A stretch of DNA of 64,000 nt from Octopus sinensis. Lineage: Eukaryota. The notes beneath the pieces were generated by a model that was not told the origin of the DNA, did not search any database, and worked only from the letters and a program-made list of their open reading frames with translations. The stretch lies in the NCBI RefSeq assembly GCF_006345805.1, contig NC_043003.1:101184001-101248000 (forward strand). Direction: 5' to 3'. Position numbers and translations under genes: made by a program. Shown here piece by piece: positions 1 to 64,000 of the stretch; position 1 is the first letter of the stretch; every line of letters begins with the position of its first letter.

Positions 1-440
1 TGTGGTTTCAATTGCGAAACAGGCAGTATGGAAGACGAGGATGAAAGGGGTGATAGCAGGCAACTTCATCTCTGGTTCTAGTCTGGTGGAATATTTTAAA
101 TTCCACCTAAAAAGACAAATAGAACAAGAGAGGAGGGGCCTGAGTAAGAAAGTGTTCGATGAAAGATGGAAGAATATTGTGAGTAAAAGGACCCTCATAA
201 ATGCGAGGTAAGCCGGAAAAAAAAGAAGGAAAAAAACCTAAGATCAGTGTCGTGGCGGGGTTTGTGGGGTCCGTAAGCCCGCCCCACTCCATCTGTGAAA
301 TTGCTTGTGTAAAAAATGTCCTATCATCCGAATTATATATTGATTTGTAAATTTTTAATAGACCCCAACGCATATTCATGTAAAATCATTTGTGATGTTC
401 TGTCTTTATATGTATAACCGTATGGTGAATAAAGAAATAA
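1..440 (+). mobile_element. Tx1/L1-clade LINE 3' end (ORF2 C-terminus plus 3' UTR)
   Basis: ORF 2-211 (YFKFHLKRQIEQERRGLSKKVFDERW) aligns by eye with the C-terminus of the Tx1 copy near 17270 (FFNYHLSSKIRLEKRCLSRDMFAKR); AATAAA near 428. Confidence 0.7.
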
Positions 441-529
441 GAGCTAACAATTCCAGTCTGTTATATATTTTGAGTATTGTTATCACTAGCGATATCAAGA
501 TATAACTTTGTATTTTGTATTTTATGTGT

Positions 530-815
530 AGATGTATATATATAGATGTACATGTAATATGTACACATATATATACACATATATACATCCACTAGCACTA
601 TGACCCGGCAACGACGGGTCTTTAATGCTAGTATATGTATATATACATACACATATATACATATACATACATACATATATACATATGCATACATATATAA
701 TATATGTATATATACATACATACATATATACATACATACATATATACATATGCATACATATATAATATATGTATATATACATACATACATATATATATAT
801 ATATACTTATATTCT
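530..815. repeat. Compound (TA)n/(TACA)n microsatellite
   Basis: Seen directly; source of the Y/I/H/T-rich spurious ORFs. Confidence 0.95.
591..632. mobile_element. 42-bp Helitron-terminus-like palindrome
   Basis: ACTAGCA-ctat-GACCCG-gcaacga-CGGGTC-tttaa-TGCTAGT: a GC hairpin followed by CTAG on either strand; resembles the start of the element at 3498. Confidence 0.55.
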
Positions 816-834
816 CTTATGTTTCAACCTTGAG

Positions 835-2055
835 GTTGTGGCCATGTTGGGACACTGCCAGTGTAATCACCTTTCAATTGGCCAATTCTGTGTGATTGAT
901 TTTTGGTGAAGGAATGAGTTCAATACCATTGCCCTTTTCTTAGTTTCCTGCCCTAATATTGGTTCGTCTGAGATCTTGGATAACAAGAGGTCAAGATGTT
1001 TCTTGGAAACAACTACCACCACCCCATGGAGATTCCTCAGATGTTTTGGCAAGGCATTAAATAGCTGCAGGCCCTTGAATCCCAAGCAACAAATCACAAG
1101 TACATGGTTCTCACCTTAGATGAGACAGCTGGGACTTTTGGAACAGTGCAGTGACGTCCAATTCAAGGTCTGGTATAATTCTCAATTTCAAAGTATGGTG
1201 CCAGTTCCTCCAGTATCTTCCACACATATATGAATGCATATCTCTCCTGTCTTCACTCCTGGGAGGAGAGTCATAGCTCTCTTAGTCTCTCCCAATAGCT
1301 CAGCTATTCCATTGATGCAATCTTCCTCATGTAGCATCGCCGAACCACCTGAAGTGTAAGGTGACCACAGTTGAGAGCAGTAGTCCAGATGGCTGAGGAC
1401 AAATGTCCTCCATAGGACTAGCATAGTTTTCTGGTCCCTTCATCTGAAGGTTCCCAGAATCCATCCAGCCATTCGCTTGTACATTGCCCCCATTTTTGTG
1501 ATATGCATGTAAAACGAGGCATTGTTGCTTATATCAATCCCAAGATCATGCACCATATGTGATTCAAGGATTGCTGCTCCTTTTGGTCCAGAGTGTCATT
1601 GTTGTGACTTCTGACTACCAATTAGCTGGTAGCAGAGAGTTTGGAATTTGCCTGCATTAAATAGCATGTTGTTGTTCTCAGCCCATTTATACATGACATC
1701 TAGGTTTTTCTGTTGGCATCAGAAAGTTTCTTGACAGCTTGTGCTACTTTTGTGTCATTGGCATAGCTAGTAAATGTGGCTGTATGTGTAACTGATGCCA
1801 TGTCTGAAAGAACCACCATGAACAGCAGCAGCCACAATATAGTTCTTTGGCACATTCCACTTTCTATTACTGTCTCCGTTGAGGCAGCCCCATTCGCTGC
1901 TAGAGCCTGGCTTCTGTCTTTTAAGAAGTCATACAACCACTCTGAGTTTCCCACTTATGCTGAGTCTCCATAGTTTGTGACATATGATGCTATGACTAAC
2001 CTTATCAAAGGCCTTTGCAAAGTTGAGATATATCACATCCAGACTTGAGTGATTC
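835..2055 (-). mobile_element. Decayed CR1/L2-type LINE fragment (RT and C-terminus)
   Basis: Minus-strand peptides DVIYLNFAKAFDKVSH, TSYANDTK (YADD-like), FVLSHLDYCSQLWSPY and GLQLFNALPKHLR; many stops and frameshifts. Confidence 0.85.
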
Positions 2056-2180
2056 ATTAATTGTTTCAACACTCAGTCATAATATATACACAAACATACA
2101 AACATATATACATATATGTATACATACATACACATGTATATACACATACATACACACACACACACACACATATATATGTA

Positions 2181-3446
2181 TTGGGTTGGCAACTAAGTTC
2201 CTGCGGTTTTTTTAAATTTAAATTTTTTTTAAAGTTTAATCAAAAATAACAACTAATTAATCAATAATGTATTCACCCTTGTTGTTTACAACTTCATCCC
2301 AAATTTCAACATGATTTTTAATATCTCATTGGTGAAATTCACCCGATTTCAACTCGAAAAATTGATCCAACCAAGCTCTCAATTCTGCATTAGTACTGAA
2401 CGAAACTCCATGCATAGCATTTGAAAGAGATCAAAAGAGGTGGAAATCCACTAGTGCCAAATCAGGAGAGTACGGTGAGTGTGGCAGCACTTCCCAGCCA
2501 TGCATTTGAATGGCTTCTTTGGTCATATTGGCGATATGAGGTCGGGTGTTGTCATGCAGCAGAACTCCATGCTGTCGATTAGGTTTTTTTCTCTTGAATA
2601 GCTGTGTTGAGTTGTTCCATCTGTTGAACATAGAGTTCTGCATTGACCGCTTGGTTCTGTTCAAGCAATTTTCAATGGATAATCCCTTCCCAGTCCTACC
2701 ATACGCACAGCATCATTTTACATGGATGAAGATCTTGTTTCACGCTCGGTGCCGCTTGTTTACCAGGACTAAGCCATTCCTTACGCTGCTTCATATTGAT
2801 GTACAGGCACTATTTTTCGTCGCCAGTAACGATTCAGTAAAGAAATCGTTGCTTGTGTCCATGAGCGGTGACGAGCAAGCAAACCAGCTGAGATTTTTGT
2901 TCTTATCACTTAAAGCATGCGGAACCCATGCTCCATACTTCTGAACCTTTCCCATCGAGTGAAGATGCTTCTCTATAGCAGTGTGAGAACATTCCATTTT
3001 CTCTGCCAAATCCCTTGTTGTGTGACGAGATTTTTTGTGCAAAGGTTGGTTTAATTGCTCTTCATCGAACTCAACTGGATGGCCAGAACGAGGTGCAACT
3101 TTGAGGTCAAAATTTCCATTTTTGAACTTGGCATACCAATCACGAGCAGTTCTTTCAGCAATGTCACCCTCTCCATACACAACACAAATGTCACAAGTGG
3201 CTTTTGCGGCCTTAGAAACTTGGTTAAAAGCAAAAAGGAGGTGTCGAAAATGCTCGTTTTTCTTAACTTGACATTCCATTTTAATGATCTCAAAATAAAC
3301 AAAATTTAACTAAAATTAACTAGAAAAAAAAAAAGATTTGAAAATGACTCAAAAATAGAATTCTCGAAAAAAATAGATTCCAAAATTTAAAACACAATAA
3401 ATTCCAAAATTTAAAAAAAACCACAGGAACTTAGTTGCCAACACAA
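2181..3446 (-). mobile_element. Full-length mariner (DD34D) transposon, disrupted transposase
   Basis: TIRs TTGGGTTGGCAACTAAGTTCCTGCGG / CCACAGGAACTTAGTTGCCAACACAA, TA on both sides, 1266 bp; HTH N-terminus, WVPHAL, HDNTRPH and YSPDLA motifs in ORFs 2791-3279 and 2431-2664. Confidence 0.95.
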
Positions 3447-3497
3447 TACATATATACATACATACATATATACACAAACATATATATATATATATAT

Positions 3498-3876
3498 ACT
3501 AGCAGTATCGCCCGGCGTTGCTCAGGTTTGTAAGGGAAATAACTATAAAGCATTTTTAGAGAGTTATAGCCAAAAAATAGCAAAAAAATGGAAAAAAATG
3601 ATAGTAAATTTTTTTTTAGAGTTAAAAAAGGTGGAGTTGCGTCCCCTAGACGGTCTGTGGTTTGGGTTTCTGATTCTCGACCCCATGTCGAATTTATCGA
3701 TTTTTTTCAGAACTGGGGGAACTTTTCAAAATTTTCGCTGCGTTAGTTTTGAATTATGACATTGGGCTATGTGTGTGTCAAGTTTCATCAGAATCGGTTG
3801 AAAGCTGTGGTCAGAGTGAGGGTACGAGAAAACAGACACACAGAAAACGCACAGACAAACTGCCGTTTATATAGAT
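3498..3876 (+). mobile_element. Non-autonomous Helitron/Helentron-like element (HINE/Lep1 type)
   Basis: Starts ACTAGCAGTATCGCCCGGCGTTGCTCAGG; ends AAGTTTCATCAGAATCGG...ACAGACACACAGA...TTTATATAGAT, the typical HINE terminal layout; sits in (TA)n. Confidence 0.7.
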
Positions 3877-3913
3877 ATATATATATATATATATATATTT
3901 ATTATATAGAAGG

Positions 3914-3964
3914 AGCTTCTACAGGACTAGAACTGTTTCATTCAAGAGAAATCTTCAGGAAGCT
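3914..3964 (-). ncRNA. Type I hammerhead ribozyme motif (left palindrome arm)
   Basis: Exact reverse complement of the 7315-7365 motif. Confidence 0.85.
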
Positions 3965-5042
3965 AGTTAACAAGAATTGTATTGGCATTTATACATTTAG
4001 GCAGGTTTAACGGGGTGTTGGTGGGGGACTTTTTTGGGGGTAGGCATAGCGCAAAATATCATACTTGGGGGAGTGGTCAAGGAGTCAGTGTTAAATTAGA
4101 TAGAAGAATAAATAAAAAAATAAAAAATAAAAAATAAAATAAAAAAATAAAAAAACCTATATATAAAAAAAACCTATATATAAAAAAAAGGGGGAATAGA
4201 GTTTTAGGTAAATAAGGAGATTCTCACTTATACCTATGCACACATGTATACATACATACACACACATACAAACATATATGCATATACATACACACATACA
4301 TACACACACATATATATACATATATATACACTTACACATACACATACATATACATATCTACACATACACATATATGTATACATACACACACTCACATGCA
4401 TACACGTATACACACATGTATATATACACTCACGACCTCACATACATATACGCACAGAAAAATATATATACACATACACACACATACTCACATACACGCA
4501 TACACACACATATCCACACACACACACATGCACACACAGCACACTAGTCCCTATATACACATATATACACATACACACACATATACACACACATACATAC
4601 ATATACATACATGTATACATATACATATGTGTACCTATGCAAACCTACACATACACACATATATATACACATACAAATACAGACCCATTCCCTAATTTTA
4701 ATTTTATTATCTTCGTTTATTACTTTTGTTATCTTTGGCCGCTTGGTCACAAACATCTTGGCTATGACAGCCAGTCCATTTATCTGTCTACTGGAAAACA
4801 AGCACTCATTCACTCACGCACACTCTTTAGCACGTACTCTCACTCATTCGTACACTCATACACATACACGCACGCACGCGTTATATTCATACATACATCC
4901 ATCTACATACATTCACGTATATACACATACGTACGCGTACCTACAGATTTATGTCTACACTCTTAGAAGGCTAGTCTATATATATACACCAATAAATATA
5001 AATACACACACATACATATACACCTACATACAAATACATACA

Positions 5043-5087
<45 letters not shown>

Positions 5088-6211
5088 TCACATACATATA
5101 TACACATATATACACACACACATATATACACACACATACGCATACACACACATATACATATATATACACTACACGCACATACACATGTACATGCGTACCC
5201 ATACACACACACACACACGCGCGCATCCATATATACACATAAGTACACACATGCGTAAAAGTATACATATATCTATGCTTACACATACACACACACACAC
5301 GCGCCTCCTTATATTCATACTTACATGCATACTCAAAAAATAAGTAAATAGTAAAATATATATACGCGCAGTTATTCGTACATGCATACTCAAAAAATAA
5401 ATAATAAATATTAAGTATATGTACGTGCAGTTACCTATTATATAGACGGATACATACATATAAACTTACACACATATATATGTATATATATATATATATA
5501 CATATACATACATATATACACATACACATACACATACATATATACATACATATATATATACACACACACATACACATACATATATACATATATATACATA
5601 CTTACACACATGTACATATAAATACACACATAGATAACTTTACGTACCTACATAAAGTACGTAAAGTTATCTATGTGTGTATTTATATGTACATGTGTGT
5701 AAGTATGTATATATATGTATATATGTATGTGTATGTGTGTGTGTGTATATATATATGTATGTATATATGTATGTGTATGTGTATGTGTATATATGTATGT
5801 ATATGTATATATATATATATAATATATATGTGTGTAAGTTTATATGTATGTATCCGTCTATATAATAGGTAACTGCACGTACATATACTTAATATTTATT
5901 ATTTATTTTTTGAGTATGCATGTACGAATAACTGCGCGTATATATATTTTACTATTTACTTATTTTTTGAGTATGCATGTAAGTATGAATATAAGGAGGC
6001 GCGTGTGTGTGTGTGTATGTGTAAGCATAGATATATGTATACTTTTACGCATGTGTGTACTTATGTGTATATATGGATGCGCGCGTGTGTGTGTGTGTAT
6101 GGGTACGCATGTACATGTGTATGTGCGTGTAGTGTATATATATGTATATGTGTGTGTATGCGTATGTGTGTGTATATGTGTGTGTGTATATATGTGTATA
6201 TATGTATGTGA

Positions 6212-6245
<34 letters not shown>

Positions 6246-7314
6246 GCATGTATGTATTTGTATGTAGGTGTATATGTATGTGTGTGTATTTATATTTATT
6301 GGTGTATATATATAGACTAGCCTTCTAAGAGTGTAGACATAAATCTGTAGGTACGCGTACGTATGTGTATATACGTGAATGTATGTAGATGGATGTATGT
6401 ATGAATATAACGCGTGCGTGCGTGTATGTGTATGAGTGTACGAATGAGTGAGAGTACGTGCTAAAGAGTGTGCGTGAGTGAATGAGTGCTTGTTTTCCAG
6501 TAGACAGATAAATGGACTGGCTGTCATAGCCAAGATGTTTGTGACCAAGCGGCCAAAGATAACAAAAGTAATAAACGAAGATAATAAAATTAAAATTAGG
6601 GAATGGGTCTGTATTGTATGTGTATATATATGTGTGTATGTGTAGGTTTGCATAGGTACACATATGTATATGTATACATGTATGTATATGTATGTATGTG
6701 TGTGTATATGTGTGTGTATGTGTATATATGTGTATATAGGGACTAGTGTGCTGTGTGTGCATGTGTGTGGTGGATATGTGTGTGTATGCGTGTATGTGAG
6801 TATGTGTGTGTATGTGTATATATTTTTCTGTGCGTATATGTATGTGAGGTCGTGAGTGTATATATACATGTGTGTATACGTGTATGCATGTGAGTGTGTG
6901 TATGTATACATATATGTGTATGTGTAGATATGTATGTGTATGTGTAAGTGTATATATATGTATATATATGTGTGTGTATGTATGTGTGTATGTATATGTA
7001 TATATGTTTGTATGTGTGTGTATGTATGTATACATGTGTGCATAGGTATAAGTGAGAATCTCCTTATTTACCTAAAACTCTATTCCCCCTTTTTTTATAT
7101 ATAGGTTTTTTTTATATATAGGTTTTTTTTATTTTTTATTTTATTTTTTTATTTTTTATTTTTTTATTTATTCTTCTATCTAATTTAACACTGACTCCTT
7201 GACCACTCCCCCAAGTATGATATTTTGCGCTATGCCTACCCCCAAAAAAGTCCCCCACCAACACCCCGTTAAACCTGCCTAAATGTATAAATGCCAATAC
7301 AATTCTTGTTAACT

Positions 7315-7365
7315 AGCTTCCTGAAGATTTCTCTTGAATGAAACAGTTCTAGTCCTGTAGAAGCT
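7315..7365 (+). ncRNA. Type I hammerhead ribozyme motif (right palindrome arm)
   Basis: AGCTTC-CTGAAGA-tTTC tctt GAAt-GAAA-CAG ttctagtc CTG-TA-GAAGCT: 6-bp stem I, intact core, 4-bp stem III, GUA site at 7357-7359. Confidence 0.85.
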
Positions 7366-7637
7366 CCTTCTATATAATAAATTAATTTTACTCTGCTTTG
7401 TATTGAGTACCTTATTTACTGTGGTTAACCCTGAATCAACCCGGGACCTACATATATATATATATATATATATATACATACACACACACACACACACATA
7501 TATACAAATATACATACACACATACAAGTAAAAAGTTCATTATAGGCATGTATAAGATAAAAATCTTATATAAAACACTACTAACAATTATAAAAATGGA
7601 GAAGAGATGTTAAAATTTCAAATTAGAATTTAATTTC

Positions 7638-7739
7638 CACATACGACCGTTTCAAATGGCAATACACACATGTAAGAGAAAACATTAATTATAACAATAA
7701 TAATTAAAATATTTATGTATTACCATACTCATCAGTGTA
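7638..7739 (-). ncRNA. Minimal hammerhead motif with long stem II
   Basis: Minus strand: ACA-CTGATGA-gtATGGTAATACA...TGTATTGCCATtt-GAAAC-GGTC-GTA-TGT. Confidence 0.8.
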
Positions 7740-7893
7740 AAAAATTGAAGGAAAACATCAAAAAAGGTATTACCAACAAACTTTTAGAAGGAAAAACAAA
7801 GAGAAGCTGACCAGATATTTGCAAATAAATTGTAAAAGGGGAAAAAGGAAGAGAAACAGGGACATGTTAATGTATTTTCATGTCTATCTGTGT

Positions 7894-7953
<60 letters not shown>

Positions 7954-8049
7954 AGAAGAATCTGTAGATAAAAAAAAAAAAACTCACTGACATATATTTA
8001 TATATGCATAAATTAACCCTATGAATTTCTTGGACTATCTTATAAAAAC

Positions 8050-8160
8050 TCTCTGATGAAGTACCCTAGTACCCTAATTTTATCTACAAATTTACAATAC
8101 ACTGAAAAAAGGAAATAACATACAGGGTACTGTGCCCTCTTGGCTGAAACAACTGTAAGA
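8050..8160 (+). ncRNA. Degenerate hammerhead motif
   Basis: TCT-CTGATGA-AGTACCCT...AGGGTACTgtgccctcttggct-GAAAC-AACT-GTA-AGA; the 5' strand of stem II is partly deleted. Confidence 0.65.
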
Positions 8161-8445
8161 AATTGCTCTTCTTTCTCTTTTCTAGAAATTACTAATACTT
8201 TACACATGTATTCATACATTAACTGAACTGTTTAAAATAAATAAATGCAAATAATATAATGTAACTTATTACCCTTGCCTAATTATTATACTCAGTAGGG
8301 TGATTACCATGCAATAACCAACACTTGTGTATTAATTAGGTATTCTACCAGCAGTATATTGGATAGATACTATCCTTAGTTGGTTGGATTCACAACCTCT
8401 AACTTACCTTCTTTATATATACATATATCTATACACACACACATA

Positions 8446-8505
<60 letters not shown>

Positions 8506-8511
8506 TACATA

Positions 8512-11500
8512 TATGCAGGTTGAACTTCTTAAGATCATTGTTTGCTTATGAATTCTGCCAAATGCGAGCTCTCTTTTCAGGTACATGACGCCACTGTCCC
8601 CCGCCCCAGGGTCTCTAGGGCCCATTCCTCCCACACTGTCAGAGTTGGCACTCTCAACGTCAGCACACTGAAAGGTAGGTCTGGTGAGATTGTTGAAATG
8701 CTTGAACATAGATGTGTTGATATGTGCTGCATCCAAGAAGTAAGGTGGAGAGGAGGTTCTGCTAGGTTCCTCACAGGCAAAGAACACAGGTACAAGATTT
8801 TCTGGGCAGGGAACACTGACGGGGTTGGGGGCATGGGTATACTTCTCGCTGAAAAATGGGTAGATAAGGTAATAGAGGTAATCAGAGTAAGTGACAGAAT
8901 ACTTAAGATTAGATTAGTGCTTCATCATGGATTAGCAACCATTATATCGGCCTATGCCCCTCAGCCAGGGCTACCCAATGGACAGAAAGACTGATTCTAT
9001 GACACCCTACTGCAGACTGCCTTGTCGACGAATGACAGAGATCTTCTCTTTGTGGCTGGTGACTTCAATGGTCACGTTGGATGACATGCTGGGGTCTTCC
9101 ATGGTGTACATAGAGGCTATGGTTATGGTTCCCGCAACAAGGAGGGAACCAGGCTGCTGGAGTTCTGCGATGCAAATGATCTTATGGTTTGCAACACTAA
9201 CTTCAGGAAACCTACCAGCCACCTAGTCACCTACCGATCGGGCCGACATACCAGCCAAATTGATTACATCCTTGCCAGGAAAAGGGAAAGATGGCTGCTT
9301 ATAAATGCCAAAACCTTCCCAGGCGAAGAATGTACCCCACAACATAGACTGGTAGTTAGTGACTTTAGGATCAGGACTAAGAGGACGACCTGAAGACGAC
9401 CAACATGGAGAAGAAGGATCTGGAAACCTAAAGATCCTGCGAATGGACAGAGACTTAGGGACATATTACTTGAAGCCTTTGATGAAGTAGAAGGGGATAT
9501 AGCTTCACATGGGGTAGAAGACAACTGGAGGTCTCTAAGAGACCAGATCTGTGGCTGGTGCAAAGTCCCCTCTCGACCCAAAATAACGTGGTGGTGGAAC
9601 AATGTCATAGACAGGGCTATTAGAGAAAAGAGACAGGCTTGAAAGAACTGGAAAAATGGTGGTAGCAGGGAATTGTATCAAACTACCAAAAGAGAAGCTA
9701 GGAAACAGGTTTATTTAGCCAGAGGGGAAGCAGATAAGAAAAAATTTGCCAATGTTCTGCGCCGAGACGACCAAAGACTTGAGGTATTCCATGTTGCAAG
9801 ACAGTGTGTGAGAGAGAATCGTGATGTGGTAGGAGAGAAATGTGTTCGCATGGATGATGGCTCACTTGCGCTGAATGAGGATGCAAAGAGAGAGGTTTGG
9901 AAACACCATTATGAGAGGCTGCTAAATAAGGAAAATGAATAGGATAAAGAGAGTCTGTCGAATGTCAACTCAACAGAGGGACTAGCTATCTAAGTTGACA
10001 GTTCCTCAGTAGTTAAGGCAATTAGAAGCATGAAGACAGGGAAAGCCCCAGGCCCACCAGGAATTACTGCAGAGATGCTCAAAATATCTGGTAGTGTCAG
10101 CTATAGCCTAGTCACCTGTATAGTTAACCAGGTGATACACGAAGGAGTCATACCCAATGACTGGTGTAGCAGCATAATAGTCAACTGCTACAAAGGTAAA
10201 GGTAACGCTTTAGATACAAATAATTACAGAGGTATCAAGCTGTTGGATCAGGTAATGAAGGTTACGGAGAGGGTCATAGCCCAACTGATTAGGGAGAGAG
10301 TCAGCTTCAATGAGATGCAGTTTGGTTTCGTGCCAGGGAAAAGCACTACTGATGCCATATTTCTGGTGAAACAGCTGCAGGAGAAATACCTAGCCAAAGA
10401 TAAGCCTCTGTACCTGGCTTTCGTTGACATGGAGAAAGCCTTTGACAGGGTCCCCCGATCCCTTATCTGGTGGTCAATGAGGAAACTAGGGATAGATGAA
10501 TGGTTAGTGAGAGCTGTGCAAGCCATGTACAGAGACGCTGTAAGTAAGGTGAGGGTTGGCAACGAGTACACTAAAGAATACAGGGTAGACGTAGAAGTCC
10601 ACCAAGGTTCAGTTCTCAGCCCCCTCCTATTTATCATAGTCCTCCAGGCAATAACGGAGAAATTCAAGACAGGATGCCCCTGGGAGCTCCTATATGCTGA
10701 TGACCTTGCTCTAATTACTGAGTCACTATCAGAACTAGAGGCAAAGTTTCAAGTGTGGAGACAAGAATTAGAATTGAAGAGCCTTAAAATCAACCTAGCT
10801 AAAACCAAAGTCCTAATATGTAGGAAGGCAAGCAAATCACAAATGCCTTCAGGTAGATGGCCCTGCACGATCTGTAGAAAAGGCGTAGGTAGAAACTCTA
10901 TAAGATGCACCAAGTGTAAGCTATGGACACATAAGAGGTGCAGCAATGTCAAAGGAAGGCTAACTGGGAAGATAGTTTTTGTATGTGGCAGATGCTCAGG
11001 AGCAATAAACACTGAAAATGCTCAGAGACCAACTTCCGCCACATTCCAGGGAGAAAAACTAGAAATTGTTGATAGCTTCCGTTACCTAGGTGACCAAGTC
11101 AGTAGTGGGGGCAGGTGTGCAGAAAGGGTAACTGCTAGAGTAAGAATAGCCTGGGCAAAGTTCAGAGAGCTGGTGACAAAGGGCCACACCCTAGTGGTTG
11201 AGGGAATCTGTGGAATAGGTAGACCCAGGAAGACCTGGGATGAGGTGGTAAAGCACGACCTTCAAACATTAGGCTGGTGACAAAAGGCCTCTCGCTCAGA
11301 ATAAAAGGCAGACTGTATGACGCATGTGTATGAACAGCCATGCTACATGGCAGTGAAACTTGGACCGTGACTGCTGAGGATATGCGTAAGCTCGCAAGAA
11401 ATGAATCCAGTATGCGCCAATGGATGTGTAATGTCAGTGTTCATACTCGACAGAGTGTAAGTACCTTGAGAGAAAAGTTGGACCTAAGAAGCATCAGTTG

Positions 11501-11895
11501 TGGTGTGCAAGAGAGACGTTTGCACTGGTATGGTCATGTAGCGAGAATGGATGAAGATAGTTGTGTAAAAAAGTGCCACATCCTAGCGGTTGAGGGAACC
11601 TGTGGAAGAGGTAGACCCAGGAAAACCTGGGACGAGGTGGTGAAGCACGACCTTCGAACTTTAGGTCTCACCGAGGAAATGACCAGAGACCAAGACCTTT
11701 GGAAGTATGCTGTGCATGGGAAGACCCGGCAGGACAAGTGAGACCATAACCCGTGGCCTCTACCTGGGACGTAGCCAGCCCATTTATGCATATCTTTCCT
11801 TCTTGTGACACAAACCCTACTTGTGAAGACCTGTTGAGGCAAATGAAAATCAAAATCAAAATCAAAATCAAAATCGATCAACATCAATGGAAATT
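8512..11895 (+). mobile_element. RTE-clade LINE copy 1 (APE, RT, PHD), disrupted
   Basis: TLNVSTLKG, CIQEVRW, GDFNG and QIDYIL (APE); FVDMEKAFDRVPR, QGSVLSP and LYADD (RT); stops at 8992, 9391 and 9940; (AAATC)n after the ORF. Confidence 0.95.
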
Positions 11896-11904
11896 GTAGC
11901 TGTT

Positions 11905-13000
11905 TGGTTAATAATTCCATATGGTAATCAGATCAAATCCAACCTCCCTTACCAGTTACATAAAGCTACAGAAAAGGATTTCCCAAGAAATTCAAGATAC
12001 TATTCGATTATTAATTCACACTGAATCAGGATAGGTTTTTCTAACACAAAAAATCCTTTACAAATCATCTCTTCGCATAATAATAAGTAGATAAATACAA
12101 ATCCACTTAGTGAAAATACTAACATTAATTTTGTTAACACTAACCATTCTTTACATAATAATAACAGTGGGGTTACTGTTTCTGAAGTTGACTCCAATCA
12201 CATTTGTTTTCTTAGCAGTAATTCTAAGACTAGAAACTCTATTTATCAGTATAAAATTATTTCCAGTCTGACATCTTTTTTTATATAGGTAGTTATTCAT
12301 CTCAGTTGTCCAAAAGAATATCCAATCATTACTCTACATTTAGGCATATCAATAAATGTAACAATACCGGGCTTAGTAAATCAAACTGGTATCTAAAGGA
12401 TCATAAACAATTTGATTTGAAATGGAATATTCTCTCTGTATCTTTTCCATATAATAAAGGTAAATCTTTTTGTCCACTTTGTAACAATGAAATGTACTTT
12501 ATCCTGTTCTCAGAGAATCCCCTTGTAAACACGTTTATAGAGCATGTTTATTGTTGCAAACATTGGCAGAAACATACCTTTAGTTCCTATAAATGATTTC
12601 TACCATTCTATAAAATTCGCCCTTTGACTGTCTTCTTACATTGCACTTCCACTTAATATATCGACTTACATGCCTTTAAGTTTTATTCTTATTCACCTTT
12701 CACTCTATATCTCTCCACTATTAGTTTTCAGCTAATTTCTTTCTTTCTCCACCTTCTCTTTCTATAAACTACCATGACGTATCTATTAATGTATTTTTAA
12801 AAAAACTTGCTAGCATTCCCTTCATCATATACACAGACATCACATTCTGTTACAATGTCTTATTGATGTGTTTGGTTTCTTTCTTTCCCTGATAAGAAGA
12901 TTGCATTGTTTTACACCATTTTATTCCTTCTGGAATAATACCAATATTTTCTCCAAAACATATGTTGGAAGTAAAAAGATTTAAATAACACCTGCGTTTA
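11905..13000 (+). mobile_element. Decayed Penelope-like element 3' part (GIY-YIG C-terminus and 3' UTR)
   Basis: ORF 12306-12596 (NNTGLSKSNWYLK...LKWNIL...CPLCNNE) parallels the PLE ORFs at 27520 and 39867. Confidence 0.75.
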
Positions 13001-13084
13001 ACTCTATTTATTTATTTACTTACACACACACACGAACACATATATATGCATACATACATATATATAGGCAAAAAAAAAAAATAT

Positions 13085-16000
13085 TATAGGCTTCCCGTTT
13101 TTGGGATAACAAATTCTTGGTGTGAAAAATTTATTTTAACCATTGTAGGCTCTATTGTGACATCCACCCGTAGCACGGGCGAGATTTGAACTGTTGTTGT
13201 CGTGTAAATATAGGTTTTTGGGGATTTCATTGTGCTGGAAAATAACTTCAAATCGTCGTAGACTTTGTTGCTACATTTCACACCCCAACGGGGGTGGGAT
13301 TTGAACCTGGGACTGTGAGCATTTAAAAATTAATTACTTTTGTCCTCTGTGAGAGGAAAATTTCTTTTTTCGAAAGGTCTCCCAGTTTTGTGGGAAACCA
13401 ATTACTTTTCAACCATGTCGGTTGAAATAATACATGAAAAATCTACTCTTGAAGAGAGCAATGTTGATGTTGGCAATTGCGCCAACGCTGTTAAAAAGTT
13501 TTCGGCAGTCGCCGAAGTAGCAACCGAAAATATAGATATCTCTGCAGACATGCTGCAGGGATATTTTAAAAGAATGAAGGAGGAGGGAGGTGATGTTGTG
13601 ATATCGCCCTCCTCCACCGTGCTAGAAACGGAAAAGAGGACCGTGGTGTTTAAAACCTTCTGCCCACAAGACAAAAGGTTAAAGCACTTTGGGAAGGAAA
13701 CCATTGAAAAATGCCTGGCCCCGATATGGAGGGATATAGTGTATATCTCGAGGGGATGGGCATACGGATCCGTTGAAGTTCAATTCTCAGAGGAAAAGGT
13801 GGCTCGCGGGCACTCCATGTGCCCCCTGAAGACCAAGGAAGTGGTACTTTTGCCAACGTACATGGGGCGACGAACATCCCATGTAAGGATTAATGAAATC
13901 CCACCCACAGTAGACCCGAAAGAAGTGGTGGCCGGCCTGTTGTTTAATAGGACGGACCGGATAAACATATTACAGACCACAAGTTCCGCCCCACAGATGT
14001 GGTTAGGGCGGAACATAACGGTTTTAATACAAGGCAAACAGGAGGACATTCAGGCCCTACCAGAGAGAGTACTTGTTGGGGAGAATGTGGCCCTTAGGGT
14101 ACATGTGGAAGGCCGTAAGCCCACCTGTTACCATTACGGAAAAAAGGGCCACATTCGAGCTGACTGTGAAGAAAAAAAAAGTTGTTGCACACACCAGGCC
14201 CCTCAAATAACCAAAAAAACCCGCCCCCTCAAACACACCAACCCCCACAAACACAGAAACTCCCACCCCCATTGTTGAGGTGCTAGTCCCCAAACAAAGC
14301 ACAGAAAAACCCAGCCCCGGCATGCACAAGTCCCTACATAAACAAAATGACCCAACCCCCTTGGAAGACACGGCACCAACGGAAAACACTGCACCGAAAG
14401 AAACTGCCACCAACCCCTCAGACCATGTGTACCATGGAGGTTTCAGAGGGTGGATTCACACCAGTGGGAAAGAAACATTTCCGTAGACCTTTCCCCACCC
14501 ATATCCCCCACACAAAACAGAAAAAACGCACCACAGACAACAAAAAAGAAACCCTGCCCATCTGTCCCGGAAGAAAACAAAAATACTATGTTAATAGAAT
14601 ACGATACGACAGACACATATACAAATGACGCCATTGTAAAACACAAAAAGACTATGCTGTACACGCAACAACATGAGTGCAATGGTAGAAGAACCCCTAT
14701 ACCGGGAACTAAAGGACAGAAACCAGAAGGCCATATGGAAGATTGTGGATTTACCGAATTACGCGAAGAGAGAGGAGAAGAAGGGGACGGATCCACGTGT
14801 GGTGAGGTCATCCCCAACATCTCCAAAGAAATGTAAGTAGAACCTTTACTTTTTGTAATGGCGTCTCTTAACCTTGGTTGTTTGAATGTGCGTGGTCTGA
14901 GTTCGAAGTGGAAGCAGGCGTGTTTCCTCGACGATCTCAGATCACATGTTTGCATGTGATGGTTGCTACAGAGACCAAGCTGGACAGTCTACAAACCTTC
15001 TCGCCTCTCCTGAATGGCTACGAGAAAATCATGTCTCCCGGTCAGACCGGAGGACGAGGGGGCGTAGTGGTACTGATCCGTAAAAGCTTGGCTCTGCAGA
15101 TAAGTACAGTCTATGTGGACCCTGAAGGTGGGCTGGTCGTCCTTGATGTGACATACAGCAGTAAGGCCTTCAGGTTGATCGGACTCTATGCACCTTGTGC
15201 TAGAGGCTTCCAAACTGATTTTTATCAGCGCCTAGAGAACTTTCTCGTGACGTTGAAGACTTTTGTAGTATTAGGAGACTTTAATGCTATCGTTGACATA
15301 CACATCGATAGTGTTGGCTCGATCAATAGGAAAGTGAACTCACGTCTCGTGGACCTGCTTAAGCTGGCAGATTGTTACAGACTTGACCATCCCAACGTCC
15401 CAGAGTGGACCTGGACGAGTGGCGACGGAAGGTTCAAGTCTTATCTAGACAGGATAGTGATAAGAACTAGAGATAAGTCTAGTTTTAGTTGTCCACAGCT
15501 TGTCCAGGTACCCTATACGGACCATAGAATGGTCAAGTGTAGACTGGACATAGATAGCACACTAAAGATAGGAAACGGCTACTGGAAGCTGAACAAGTCT
15601 ATTTTGACTTGTGAGGCATACTGCAGTCGGATTAAGGAGTTAGTGCAGAGGGCGTTAACCAGAGCCATGGTTAATAACCGGTGGTGGTTCGCCCTGAAAA
15701 GAGCCATTCGATTCGAGTCCATTAGGTTTAGTAAGCAACTAAGACTAGATAGGGCTAGAATAGAAGGGCAATTAGCAAAGAAGTTAGAGGAGGCGTTGAG
15801 GTTGGGCTATGCATCTCACATTTTGGCGGCAAGAACGGCATTAGACCGTCACCTCAAAACCAAACATGAGGGGTGTAGAGTCTGGGCTAAAGTACGAACA
15901 TTGGGCCACGAGGGATCGAGTGTTCAGTTCGTCAGGGGTGTCCCCTGTCCCCTCTTCTATATGTGTTGGCTCTTGAGCCTTTGCTACGGAAATTGGAGGC

Positions 16001-17592
16001 AATAGGGGGTGCACCGCATGATCTATGGTGTGGAAGAGGAGCTACGGCGTACGCAGATGACATCTCCATCACCGTGGCAGATGAGGACCAGCTTCCAGTG
16101 GTGGAAGGGGCCATCAAAAGCTACGAGGCGGTGGCAGGAGCAAAGGTGAACAAGGACAAGTCGGTCGGTTTGCAACTCGGCACCTGGAGGGGCAAGCCGA
16201 TGCCGTCCAATAACGTCGTGGGGCGTTGGACGGAAGGTCCTGTTAAGCTGCTCGGAGTCTGGTTCGGGCCAGATCTCCAGATAGAGAAAAATTGGAATGA
16301 GGTGGCCGGCAAGGTGACCGCTCTAAACCAGACCTGGTCTGGACGGGCGTTATCCCTGCTAGGGAGGGCGGAGGTGGTGCAGATGTTCATAGCATCAGTA
16401 GTCACCTACCGCCTGACCGTGGTGCCTTGCCCCGATTTGTGGATGAACAAGTTGGAGAGAATCCTTTTCCACTTTTTGTGGAAAGGAGGGAAGCCACTTG
16501 TAAAGCGCTCTGTCTGCTGCCAGAAACCGCTAAAGGGTGGGCTAGGGATGCCTTGGCTGAAGATGCGAAAGGTCGCGTGAAGGTTGAGGCACCTCTGGCT
16601 TTACTTGGATGGCGAACAGGTGTGGTCACCGCATGTTCGGTTCTACCATCCGCGATTAACGTCCTTAACGGACATTGGTAATTGGATCAAGCAGAGACCT
16701 AGGCTTGGGGACTGGCAATTGGAATGCCATCAGGCACTTCAGCTACTCTCTCGGGCGGGCAATGCCGGCAACAGGAGTTCCACCGCGGATTTCTATAGCG
16801 GGTTAGTGGAGGTTAAGTCCGAAGACGCCTTGGGGGAGACCCTGGGCTACGATGAAAATCAGTTGACCAACCTGTTCCGGAGAACGTTCGGGCCGGGGTA
16901 CCTGGATAATTACTAGAAATCCCTGGCCTGGCAGTGTTTCTGTGCGGCGTTACCTGTTCGCGACAAGCTGTCAAGGCACAGAAGTGCCGTCTCGCCGACA
17001 TGTCCGCGATGTGAGCAGGATAGGGAAACCATCTTGCACGCATTCGTGGAGTGTCCGGAGTTATCGGCACTGATTGCTTTCGCCAAACAACTGTTGTCAG
17101 TGAATGGCAGAGTACAGCTATCAGCGGAGTCTATCATTGAGATTGTGCCACCTACCTTCCTCAGCAGGGAAAGGAAGGCTTGTTTTTCCTGCGTAGTAGG
17201 AAGACGCGTACGAAAGGTATAGTGACAGATACCTTTGTATCCGGCCAGGGGTTGGTCAAATTTTTCAATTACCACCTCAGTAGCAAGATCAGGCTGGAGA
17301 AGAGGTGTCTGTCACGAGATATGTTTGCGAAAAGATGAAAGTCTGTAGCGTGCAAGCTGGGTATATCTGGCACCAGGTAAGCATGGCCGGATCAAGAAGT
17401 AAAGGTTCTACCCGGATGGCATGGATCCGTGCCCTACTGTATAATACCAAATTTTAAAAACTTTATATTGTAAATATTATATATATTTTATTGTAATCAC
17501 CAATATTTTAAGCTACTACACCCTATATGTTTGTCTGTATTTGTATGTTCCCTCTATGTAACGCCTTAATGGCGAATCTTTCATGAAATAAA
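13085..17592 (+). mobile_element. Tx1/L1-clade LINE with an internal ORF2 deletion
   Basis: ORF2 starts MASLNLGCLNVRGL near 14858; APE motifs ATETKL, LGDFNA, SYLDRI and TDHR; a jump near 15915 to VRQGCPLSPL; AYADD; CPRCEQDRETILHAFVEC zinc finger; AATAAA near 17587. The 5' boundary is uncertain. Confidence 0.9.
13340..14836 (+). pseudogene. Tx1/L1 ORF1 (gag-like), frameshifted
   Basis: ORF 13340-14278 has a degenerate zinc knuckle CYHYGKKGHIRADC, followed by low-complexity P/T/K-rich pieces up to 14836. Confidence 0.8.
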
Positions 17593-18177
17593 GTAGCTTG
17601 CTTATGAACCACATGGTCCCGGGTTCAGTCCCACTGCGTGTCACCTTGGGCAAGTGTCTTCTACTATAGCCTCAGATCGAACAAAGCTTTGTGAGTGGAT
17701 TTGGTAGATGGAAACTGAAAGAAGCCCATCGTATATATGTATATATATATATATATGTGTGTGTATGTATATATATCATCATCATCATTTAGCGTCCGCT
17801 TTCCATGCTAGCATGGGTTGGACGGTTCAGCTGGGGTCTGTGAAGCCAGAAGGCTGCATCAGGCCCAGTCTGATCTGGCAGTGTTTCTACGGCTGGATGC
17901 CCTTCCTAACGCCATATAAATACACACACATATATATATATATACATATATATGTATGTGTGTATATGTTTGTGTGTCTGTGTTTGTTCCCCCACCATCG
18001 CTTGACAACCGATGCTGGTATCTTTACGTCCCCGTAACTTAGTGGTTTGGCAAAAGGGAGCGGTAGAATAAGTACTAGGCTTACAAAGAATATGTCTTGG
18101 GGTCGATTTGCTCGACTAAAAAAGGCGATGCTCCAGCATGGCCACAGTCAAATGACTGAAACAAGTAAAAGAGTAAA
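17591..18177 (+). mobile_element. tRNA-derived octopus SINE, 5'-clipped and interrupted
   Basis: B box GGGTTCAGTCCC; central TA/TG tract; tail GCTCCAGCATGGCCACAGTCAAATGACTGAAACAAGTAAAAGAG; same family as 53430-53772. Confidence 0.85.
17775..17914 (-). mobile_element. RTE 3'-tail fragment with (GAT)n nested in the SINE
   Basis: Reverse complement of the AACCCATGCTAGCATGGAAAGCGGACG...GATGATGAT tail that ends RTE copies 2 and 3. Confidence 0.85.
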
Positions 18178-18285
18178 TACATATACATACATATATATAT
18201 ATACATACATAATATACATACATATATATACACACACACATACACATAGATATATACATATATATTACACATACATATACATAGA

Positions 18286-19040
18286 TAATTATGCTACACA
18301 AATCCCAAAAGAATATTTTTCTCCCTCGAGTTCTAACCACTACCCCCTCTCTCTCTCTTGGCCTAACTCTGTTTGTCTGTCTCTCTCTCTCTCTTTCGAT
18401 TACCACTCGCTTCGCCAAGACTTCCTCCACCACCACCACCACCACCCTATATAAACTAGCACATGCACTCGGATTCACTACTCGCTTTCAATACCTCTGA
18501 AGAATACGAATCCCAGAAGATGCTCAGATAAGAAGTTTTGTCATTTCAACCTCATTCATCTACTCTTCTATTTCTGCACAGATCATAAACTCCTTATTAG
18601 TTCTTTTCATTATTCTGTCTATTTCCGTACCATGTCATCATGTAAATATAGTTTCAATAGTTTCATCTTCCTCGTTGTTGCCTTAAGATAACCTTAGTTC
18701 ACACATTTCCTTAGCCGCAACATATTCATTCATTCATCTATTAAAGTTTATCACACAGTCACTTATTTCTCTAATTTTGTCTTAGATTGGTTCTCAGATT
18801 TTTCAATTCTATTTTACTATTATCAACATTTGCTGTCTTGGTAAATTATGCCACACGAATCCCAAAAGAATATTTTTCTCCTTCGTGTTCTGACCACTAC
18901 CTCCTCTCTCTCTCTCTCGATCGATTACCACTCGCTTCGCCAAGACTTCCACCACCACCCTATATAAACTAGTGCACACACTCGGATTCCCCAACTCGAT
19001 TTTTTTTTATATATACCTCCACCAAAAGAATATGTATCCA
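18286..19040 (+). repeat. Two diverged copies of a roughly 200-bp segment (about 18286-18500 and 18842-19040)
   Basis: Shared TAA(A)TTATGC..CAC.AATCCCAAAAGAATATTTTTCTCC...TCGATTACCACTCGCTTCGCCAAGACTTCC...CCCTATATAAACTAG...CACTCGGATTC. Confidence 0.85.
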
Positions 19041-19071
19041 GAAGAAGCTCTCGTCTAAATTTGCTAGTTCA

Positions 19072-22052
19072 TGGTACACCCGCCCACCCACTCCTCCACC
19101 TGTACCTGAAGTTCCTATCCTGTCATCCTTTGGTTGTCTCCCATGAGAAGTTCTAAAGGCTTTACGCCATCCCCACCCCTACTTAGGGTTTATCTTCTAT
19201 GTAAGGTAGTGATCATATAGTGCAAAAATATGATAGAGTAGTATATGTAGGTTGAACTGAAGGCTATTGTTTGTTTATGAATTCTGCCAAATGTGAGCTT
19301 TCTTTTCAGGTACATGATGCTGCTGTCCCCCGTCCCAGAGTCTCAAGGGCCCATACCTCCCACACCCTCGGTGTTAGCACTCTCAACGTTGGCACACTAG
19401 ATGGTAGGTCTGGTGAGATCGTTGAGATGCTTGAACAGAGATATGTCAATATATGCTGCCTTCAAGAAATAAGGTGGAGAGGAGGTTCCTCACAGGCAAA
19501 AAACACAGGTACAAGATTTTCTGAGCAGGGAACACTGATGAGGTCGGGGACATGGGTATACTTCTTGCGGAGAAATGGGTGAATAAGATAATCGAGGTTG
19601 TCAGAGTATGCGACAGAATACTTAAGATTAGATTAGTGCTTCATCACGGGTTAGCAACCATTATCTCGGCCTATGCCCCACAGCCAGGGCTACCCGATGG
19701 ACAGAAAGACCAATTCTATGACACCCTATTGCAGACTACCACATTGACGAATGACAGGGACCTTCTCTTTGTGGCTGGTGACTTCAATGGACATAGCGTA
19801 CATGGAGGCTATGGTTTTGGTTCCCACAATGAGGAGGGAACCAGGCTGCTGGAGTTCTGCGATGCAAATGATCTTATGGTTTGCAATGCTAACTTCAGGA
19901 AACCTGCCAGTCACCTAGTCACCTACCGTTCTGGCAGACACACTAGCCAAATTGAATACATTTTCGCCAGAAAAAGGGAAAGATGGCTGCTTATAAATGT
20001 CAAAACCTTCCCAGGTGAAGAATGTATCCCACAACATAAGACTGGTAGTTAGAGACTTCAGGATCAGGACTGAGTGGATGCCCAGAAGATGACCAGCATG
20101 GAAGGGTCTGGAAGCTTAAAGATCCTACGAATGGACAGAGATTTAGAGACATATTACTCAAAGCCTTTGACGAAAAAGAAGGGGATATAGCTTTACACGA
20201 TGTAGAAGAAAACTGGAAGTTTCTACAGGACAACCTGCTGAGGGCCACTGACCAGATCTGTGAATGGTGCAAAGTACCCTCTCGTCTCAAAATAACATGG
20301 TGGTGGAACAATGATGTTGACAGGGCTATTAGAGAACAGGCTTGGAAGGACCGGAAGAATGGTGGTAACAGGGAATTGTATCAGACTGACAGAAGGGAAA
20401 CTAGGAGACAGGTTTATTTAGCTAGAGGGGAAGCAGATAAGAAAAAATTTGCCAATGTTCTGTGCCGTGAGGACCAAAGACTTGAGGTATTTCGTATTGC
20501 AAGACAGTGTGTGAGAGAGAATCGTGATATTGTGGGGTAGAAATATATCCGCATGGATGATGGTTTACTTGCACTAAACGAAGCTGCAAAGAGAAAGGTT
20601 TGGAGATGCCACTATGAAAGGTTGCTCAATAAAGAAAATGAATGGGAGAAAGAGAGTCTGCCGAATGTCGACCCAACAGAGGGACCAGCTATCCAAGTAC
20701 AGTGAAGAATTCCAGGTAGAGGTAGGGGTCCACCAATCTTCAGTCCTCAGCCCCCTGCCATTTATCATAGTTCTCCAGGCAAAAACAGAGAAATTCAAGA
20801 CAGGATGCCCCTGGGAGCTCCTATATGCTGATGACCTTGCTCTAATTGCTGAGTCACTATCAGAACTAGAGGAAAAGTTTCAGATGTGGAAACAAGGATT
20901 AGAATCGAAGGGCCTTAGAGTCAACCTAGCTAAATCCAAAGTCCTAATATGTAGGAAGGCAGACAAACCACAAATCCCTTCAGATCCCTGCTCGATCTGT
21001 AGAAAAAGCATAGGTAGAAACTCTAGAAGATGTACCCAGTGTAATCTATGGACACATAAGAGGTGCAGCAATATCAAAGAAAGGCTAACTGGGAAGATAG
21101 TTTTTGTATATGGCAGATGCTCAGGAGCAATAAACACTGAAAATGTACAGAGAACAACATCCATAACATTCCAGGGAGAAAAACTACAAGTAGTTGATAG
21201 CTTCCGTAACCTAGGTGACTAAGTCAGTAGCTGGGGAGGGTGCACTGAAAGTGTAGCTGCTAGAATAAGAATAACCTGGGCAAAGTTCAGAGAGCTGGTG
21301 ACAAAGGGCCACACCCTAGCGGTTGAGGGAATCTGTAGAATAGGTAGACCCAGGAAGACCTGGGATGAGGTGGTAAAGCACGACCTTCAAACATTAGGCT
21401 TCACCAAGGCAACGACTAGTGACCGAGACCTTTGGAAATATGCAATGCATGAGAAGACCTGGCAAGCCAAGTGAGACCATAACCCATGGCCTATGCCAGG
21501 GGTGTAACCAGCCCACTTATGCATACCTTTCCTTCAGTGGACACTAAATTCTGCTTGCAAAGACCTGTTGAGGCAAGTGAAATCGAAATCAAATCAAATC
21601 GCAAATTCGATGACTGGCACCCGTGCCAGTGGAGCGCTAAGAGCACCATCTGAGCGTGATCACTGCCAGAGCAGCTGACTAGCTTCCATGCCAGTGGCAC
21701 GTAAAAAGCATCATACAAACGTGATCATTACCAGCGTTGCCCTACTGGCACTTGTGCTGGTGGCATGTAAAAAACATTCACGCAAGGCTATTGCCAGTGC
21801 TGCTGGAATGGCTCCTGTGCAGGTGGCATGTAAAATACCCTACTTGAGTGTGGCCATTGCCAGTACCGCCTGACTGGCCCTCATGCTGGTGGCACGTAAA
21901 AGCACCCACTACACTCTCGGAGTGGTTGGCATAGAAATGCTGCCAGATCAAATTGGAGCCTGGTGCAGCCATCTGGTTCGCCAGTCCTCAGTCAAATCGT
22001 CAAACCCATGCTAGCATGGAAAGCAGATGTTAAACGATGATGATGATGATGA
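19072..22052 (+). mobile_element. RTE LINE copy 2, internally deleted, with 5' UTR and full 3' UTR
   Basis: 5' end GGTACACCCGCCC; APE fragments; deletion of roughly 570 bp near 20697; LYADD; second deletion near 21313; tandem 3' UTR subrepeats; (GAT)n tail. Confidence 0.95.
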
Positions 22053-22786
22053 TATATATATATACATACACAAATATATATATATATACATACATATATA
22101 TATATTTTTATATATATAAAAAATACAAAATGGGACAAGAACACAAAACATCCAGACAGTTAGGTGATACAAAAATGGGACAACAAAACATCCAGATAGA
22201 CAATACAAAGAAAACAAGGACAGGTCATTTCGAGTTTTCTTTCCTCAGTCGAGTTCCAGATTATCTTGGCAATTTCAGCTGGTTATACTCAAGATTGCTC
22301 CAATCTGGCCAGCCCCAAGGAAAAAACTAAGCTAAGAGCATTAGATTCCTTGGAAGAATGCAGTGAATGTATATGAAAACAAGGACAGAAAAAAAAAACA
22401 GAGAATGTTACACAAATACAAATAACAGGACATAACAACAGGTGTCTTTCGACTAAGGATGAATTCAAATAAGCTGATTTAAGATTTCACAGGCAGGAAT
22501 ATAGATGTTGCATGGACGATGGCCGAACCAAGAAAGATCAGGCCTGGCCGACCACCAGTCACATGGGGAGAGAAGAGAGAGAGGTAGAAGCAGAGGGACA
22601 GGAGAAATAAGGAGGGGTGAGAGAAAATGACAGGGACACAGTGAAATGAAAAGAGGAGGGAATGTGAGCAAGAAGAGAAGGCGGGGAAATGTGAGAGAGG
22701 GGGAAACGAAAGAACAAAGAGTGGAATGAACAAAGTAAAGGGCTGATAGAAAGAAGGAAAGAAAATATATATATATATATATATAT

Positions 22787-24054
<1,268 letters not shown>

Positions 24055-24056
24055 TG

Positions 24057-24350
24057 TGAAGGTGCATGGCTTAATGGCTAGGGTGTTGCACTTACAATTG
24101 CGAGATTGTGAGTTCAATTTCCAGACTGGGCATTACATTGTGTTCTTGAGCACTTCATTTCACGTTGCTCTGCGATCATTTCGACAAATGACATGTGGCA
24201 CCTGTTGCCCTTGTAGAGGTAATATTGATCTGATGGAGGGAGTGAGCTTGTGTCTACACAAACATTTGATCACTATAAACAAATCATTCATGTGGTTGTT
24301 TGATAAGAAATTGTCGAACCTTCATATGCTGTCTAACAACGGGAGAGTCT
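24057..24350 (+). mobile_element. Second, diverged tRNA-derived SINE family
   Basis: A box TGGCTTAATGG and B box GAGTTCAATT at tRNA-like spacing, between microsatellites. Confidence 0.7.
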
Positions 24351-24689
24351 ATCATATATATGCACACACACATATATACATACACATATATATACACACA
24401 TATATGTACACACACACACATATATATACACACACATATATATATACACACACACACATATATACACACACACACGTATATACATATATATATGTATATA
24501 CATACATATTTGAATAAAAGAAGGGTAAAAATACTGCTTGCCAAAGATGAAAGCAAAAGCTTCATAAACCAGTAATCCTACGATAAATACACACAAGTAA
24601 TGCAATAAACACTTTAAAGAATAGGCCTACCTTCAGGATGGAATTTGAAGATAGTTTACACACCCCAATATCATAATGCTTTCATATAG

Positions 24690-25340
24690 TTACATACATA
24701 CTAATTTATATATATCCAGAGAAGCTTGGATTTGGTCATTCAACCACTTATCGAGACCTGCATGCCATTGGAGAAATCAGTAAATTGTGTCAATGGGTTC
24801 CTTACAAACTTTCCAAGTGTAATCGTGCACAGAGAGGTAATGTGTGCTCTTCTTTGCTGTCACGTCTCATGAATGAATCTACTTTGGACCGAATAGTGAT
24901 TGATAATGAGAAATGGGTTCTCTATAAAAATGCCAAGTGCCAAACACTGTGGGCAGGGAAAGGAGAAAAACAGTTTTGAACTTTTAAACCCAAACCAAAT
25001 GATAACAAAGGAGATATGTGAGCAGCTTAAATCAGCACGAGAAGAAAAACAACCATCTTTGCTTTCAAGACGAAAGATGTTCTTCTATCAGGATAATGCT
25101 CAGCTACATACAGTGAGGATGACATTCCAAAAGCTGGAGAGTCTGAATGGGAAACGACAGCTCACCTACCATATTCACCAGACATTGCTCCATCTGATTA
25201 TAATTTATTCCAGAGTCTTCAAAATCATTTCGATGGAAAAAATTTGAATTTTGTAGACTGGAGGAGTATTTTTCATGAATTTTGCAAGTCTTATCAGATA
25301 GATGGAAGAGCATTGTAGAAAATGAAGGAGAGTATATTTT
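24690..25340 (+). mobile_element. Decayed mariner transposase fragment
   Basis: QWVPYKLS, RIVIDNEKWVLY, YQDNAQLH and YSPDIAPSDY motifs across frames. Confidence 0.85.
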
Positions 25341-25424
25341 AGATTAAAAACAGAACTTTGTTTATCTTAATTTTGAAAAATAAAAGAAGTATAAAATACT
25401 GGGAAAGGAGATATATATATATAT

Positions 25425-25625
25425 ATCATCACCATCCCCATCTTCGCTTAATGCCTGACTTCCATGCATGCATGCATGTGTAAGACGGTTGACAGGAGCT
25501 GGCCATGTAGAAGACTATCCCAGGCTACTTTGTCTCTTTTGAAGGTTTTATGGCTGGATGCTCTTCCTAACACCAACCACTCTCTAGAGTGGACTGAGTG
25601 CCTTTTATGTGGCACAAGCACAAGT
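25425..25625 (-). mobile_element. RTE 3'-tail fragment
   Basis: GGCTGGATGCTCTTCCTAACACCAACCAC, matching the reverse complement of the RTE tail. Confidence 0.7.
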
Positions 25626-26429
25626 CCGTTTTGGCATGATGATGAGAGTTTAGAGTGTGACAGAGGAAAAAGAGAGGCAGAAACAGGTGTCTTGCTGTAC
25701 ACAAGGTACATGGTTACTGGCCAGAGAAAGAGATAAGAGAAAGAGAGAGAGGGGGAGAGAGAGAGGTACAAGAAAGAGGGCAGAAACAAGTGTACTGATG
25801 TAAAGGAGATACTCAGTTACCTAGCCAGAGGGAAAAGCAAGAGGAGACAGAGTGATCAAGAATGATGACAGAAATAGGTGTGTTGCTGTAGAGGAGATAC
25901 ATAGCTACCTAGCCAGAGAAAAGAGCAAGAGAAAGAGGGAGAGAGTGGGAAACAGCAAAAGTGCCAGAGAGAGCAAGAGAGAGATATGCCAGGATATGCT
26001 CACAAGTAACAAGGGATGGTAGAGTAAGGAAGAGGAAGATAGATGGTGGCACTTGCCAAGTCATGCCCTCAAGGAACGGAGGTCATAATATACACAGCCA
26101 ACTATTGCCAAGAAGGTGCAAGTAGGGAGTGGGGATTGCAGTGACTGGTGAAAACCTGGGTATAAAGATGGGGTGAGGGAAAGCAGCAATACAGCAAGCA
26201 GAGAAGTGAGGGCAGGGAAGAGAAGTGAGAGACAACCATAGTGTACGAAGAGGAAATGTGAGGAAGGCAACAATGCAGTTTAGAAAATATGTAGTTTGGT
26301 TCTTTGGGGAAGAATGTGTGAAAAGTTTATTGTTACATGTAGGTGGGACACAATGCTTCTAGCATTAAGTTTTGCTGATATGGGCATGTTTCTCATCTTG
26401 ATCAATTGTCATTTCCTCAGTGAGCCCTA

Positions 26430-26560
26430 ACATCCTGAGATGGGACCTCACAACTTCATCCTGGGTCTCTCTCTTCCACAGATACCATTCGCTTTCAGTG
26501 ACAGGCACTTCTGTACACAGCTGTCTTTACTCATACACATCACATGTCCAAAGCAACAAG
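26430..26560 (-). mobile_element. RTE ORF C-terminal fragment
   Basis: FGHVMCMSKDSCVQKCLSLKANGICGRERPR matches the C-terminus of RTE copy 1 (YGHVARMDEDSCVKKC...CGRGRPR). Confidence 0.75.
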
Positions 26561-26683
26561 TTTGTATGATTGTAAAAATTGTAAGTGATAAAACATGAAA
26601 ATCATACAAGGTTGGAATCTCATTAATATATATACACACATATCCATATATATATATTTATATTTGTACATACATATACATAT

Positions 26684-26715
<32 letters not shown>

Positions 26716-26891
26716 AATGTATATATGTATGTGCGTGTGTGTGTGAATATATATATATAGAATTAAGAGACAGAACCTCCATCAAAGTAATTAAATTAAT
26801 ACTGAAAGATATTATCAATAATAAAATATAAATTTAAATATATTATTAATATTGTACTAAAAATACTATACTACATAATACACATTAAATC

Positions 26892-26998
26892 GACGACGCG
26901 CGTTGTGTGACAATATATTCGAATCGACAATATCAAACTCAATAATCTCAAAAATTAATATTAATTCAAACCAATGATACATAGCCACTCTTCAGGTC
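26892..26998 (-). ncRNA. Hammerhead motif with mutated GAAA
   Basis: Minus strand: GAC-CTGAAGA-GTGGC...GTCAC-ACAAC-GCGC-GTC-GTC. Confidence 0.75.
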
Positions 26999-28349
26999 TA
27001 AATAACATAAAATAAATTTACAACATGCATGAAGACGTTATAATTAAACTATACATTTAGAAATAAAATTTAACAGTATTAAAGAAAAGTAAAAGCATAA
27101 CTAATCTTATTGATGAGTACCAGTTAACTCCACAAATTAAACATTGCTACTGAAGGAATTATGTCCTCTATTCATATGATTTCCAATTTAGGGGAGATAA
27201 TTCTTATTAATGAATACCTGTACTAAAGAAAATTATATCCTCTATTTTAAAAGATTTCCAGTGTAGGGGAGTTGGTTATTCTACTACTAATAACATTGGT
27301 AACATTATCTCTTCCTTTAATAGATATAAGCTGAATAAGTTTTACATTAATAAATTAAATAATAACTCCAACAATAACAACCAGAATTTAATAAATTGTA
27401 CATGCAGAGATAAGACAAATTGTAAATTTAAAAATAAATGTAATTTGGATGACGTAGTATATAAATGTGTAGTGACTCTGATAGACGATACTACTACTAA
27501 GAATAATTAAAATTTAAATGTGACTTACGTGGGGTCAACATCTAATAAAATTAAACAAAGGGTGGCCCAACACATGCACTCATTTAAGAATAAACAATTG
27601 ATTAATTCAACTGGCCTTAGCAAATATGTATGGGAATTAAAGTCTAAAGCAATTAAGTACAACTTAAATTGGGAGATAGTTTGTAAAACCAAATCTTATA
27701 GAATAGGTAATAAGTTTTGTTTATTCTGTACAAACGAATTTATGGAAATATTACAATCTAATACAAAATTGATTAATTCCCAAGATGAGAGAAAAATAAA
27801 ATGTAGACATAAGTTGAATTACTTACATAATAAGTTTAGCTAGTTTTGAATACATATAAACCCTAATTTAGATTACTAATTATATAGTCATAATTAGTAA
27901 TAGTATAACGAGAATATATTAGCCGTAGATTATGTAGCTTACGTACATAACTAGAATATCATTTAACTAAGAGGTTTATAAAATAGGCAAATAGATTGGT
28001 AAGTATATAACAATTTGTAGACATTCAGCTTATTCTATGGATTTTGTATAAAGTTTTAGTTTCTACATAAATGTGAATTTAGAAATACTTCTCTGTAAAT
28101 GCTATATTACATCATGTTTATCTATAGAGGATATAATTTTCTTTAGATAATAAGAATTATCTCCCCTAAATTGGAAATCATATAAATAGAGGACATCCAT
28201 GTTTAATTTGCGGAGTTAACTGGTACTCATCAATAAGATTAGTTATGTTTCTACTTTTCTTTAATACTGTTAAATTTTATCGATTATTTCTAAATGTATA
28301 GTTTAATTATAACGTCTTCATTTATGTTTTAAATTTATTTTGTTATTTC

Positions 28350-28443
28350 AACCTGAAGAGTGGCTAAGTATCGTTGGTTCGAATTAATATTAAATTTTGA
28401 GATTATCAAGTTTGATATTGTCCGTCACGAAACGCGCATTGTC
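28350..28443 (+). ncRNA. Hammerhead motif with mutated cleavage triplet
   Basis: AAC-CTGAAGA-GTGGC...GTCAC-GAAAC-GCGC-ATT-GTC. Confidence 0.8.
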
Positions 28444-28703
28444 GATTTAATGTGTATTATGTAGTATAGTAATTTTTAGTACAATATTAATAATATATTT
28501 AAATTTATATTTTATCATAGATAATATCTTTCAGTATTAATTGAATTACTTTGATGGAGGTTCTGTCTCTTAATTCTATATATATATATAATATATTGTG
28601 AAATTTGATTTAGTATTACTAAATTGAGTTTGTTTTTCCCCTGTTGCCTTGGAATTTTAAATTCCCTACTATTAATAAATATATATATAAATATAAATAA
28701 ATA

Positions 28704-29923
28704 CAAAGTGGTATCAAAAATTTCCCGGACTGGTTCTATAATGTGCCAATAGATGTAACACATGGTTGAAAGCACAGTGAGAGCTAGCAGTGACCTTCAT
28801 GAGGCAGTATGCCGAGTGACCTCACTGTGCTTACTCTGCAAGTAGTGAAATTTGTGTTTTTGTGATCATGTGTATGCTGTAGTCTGTGATTTTGCCATGA
28901 AACAATGAGCCAATGTGAAAATTTGCGTTCAACTTGAGAAGTCTGCTACAGAGACATTGGGCGGGCATTTCAAAAATGGAAGAACGTCCCTGGAAGACCG
29001 GTCTTGAATGTCACCCCAGATATGTAGAGAAAATTCATAGCTTGTGCATGAGGATTGTCGGAGGACAATCGGCGATACTGCTGATGTTGTTGGTCTGTCA
29101 TATGGGTCAGTGCAAGCAATCCAAACATCTTGATTGAACATGTAGTGTGTCTGGTAAGTTTGTCCCCTACCTGCTAACCCTTGAGCAGAAAGAACATTAC
29201 ATCAAAGTCTGTCAAGATCTCTGTCAGTGTGCCACTGATGACCTATCCTTCATGTCAAGGATTATCATTGGTGATGAGAGTTGGATCTACAGGTATGACC
29301 CTGAGACAAAACAGCAGTCATCACAATGGAAAAGCCCTTCATTCTCCATGACTGAAGAAGGCACAATAGAGCCACAGCTCAATCAAGAGTACGCTCTTTG
29401 TTTTTTGACATTCGTGGTATTGTGCATTGGGAATTCATCCTCCAGGGCCAGACCATCAATCAAAAGTTCTACTGTGATGTTTTGAAGTGTTTGTAGGAGG
29501 ATATTCAGTGAAAGCGACCGGATCTGTGGAGCAAGAAGAACTGGATTCATCATGATGACAATGCACCGTCACCTAGATCTTCTTACCCATGAGTTTCTCA
29601 CCAAAAACAATATGGTATTGCTTCTGCATCCACCCTATTTGCCAGATGTAGCACCTGTGAACTTCTATCTCTTCCCCAGGATGAAAATTTAGCTCAAAGG
29701 TTGCTGTTTTAACACCATTGTCGAGATCCAGAGTGAATCGCAAGTCCTTGACTCGCTTATGGAAAACAACTTCCAGGCTGGATTCCAAAAGTGGCAAGAA
29801 TGCCAGAACAGATGTATTGCCGTGCAAGGTGACTATTCCAAAGAAGATGATGTTAAAACTTAGGTAAATAAGTTATTTTTTATTAAACATAACTAGTCTG
29901 GGAACTTTTTGATACCACTTCAG
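28704..29923 (+). mobile_element. Full-length decayed mariner (different family from 2181-3446)
   Basis: TIRs CAAAGTGGTATCAAAAATTTCCCGGACT / AGTCTGGGAACTTTTTGATACCACTTCAG with TA flanks; FVPYLLT, IGDESWIYRYDPETKQQS, DDNAP and PYLPDVAP motifs. Confidence 0.92.
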
Positions 29924-30484
29924 TATATACATACACACATATATACATATATATATTATTTGTGGCTTAACCAGTTTTGTGTTAAAAGATATATCTCAAG
30001 TCTACCACATGGGATACTGGTGTTCATCTCCATCAGCCAAGATGGCTTTACATGTAGGCTCTACATGCAAGGAAAGACATGTTCAGCATTATCCTTGTCT
30101 ATGAGTCAAATCTGGACTGACCATGCAGATTACAATTTTATGATCTATGTAACCAACAGGTTGAAATTGTGGCCATCATACACTTTCCCTTTCTGCTGAT
30201 CCATGAGATATGATCTGGATAATCCAGGCTATATCTACTGTTAAAATAACTTTTTATTTATTTTTATATTGTTTTCTACTGAAGAAACTGTTTTCTGTGC
30301 CAATACATGATGGGTTACAGCAGTCATGTAAGTTGACATTAGTCATATTCTTGTTTTTCACATTATAAAATTAGTAATGTAAGAATTCCTCACAGATTTA
30401 TATCTAATTAATCAAGGGAAAATGCTGGCTCAGGACAAGCAAAGAAAATCTTATTAGGAAAATTGTCAATGTGATCTAACTTAC

Positions 30485-30682
30485 TTGATTGGTTAACTTC
30501 TGAAATTCTTTCTTGTCATCTTCTGTTATGATATATTCTTCTTCAGTTTCATTCCAACCCATTTCACGCAAAAGTCTTTGCTCTGCCTCTAGAGAGCTTG
30601 AAAGAAGCGAAGTACTGTTGTCTTTCATTGACAACAAATCAATTCCGTTTACTAATTCTTGAGGTGAATTGCAAACATAATT
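30485..30682 (-). CDS. GPBP1: Internal coding exon of a vasculin (GPBP1/GPBP1L1) family gene, 198 bp, phase 0-0
   Basis: Acceptor ttatgttttcAG, donor GTaagt; peptide ...LLSSSLEAEQRLLREMGWNETEEEYIITEDDKKEFQKLTNQ matches the vasculin C-terminal motif LSSSLEAEHRLLKEMGW...LTEDE..EF as recalled. Confidence 0.88.
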
Positions 30683-31383
30683 CTGAAAACATAACATTTA
30701 TAAAGTTTTTATGGTAAATCATATCAATACTGTTATTTATAATTATGTTCTTATTTCACTATTAATGATTTATTCTTCATTATTGTAGCCTAACATAAAA
30801 ATATTTTTTAACTTTATATCATCATTAATATACAACTAACACAATTACTTGGATTTAGCTCTAGTTTGGTTTCACATTACTTTCATTTTCATGAAATATA
30901 GAAAAAGTATTCAAATCCTCGTAGCAATGTGTATTAAGATTCTAAAAAGTCATTTTTTTCACCTTCCACTGTTTTAGAATGTTGGTTTGGTTAGCATTAA
31001 GTTCTGGGCATTGTAGAGGGGTATTTCAAGGTAACACATTACTACACAATTATTAAATGAAGACAAAGATGTTAATAACAATAACTAATATGTTGTTAAA
31101 TATATTTAGTTTCTCAGCTGAGACAATAACAAGAAAAAAGAAAGTGTTTATGAGATACATACACACATATATATAAATGCAAGTGTATGTGGTTATGTAT
31201 GTGTGTTTAGCCTAGAAAGGCTCTGAAACACTGTATCCTCAAGAAAAATGGATGTGATTTTTGAGATCTGTGTCCCAGAGAAAAGGCCATCCATAAATAA
31301 TAGTAGAAAAGTATAATTTTCTGACTGACAACTTTCCCACTCTTTATTTTTCACCACCAATGTATCTCTCTATATATATTTAC

Positions 31384-33195
31384 CAAAGGTGGGCACCATT
31401 AATCGAAAAGTTAACTTTGTTAACCATTAAGTTAACTCCGATACCATTAATCGGTTAATTCTTTAAAAATGTAACAGAAGTTATCGATAAACCATTAGCG
31501 TTAATTTTTATTACAGAAAAAACAAAGGAATCAGTTTCTGCTCTAAAACCACCTAAAAACACCTTTAAAAAGTGCCAAAACTATAAAATCAGTCTTTTTG
31601 GCTTTTTAAAGGGCTTTAGAACCCCAAAACTATAGTATTTTTGGTTTGCATTACAGTTTAAAAAATGCTGATTTTATAGTTTTAATATTTAAAAGACCTA
31701 AAACAGGCTGATTTCATAGTTTTGGGCTTTTTAAAAAGGTTTTTAAAGGCTTTTAGGATCAGAAAAGTGTAAAAAAAAAAACTCAAGTGAAACACAATAT
31801 TACTATTAAGCTAAAAAAGTTTATTGATAAAATGGCCATAAAAACAAAATAAAAATAGAAAAAGTGAAAAACATGATGTATACATAATTTTTCCTCTTCT
31901 TCTCATTCTCCATTTTGTTTATGAGATGCATGTTACCCCTCATGAAAATTAGCCTATCAAAGTTTTCATCAGAATGGAACGATCTCTTGGCTTTCAAAAT
32001 GTCTTGCCCATAGAGAACAAATGCTCTACTGCAGCACTGGAGAGGAAGGCTGTGTTGAACTTGACAAACAAATTCACCAACACTTGCTCACCTAAGAAAG
32101 CAACATCTGTCAGCAAGTCTTTGGAGTTGGTCTCCAGCCAGGTCTTGACCAAATTCTGGGCCTTGTCCTTGAGTGACCTGTGGCTCACTTTGTCAGACTG
32201 CTGCCTCATGGTCTCATCGACCTTACTCTTCATGCTTTCCTCACCTTGACAACCTTGGTGTTGTCATACTTATGCAACCAGATGATGCAAAACCTGGGGT
32301 GGAAGGTAACAGCCAGCTGGCATTCCTCATTGTCCGGGTGGGTCCTAAACCTTTTGTTGATGCCTACCAAAAGTGCATTGACCAATGGGCTGCAGTAGAT
32401 GAGGCCTTCGAGTCCTTGAACCTAAAGATCATCGCAGCAACTATTGGCAGCAGAGTCCCAAGGTATATTATATTATATAATAATATAATATTATTTTATT
32501 ATTAATTTATTACCTAAACATACTCCTTCATTAAGTCGACACCCTGGTCATTGAAGCTGTTGACCTTCAACTGGGTCATGACTCTATGGAGAACAGGCCT
32601 CTTAGTCTCCAGGAGGGTGTTGAGGGTCACCACAGTCATAGATGGAGTTCCACCTCATTATGCCAGGGACAACCAGCCTCCTCCCCACGTCAGCTGCCAT
32701 AGTGCTACGATCTTGCTGGTTCCAAAGGTAATGTGCCTTGGCCATGACAGCCCTGTAGGGCCTCTTGAACACTACACTCTTTTATTGTCAACACTCTTTT
32801 TACCCTTTTCTGGCTCTAAAAGCCTTTAAAAACCTAAAGGCCAAAACTATGAAATCAGCATATTTTCAGGTCTTTTAAAAGTTAAAACTACAAAATCAAC
32901 ATTTTTAACTCTAAAGCAAAAAAAAAAAAAGTTTTGGGGTTCTAAAGGCAAAAAAAAAAGGTTGATTCTATAGTTTTGACACTTTTAAAGGTGTTTTTAG
33001 AGCAAAAACTGATTTTTTGTTTTTTTCTAAAGTAAAAATTAACATTAACTGTTTATCGATAACTTCCATTACATTTTTAAAGAATTAAATATAATGGAAG
33101 TTAATTAGTCCAATAATGAGTTCCAAAGTTAACTTTAAAGTTAAATCGTTTGTTAATTAACAATTAATGGATTTACGGTTTGGTACCCAGGTTTG
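31384..33195 (-). mobile_element. Internally deleted hAT transposon with perfect 8-bp TSD
   Basis: TSD ATATTTAC at 31376-31383 and 33196-33203; TIRs CAAAGGTGGGCACCA / reverse complement CAAACCTGGGTACCA; minus-strand motifs VVPGIMRWNS, FHPRF and FNTAFLSSAAVEHLFS (hATC). Confidence 0.93.
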
Positions 33196-33299
33196 ATATT
33201 TACCATACTCTTTGACACTCACTCTCTTTGCATTGCTTTCATTTCGTTTACAACACATTCTACCAGTATCCAAAGTTTGAAAGTGTTTAGTTAAAAAAA

Positions 33300-34100
33300 A
33301 ATGTATTTATTGACCTGCCGATCAAAAGGAAAAGATCCAAATAGGATCTTGTGGGCTATGGAAAGTATTTACAGGTATGTGAGTAGCATTTTATTTAGTT
33401 ATATCAGAGATACACTTGCAATCAACAAGTAATTATCTGTACGAGAGTCATGGAGGTAGAAGCAATTAGTTAAAAAGTAAATGATTATAAACAGACACTA
33501 ATGGATTCCATCATAGGAGAGTAGTCTGATAGTATATTACTGTACTAAGATGCGTAGCTAAGACAAATACTAGAATAGTTTTTGTGGAGTGTTATTACGT
33601 TGTGAGTACTAATTTCAAGCTTACGAGTAAAGTCCGAAATACACGGTTCATGTGTACATGTCTGAGTTAATATTTAGGCTTGTAGACTATAGTTGAAGTG
33701 GGGTAACTGTGTATTGCAAAACTAGCGTGTAAACCATTCATAGACACTAAAAGTAAGGTTGAGATTGTTATCAATTCTGGATATAAGCAGAAAGTATTTA
33801 TGTTACGGTATAACTTAGGGAGCGTAAATAACCATATGTTGTATTATAATTATAACTGTATCAGGTTAAGTTGTAAAGATTGTAACTTCGTAACCATATG
33901 GAGTAATTATAGTTACAACGGAGTTTATCCTGGCTTATGTGGGGATGATGGGATATACGTGTAGTGTAGATGTTAGATGTATTTTAATTCACCTAGGCAT
34001 ACAAGTACTAGTAGTTATACACATCCAGACACACAGATATATTCCTAATGAGTGTTTAAAATATATGCAGAGATTTATGTTAAGAAGAATATGGAGTAAC
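33300..34100 (-). mobile_element. Possible highly decayed PLE GIY-YIG fragment
   Basis: Minus-strand remnants IVYK, VYFG and NCFYLH in the PLE order; many stops. Confidence 0.35.
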
Positions 34101-34310
34101 ATCCCAAGGAAAAACCAGTGTAATTGAATATTTATATCTATGTATACCTCACGTCTCGTTAGATATAGAATAAATGTATTTATAATTTATAGTTCTTTAT
34201 CGCTCACGCTTCTCCCATAGATTAGGCAAAATATCTCTCTCTCAAATTTAGGTATTTATACCTACTAATAACTATTTCTCTCCAAGAAAGGAATGGCTGC
34301 TGGTTTTCGC

Positions 34311-36753
34311 GGTGCACCCGCTCTCCCACCCACTCCACCGGTACAGGAAGTCCTAAATTTTCTCATCCTTGTCTCCCTTGTACACTTCAAAGTCTTATGC
34401 CACCCTCACCCCCTACTATAAAAGGTAGTGGTCATTCATTGCAAGATACACTTCAAAGTCTTACGCCACCCCCACCTCCTTCCATAAAAGGTAGTGGTCA
34501 TTCATTGCAAGATATGTTTAGTGTTGTGTATGCGGTTTGAACTTGAGTTTTATTGTTTGTCTATGAATCCTGCCAAATGCGAGTTTTCTTTTCAGGTCCA
34601 TGACGCTACTAGGGCCAATACCACCCCCACCCATACTGTCAGGGTTGGCACCCTCAACGTTGGCACCCTCAACGTTGGCACACTAAAAGGCAGATCTGGT
34701 GAGATCGTTGACTTGCTTGAACGGAGGTGTGTTGATATATGCTGCATTCAAGAAGTGAGGTGGAGAGGAGGTTCTGCTAGGTTCCTCACAGGCAAAGGAC
34801 AGAGGTACAAGATTTTCTGGGCTGGGAATACTGATGGGGTCGGGGGTGTGGGCATGCTTATAGTCAGAGTATGTGACAGAATACTTAAGATTAGATTAGT
34901 GCTCCATCATAGTTTAGCAACTATTATATCGGCGTATGCCCCTCAGCCAGGGCTACCTGATGGACAGAAAGACTGTTTCTATGACACCCTACTGCAGACC
35001 GCCTCATTGACAAACGACAGGGACCTTCTCTTTGTGGCTGGTGACTTCAATGGGCATGTTGGACGATGTGCTGGGGGCTTCCATGGCGTACATGGAGGCT
35101 ACGGTTATGGTTCCCGCAACGAGGAGGGAACCAGGCTGCTGGAGTTCTGCGATGCGAATAGTCTTATGGTTTGCAACACTAACTTCAGGAAACCGACAAG
35201 CCACCTGGTCACCTACCGATCGGGCCGGCATACTAGCCAAATCGACTACATCCTTGCCAGAAAAAGGGAAAGATGGCTGCTTATAAATGCCAAAACCTTC
35301 CCAGGCGAAGAATGTACCCCACAACATAGACTGGTAGTTAGTGACTTTAGGATCAGGACTAAGAGGACAACTAGAAGACGACCAACATGGAGAAGAAGGG
35401 TCTGGAAGCTTAAAGACCCTGCAAATGGACAGAGATTTAGAGAGATGTTACTTGAAGCCTTTGATGAAATAGAAGGGGGTATAGCTACACATGGGGTAGA
35501 AGACAACTGGACGCTTCTAAGGGACAACCTGCTGAAAGCCACTGACCAGATCTGTGGCTGGTGCAAAGTCCCCTCAAGACCCAAAATAACGTGGTGGTGG
35601 AACAATATTGTTGACAGGGCTATTAGACAAAAGAAACAGGCTTGGAAGGACTGGAAGAATGGTGGTAGCAGGGAAGTGTATCAGACTGCCAGAAGGGAAG
35701 CTAGGAGGCAGGTGTATTTAGCCAGAGGGGAAGCAGATAAGAAAAAAATTGCCAATGTCCTGCGCCGGGAGGATGAAAGACTTGAGGTATTTCGTGTTGC
35801 AAGACAGTGTGTGAGAGAGAATCGTGACATGGTAGGAGAGAAATGTGTTCGCAAGGATGACGGTTCACTTGCGCTAAATGAGGATGCAAAGAGAGAGGTT
35901 TGGAGACGCCACTATGAAAGGTTGCTGAATGAGGAAAATGAATGGGATAAAGAGAGTCTGCCGAATGTTGACCCAACAGAGGGACCAGCAATCCGAGTTG
36001 ACAGTTCCTTAGTAGTTAAGGCAATTACAGGCATGAAAACAGGGAAAGCCCCAGGTCCATCAGGTATTACTGCAGAGATGCTCAAAATATCTGGTAGTGT
36101 CGGCTATAGCCTACTCACCTGTATAGTTAACCAGGTGATACACGAAGGAGTCATACCCAATGACTGGTGTAGCAGCATAATAGTCAACTGCTACAAAGGT
36201 AAAGGTGACGCCCTAGATACAAATAACTACAGGGGTATCAAGCTGCTGGATCAGGTAATGAAGGTTACGGAGAGGGTTATAGCCCAACTAATTAGAGAGA
36301 GAATTAGCTTAGATGAGATGCAGTTTGGTTTCGTGCCAGGGAGAAGTACTACTGATGCTATATTCCTGGTAAGACAGCTGCAGGAGAAATACCTAGCCAA
36401 AGATAAGCCCCTGTACCTGGCTTTTGTTGACATGGAGAAAGCCTTTGACAGGGTAGCACGTAAAAGCACCATCCGTTCGTGTCCGTTGCCAGCCTCGCCT
36501 GGCCCCCGTGCCGGTGGCACGTAAAACACCATCCGTTCGTGGCCGTTTGCCAGCTCTGTCTGGCACCTGTGCAGGTGGCACGTAAAAAGCACCCACTACA
36601 CTCACGGAGTGGTTGGTGTTAGGAAGGGCATCCAGCCGTAGAAACACTGCCAAATCTGACTGGGCCTGATGAATCCTTCCGGCTTCACAGACCCCAGTTA
36701 AACCGTCCAACCCATGCTAGCATGGAAAACGGACGCTAAATGATGATGATGAT
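34311..36753 (+). mobile_element. RTE LINE copy 3: 676-codon open ORF (APE and N-half of RT) fused to its 3' UTR
   Basis: ORF 34494-36524 is open up to FVDMEKAFDRV, then jumps near 36453 into TGGCACGTAAAA subrepeats and the (GAT)n tail; 5' end GGTGCACCCG with a duplicated UTR segment. Confidence 0.95.
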
Positions 36754-36839
36754 GTATACATACACACACACACACATCTATACATACATATACACTCATG
36801 CACACATACATGTATACACATACACTCACCCTTACATAC

Positions 36840-37014
36840 ACACTAGTAAGGTGTATATTTATAAAGAACGTAATATATAAGGTAAATCGAGTATGTGGAA
36901 TAATTAGAGGGTGTTAATAATCACATATATAGGGAAAGGGTGGACCACATAATTATGAGTGACATTAGGAGAGGATGGCAATCAATTTATATTGTGTTGA
37001 TATTAGGGAAAATA

Positions 37015-37045
<31 letters not shown>

Positions 37046-38250
37046 CTAAAGAGGTTCTAGCACTCGTAATGGTAAATATTAATGGTATTTAGAGAAAGTG
37101 TGTCTAGCCTGATAAAGGCAAAACCCATTTCTCTCTTTATAACTGTTAATTAGAGGAAAATCAGCCTTAAGTATATAAAGTATTTCATTTACACATAACA
37201 TGCATTTCCTATTCCTAGGATCTTCCAGTGTGGGTTATAGCTAATACCTTCATCATTGTGGTCCTATAGTTACTTAAACCAGTTGAGTTCCTCTTATTCC
37301 TGTTTCTGAAGGTATGCAGATGGTGATTAATCCTGTTTTATATGGTTTTGGGTGGCCCCCACATATACCTTATTACTCGACTGAGCACTCACTACACACT
37401 GGTAGACTATTTCCTTTCTATTTCAATTATTACTCAAGACACAATTATTTCTATTTCTACAATCACAAGGCCTATACTGTTGTGTGGGGTCTACACTTGC
37501 ACAGTTATTATGTATATTAGGGGTATCATTAGGTGTGGTATCATTACTATTGTTATGACTGGTGTTATTATTAATGTTATTACTAAGATTGTTGTTATTA
37601 ATGTGTGTATTGTTGTTATTTTTCAAGATATCAATTTTTTTTATTATTTATGGAGGAAATGATAGTAGCCAGGTTATGCGTCGGGCTTATAACCTATTAT
37701 TACTGTTTTACTATTGATGGTTTCCCAGTATTTATTTTTTCCTCTCATAAAGTATTTGTTGATTAGTTTAAAGAGTGTTTTTACCAAGTTCTTTTTAATT
37801 TGCATAGCATATGGTTTATTAGCCAGACAGTATCATTTCCTATGTTCATAAGATTAGGGTTATTGTTCCTTCGTCTATTGTTATTATTAGGGCAGTAACT
37901 TTTATTATTAAATAATACTGACATTATCACTATTTATGGAGATGATGATGGGTGCCTACTTGAGAATTCTTATGTTATTCATTTTTCCTTTCTTATATCT
38001 GCATTTGTCACTAGAATTTAATACATAGATGTAATGGAATCTTTACTGGCTGATGTTTGTCAATTTTATATCCTCTCCATTTTATTATTTGCCTTATAAA
38101 TCCTGGGTAAATCTTCAATTTACCCCCACCCACAACTATTATTTAATATTGTCATGCAATAGTAAGCACTCGGTTGAAAATACGTAGGTACACATCCAGT
38201 AGTATATTGGATATTCAATATACCTTAGATAGTTTCTTCTAACTCATACA
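36840..38250 (-). mobile_element. Decayed Penelope-like element (GIY-YIG end), head-to-head with the next PLE
   Basis: Minus strand: CDCRNRNNCVLSNN...IVYQCVV...KVYVGATQNHIK...NSTGLS...CMLCVNEILYIL. Confidence 0.8.
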
Positions 38251-38253
38251 GAT

Positions 38254-38289
<36 letters not shown>

Positions 38290-38292
<3 letters not shown>

Positions 38293-41100
38293 TTAGGGAA
38301 TAAAAATTCTGGCATCACAGGGATTCAAATAAATTGAATTATTCTCAATAAGAAAAATACTTTAGACATAAATAATACAGACAATAATAAAATTATTAGT
38401 ATCTAGAAAAGAACCATTGTATAATAAAGAAATGCAAAACTTAGAAGACAAAATTTGGGAAATAGTAAAAAATATAGAATTTTATAAATACCCGAACAGG
38501 CATAATAATTATCTTAAAAACTTAGCTATTAAAATAAAAGGACTGAGAAATACAGAAGGAATCTTCGTACAATCTGATAAAACTAGAAATTTATATTAAT
38601 TAGATATAGAAACATATGATAGCTTACTAGAGAGAGAAATCAATAAAAAATATAAAAAAGTTCAAAATAATACTTTAGAGAAAATAAATAAGAGTTATAA
38701 AGAAATAATGACCAATTATGAACTAGATAAAAAAACAGAACCTTATGTGCCGTTGCACCCAAAGATAACTTTAAAAGACCATAAGGATAATTTCTATGCA
38801 GACCCTAAAGTCCAACTGATATGCCCATGTAAGTTGGATTTAGGTAAATTAAGTAAAATAATATTAGACAAATATATAAATAAATTAAATAATTTAGAAC
38901 ACCTAAAATTATGGGGTAGTACAATGGAAACATTGCAATGGTTTAAAAATATTAAAAACAGTAAGGAATATAAGTTTATACAAATAGATATTGATAATTA
39001 TTATGCATCGATAAATGAGATAGTGTCGAATAACACCTTGATGTATGCCAAAAATAAAATAGGAATGACGATAGAGGAAATTAAGGTAGTCCAAACGGCA
39101 AGGAAATCACTCATAAAATACAATAATAAATTATGGGCTAGAAAGGACACAAGGGAGTACTTTGATGTACTTATGGGAGCACCGGACTCAGCACAGGTAA
39201 CCGACCTAGTTGGGATCTACTTACTTTCCAAATTAAAATTAGAAAATTTAAAAACAGAAGGGGGCTTATATAGAGATGATTTGCTATTGATAACAAAGAA
39301 TTATACGAAAAGAACTCTAGAAAATTATACAAAGAAATTATACAGTTTCTTTAAAAGTTACGGTTTAGAAACTACAATTTATAATGGACATTATAATGTA
39401 AATTTTCTATATGCAAATTTGAATATTGCAACTGGGATGATACAACCTTTCCATAAATTTAATGAAAACTTGAAATACATAAACACATACAGTAACCACC
39501 ACCACCTCTTCGATAAAGAAAACTTTGATAGATAACATTGGGAAAAGAATTCCAATGCCCTCTTCGAATTATGAGACTACTACAAGGAAGCATTAAGGAA
39601 GGCTGGATACAAGGAAATTAAATTCTATAATAAGAATAAAAATAGTAACAATTACACAAAATACAAAAACGTAAACAACCTAAATAATGTTAATATAGCG
39701 AAAAACATAAAAGAAAATGTAGACAGGAATAGAAATAAAAATTAAAATTAAAATAATAAGTATAATAGTCATTATAGGACAACACATTGTAATTTTATTG
39801 AATTCAAGAAGCTGATAAAACACAAAAAATACAAATGGAATAAAAAATAAGGATAGGATTGAATTAATGGGGAAGTATTTAAAATTAAACGAAAACTATA
39901 ATTCAGACCAAACTTTAAATAATATAGAAGATAATAACAATATTTATGTAAATAAAGATACGAGGGATAATATAAACATAAATAAAAATAAAATATGGTT
40001 GATAGTCCCATATGGGACTCAAGTTAAAAGTAATATTATAAAAGAAATCACTAAAACAATAGAATCATTTATTATGGAAAACAAAAAATATATGGACATA
40101 TTCTCTAAAAATAATATACGAGTGGGATATTCTACTACTAACAATGTAGAGAACATCATCTCATCACTAAATAAGCATAGGTTGAATAAATATTACTACG
40201 ATAAATTAAATAAGCATCTTAATAGGAGGGTTGGAGACCTTAAAAGTTGCAATTGTAGGGATAAAAACCACTGTGAATTTAAAGGTAGATGTAATGTAAT
40301 GGATGTAGTATATAAATGTGTGGTTTCTGTAAATGTAGATGGAAATGAAAAAAGCAAAATAAATAATACAGATATTGAAAGTTATCCAGATAGAACGTAT
40401 ATTGGGTCAACATCGAATAAAATTAAACAACGAATAGCACAGCATATGAATTCATTTAAAAATAAGAAACTAATGAAATCGACAAGATTAAGTAAATACA
40501 TTTGGAGGTTAAAGTTGAAAGAAATCAAATATGAATTAAAGTGGGATATAATAAGTAAAACTAAATCGTATAGAATTGAGAATAGGTTATGTCTGTTATG
40601 TACCCATGAATTCATGGAAATATTATGGACCAAAACTTAATGCTCAGGAGGAAAGAAAAATAAAATGTAAATATAAACTGAAGTGTTTAATTAATAACGT
40701 CCAACCCTAAAATAAAGAAATAAATTTAATTTGTACGTAATGTTACTACTACTATTATTTAATATGAACGTATTAGTTTAAATTAACTTACGATTCAATG
40801 TGGGTAGGTATAGTAGTGCGGTGAGTGTGAACAAAGGGTGGGAATAATAAGAAATAAAAGAAAGTAATACTCCCATAATGCATCTATTTATTTCCTGCAC
40901 CATCGTTACTATTAAGTTAATATGCTAATTAAGCAATAGTTTAAAAGAAGCAGCAAGTATGTGGGAATGTAGATATTTTTGCTGAGCTTTGAGGTGTTAA
41001 GCAGAACTTAGCTCGAATTATGACCATGTTATACAACAGTAGATTAAACATAAATATTTTTTACAATATTTGTTTTACAATATTTTTTTACGTTATTATA
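38290..41100 (+). mobile_element. Near-complete Penelope/Poseidon-type PLE (RT and GIY-YIG), frameshifted
   Basis: ORF 38708-39535: IDIDNYYASI, LMGAPDSAQVTDLVG, GLYRDD. ORF 39867-40640: CNCRDKNHC, VYKCVV, TYIGSTSNKIKQRIAQH, CLLCTHE. Confidence 0.92.
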
Positions 41101-41309
41101 ACGCTCTAACTATTACTTTGTAAATTAAGATTATTATATTTTATCATTTAAAAGTTTTTTTCACCGTAGATTTCATTATATATCTTTTTATATTTTTTGC
41201 ATTTTGTCATTCATTCGTATTTGTTTACATCCACTTTTATCTATAGTTTTTATTCGAATATATATTTCTTTGTCACTGTTTATTTCATCATCACTATATT
41301 ATAGGCAAC

Positions 41310-43330
41310 TGATTTAGTAGGTTTTTATTATCGGAACTTCAATTAGAAAAATTGAAGTTGGAGGGTGGTTTATATAGGGATGACCTTTTATTAATAACTA
41401 AGAATTGCATCAATAGAACACTAGAATTATATAAAAAGAAACTATATAGTTTTTTTTAACAGATATGGATTGAGTATTACTATATATAATAACTATAATG
41501 TTAATTATTTAGATGCTAATTTTAATCTAATAACAGGTAAAACCCAACCATTCCATAAAATTAATGAAAACCTTTGATATATTAAGAAATCATTGATAGA
41601 TAATATAGGAAAAAGAATATTGTTGCTTTCTTCTAATTTTGAGATTTTCCATAAACACGCACTTTATTATAATGAAGCCCTGCAAGGTGGGATATAATAA
41701 TAATATTAAATTCTTTAATAATTCTAAATATGATTATAATATAAATGATTCCTATATTTTTTTATAATAATAAACTTAACATTAAGAATTATGATACATT
41801 TTATTTAGGTAATTATGGTATTAATAATATGTATTATGATAATACAAAACATAAATAGAGTAAAAAATAAGATTAAATTTAATTCATTTAATGATAGTAA
41901 TAAATTTAATAATATTAATAATAAGAACAAAATTTGGTTAGTTATTCCTTATGGAGCACAAGTTAAAACAAACATTATTAAAGAGATTTTAACTATAATT
42001 GAAGAATTCATTAGAAATAATATAAAATATAACATTTTTTCTAGTAATAATTATGGAGTTGGTTATTCTACTACTAATAATGTAGGTAACATTATTTCTT
42101 CTTTTAATAAATTTAAGCTGAATAAGTTTTACAAAAACAAATCAAATAATTATTCCAATAATAATAATAATAATAATATAATTAATTATACGTGTAGAAA
42201 TAAAACTAAATGTAAATTTAATAATAAATGTAATATCGATGATGTAGTATATAAATGTGTAATGACTTTGATGATAATAGGAATGATTTTAATTTAAATG
42301 CCATTTACATTTACATAAGGCAAAATCATATCGAATAGGTAGTAATTTTTGTTTATTATGTACTGACGAATTTAAGGAGATATTATTAACTAATAATAAA
42401 AATTTAGCTAATTCCCTAGACGAACGAAAAATTAAATGTAGACATTAATCAAATTACTTATATAAGTTTAGTTAATTTGTGTTTATATATAAACCCTGTT
42501 TTATCTAACTGATTGTTGTAGTTATTATTTGTAGTAGTAAAATGTGTATAAATTATCACAAGATTATATAGTCTATATTACATAATTAGAATTATAAAAT
42601 TATAAAATAAATAAATAAATTATAAATTATAAAATAAATAAATTATAGAATTTTAGCTTAATTTATCTTTATTATATTATGTATTTTACATATTTAGTAT
42701 TTAAATTATTTAAATTTTACGTATTTAGTATTTAAATTATTAAGACTTTACAAAGTTTCCAATTAATAGTATATTAAAGTTAATTTTTTTTCCTTATTCT
42801 TACAGCTATAATACATTTGTAATTTTTATAGCTCAAATACATATTTCTTTCTATCTATTTCTTCTATAAATTCTATTTACGCCATATTTTCACGCGATAT
42901 ATTTCTTATAAATGCTAAGTTTGACGTTTTACGTTGAAATTTTTAGTTAACGAAAATCCTTCGACAAAATATGTTATATTTTAATTTTAAGAAATATTGT
43001 TAAATGCTTTTCAATTATTTATAGTTTAGATAAGTACATTTATTCTATTATTTTTTTATTATTTCTTATCTTAGACCTGATAAGTGACTATATTTATGAA
43101 TAGAATTAATGTTAGTTCAATTTGATTTTAAATCGAATTGATTTTATTATTATTATCTATTTGAAAATACAGCCATGAAACGTGCGTAGTCTTTTAACTA
43201 CTATTTACTATTTATTGCATTTTATTATTTTTAAAATAAGGATTTTTTATAGTATATGTTTTCTATATGGTGTGAATAACACCTTTCTTTATTGAATTGT
43301 TTAATAGCGGTTTTTCTCTAAAATATATAC
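41310..43330 (+). mobile_element. Second, more decayed PLE copy in tandem, with pLTR
   Basis: GLYRDDLL remnant near 41370; KIWLVIPYGAQVK; VGYSTTNN shared with the 27.2-kb and 40.1-kb copies; HHR at 43073. Confidence 0.85.
43073..43192 (+). ncRNA. Degenerate hammerhead motif (same family as 26892 and 28350)
   Basis: AGAC-CTGATAA-GTGACT...AGCCAT-GAAAC-GTGC-GTA-GTCT. Confidence 0.7.
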
Positions 43331-43419
43331 ATATATTATGTATTGTAAAATTTTATTTAAAATTGTTAAATTAAATTTTTCCCTGTATGTTTTGGAATTA
43401 TATTCCCAACTATTATTAC

Positions 43420-44695
<1,276 letters not shown>

Positions 44696-44861
44696 TTTGT
44701 TGTGCAAGATTTTTTATGTGAAGTCGTGTGTTGAAACAGATATTGTTATATTTCAGAATGGTCATATTGCCAGTTTAGCCAATAAAAACACATGCACTAT
44801 ATATTTGGTGTTATTTTGCTTCATTGTTATTTATTTTTTACATTAATCTTAATCTTATTTC

Positions 44862-44906
44862 GGCCAGAGTTCTTTCATCACACTCCTGTGACCGCATCAG
44901 TGGTCC
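44862..44906 (-). ncRNA. Hammerhead-like motif, A9C variant (left arm)
   Basis: Exact reverse complement of 45707-45751. Confidence 0.6.
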
Positions 44907-45315
44907 TTTGTTTTCTTCTTTCTTATTTGTGTCTCTCCTTACTAACCGTCAGCCATTTTGTATTTCTATTGTATGTCTTCATTTGCGCATGCTTATATCT
45001 CTATGTGCGTTTATGTTTATTTAGTGTATGTGAGGGGATGCCTCTAATATTTGTATCTTCTGTTTATATATGTTCATGTAATTTGTATTTTGTTTTTGTT
45101 GTTTTTGTTTATTCTTATTTTGTTCATGTGTTTACATCAACTTATTATTATCATTACATATGCTTGTATGTATAACAACAATACTAGTAATAATAATAAT
45201 AAATCGAATTGAAAAAAAAAAAATATATATATATATATATAAAAAAATTTTTAAATAAAAAATAAATAAAAATAATAAATTTCAAAAAAAATATCTACAT
45301 ATATATATATATATA

Positions 45316-45350
<35 letters not shown>

Positions 45351-45706
45351 GTATATATATATACATATATATAGCCACTTATTTCTATTAGTTTATTTAT
45401 CTGTATATTTATTATGTTTTCAGGATCCTCTATTGTCATATGTTGTGGTGTGTGCTAGTGCTCCATTCTAGTTTTCTATTCAGGCTAAGTTTATTTTCTA
45501 TTATGTGTGTAGCTTCTGTAATACAAATTACATGAACATATATAAACAGAAGATACAAATATTAGAGGCATCCCCCCACATACACACACTAAATAAACAT
45601 AAATGCACATAGAGATATAAGCATGCGCAAATGAAGACATACAATAGAAATACAAAATGGCTGACGGTTAGTAAGGAGAGACACAAATAAGAAAGAAGAA
45701 AACAAA

Positions 45707-45751
45707 GGACCACTGATGCGGTCACAGGAGTGTGATGAAAGAACTCTGGCC
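45707..45751 (+). ncRNA. Hammerhead-like motif, A9C variant (right arm)
   Basis: GgaCCA-CTGATGC-g-GTCAC aggagt GTGAT-GAAA-GAAC-TC-TGGcC. Confidence 0.6.
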
Positions 45752-45892
45752 GAAATAAGATTAAGATTAATGTAAAAAATAAATAACACTGAAGCAAAAT
45801 AACACCAAATATATAGTGCGTGTGTTTTTATTGGCTAAACTGGCAAAATGACCATTCCGAAATATAACAATATATATATATATATATATATG

Positions 45893-46028
45893 TCAGGCCG
45901 AAGAACGAAATGTTCCCAATAAAAGAGTCTTTCTAATCTAATGTTGTGGTTGAGCTGTTTATATTTATTATTATTACTATTATTAGTAGTATTAGTATTG
46001 TCCCTTTGATCCTCGGTCGAAAATTTGC

Positions 46029-46064
<36 letters not shown>

Positions 46065-46388
46065 TTACTATTTTCATTTTCAGCTTCGCCTTGTATTGCA
46101 TATTATTTCTCCATACAGGGGTTTTTTTCAATGGCGGCCCATTTTCGCGGGGTTCCACTATTCCCTTCTCTCTCTCCCTCTTTTACGTTGTCTGCCATCC
46201 CCCTCTTCCTTTGCTAAGAGCATTTTAAGCCAGCCCGTCATATTCCCGTGTCAGGCCGAAGAACGAAATGTTCCCAAGATAAGAGAGTCTTTCTAATCTA
46301 ATGTTGTGGTTGAGCTGTTTATTATTTATTATTATTACTATTATTAGTAGTATTAGTATTGTCCTTTGATCCTCGGTCGAAAATTTGC

Positions 46389-46424
<36 letters not shown>

Positions 46425-46744
46425 TTATTACTATTTTCAGCTTCGCCTTGTATGCATATTATTTCTCCATACAGGGGTTTTTCAATGGCGGCCCATTTTC
46501 GCGGGGTTCCACTATTCCCTTCTCTCTCTCCCTCTTTTACGTTGTCTGCCATCCCCCCTCTTCCTTTGCTAAGAGCATTTTTAAGCCAGCCCGTCATATT
46601 CCCGTGTCAGCCGAAGAACGAAATGTTCCCAAGATAAGAGAGTCTTTCTAATCTAATGTTGTGGTTGAGCTGTTTATTATTTATTATTATTACTATTATT
46701 AGTAGTATTAGTATTGTCCCTTTGATCCTCGGTCGAAAATTTGC

Positions 46745-46780
<36 letters not shown>

Positions 46781-47100
46781 TTACTATTTTCAGCTTCGCC
46801 TTGTATTGCATATTATTTCTCATACAGGGGTTTTTTTCAATGGCGGCCCATTTTCGCGGGGTTCCACTATTTCCCTTCTCTCTCTCCCTCTTTTACGTTG
46901 TCTGCCATCCCCCCTCTTCCTTTGCTAAGAGCATTTTTAAGCCAGCCCGTCATATTCCCGTGTCAGGCCGAAGAACGAAATGTTCCCAGATAAGAGAGTC
47001 TTTCTAATCTAATGTTGTGGTTGAGCTGTTTATTATTTATTATTATTACTATTATTAGTAGTATTAGTATTGTCCCTTTGATCCTCGGTCGAAAATTTGC

Positions 47101-47136
<36 letters not shown>

Positions 47137-47454
47137 CTATTTTCAGCTTCGCCTTGTATTGCATATTATTTCTCCATACAGGGGTTTTTTCAATGGCGGC
47201 CCATTTTCGCGGGGTTCCACTATTTCCCTTCTCTCTCTCCCTCTTTTACGTTGTCTGCCATCCCCCCTCTTCCTTTGCTAAGAGCATTTTTAAGCCAGCC
47301 CGTCATATTCCCGTGTCAGGCCGAAGAACGAAATGTTCCCAAGATAAGAGAGTCTTTCTAATCTAATGTTGTGGTTGAGCTGTTTATTATTTATTATTAT
47401 TACTATTATTAGTAGTATTAGTATTGTCCCTTTGATCCTCGGTCGAAAATTTGC

Positions 47455-47490
<36 letters not shown>

Positions 47491-47812
47491 TTACTATTTT
47501 CAGCTTCGCCTTGTATTGCATATTATTTCTCCATACAGGGGTTTTTTTCAATGGCGGCCCATTTTCGCGGGGTTCCACTATTTCCCTTCTCTCTCTCCCT
47601 CTTTTACGTTGTCTGCCATCCCCCCTCTTCCTTTGCTAAGAGCATTTTTAAGCCAGCCCGTCATATTCCCGTGTCAGGCCGAAGAACGAAATGTTCCCAA
47701 GATAAGAGAGTCTTTCTAATCTAATGTTGTGGTTGAGCTGTTTATTATTTATTATTATTACTATTATTAGTAGTATTAGTATTGTCCCTTTGATCCTCGG
47801 TCGAAAATTTGC

Positions 47813-47848
<36 letters not shown>

Positions 47849-48520
47849 TTACTATTTTCAGCTTCGCCTTGTATTGCATATTATTTCTCCATACAGGGGT
47901 TTTTTTTCAATGGCGGCCCATTTTCGCGGGGTTCCACTATTTCCCTTCTCTCTCTCCTCTTTACGTTGTCTGCCATCCCCCCTCTTCCTTTGCTAAGAGC
48001 ATTTTTAAGCCAGCCCGTCATATTCCCGTGTCAGGCCGAAGAACGAAATGTTCCCAAGATAAGAGAGTCTTTCTAATCTAATGTTGTGGTTGAGCTGTTT
48101 ATTATTTATTATTATTACTATTATTAGTAGTATTAGTATTGTCCCTTTGATCCTCGGTCGAAAATTTGCTATTATTATTATTTATTATTATTATTATATT
48201 ATTACTATTTTCAGCTTCGCCTTGTATTGCATATTATTTCTCCATACAGGGGTTTTTTCAATGGCGGCCCATTTTCGCGGGGTTCCACTATTTCCCTTCT
48301 CTCTCTCCCTCTTTTACGTTGTCTGCCATCCCCCCTCTTCCTTTGCTAAGAGCATTTTTAAGCCAGCCCGTCATATTCCCGTGTCAGGCGAAGAACGAAA
48401 TGTTCCCAGATAAGAGAGTCTTTCTAATCTAATGTTGTGGTTGAGCTGTTTATTATTTATTATTATTACTATTATTAGTAGTATTAGTATTGTCCCTTTG
48501 ATCCTCGGTCGAAAATTTGC

Positions 48521-48556
<36 letters not shown>

Positions 48557-49592
48557 TTACTATTTTCAGCTTCGCCTTGTATTGCATATTATTTCTCCAT
48601 ACAGGGGTTTTTTCAATGGCGGCCCATTTTCGCGGGGTTCCACTATTTCCTTCTCTCTCTCCCTCTTTTACGTTGTCTGCCATCCCCCCCTTCCTTTGCT
48701 AAGAGCATTTTTAAGCCACCCGTCATATTCCCGTGTCAGGCCGAAGAAAAACGAAATGTTCCCAAGATAAGAGAGTCTTTCTAATCTAATGTTGTGGTTG
48801 AGCTGTTTATTATTTATTATTATTACTATTATTAGTAGTATTAGTATTGTCCCTTTGATCCTCGGTCGAAAATTTGCTTATTATTATTATTAGTATTATT
48901 ATTTATTATTATACTATTTTCAGCTTCGCCTTGTATTGCATATTATTTCTCCATACAGGGGTTTTTTTCAATGGCGGCCCATTTTCGCGGGTTCCACTAT
49001 TTCCCTTCTCTCTTCCTCTCTCTCTCCCTTTTTACTTGTCTGCCATCCCCCCTCTCCTTTGCTAAGAGCATTTTTAAGCCAGCCCGTCATATTCCCGTGT
49101 CAGGCCGAAGAACGAAATGTTCCCAAGATAAGAGAGTCTTTCTAATCTAATGTTTGGTTGAGCTGTTTATTATTTATTATTATTACTATTATTAGTAGTA
49201 TTAGTATTGTCCCTTTGATCCTCGGTCGAAAATTTGCTTATTATTATTATTAGTATTATTATTTTATATTATTACTATTTTCAGCTTCGCCTTGTATTGC
49301 ATATTATTTCTCCATACAGGGGTTTTTTCAATGGCGGCCCATTTTCGCGGGGTTCCACTATTTCCCTTCTCTCTCTCCCTCTTTTACGTTGTCTGCCATC
49401 CCCCCTCTTCCTTGCTAAGAGCATTTTTAAGCGCAGCCCGTCATATTCCCGTGTCAGGCCGAAGAACGAAATGTTCCCAAGATAAGAGAGTCTTTCTAAT
49501 CTAATGTTGTGGTTGAGCTGTTTATTATTTATTATTATTACTATTATTAGTAGTATTAGTATTGTCCCTTTGATCCTCGGTCGAAAATTTGC

Positions 49593-49628
<36 letters not shown>

Positions 49629-49946
49629 TTACTATTTTCAGCTTCGCCTTGTATTGCATATTATTTCTCCATACAGGGGTTTTTTCAATGGCGGCCCATT
49701 TTCGCGGGGTTCCACTATTTCCCTTCTCTCTCTCCCTCTTTTGTCTGCCATCCCCCCTCTTCCTTTGCTAAGAGCATTTTTAAGCCAGCCCGTCATATTC
49801 CCGTGTCAGGCCGAAGAACGAAATGTTCCCAAGATAAGAGAGTCTTTCTAATCTAATGTTGTGGTTGAGCTGTTATTATTATTATTTTATTATTCTATTA
49901 TTAGTAGTATTAGTATTGTCCCTTTGATCCTCGGTCGAAAATTTGC

Positions 49947-49982
<36 letters not shown>

Positions 49983-50304
49983 TTATTACTATTTTCAGCT
50001 TCGCCTTGTATTGCATATTATTTCTCCATACAGGGGTTTTTTCAATGGCGGCCCATTTTCGCGGGGTTCCACTATTTCCCTTCTCTCTCTCCCTCTTTTA
50101 CGTTGTCTGCCATCCCCCCTCTTCCTTTGCTAAGAGCATTTTTAAGCCAGCCCGTCATATTCCCGTGTCAGGCCGAAGAACGAAATGTTCCCAAGATAAG
50201 AGTCTTTCTAATCTAATGTTGTGGTTGAGCTGTTTATTATTTATTATTATTACTATTATTAGTAGTATTAGTATTGTCCCTTTGATCCTCGGTCGAAAAT
50301 TTGC

Positions 50305-50340
<36 letters not shown>

Positions 50341-50656
50341 TTACTATTTTCAGCTTCGCCTTGTATTGCATATTATTTCTCCATACAGGGGTTTTTTCAA
50401 TGGCGCCCATTTTCGCGGGGTCCACTATTTCCCTTCTCTCTCCCTCTTTTACGTTGTCTGCCATCCCCCCTCTTCCTTTGCTAAGAGCATTTTTAAGCCA
50501 GCCCGTCATATTCCCGTGTCAGGCCGAAGAACGAAATGTTCCCAAGATAAGAGAGTCTTTCTAATCTAATGTTGTGGTTGAGCTGTTTATTATTTATTAT
50601 ATTACTATTATTAGTAGTATTAGTATTGTCCCTTTGATCCTCGGTCGAAAATTTGC

Positions 50657-50692
<36 letters not shown>

Positions 50693-51011
50693 TTACTATT
50701 TTCAGCTTCGCCTTGTATTGCATATTATTTCTCCATACAGGGGTTTTTCAATGGCGGCCCATTTTCGCGGGGTTCCACTATTTCCCTTCTCTCTCTCTCC
50801 CTCTTTTACGTTTCTGCCATCCCCCCTCTTCCTTTGCTAAGAGCATTTTTAAGCCAGCCCGTCATATTCCCGTGTCAGGCCGAAGAACGAAATGTTCCCA
50901 AGATAAAGAGTCTTTCTAATCTAATGTTGTGGTTGAGCTGTTTATTATTATTATTATTACTATTATTAGTAGTATTAGTATTGTCCCTTTGATCCTCGGT
51001 CGAAAATTTGC

Positions 51012-51047
<36 letters not shown>

Positions 51048-51368
51048 TTACTATTTTCAGCTTCGCCTTGTATTGCATATTATTTCTCCATACAGGGGTT
51101 TTTTCAATGGCGGCCCATTTTCGCGGGGTTCCACTATTTCCCTTCTCTCTCTCCCTCTTTTACGTTGTCTGCCATCCCCCCTCTTCCTTTGCTAAGAGCA
51201 TTTTTAAGCCAGCCCGTCATATTCCCGTGTCAGGCCGAAGAACGAAATGTTCCCAAGATAAGAGAGTCTTTCTAATCTAATGTTGTGGTTGAGCTGGTTT
51301 ATTATTTATTATATTACTATTATTAGTAGTATTAGTATTGTCCCTTTGATCCTCGGTCGAAAATTTGC

Positions 51369-51404
<36 letters not shown>

Positions 51405-51585
51405 TTACTATTTTCAGCTTCGCCTTGTATTGCATATTATTTCTCCATACAGGGGTTTTTCAATGGCGGCCCATTTTCGCGGGGTTCCACTATTTCCCTT
51501 CTCTCTCTCCCTCTTTTACGTTGTCTGCCATCCCCCCTCTTCCTTTGCTAAGAGCATTTTTAAGCCAGCCCGTCATATTCCCGTG
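45893..51585. repeat. Tandem satellite, 16 copies of a roughly 356-bp unit
   Basis: Unit TCAGGCCGAAGAACG...CATATTCCCGTG counted 16 times over 5693 bp; copies differ mainly by 1-3 bp indels. Confidence 0.97.
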
Positions 51586-52076
51586 CACCCGCCCTTGCCC
51601 ACCCCCACCACCATACCGGATATCTCTATATTTTTGCTCCATCTATACCGGATGTCGCTTCTCCCACCACCATTATAGGTGTCTACTCTTCGAACCCCCC
51701 TCTTCAATACGCTATTTCACCATGCATTACCCCTCTTTGATATCCTACGTTCTACTTGCCTAGAACCTGTCATCATTTCTCTGAACCACCCCTCCCCACT
51801 GGTGCTCCCCTATATTCCCCCCCCCCCACATAAAAAGCACCATCTGAACGTAGCCGATGCCAGACCCCTCTGGCACCTGTGCAGGTGGCACGTAAAAAAC
51901 ACCCACTACACTCGCGGAGTGGTTGGCGTTAGGAAGGGCATCCAGCTGTAGAAACACTGCCAGACTAGACTGGAGCCTAGGGCAGTCCCGAGCTCCCCAG
52001 ACCCCGGTCGAAACCGTCCAACCCGTGCTAGCGCGGAAAACGGACGTTAAACGATGATGATGATGATGATGATGAT
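51583..52076 (+). mobile_element. Short non-autonomous RTE derivative (RTE-like 5' end joined to the RTE 3' tail)
   Basis: Starts GTGCACCCGCCC like RTE copies 2 and 3; ends AACCCGTGCTAGCGCGGAAAACGGACGTTAAAC(GAT)n. Confidence 0.75.
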
Positions 52077-53429
52077 ATATATATATATATATATATATAT
52101 ACAGGACAAATATATATATACATATTTTCTTTTACTCTTTTACTTGTTTCGGCTATGCGGCAGTAGTCATGCTGGAGCACGATCATGGAAAAGCTAGCAG
52201 AGTGGAGTTTCGATCTACAGACTTCTGAGCTACCCAGTATGTGAACATTAATACTGACTGTACACTATTCTGAATACATGTGCATTTGTCCTTCTAAACT
52301 AAGTTTGTTGTGACAAAAATATATACCAAAGTACATATAAAAAAACAGGTAAATCCTCAGCACAGTATGATATATGCTATATATTATGTTATAAGTTGTA
52401 TATCATTGTACCAGTGAATTTTGCATCCTACTAACTCATATGGACAGACCATACAGTCCTAGACTACCTACACAAATAAGACCTATTAACTATCCATATA
52501 ATTCCATTTTATACAATACGTATCAACATTATTGTTGAATATTATAAGTACAATTATAGACTGTTCCTCCAGTTGTATGTAAAATCCATTTAATTCCATT
52601 TTATGCAATATGTATCATGATTATTGTCTGTTTATATATGTCACCATGGGAGTTTGTGTGTCACTGATGTGTGCTAATGCGAAAATACAGCTATGTATAT
52701 GCACATATAAATATATTTGCATGGATGTGTGCCCGGAACAGTAAATATTTAGAGACTTCATGAGGTGTTATTACATACCTGGAATATAGACATCTACACA
52801 TGGGCCCCTATGTGTAAATATATTTGTGGATGCACAGAGATAAATACTTATGAATGGTCTATATGTAAATACTTATATATGGGGCCCTGTATGTGAATGT
52901 ATATATATGCATATGGAGATATGTGCATGTATCTGTATATGTATGTAAATACTTGTAAATGTAAATATTTGTAAATATATGTATGAGTGTGCGTCTATGC
53001 ATATATATATAAATACTTGTGTAAGTGTGAGTGTGTCTGCGAAACCATCCCCTAACATGCTGGTCTAGTCATCCGTAACTGATTGTAGAATTTGCTGCGT
53101 AGCAAGGAGTTAGACACTATTTATCTGCTTACTCTAATGCAAACATCTTGGTTATTTATGACCACATTAAATGATACTCCCTTGGTGGCATGAGTGAGTG
53201 TGTGTATGTCTATATACATCTATATATATATGTGTTCATGTCAATGAACACATATATATCCTTCTTCCTTTTAACATTCAATTCATATTCTTTGGCAGGT
53301 TTTATTCTTTAACCTTCGTTATTTTAATTTATGTTCTATATTCACTGTCAACTGTAACCAGACCCATTTGTAGGTTATAACCCCCAAATTATTCTACCCT
53401 CTGTCAGTGAACACATACTATATATTCTT

Positions 53430-53772
53430 TTTTTTTCTTTTATTTGTTTCAAACATTTGACTGTGGCCATGCTGGAGCACTGCCATTAGTCAAACAAATC
53501 AACCCCAGGGTTTATTCTTTGTAAGTTACAGGGACGTAAACACACCAGCATCAGTTGTCAAGTGATGGTGGAGGACACACACAGACACACAACCATATAA
53601 CCATATCCACACAAACACACACAACAGGCCTCTTTCAGTTTCAGTTTATCAAATCCACTACAAGGTTTTGGTTGGCCCAAGGCTATAGTAGAAGACACTT
53701 ACCCAAGGTGCCATGCAATGAGACTGAACCCGGAACCATGTGGTTGGTAAACAAGCTACTTAATACACAGCC
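53430..53772 (-). mobile_element. Near full-length tRNA-derived octopus SINE
   Basis: Reverse complement of TGGCTGTGT..TAAGTAGCTTG...GGTTCCGGGTTCAGTC... with the GCTCCAGCATGGCCACAGTCAAATG tail. Confidence 0.88.
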
Positions 53773-54968
53773 ATTTATTTATATATATAAATTTAATTTA
53801 TCATTTTTTTCAAGTTTACCATGTTTTTATTTTTTATTTACTAGTATTTGATTAATTTGAAGTATCAAAAATTCTGTAGTAAGTGTGTTTCTGTGTATTA
53901 ATGCATGCATGGGAATTTATTTCATTTAGTTAACAACTAAATGAAATAAATTTCATTTCTTAGTTTTCTTCAAAGACAGTTTCAGTATTTCATCCTGTTT
54001 TACCTTTATGATACACCTACTTCTTTCTAGTTTCCTTTATAGTACACCTGTCTTATGAGTATTAAGTTCAACTAATAGAAAATCTAGTATTCTGCACAAT
54101 TCTTCTCTATTAAAATTTTATTGTATATTCATTGAATATTAGCTAATAACTAATTTTCTATACTGATGTATTAACAAACTTTAAATAATGTTGTATTTTG
54201 TTGAATTTATCTGTAATTAAATTTGCTTTGAGACAAAAATTATGAAATAGATTTGATTGAAAACATTTTGTTAAATATGTTCCCAAAATTACATATGTTG
54301 ATAAATAAAAAAGTTAGAACTGTTTTATAAAACTGGTCTAAATTCATGATTATTTGAGAATTTAATTGAAACACATAAAGGGTGTATTTTGGTTAGAAAT
54401 ATAATAACAAAAGGGATAAATTTTCCAAAATATTTTTCCTTAATGAACTTTCTAAAGTCACATAACACATAAGACATTACAGAAAAATTTCTGTAGTGCT
54501 GAAACTTTCAAAATTATTCCTTCTTTAAAAATAGAGTGTAGCATTAGAAGACAGATACATAATTGAAAAATTCAAACCAAAGTTAAATGGAAATTATTAT
54601 TATTAGAACTTATAGCTGCATTTATCAACTTGCTTAATTATTTCAACATTTTATTCAGTACTATTAAAGTATACACATACATATATTCACTGTTGTAATT
54701 TCAGTTGTCTAAAACCATTTTTTATTATGAAATTATAACTTTGTTTCAAAGTATAAAAATAAAATCACTATGAGGATGACAGTCCTTTGTAGAAAAAGAC
54801 AGTGAAAATAGATTCTATAGGTTCTCTCTGATCAGCTCAGAGCTTTGGCATTATTTGATAGTTTATGGTAATAATTAGTGAATTAATAAAAACAGCGAAA
54901 AGCTTTATTAATTTGATTGCTGAATATTCTTCCAGTTTTATGAAAATTAAACTTGGTAAGAAACTTAC

Positions 54969-55094
54969 CCCATTTCCTTGTGATTTTACTACTCTACCCT
55001 GACCAGGAGTATTGTCAGAATTATGGGATGGATAATCATTGTCGAACTGCCAAGTCAATTCATTTTCTTGACTATTGCACAGTTGATGAATATC
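54969..55094 (-). CDS. Probable coding exon (126 bp, phase 0-0), likely an upstream exon of the same vasculin gene
   Basis: Acceptor tttttacattcAG, donor GTaagt; open peptide DIHQLCNSQENELTWQFDNDYPSHNSDNTPGQGRVVKSQGNG; same strand and phase as 30485-30682; no recognisable motif. Confidence 0.55.
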
Positions 55095-55691
55095 CTGAAT
55101 GTAAAAATTAAAAATGGGGGTGATGAGAATATTACAAAAATACTTTAAATGCTTGAAATAAAATGACTGAAAAAAAGTCAAATATAATAACCAGAGAGAA
55201 TACTAACACAGCTATTTCAAACATGTGTGGTTTTAAATTTACTTTTTTATTATTGTTTATAGTAAATATTTACCAAAAGTCTTTCTTCATTCACAAATTT
55301 TAATATTATTAACCATAAAGGAAAAATGAATATAACAGCAATAAATTTTAATAACCTATAAGGCTACCAAAATCCTATGACATCTGTTCAAAATATAAAT
55401 CAAATTCCTTGCCTAACATACCAAAGAAAATATTAAAGCAGTTGGATGTTTTTCTTTTTTTTTAATATAGTTACTTTTGGAAGTAAATGAAAATAGCAAC
55501 AATTTTCAGACCAATGAAAAATATTTCTCCTACTGTCATGAACAAATGGATGAAAGTAATTCAAATCAGTTCTGACTCCTTATAAAAAATGATATGTTAT
55601 CTCCATACAAGGAGATATTTTAAGTTAATAAAAACTAAAGAGGAATGCCATGAGTGTATCTTACAGAATATTCCATCAGAACTTGGAGTAT

Positions 55692-57930
55692 TATCTTCAT
55701 TTAACATCCCCTTTCCATGCTGGTATGGGTTGGATGATTAGACTAAGTACTGGTGAGCTGGGAGGTTGCACCAAGGTTCAATCTGATTTGGCAAGGTTTC
55801 TACAGCTGGATGCCCTTCCTAACGCCAACCACTCCAAGAGTGTAGAGGGTGCTTTTTACATGCCACTGGCATGTGAGCCAGCCAGGCAGCACTGGCATTG
55901 ACCACGCTCAAATGGTGCTTTGCACATGCCAGTGGCACGAGTGCTAGTCAAGTGGAAGTGGCATCAACCATGCTCAAATGGTGTCTTTTATGTACCACTA
56001 GCACAGGTAGCAGGCAGGTAGCACTGGCATCGGCCAACCTCGAATGATGCTTTTCACATTCCACCAGCATGGGTGTCAGTCAAGTGGCACTGGCATTGGC
56101 CACACTCAAATGGTATATGTTACTTTCCACCAGCACAGGTGCCAGTTAGGTGCCATTAGCATTGGTCATGACTACGATTTCATTCAGTTTATCAGGTCTT
56201 CACAGGCATGCCATATCGCCAACAATTGACGGCTGCTTCTAAATGGACCAGTTATGTGACACTGGCATCAGTTACGACTACAATCTCACTTGGCTTGCCA
56301 GGTCTTCTCAAGCACAGCATATCTCCAAAGATCTCGATCATCTGTCATTGCCTCAGTGAGGCCCAACATTTGAAGGTCATGCTTCACCACCTCATCTCAT
56401 GTCTTCCTGGGTCTGCCTCTTCCACAGGTTCCCACCACTGTTAGAGTGTGACACTTCTTCACACAGCTGTCCTCATCCATACACATCACATCAGCCTCTC
56501 TTGCACACCACGTCTGATGCTTCTTATGTCCAACTTTTCTCTCAGAGTGCTCACACTGTTGTGTATGCACACTGACATTATACAGCCAATGGAGCATACG
56601 AGCTTCATTTCTTTCAAGCCTAGGCATGTCCTCAGCAGTCACAGCCCATGTTTCACTACCGTGTAGCGTGACTGTTCAGACACAGGCACCATACAGTCTA
56701 CCTTTCAGTCTGAACGAGAGGCTCTTTGTTACCAGCAGAGATAGGAGCTCTCTGAACTTTGCCCATGCTATTCTTATTCTAGCAGCTACACTCTTAGAAC
56801 ATCCACCCCAGCTACTGACTTGGTCACCTAGGTAACGGAAGCTATCAATTACTTCTAGTTTTTCCCTCTGGCATATGATAGAACCTGTTTTCTGTACATT
56901 TTTTATGTTTATTGCACCTGTGCATCTCCCACACACAAAAACTATCTTCCCAGCTAACCTTCTTTTGTAATTGTTGCACGTCTCATGTGTCTATAGCTTA
57001 CACCAAATACATCTTATGGAATTTCTACTTATGCCTTTTCTACAGATCAAGTAGTGCCATCTACATGAAGAGATTTGTGATTTGTCCACCTTCCTGGTTA
57101 CTAAGACTTTGGTTTTTACTAGATTAATTCTAAGGCCCTTCAATTCTAGACCTTGCGTTCTACACTTGGAACTTCTCTAGTTCTGGTAGTGACTCAACAA
57201 TTAGAGCAAGGTCATCAGCATAGAGGAGCTCCCTAGGGCAGCCTGTCTTGAATTCCTCTGTTATGATGAATAAGAGGGGGCTGAAGACTGATCCTTAATG
57301 AACCCCTACTTGTACCCTGAATTCTTCACTATACTTACTGCCAACCCTCACCTTACTGACAGCATCCCTGTACATAGCTTGTACAGCTCTCACCAACCAT
57401 TCAGCTATCCGTAGTTTCTGCATTAACCACCAGATAAGGGACCGAAGGACCCTATCAAAGGCTTTCTCCATGTCAACAAAAGCCAAGTGCAGAGGCTTAT
57501 CCTTGGCTAGGAATTTCTCCTGCAGCTGTCTTATCAGAAATATAGTACCAGTGGTTGAAACCTCAGTAATTATTTCTATCTAAGGTGTCACCTTTACTTT
57601 TGTAGCAGTTGACTATGGTGCTGCTACACCAGTCATTGGGTATGACTCCTTCATGTATCACCTGGTTAACTATAAGGTGACTAGACTATAGCCTACACTG
57701 CTAGATATTTTAAGCATCTCAGCAGTGATTCCTGATGGACTGGGGGCTTTCCTTGTCTTTATACCCTTAATTGCTTTATCTACCAAGATAGTCAATTCAG
57801 ATAGCTAGTTTCTCTGCTGGGTCAACATTTGGCAGACTCTCTTTTTCCCATTCATTCTCTTTATTTAGCAACCTTTCATAGTGGCGTCTCCAAGTCTCTC
57901 TCTTTGCAGTATCATTAAATGCAAATATGA
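55692..57930 (-). mobile_element. RTE LINE copy 4 (older, 5'-truncated), with PHD region and 3' UTR subrepeats
   Basis: AFVDMEKAFDRV, YADD, FRYLGD, WAKFRELL and CGRGRPRKT motifs; subrepeats at about 55850-56180; tail near 55700. Confidence 0.9.
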
Positions 57931-58570
57931 ACCGAGTATTTCAGCAATTGGAAAGAAAAGGTAGGAAATATTGGTGAAAATGAAAGAAGGATTTCAGTAA
58001 AGTGCAGAATAAAGGATTTTGGTGAAGAGTTGAATAATGTGTAAACTATACCCAGAGTAAGAGCTGACTAAGAAGATATTTAAAACAAACTGATGATGAG
58101 AATAATAATGATAATTATGCAGATGAAGAGAATAGTTAAATGCTGGTGACAAACTACCCAATGATAAATGATGATTAAACTCTGCTCATTCTATAAAAGA
58201 TATTTAATTTCTTTCTTGTAGAATATAAAAGCTGAGTCCTAATGTAATCAGTAGGAAATGTTGAAAGAAAGATTGAATCTACCATGCTAACACACAAACA
58301 ATATGTACAAGTGAAAGCTGAATTCTGAAAGCAATCCGAAACTCTTCTTCCTTCAAGCAGATTTTGCAATCAAATAAGTGTAACTTTGTATTCCCCCATC
58401 TGGGTGTTTGGAATTACTATGGATATGTCACTTAGGATTGCATGTTAGAATCCAAAACAGCAATGCATTGTGAGGTCCCAATGAAGACATAAGGCAAGTC
58501 TACAAATCACAACGCAGACACTGAGGACAGTGTCAAAGCCCTGAGAAGTTACCAGTAGCAACAAACTCAA

Positions 58571-58625
<55 letters not shown>

Positions 58626-59108
58626 ACTATCTCTCTCTCAAAGCATTACAGAATAAATATTTAAAAGGACAGTAAATATATAAGTGAATTCACTTCTGGA
58701 GTGTCTCACTTTGCCAGATGCATGTGTCTGAGAAAGAAGGGAGTAAAGGTGAAGTTGGAACCCCGGAAGTAGTCAATATTAATGTAGTGGAATATGTGAA
58801 GATCATTATCATCATCAATATGAATAATAGACTTTTTTTAAACTGAATAATGTAATCAATTATATAAATAAGTCATTACAATGTTTTATCAATTAAAATG
58901 TTACAAAAATTGGAGTAAGAAAAACTGGAACAAAGAAAGATCTATCTTGAATACTGAGGTGAGGTTTATTTTGCATTCAAAACTAGATGATAGAGGAAAA
59001 AGTAGTCCAAATTAAAGTAAATTCTGCCAACTTGAGTATTATTTTTTTTTTAAATTCTGTAGTTTACCAGAGGAGAAAAGAGAATGTCACCAAGCTAGGG
59101 AAGAGCAG

Positions 59109-60176
59109 CTGGTATTGACAGGTTTATTAACTTGTCAATACCTTGTATAAAGCTGTCTTCCTCTTCACTGAAGCCCCACTCCATTGAAGGGTCTTGCCTC
59201 GTGAGTTACTGGGTGACTTCACTAGTGCAGGTGCCACAAAAAGTACCCAATATACGATAACTCATTGTCAGTACTGTACATTAAGGTACTGAGTTACCTT
59301 CTGGTTGGTTATCTCATATGAATGTCTGCAGTGGAATGGAATCAGCTGATGGAACCTAAGACTTATAGCAGTCAATGGATTAGTTCTAACATCCATGAAC
59401 TAAACTTCATTACAGTTTCTGCTGACCCAATTTCACTGAAAAAGTTTGGATTGACCTGAGACAATGGTAGAAAACACTCGTCCAGTACCGAAAGCAAAAC
59501 TACCTAATTGTAAAGTAAACTTAATCATATGGTCTTACTCCATTCAACACAAATATACCCTGCTTGATAATGAAATAAATATTGACTTTTAAACAGCATA
59601 TAGAACCATTTTTAAGAATCTGAACAGATCTCAAAATTTCATTTCAATAAAAAAAAACAAATAAAACTGATCACTATAGAAGGTATTGGACTAATTTGTG
59701 ATATTGCTGGTTAAAACAGTATGATATTACTGACCTCAGCTGGAGGGAAATACTTGTAAATATCATCAACAGGATGAGGAGAGTCACTTTCTTGATCCAT
59801 TGAATAGGTTTGGTAATCTATGTCATTTCTTGTAAAAAGACTTTCTGATTTGGCCAGAACAGAATTATCTGAAACAACACACATTCATTACAATAGTCAA
59901 ATGGAGACATTGATTAATACACCCTAACATTCTCACTACCATCTCTTTTCAGTCTTTCTAGCTGGAGTACTCATGTATCTCCTCTACAGCAAAACACTGG
60001 TTCCTATCCCTTTATCATGCTTTATTAACCTGGTATTGACAGGTTTATTAACTTGTCAATACCTTGTATAAAGCTGTCTTCCTCTTCACTGAAGCCCCAC
60101 TCCATTGAAGGGTCTTGCCTCATGAGTTACTGGGTGACTTCACTAGTGCAGGTGCCACAAAAAGTACCCAATATAC
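59109..60176 (+). repeat. 147-bp direct repeat (59109-59255 and 60030-60176)
   Basis: The two copies differ at one position by eye; the second continues into an RTE tail ending (GAT)n near 60323. Confidence 0.92.
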
Positions 60177-61819
60177 TCAGTAAAGTGGTTGGCATGAGGA
60201 AGGGCATCAAGCCATAGAGACTATGCCAAAGTCAACAAAGCTCTAGAAAGACCTTCATCAGATCCTGTTGAACTATCCAACCCATGACAAGTAGAGAAGA
60301 TGGCTGCTAAATGATGATGATGAGTAATATATATATTATTATAATATATATAATATTATACAGTAATATATACCTATAATATCATAAAGTAATGTATACA
60401 TATAAGTAATATTATACAACAAAAAATAATTATTGTTTTAAAAGTGAGACACATTTATCTTTATACAGGAAATGTAGAGTAGGAAAAAAGTTCTTGGGGA
60501 ATTGAATCAAGATCATGCCTGGTTTTATCTTCAACATTTCCTTTCATTTCTTTTGTTTTGGACTGTGGTCATTTACATCAAACTGTTGTACATATATTTA
60601 CGAACTGGTAATTGTTTAATGACTTCAGAAAGACAAAACAGACCTGAACAGAATTTGAACTGAGAACACAGGATCATAGTCAACTATTACAAGGTATTTT
60701 CTTTAATGCTCTAACAATTCTGCTATTAACAAAACTCAATTTACAAAGTAAAAAGATTTTCTTCACAGTGTTGCAACTACTAAACTGTGGTAATCAGGTG
60801 CAATGTAATGTTGATCCAGGTTAAGAAAAAAAAATATTTGGTAGTCAATGACTGTAAGGCATTGAAGAAAGTCCCATATGGCATTTAGTAACAGCCATTT
60901 AAGTTCAAGTCCTACCTAGGTCAGCTTTACTTTTAATTCTTTCAAAGTCATTTAAAATGTGTGCAAATCAATGAACTATACCCCACTGGGGGTGGTATAC
61001 CATTATGGTTATATTTCTTTGAGTGAAACTAGTAAAAAAATAACATTAAACTAAAACATCACTTCAAAGTTTTTACCTATTCCAGTCTATTTAACTGACC
61101 ATAGGTAAGAAACAGTATTATTACTTCACAGTTCAGTAGTTAGCACTAAGCATAAACCATAGCAAAACAATGGTAAAGCAATGACAAACCAATTAAACAT
61201 CTCCAATTAAAGAATCATCACATCTATAGTAATTTAGAAAAAATGATTTTCCAAAAATAGTTATATAAAAGAAAGTTTGCCCGCTTTGTGGAAAACCTGA
61301 AGATACTTACCCCAAACACTATTGCCATTTGAAGTCATGTAACCACTTGGATCATAAATATCATCTCTTTCATGGAGAAAAGGCTATAAAATTAAACAAA
61401 TATATATGAATAGATACAAATACATACACTATAATACAGTAATTTCCCTTTGTATAACGATATTTTTTCATAGCGTTTTTCAGATGGCCAGATAACCGAA
61501 GAGATGGTGTTGTGGATTTCCCACTTTGGCATCTGAAATTCAGAGTTTTATCTTGACTATTGAGTAATTGTAACATATTATTTTACAGATAAATTTCCTC
61601 TATTTACATAATATTGAGGTTTCTTTCTTTCTTTTGTTATCTTACTGTTTTTACCAATATATATATATATATATATATATAGGGAGATGTACTCGCATAG
61701 CAAGTAATTTGATCTGAGATCGTGCGCTGAAACGAAAACAATTGCAGCATGGAAGGTGTTTATAAGCCATTTAAGAAACACACAAAAGCCGTTCGATTCA
61801 CTTCAACATTTAAGTTTAA

Positions 61820-61869
61820 TTTGTCAAAATATTTTCGTCGCTAAAATCTGCGACCTGTTCACTGACAAA
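61820..61869 (-). ncRNA. Minimal hammerhead motif with a G3-C8 core swap
   Basis: Minus strand: TTTGTCA-GTGAACA-g-GTCGC agatttta GCGAC-GAAA-ATAT-TT-TGACAAA; 7-bp stem I, 5-bp stem II, palindromic stem III. Confidence 0.8.
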
Positions 61870-62838
61870 GATCCGTGCTGCATCTGAGAAAGTAACAGTT
61901 AGTTCGTCATATATATGTACGTATGTATGTGTGTATGTATGCATACATGTGTGTATGTATGCATACATGTGTGTATGTATGCATACATGTGTGTATGTAT
62001 GTACGTATGCATGTACGTACATACGCCTGTGTATGCATGTATGTATGTATGTATGTATATATGTATGTGTGTGTATATACACGCACATACACTCTATAAA
62101 CATAAAGCTATAAACCTGTAGCGATGGATAGATGTAGAGTGACCACTCATCACAATAATATCAAATTTCAATCCCCTCCCCCCCCGGCCCGAAGCCTGGA
62201 ACTGATTTACGACCCTTACTCCCAAAACTATACCCTAAAACCTATTATCAGATATTTATCTCTATATCACAGAACTTTTGTTTTACTATTGTGCGTATGT
62301 ATGTATGTATGTGCGTATGTATGTATGTATGTGTTTATGTACATACGTACGCATGTGCATATATATGTATACGCGCACGTATGCATGTGCCCATGTATGT
62401 GTGTGCGTACATGTACGTGCGTATGTACGTGTGTATGCCCATAGGTATGTATGTATGTTTGTACTCATGTGCTACGTATGTATGAGAGTGTCTAGGAGAA
62501 TGGGCAGACGTTTCTGTGAGAGTGCATACATGTGTATGTGTATGTGAACGTATGTCCGTGTACTGGCATGTGTCCGTCCAAGTTGTGTACATGACTGTTA
62601 CTTTGTTGAAGGTTGTATACATATTCACATATATGTTTGTATAGACGCACACACATATATATATGTGTGGGTGTGTGTTTGTTCCTCTCATCACTGTCTA
62701 ACTGTGAATGGATACAACGCCTAAGTGCAACTGTACGTATCAAACAACGTACGCTCATACTGTTATATATAACTGCACATACGCATTGCAACCTGTATGT
62801 AAGGACTACAAGTAAACGAGAGAGAGAGAGAGGGGTGG

Positions 62839-63582
62839 TTATAGAATAGTCCTTCTGAATGGGATCTGGATGTTACTCCATTCGGACTTTCGGTTGAGAG
62901 TAGGCTTGTATTCTTGTATACAAACAGCTTCTGTGACCTGTCTCAACATTGCATCGGTAGGATGTGTTGATAGGATGTTCAACTTAAGTTTCCCTAAGGA
63001 TCCCTTGTGGCATTCTACAGCATGTTGGTAGAAGATGGAGTTTGGCTTCCTTTCAATGTAGTTGTCCAGGTGTTCTTTGAACCTATCATTGATGCTTCTA
63101 GAAGTCTCACCTATGTATGACTCTGGGTTAGTCGCACAAGCTCCCTCCTGGCACTTAATCTGGTATACAGTGCCCTTGGTTTTACAATTTACATGTGGAT
63201 TTGTCGAACATACTGCACAATTACTTTGAGAGGTGATTCTATCAAATGGATATGATCTGCATAATGCCGATATGATAGTCCTACCTGTCTTTTCTACAAC
63301 TTTAATTTTTAGGCCCGTAGTGCGCAAGATTTTCTTGAATGCCTTACTTAGCTCGTTCTTAGGTGTGGCGTCAACGAACATTACTCCATGAAATCTCCTG
63401 TTATCGTACCAAGTAACGTTTCTCATCCTTTTGTTGGTGTCCCTCTCTAACCTATTCCAGAACTTGTTGTGGTATAGGGGGCATATACCGTTTTCGTCGT
63501 TCCTTAGAATGCGTTCGAATCTAGCTTTCGCTCTTTTGTACACCCTGACTCTATCGTCTTGTGTGTATCCGGAGCGTTGCAT
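62839..63582 (-). CDS. PLE ORF C-terminal part: zinc-finger-like linker and GIY-YIG endonuclease (Neptune-like)
   Basis: VMFVDATP, CAVC...C, TVYQIKC, SYIGETSRSINDRFKEH, RQVTEAVCIQEYKPTLNRKSEW; the element probably extends to 61682 (pLTR) and beyond 64000. Confidence 0.9.
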   Translation of the reverse strand: MQRSGYTQDDRVRVYKRAKARFERILRNDENGICPLYHNKFWNRLERDTNKRMRNVTWYDNRRFHGVMFVDATPKNELSKAFKKILRTTGLKIKVVEKTGRTIISALCRSYPFDRITSQSNCAVCSTNPHVNCKTKGTVYQIKCQEGACATNPESYIGETSRSINDRFKEHLDNYIERKPNSIFYQHAVECHKGSLGKLKLNILSTHPTDAMLRQVTEAVCIQEYKPTLNRKSEWSNIQIPFRRTIL

Positions 63583-64000
63583 TCGGAATATGTAGTGCTG
63601 GATGTGTTGCCGTTCTTGTGGTTGGCATAGTGATATCCCTATACCCCTCCATCGATGTAGACTTTGCTGTCGATAAATGTATAGAAATAGTTAGTGAGAG
63701 TGGTATGATATTTAAGAATGTGGATGTATATGAACTAGGGCTCTTCCTGGCCCTGACATGTACCAATGAATACCTGTCGCGCAATAACCTTCTATATGCT
63801 TGTCCCACCCGTAACAAACGTGGTAGACCACCTACCATTACCTCAGCATACAGGAAGACTCACTATGAGCGCTGGCAGGGATGGACAAAGCCGGACTACC
63901 CACCTTCAAGTGCACACGACATTAGAACCACCATCGCACATGCTATCGGTGTCAGCCTGAGATTTACGCTAAAAACACATATTTTAAAATTTGACAACAA

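What the first reader, a model, noticed from the sequence alone, without database searches (positions are those of the whole stretch)
3897..7382. 3.5-kb non-coding palindrome capped at both ends by outward-facing hammerhead ribozymes
Seen: 1.75-kb and 1.73-kb arms fold around a 9-nt spacer. The arms carry no recognisable ORF and are mostly microsatellite. Each ends in a complete HHR motif (3914-3964 minus, 7315-7365 plus). The left copy stops about 17 nt past the HHR at a (TA)n tract; the right copy has about 85 nt of tail before its own (TA)n. Established: Penelope-like elements carry HHRs in their pLTRs and form inverted 5' structures. Inference: this is a non-autonomous, PLE-mobilised unit duplicated by fold-back priming. 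A read-through transcript would form about 1.7 kb of dsRNA, a strong ADAR/Dicer substrate in a cephalopod, in which each ribozyme is sequestered by its own antisense. Caveat: arm differences look like 1-2 bp long-read indels, so an assembly fold-back artefact is possible.
Basis: partly seen in the sequence, partly recalled or inferred. Interest (0 to 1): 0.9.

Follow-up and report, generated by a model that had tools for sequence, protein, structure and literature searches.

The report
Penelope-style palindromic insertion, weak hammerhead-like ends
A 3.5-kb non-coding DNA palindrome that sits between two (TA)n tracts and carries an imperfect hammerhead-ribozyme-like motif near each outer end has the layout that Penelope-like retroelements leave behind, so it is probably a dead, head-to-head retro-insertion, a known kind of structure rather than a new one.

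Summary
The palindrome is real in the sequence. Its arms are 3897-5647 and 5657-7382, with a 9-nt spacer and 98.1% gapped identity. Every arm difference lies in microsatellite or homopolymer sequence, and about 880 nt of unique sequence is identical. The "complete hammerhead" claim is only partly right. All core nucleotides, a 6-bp helix I and a 4-bp helix III are present. Helix II has only 3 weak pairs plus a U.U mismatch at positions 10.1/11.1, Rfam gives no match, and the hammerhead fold is not the minimum-energy fold.

The architecture is Penelope-like. I fetched seven real Penelope-like loci. Each carries a minimal hammerhead just after its GIY-YIG reading frame, and three of six long loci are head-to-head inverted copies. 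One has 1.35-kb arms, a 15-nt spacer and outward hammerheads. 3' ends abut a (TA)n tract in one locus and an (ATA)n tract in another.

The finding's arms, however, hold no Penelope coding remnant and resemble no fetched element. No second copy appeared in the window or in the few collections that could be searched. Its motif is also of a different type from the reference hammerheads.

Best reading (about 0.5): a snap-back, Penelope-type retro-insertion of a non-coding RNA into a (TA)n tract. A DNA-level inverted duplication and an assembly artefact remain open. The dsRNA/ADAR idea and the cephalopod origin are untested.

The parts
3875..3898 (.). Left flanking (TA)12 microsatellite, taken as one half of the putative target tract
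   Evidence: Perfect (TA)n tract. TRF array 3868-3908.
3897..5647 (-). Left arm (1751 nt). It is the shorter copy in element terms: it lacks the last ~70 nt of the 3' tail. The sense of its hammerhead-like motif is the minus strand.
   Evidence: 98.1% gapped identity to the reverse complement of 5657-7382.
3914..3964 (-). Hammerhead-like motif, left copy, identical to the right copy
   Evidence: Descriptor scan. No Rfam match.
5648..5656 (.). 9-nt spacer CTACATAAA at the centre. The innermost 4 nt of each arm are GTAC, which is self-complementary and could serve as microhomology for fold-back priming.
   Evidence: pair I9/I14, 9 nt between the arms. The GTAC reading comes directly from the sequence.
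5657..7382 (+). Right arm (1726 nt). The sense of its hammerhead-like motif is the plus strand.
7315..7365 (+). Hammerhead-like motif: AGCUUC / CUGAAGA / UUUC-UCUU-GAAU / GAAA / CAG-UUCUAGUC-CUG / U A / GAAGCU. Predicted cleavage would fall between 7359 and 7360.
   Evidence: One search gives the helices (I = 6 bp, II = 3 bp plus a U.U mismatch, III = 4 bp). One search gives 0 of 300 shuffles. One search gives no Rfam match. One search shows the hammerhead fold is not the minimum-energy fold.
7383..7451 (+). Unique 69-nt tail present only at the right end, between the end of arm identity and the (AT)n tract
   Evidence: sequence. (no other copy in the window). Penelope insertions often carry a one-sided 30-40 bp tail (PMC8557442).
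7452..7476 (.). Right flanking (AT)12 microsatellite, followed by (AC)n; taken as the other half of the putative target tract
4686..4976 (.). Unique core island of the arm (mirror copy about 6315-6605), 100% identical between the arms
   Evidence: no differences. (only low-complexity matches elsewhere in the window). (no protein-level relatives).
4108..4189 (.). A-rich (AAAAAAT)n and 17-nt repeat block (mirror copy 7090-7172, T-rich on the plus strand). It lies between the unique 3'-terminal ~210 nt and the CA/TA microsatellite body.
5322..5433 (.). 57-nt tandem duplication inside the arm (mirror copy 5870-5981)

Best explanation
The locus is a dead-on-arrival, Penelope-type retro-insertion.

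Proposed steps (inferred unless marked otherwise):
1. A roughly 1.8-kb non-coding RNA, with plus-strand sense running 5657 to 7451, carried a hammerhead-like motif about 90 nt from its 3' end.
2. It was reverse-transcribed from a nick in a (TA)n microsatellite.
3. At the 5' end of the template, the cDNA 3' end folded back on a GTAC microhomology, leaving a 9-nt loop, and copied itself.
4. Copying stopped about 70 nt short of the end.
5. Joining to the other half of the (TA)n tract and second-strand synthesis turned the hairpin strand into a duplex palindrome.

The template was either a rare non-autonomous element with a Penelope-like 3' end, or a read-through transcript that carried microsatellite-rich genomic sequence upstream of a solo 3' end.

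Shown: the palindrome, the spacer, the motif and its position and orientation, both (TA)n flanks, the one-sided tail, and the match of this layout to real Penelope loci.
Inferred: the RNA intermediate, the enzyme, the snap-back step, and any ribozyme activity. Activity is probably weak or absent given helix II. In a palindrome each transcript holds one sense copy and one antisense copy, so the tandem pairing that Penelope and retrozyme hammerheads need cannot form.
For: Geometry of the finding:
- Equal arms and a 9-nt spacer.
- The motif lies in the outward (3') orientation, 17 nt and 86 nt from the (TA)n tracts.
- (TA)>=10 tracts cover about 1% of the window. Being at one on the left and within 80 nt of one on the right has a chance of roughly 0.012 x 0.047.

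Reference loci (L001-L007, the seven loci fetched via relatives of the window's GIY-YIG ORF):
- All seven have a minimal hammerhead 0-110 nt after the ORF stop.
- L001 is a palindrome with 1351-nt arms, 99.5% identity, a 15-nt spacer and outward hammerheads about 85 nt from the outer ends. Its right end abuts an (ATA)n tract.
- L002 and L003 are head-to-head copies with 100%-identical arms of about 1 kb.
- L006 has two hammerhead-bearing 3' ends facing each other across a (TA)28 tract, about 170 nt and about 9 nt from it.

Literature:
- Inverted 5'-truncated copies, a one-sided tail, a (TA)n target bias and hammerheads near the 3' end are described in PMC8557442.
- Hammerheads on opposite strands 100-700 bp apart are described in PMC4209133.

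Chance of the motif: the rate is about 1e-7 per nt per strand at the loosest setting.
Against: - No Penelope coding remnant lies upstream of the motif. The best tblastn E-value inside the arms is 0.96 and Pfam finds nothing. In all seven references the ORF stop lies within about 110 nt of the hammerhead.
- The arms have no similarity to the window's own GIY-YIG element or to L001-L007.
- No second copy was found.
- The motif differs from the reference hammerheads. Those have a GC-rich helix II with a bulged G and a palindromic A-NNNN-U in place of helix III. The finding has an AU-rich 3-bp helix II with a U.U mismatch and a 4-bp helix III with an 8-nt loop.
- About 59% of the body is microsatellite of the kind common elsewhere in the window, as expected for ordinary intergenic DNA.
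- The tail is 69 nt, against the 30-40 bp described.
Confidence: 0.5

Rival explanations
1. This is a DNA-level inverted duplication of ordinary microsatellite-rich intergenic DNA. A replication fork or break at the hairpin-prone (TA)n tract led to a template switch onto the opposite strand. About 1.73 kb was copied in reverse, and synthesis switched back at the GTAC microhomology. The hammerhead-like motif is a coincidence.
For: - No other copy and no transposon protein similarity were found.
- The arm composition is typical of the window's microsatellite blocks.
- The left boundary lies exactly at a (TA)n tract.
- The innermost arm bases are GTAC.
- The motif has a defective helix II, no Rfam match and an unfavoured fold.
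Against: - The hammerhead-like motif (0 of 300 shuffles) would have to fall by chance within about 20-90 nt of the arm end, in the outward orientation.
- The second (AT)n tract 70 nt beyond the right arm would also be a coincidence, with a chance of about 5%.
- The full layout matches real Penelope palindromes.
Confidence: 0.17
2. The palindrome is an assembly artefact. Only one arm exists in the genome, and a fold-back chimeric long read, or a mis-join inside AT-rich repeats, created the second arm. The arm differences are consensus errors.
For: - All arm differences are indels or shifts in microsatellites and A-runs, and the unique sequence has no substitution.
- In contrast, the other inverted repeat in the window has 6 substitutions in 350 nt, and the L001 reference palindrome has 6 substitutions in 1351 nt.
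- From general knowledge, kilobase palindromes with spacers under 10 nt are unstable in cells.
Against: - The same arm end is joined to two unrelated unique flanks. The left flank 1-3896 matches nothing to the right of 7383, and the 69-nt tail is on one side only. A single fold-back read, which would be palindromic to its ends, cannot produce this. Two independent chimeric junctions would be needed.
- Eleven microsatellite length changes with one substitution or none is also what a young real duplication would show, because microsatellites mutate far faster than single bases (general knowledge).
- Real short-spacer Penelope palindromes exist in other assemblies.
Confidence: 0.18
3. This is a Foldback-type DNA transposon, with long terminal inverted repeats built of simple repeats and almost no loop, inserted at a TA-rich site.
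For: The arms are long inverted repeats made largely of short tandem repeats, with a tiny central loop.
Against: - There is no unambiguous target-site duplication at 3896/7383.
- The arms are unequal at the outer end rather than the inner end.
- There are no other copies.
- There is no transposase.
- The internal repeats are cryptic CA/TA microsatellite, not ordered subrepeats.
Confidence: 0.05

Closest known systems
Head-to-head (inverted, 5'-truncated) insertions of Penelope-like elements, as described by Evgen'ev and Arkhipova 2005 and Craig et al. 2021 (PMC8557442) and as seen here in L001, L002 and L003
   Same: - Two inverted copies with their 5' ends at the centre and a very short spacer (9 nt here, 15 nt in L001).
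- A hammerhead-type motif in sense orientation near each outer 3' end.
- Ends in (TA)n microsatellite.
- An extra tail at one end only.
   Different: - No reverse transcriptase or GIY-YIG coding sequence anywhere in the arms.
- No pseudo-LTR or tandem part.
- The body is about 59% microsatellite.
- The motif is not the minimal, dimer-type Penelope hammerhead.
- No sequence similarity to any fetched Penelope element.
Type I hammerhead ribozymes of metazoan genomes (canonical type: helix I 6 bp, helix II 4 bp, short helix III; PMC4209133)
   Same: - All conserved core nucleotides are present.
- Open (type I) topology.
- Helix I is 6 bp.
- Helix II occupies 4 positions with a 4-nt loop.
- Loop 3 contains a palindrome (CUAG).
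   Different: - A U.U mismatch replaces G10.1-C11.1, leaving only 3 weak pairs in helix II.
- Helix III is longer (4 bp, 8-nt loop).
- There is no recognisable loop 1 for tertiary contacts.
- No Rfam model matches.
- The fold is not thermodynamically favoured.
Non-LTR retrozymes: tandem non-autonomous units with a type I hammerhead, derived from Penelope ends (PMC7229834; bioRxiv 10.64898/2026.07.22.740005)
   Same: A non-coding unit carrying a type-I-like hammerhead motif, possibly mobilised by Penelope machinery.
   Different: - Retrozymes are direct tandem repeats of roughly 170-400 nt, with a hammerhead in every unit, and they yield circular RNA.
- Here there are two inverted 1.75-kb copies, so no transcript carries two sense hammerheads.
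Fold-back inverted duplications made by DNA repair or replication template switching at short inverted repeats
   Same: A short spacer, a 4-nt self-complementary microhomology at the centre, and one boundary at a hairpin-prone (TA)n tract.
   Different: This mechanism does not predict a hammerhead-type motif near the outer end, nor (TA)n on both sides.

Membership tests
Hammerhead ribozyme (type I) | Conserved core: C3 U4 G5 A6 N7 G8 A9, G12 A13 A14, the A15.1-U16.1 pair, and H17 not G | tested here: met
   CUGAAGA ... GAAA ... U-A at 7321-7359.
Hammerhead ribozyme (type I) | Three helices around the core, with helix II closed by a G10.1-C11.1-type pair | tested here: not met
   Helix I is 6 bp and helix III is 4 bp. 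Helix II is only U-A, U-A, C-G, with U.U at 10.1/11.1. The minimum-energy fold does not form it, whereas four reference hammerheads do form theirs.
Hammerhead ribozyme (type I) | Match to a curated covariance model (the Rfam hammerhead families) | tested here: inconclusive
   No match at gathering score or at E<=10. However, Rfam at gathering score also missed the minimal hammerheads of L001 and L002.
Hammerhead ribozyme (type I) | Self-cleavage at the H17 site | not testable with these tools
   This needs in vitro transcription and a cleavage assay.
Penelope-like element (autonomous) | A single ORF with a reverse transcriptase and a GIY-YIG endonuclease | tested here: not met
   The arm ORFs have no Pfam family. 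tblastn with 27 GIY-YIG relatives gives a best E-value of 0.96 inside 3800-7500.
Penelope-like element (insertion architecture) | An inverted 5'-truncated copy adjacent head-to-head | tested here: met
   The same arrangement is seen in L001-L003. Described in PMC8557442.
Penelope-like element (insertion architecture) | A hammerhead near the 3' end, in sense orientation, within the terminal repeat | tested here: inconclusive
   The position and orientation fit: 17 and 86 nt from the flanks, against about 9 to 170 nt in the references. The motif type differs from the minimal Penelope hammerhead.
Penelope-like element (insertion architecture) | Insertion into a microsatellite, often (TA)n, with a one-sided tail | tested here: met
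   (TA)12 at 3875-3898 and (AT)12 at 7452-7476. The tail at 7383-7451 is on one side only, but at 69 nt it is longer than the 30-40 bp described.
Penelope-like element (insertion architecture) | Pseudo-LTR: a direct partial tandem copy | tested here: not met
   No long direct repeat of arm sequence exists in or near the locus.
Any transposable-element family | Several dispersed copies with different flanks | tested here: inconclusive
   No copy in the 64-kb window or in the protein and metagenome collections. The source genome itself could not be searched.
Non-LTR retrozyme | Direct tandem repeats, each unit with a type I hammerhead | tested here: not met
   The two motifs lie on opposite strands in inverted copies. 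There is no tandem unit.
Foldback DNA transposon | Target-site duplication and terminal sequences shared across copies | tested here: inconclusive
   No duplication at 3896/7383. If the tail is counted, both flanks are (TA)n, which is uninformative. No other copies are available.

The most novel reading that the evidence does not exclude
The arm is a copy of a so far undescribed non-autonomous element. It would be about 1.8 kb, non-coding and microsatellite-rich, with a monomer-type hammerhead variant (a stable helix III and a relaxed helix II) at its 3' end, and mobilised in trans by Penelope machinery. Its snap-back insertions would create kilobase perfect hairpins that, when transcribed, feed RNA-editing or small-RNA pathways.
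Probability: 0.12. Interest if true: 0.55.

Novelty: new member of a known kind. Interest (0 to 1): 0.3.

Why it matters
If the reading is right, this is one more example of the inverted head-to-head insertions that Penelope-like elements are known to make. It stands out because the copied unit has no coding sequence and because its hammerhead-like motif is not the usual minimal type. It would then be a small data point on how Penelope machinery handles non-autonomous or chimeric templates.

There is also a practical point for genome annotation. Short-spacer kilobase palindromes next to (TA)n tracts should be checked for Penelope hallmarks before being dismissed as long-read artefacts. In addition, Rfam at gathering score reported none of the hammerhead motifs in the two reference loci it was run on.

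The larger claims are a ribozyme-capped dsRNA source and an ADAR substrate. Both rest on untested transcription and on a motif whose helix II makes activity doubtful.

Tried and rejected
- Rfam at gathering score on the whole window, and at E<=10 on 3700-7600 and on 7285-7400. No hammerhead was found, only spurious miRNA-family hits on microsatellite and on the palindrome centre.
- Rfam around the window's GIY-YIG ORF and on L001 and L002. Nothing was found, which showed that Rfam misses minimal Penelope hammerheads.
- BLAST of each unique arm segment, the tail and the left flank against the window, with word sizes 9 and 7. Only self and mirror matches appeared.
- A suspected resemblance between the arm end and a G-rich island near the GIY-YIG ORF (62100-62290). 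The score was no better than shuffles, so I rejected it.
- Exact-protein look-ups of arm ORFs and of real window ORFs, to find the source assembly or independent assemblies. None was on record.
- Word-indexed protein searches with the arm-end peptide and the core peptide. Both found nothing.
- An exhaustive phmmer search with the 53-aa arm-end peptide. It gave one marginal hit at E = 8.5e-4 to a 1744-aa protein, which I treat as noise.
- A metagenome scan for a 24-mer of the motif. It gave 0 matches.
- A tRNA/SINE-head test with ARAGORN. It found 0 genes.
- tblastn with 27 GIY-YIG relatives against the arms. Only chance hits appeared.
- Organism identification. It failed: the best relatives of the GIY-YIG ORF are 46-47% identical and unnamed.
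Full report
**1. What is in the sequence**

The palindrome exists as described.
- The arms are 3897-5647 and 5657-7382, around the 9-nt spacer CTACATAAA.
- A global gapped alignment of the left arm with the reverse complement of the right arm gives 1720 matches, 3 mismatches and 31 gap columns in 11 indel events, which is 98.1% identity.
- Every difference lies in an A-run or a CA/TA-type microsatellite. The changes are 1-bp changes in A-runs, unit-length changes of 2, 3, 6 and 8 bp, one shifted T in an (A7T)n block, and one G/A change inside a microsatellite.
- Three stretches that contain the unique islands, 3897-4128, 4676-5045 and 5204-5481, are identical between the arms.
- Tandem-repeat arrays cover about 59% of an arm.
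- The reading frames that run through the arms are translations of microsatellite and have no Pfam family.
- The innermost four bases of each arm are GTAC, which is self-complementary. A 4-nt fold-back microhomology around a 9-nt loop is therefore possible (read directly).

**2. The hammerhead claim**

A descriptor scan found exactly one motif in the window, present in both arms at 7315-7365 (+) and 3914-3964 (-). It reads AGCUUC / CUGAAGA / UUUC-UCUU-GAAU / GAAA / CAG-UUCUAGUC-CUG / U-A / GAAGCU.

What is present:
- All conserved core nucleotides.
- Helix I of 6 bp.
- Helix III of 4 bp, counting A15.1-U16.1, with an 8-nt loop.

What is weak:
- Helix II is only U-A, U-A and C-G.
- It has a U.U mismatch at positions 10.1/11.1. 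From general knowledge of the ribozyme, natural hammerheads almost always have a G-C pair there.

Chance expectation:
- No dinucleotide shuffle of the window out of 300 reached this quality, and 5 of 300 reached a much looser version. The motif is therefore not expected by chance in 64 kb.
- Extrapolating those rates, a genome of a few gigabases would hold on the order of a hundred or more such chance motifs.

Other tests:
- Rfam gave no hammerhead match at the gathering score, at E<=10 over 3700-7600, or on a 116-nt piece.
- The isolated 51-mer has a minimum free energy of -8.5 kcal/mol (z = +0.17). It replaces helix II with an AAGA/UCUU pairing that uses core nucleotides.
- In an 83-nt context, the 3' strand of helix I is captured by a UAGAAG...CUUCUA hairpin.

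I therefore call it hammerhead-like, not a complete hammerhead.

**3. Surroundings**

- The left arm ends inside a (TA)12 tract (3875-3898).
- On the right, arm identity ends at 7382. A unique 69-nt tail follows, then an (AT)12 tract at 7452-7476 that runs into (AC)n.
- (TA)>=10 tracts cover about 1% of the window outside the locus. 1.2% of positions lie within 5 nt of one, and 4.7% lie within 80 nt. The bracketing by (TA)n is therefore not expected by chance, although microsatellites do cluster.
- The left flank 1-3896 has no similarity to anything to the right of 7383.
- The wider window is transposon-rich. It holds LINE-type reverse transcriptase and endonuclease frames at 10-21 kb and 34.5-36.5 kb, a mariner-type HTH frame at 2791-3279, and a GIY-YIG endonuclease frame at 62839-63582 on the minus strand.

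**4. Is the arm a repeat family?**

I found no evidence that it is.
- None of the unique arm segments, the tail or the left flank has another copy in the window.
- Exact look-ups of arm reading frames in the public assembly collection found nothing.
- Word-indexed protein searches with the arm-end peptide and the core peptide found nothing.
- An exhaustive HMMER search with the arm-end peptide gave one marginal hit, which I regard as noise.
- A metagenome scan for a 24-mer of the motif gave no match.

The source genome itself could not be searched. The organism could not be identified either, so the "cephalopod" statement is unverified.

**5. Real Penelope-like loci as a yardstick**

The GIY-YIG frame of the window has relatives at 34-51% identity. 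I fetched seven of their loci, L001-L007, from large eukaryotic contigs.

Hammerheads in the references:
- All seven carry a textbook minimal Penelope hammerhead 0-110 nt after the stop codon.
- Its parts are CUGANGA, a GC-rich helix II of 3-6 bp with a bulged 5' G and a GNRA-like loop, GAAA, a palindromic A-NNNN-U (AAUU, ACAUGU or AUAUAU) in place of helix III, and a short helix I.
- This matches the description by Cervera and de la Pena (PMC4209133).
- Rfam at gathering score missed them in L001 and L002. The Rfam negative in section 2 is therefore not decisive on its own.
- All four references that I folded form their helix II in the minimum-energy structure. The finding's motif does not.

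Head-to-head copies in the references:
- Three of the six long loci are head-to-head inverted copies.
- L001 has arms 3603-4953 and 4969-6320, with 99.5% identity (6 mismatches, 1 gap) and only 15 nt between the arms. Its hammerheads face outward about 85 nt inside each outer end, and the right end runs into an (ATA)n tract.
- L002 and L003 have 100%-identical arms of about 1 kb, with spacers of 1.25 kb and 1.03 kb.
- In L006, two hammerhead-bearing 3' ends face each other across a (TA)28 tract. One lies about 170 nt from the tract and the other about 9 nt.

These observations agree with the literature. It describes inverted 5'-truncated copies, a one-sided 30-40 bp tail, microsatellite target bias including (TA)n, and hammerheads near the 3' end (PMC8557442).

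**6. Comparison with the finding**

The finding shares the whole layout:
- a head-to-head palindrome with a very short spacer (9 nt, against 15 nt in L001);
- a hammerhead-type motif in sense orientation near each outer end;
- distances of 17 and 86 nt to the (TA)n tracts, inside the reference range of about 9-170 nt;
- (TA)n on both sides;
- an extra tail at one end only.

It differs in four ways:
- There is no Penelope coding remnant. In the references the stop codon lies within about 110 nt upstream of the hammerhead. Here 1.66 kb upstream is non-coding, the best tblastn E-value is 0.96, and Pfam finds nothing.
- It has no sequence similarity to the window's GIY-YIG element or to L001-L007.
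- The motif is of another type (section 2).
- The body is mostly microsatellite, of the kind common elsewhere in the window.

**7. Most likely mechanism (confidence about 0.5)**

I propose a Penelope-type, target-primed reverse transcription of a roughly 1.8-kb non-coding RNA.
- The RNA's sense is the plus strand, 5657 to 7451.
- Synthesis was primed at a nick in a (TA)n tract.
- At the template's 5' end the cDNA snapped back on GTAC and copied itself until about 70 nt before its own start.
- It was then joined to the other half of the (TA)n tract, and second-strand synthesis produced the duplex palindrome.

This accounts for the equal arms, the tiny spacer, the outward motifs, the shorter left arm, the one-sided tail and the (TA)n on both sides.

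The template may have been one of two things:
- a rare non-autonomous element;
- a read-through transcript carrying genomic microsatellite sequence upstream of a solo Penelope-like 3' end. This would explain why no second copy is seen.

All of these steps are inferred. What is shown is the anatomy and its match to real loci. The product is probably inert as a ribozyme source, because helix II is weak and because an inverted pair cannot place two sense hammerheads in one transcript.

**8. Rival explanations**

(a) DNA-level inverted duplication by template switching at the (TA)n tract (0.17).
- It explains the left boundary and the GTAC.
- It needs the motif and the second (AT)n tract to be coincidences.

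(b) Assembly artefact (0.18).
- For it: zero substitutions in unique sequence and only repeat-length differences. By contrast, the window's other inverted repeat has 6 substitutions in 350 nt, and L001 has 6 in 1351 nt.
- Against it: the same arm end is joined to two unrelated flanks, with a tail on one side only. One fold-back read cannot give this.
- The difference pattern is also what a young real duplication would show.

(c) Foldback-type DNA transposon (0.05).
- There is no clear target-site duplication, no family and no ordered subrepeats.

**9. The dsRNA/ADAR idea**

A transcript through both arms would certainly be self-complementary over about 1.7 kb. That follows. Nothing here shows transcription, editing or small RNAs, so the idea remains an untested inference.

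**10. Verdict**

The structure works like a Penelope-type head-to-head insertion. It cannot be filed as a Penelope element, because it has no ORF. It cannot be filed as a retrozyme, because it has no tandem units. Its status as a mobile family is unproven.

This is a known kind of structure, and interest is modest (0.3). Read mapping, a genome-wide census of the 3' end, an empty-site search and a cleavage assay would settle the open questions.

Noticed in passing
window 44740-45089 and 45520-45873: A second inverted repeat with 350-nt arms, 97.2% identity (6 substitutions and one 4-bp indel) and a 430-nt AT-rich, non-palindromic spacer. The right arm abuts an (AT)n tract at 45874. It looks like an older foldback or MITE-like element, or two inverted SINE-like copies. 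I used it only as a contrast for arm divergence.
   Followed up: partly
window 62839-63582 (-): A 247-aa ORF with a GIY-YIG domain. Its relatives (34-51% identity) are Penelope-type endonuclease ends followed by minimal hammerheads. The window copy has no intact CUGANGA...GAAA core downstream. It runs within about 150 nt into roughly 900 nt of CA/TA microsatellite, which ends near a (TA)n tract at 61657-61681. Any reverse transcriptase part would lie beyond the end of the window.
   Followed up: partly
L006 6847-7178: Two hammerhead-bearing Penelope 3' ends lie tail-to-tail across one (TA)28 tract (7066-7122). This is a clear example of repeated insertion into the same microsatellite.
   Followed up: partly
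L002 5951-6361: A 198-nt-arm palindrome (96% identity) with a 15-nt spacer lies immediately after a Penelope 3' end. The spacer length is the same as in the L001 Penelope palindrome, but no hammerhead core lies inside it. Its nature is unknown.
   Followed up: no
L001 and L002 (whole loci): Rfam at gathering score reports none of the Penelope minimal hammerheads that a simple core pattern finds. Genome scans that rely on Rfam alone will therefore undercount these ribozymes.
   Followed up: yes
window 10030-21222, 34494-36524 and 56284-57555: Several LINE-type fragments (RVT_1, Exo_endo_phos and a PHD-like finger). The copies at 10.3-11.2 kb and 21.0-21.5 kb are inverted relative to one at 56.3-57.6 kb, with 81-84% identity.
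   Followed up: no
window 2791-3279 (-): A 162-aa ORF with a Mos1-type HTH_48 domain. It is a mariner-family transposase fragment, about 600 nt left of the palindrome's flank.
   Followed up: no
window 3700-7600 and 61900-62700: CA/TA microsatellites and the palindrome centre give many sub-threshold Rfam hits to repeat-derived miRNA families (mir-297, mir-3149, mir-5014, mir-466). These are artefacts of simple sequence and hairpin shape, not miRNA genes.
   Followed up: yes
window 42000-46000: A block of very low G+C (18-22%) with dense (TA)n tracts at 43.4-44.6 kb. Many imperfect inverted matches among these tracts show that the locus is generally prone to forming hairpins.
   Followed up: no
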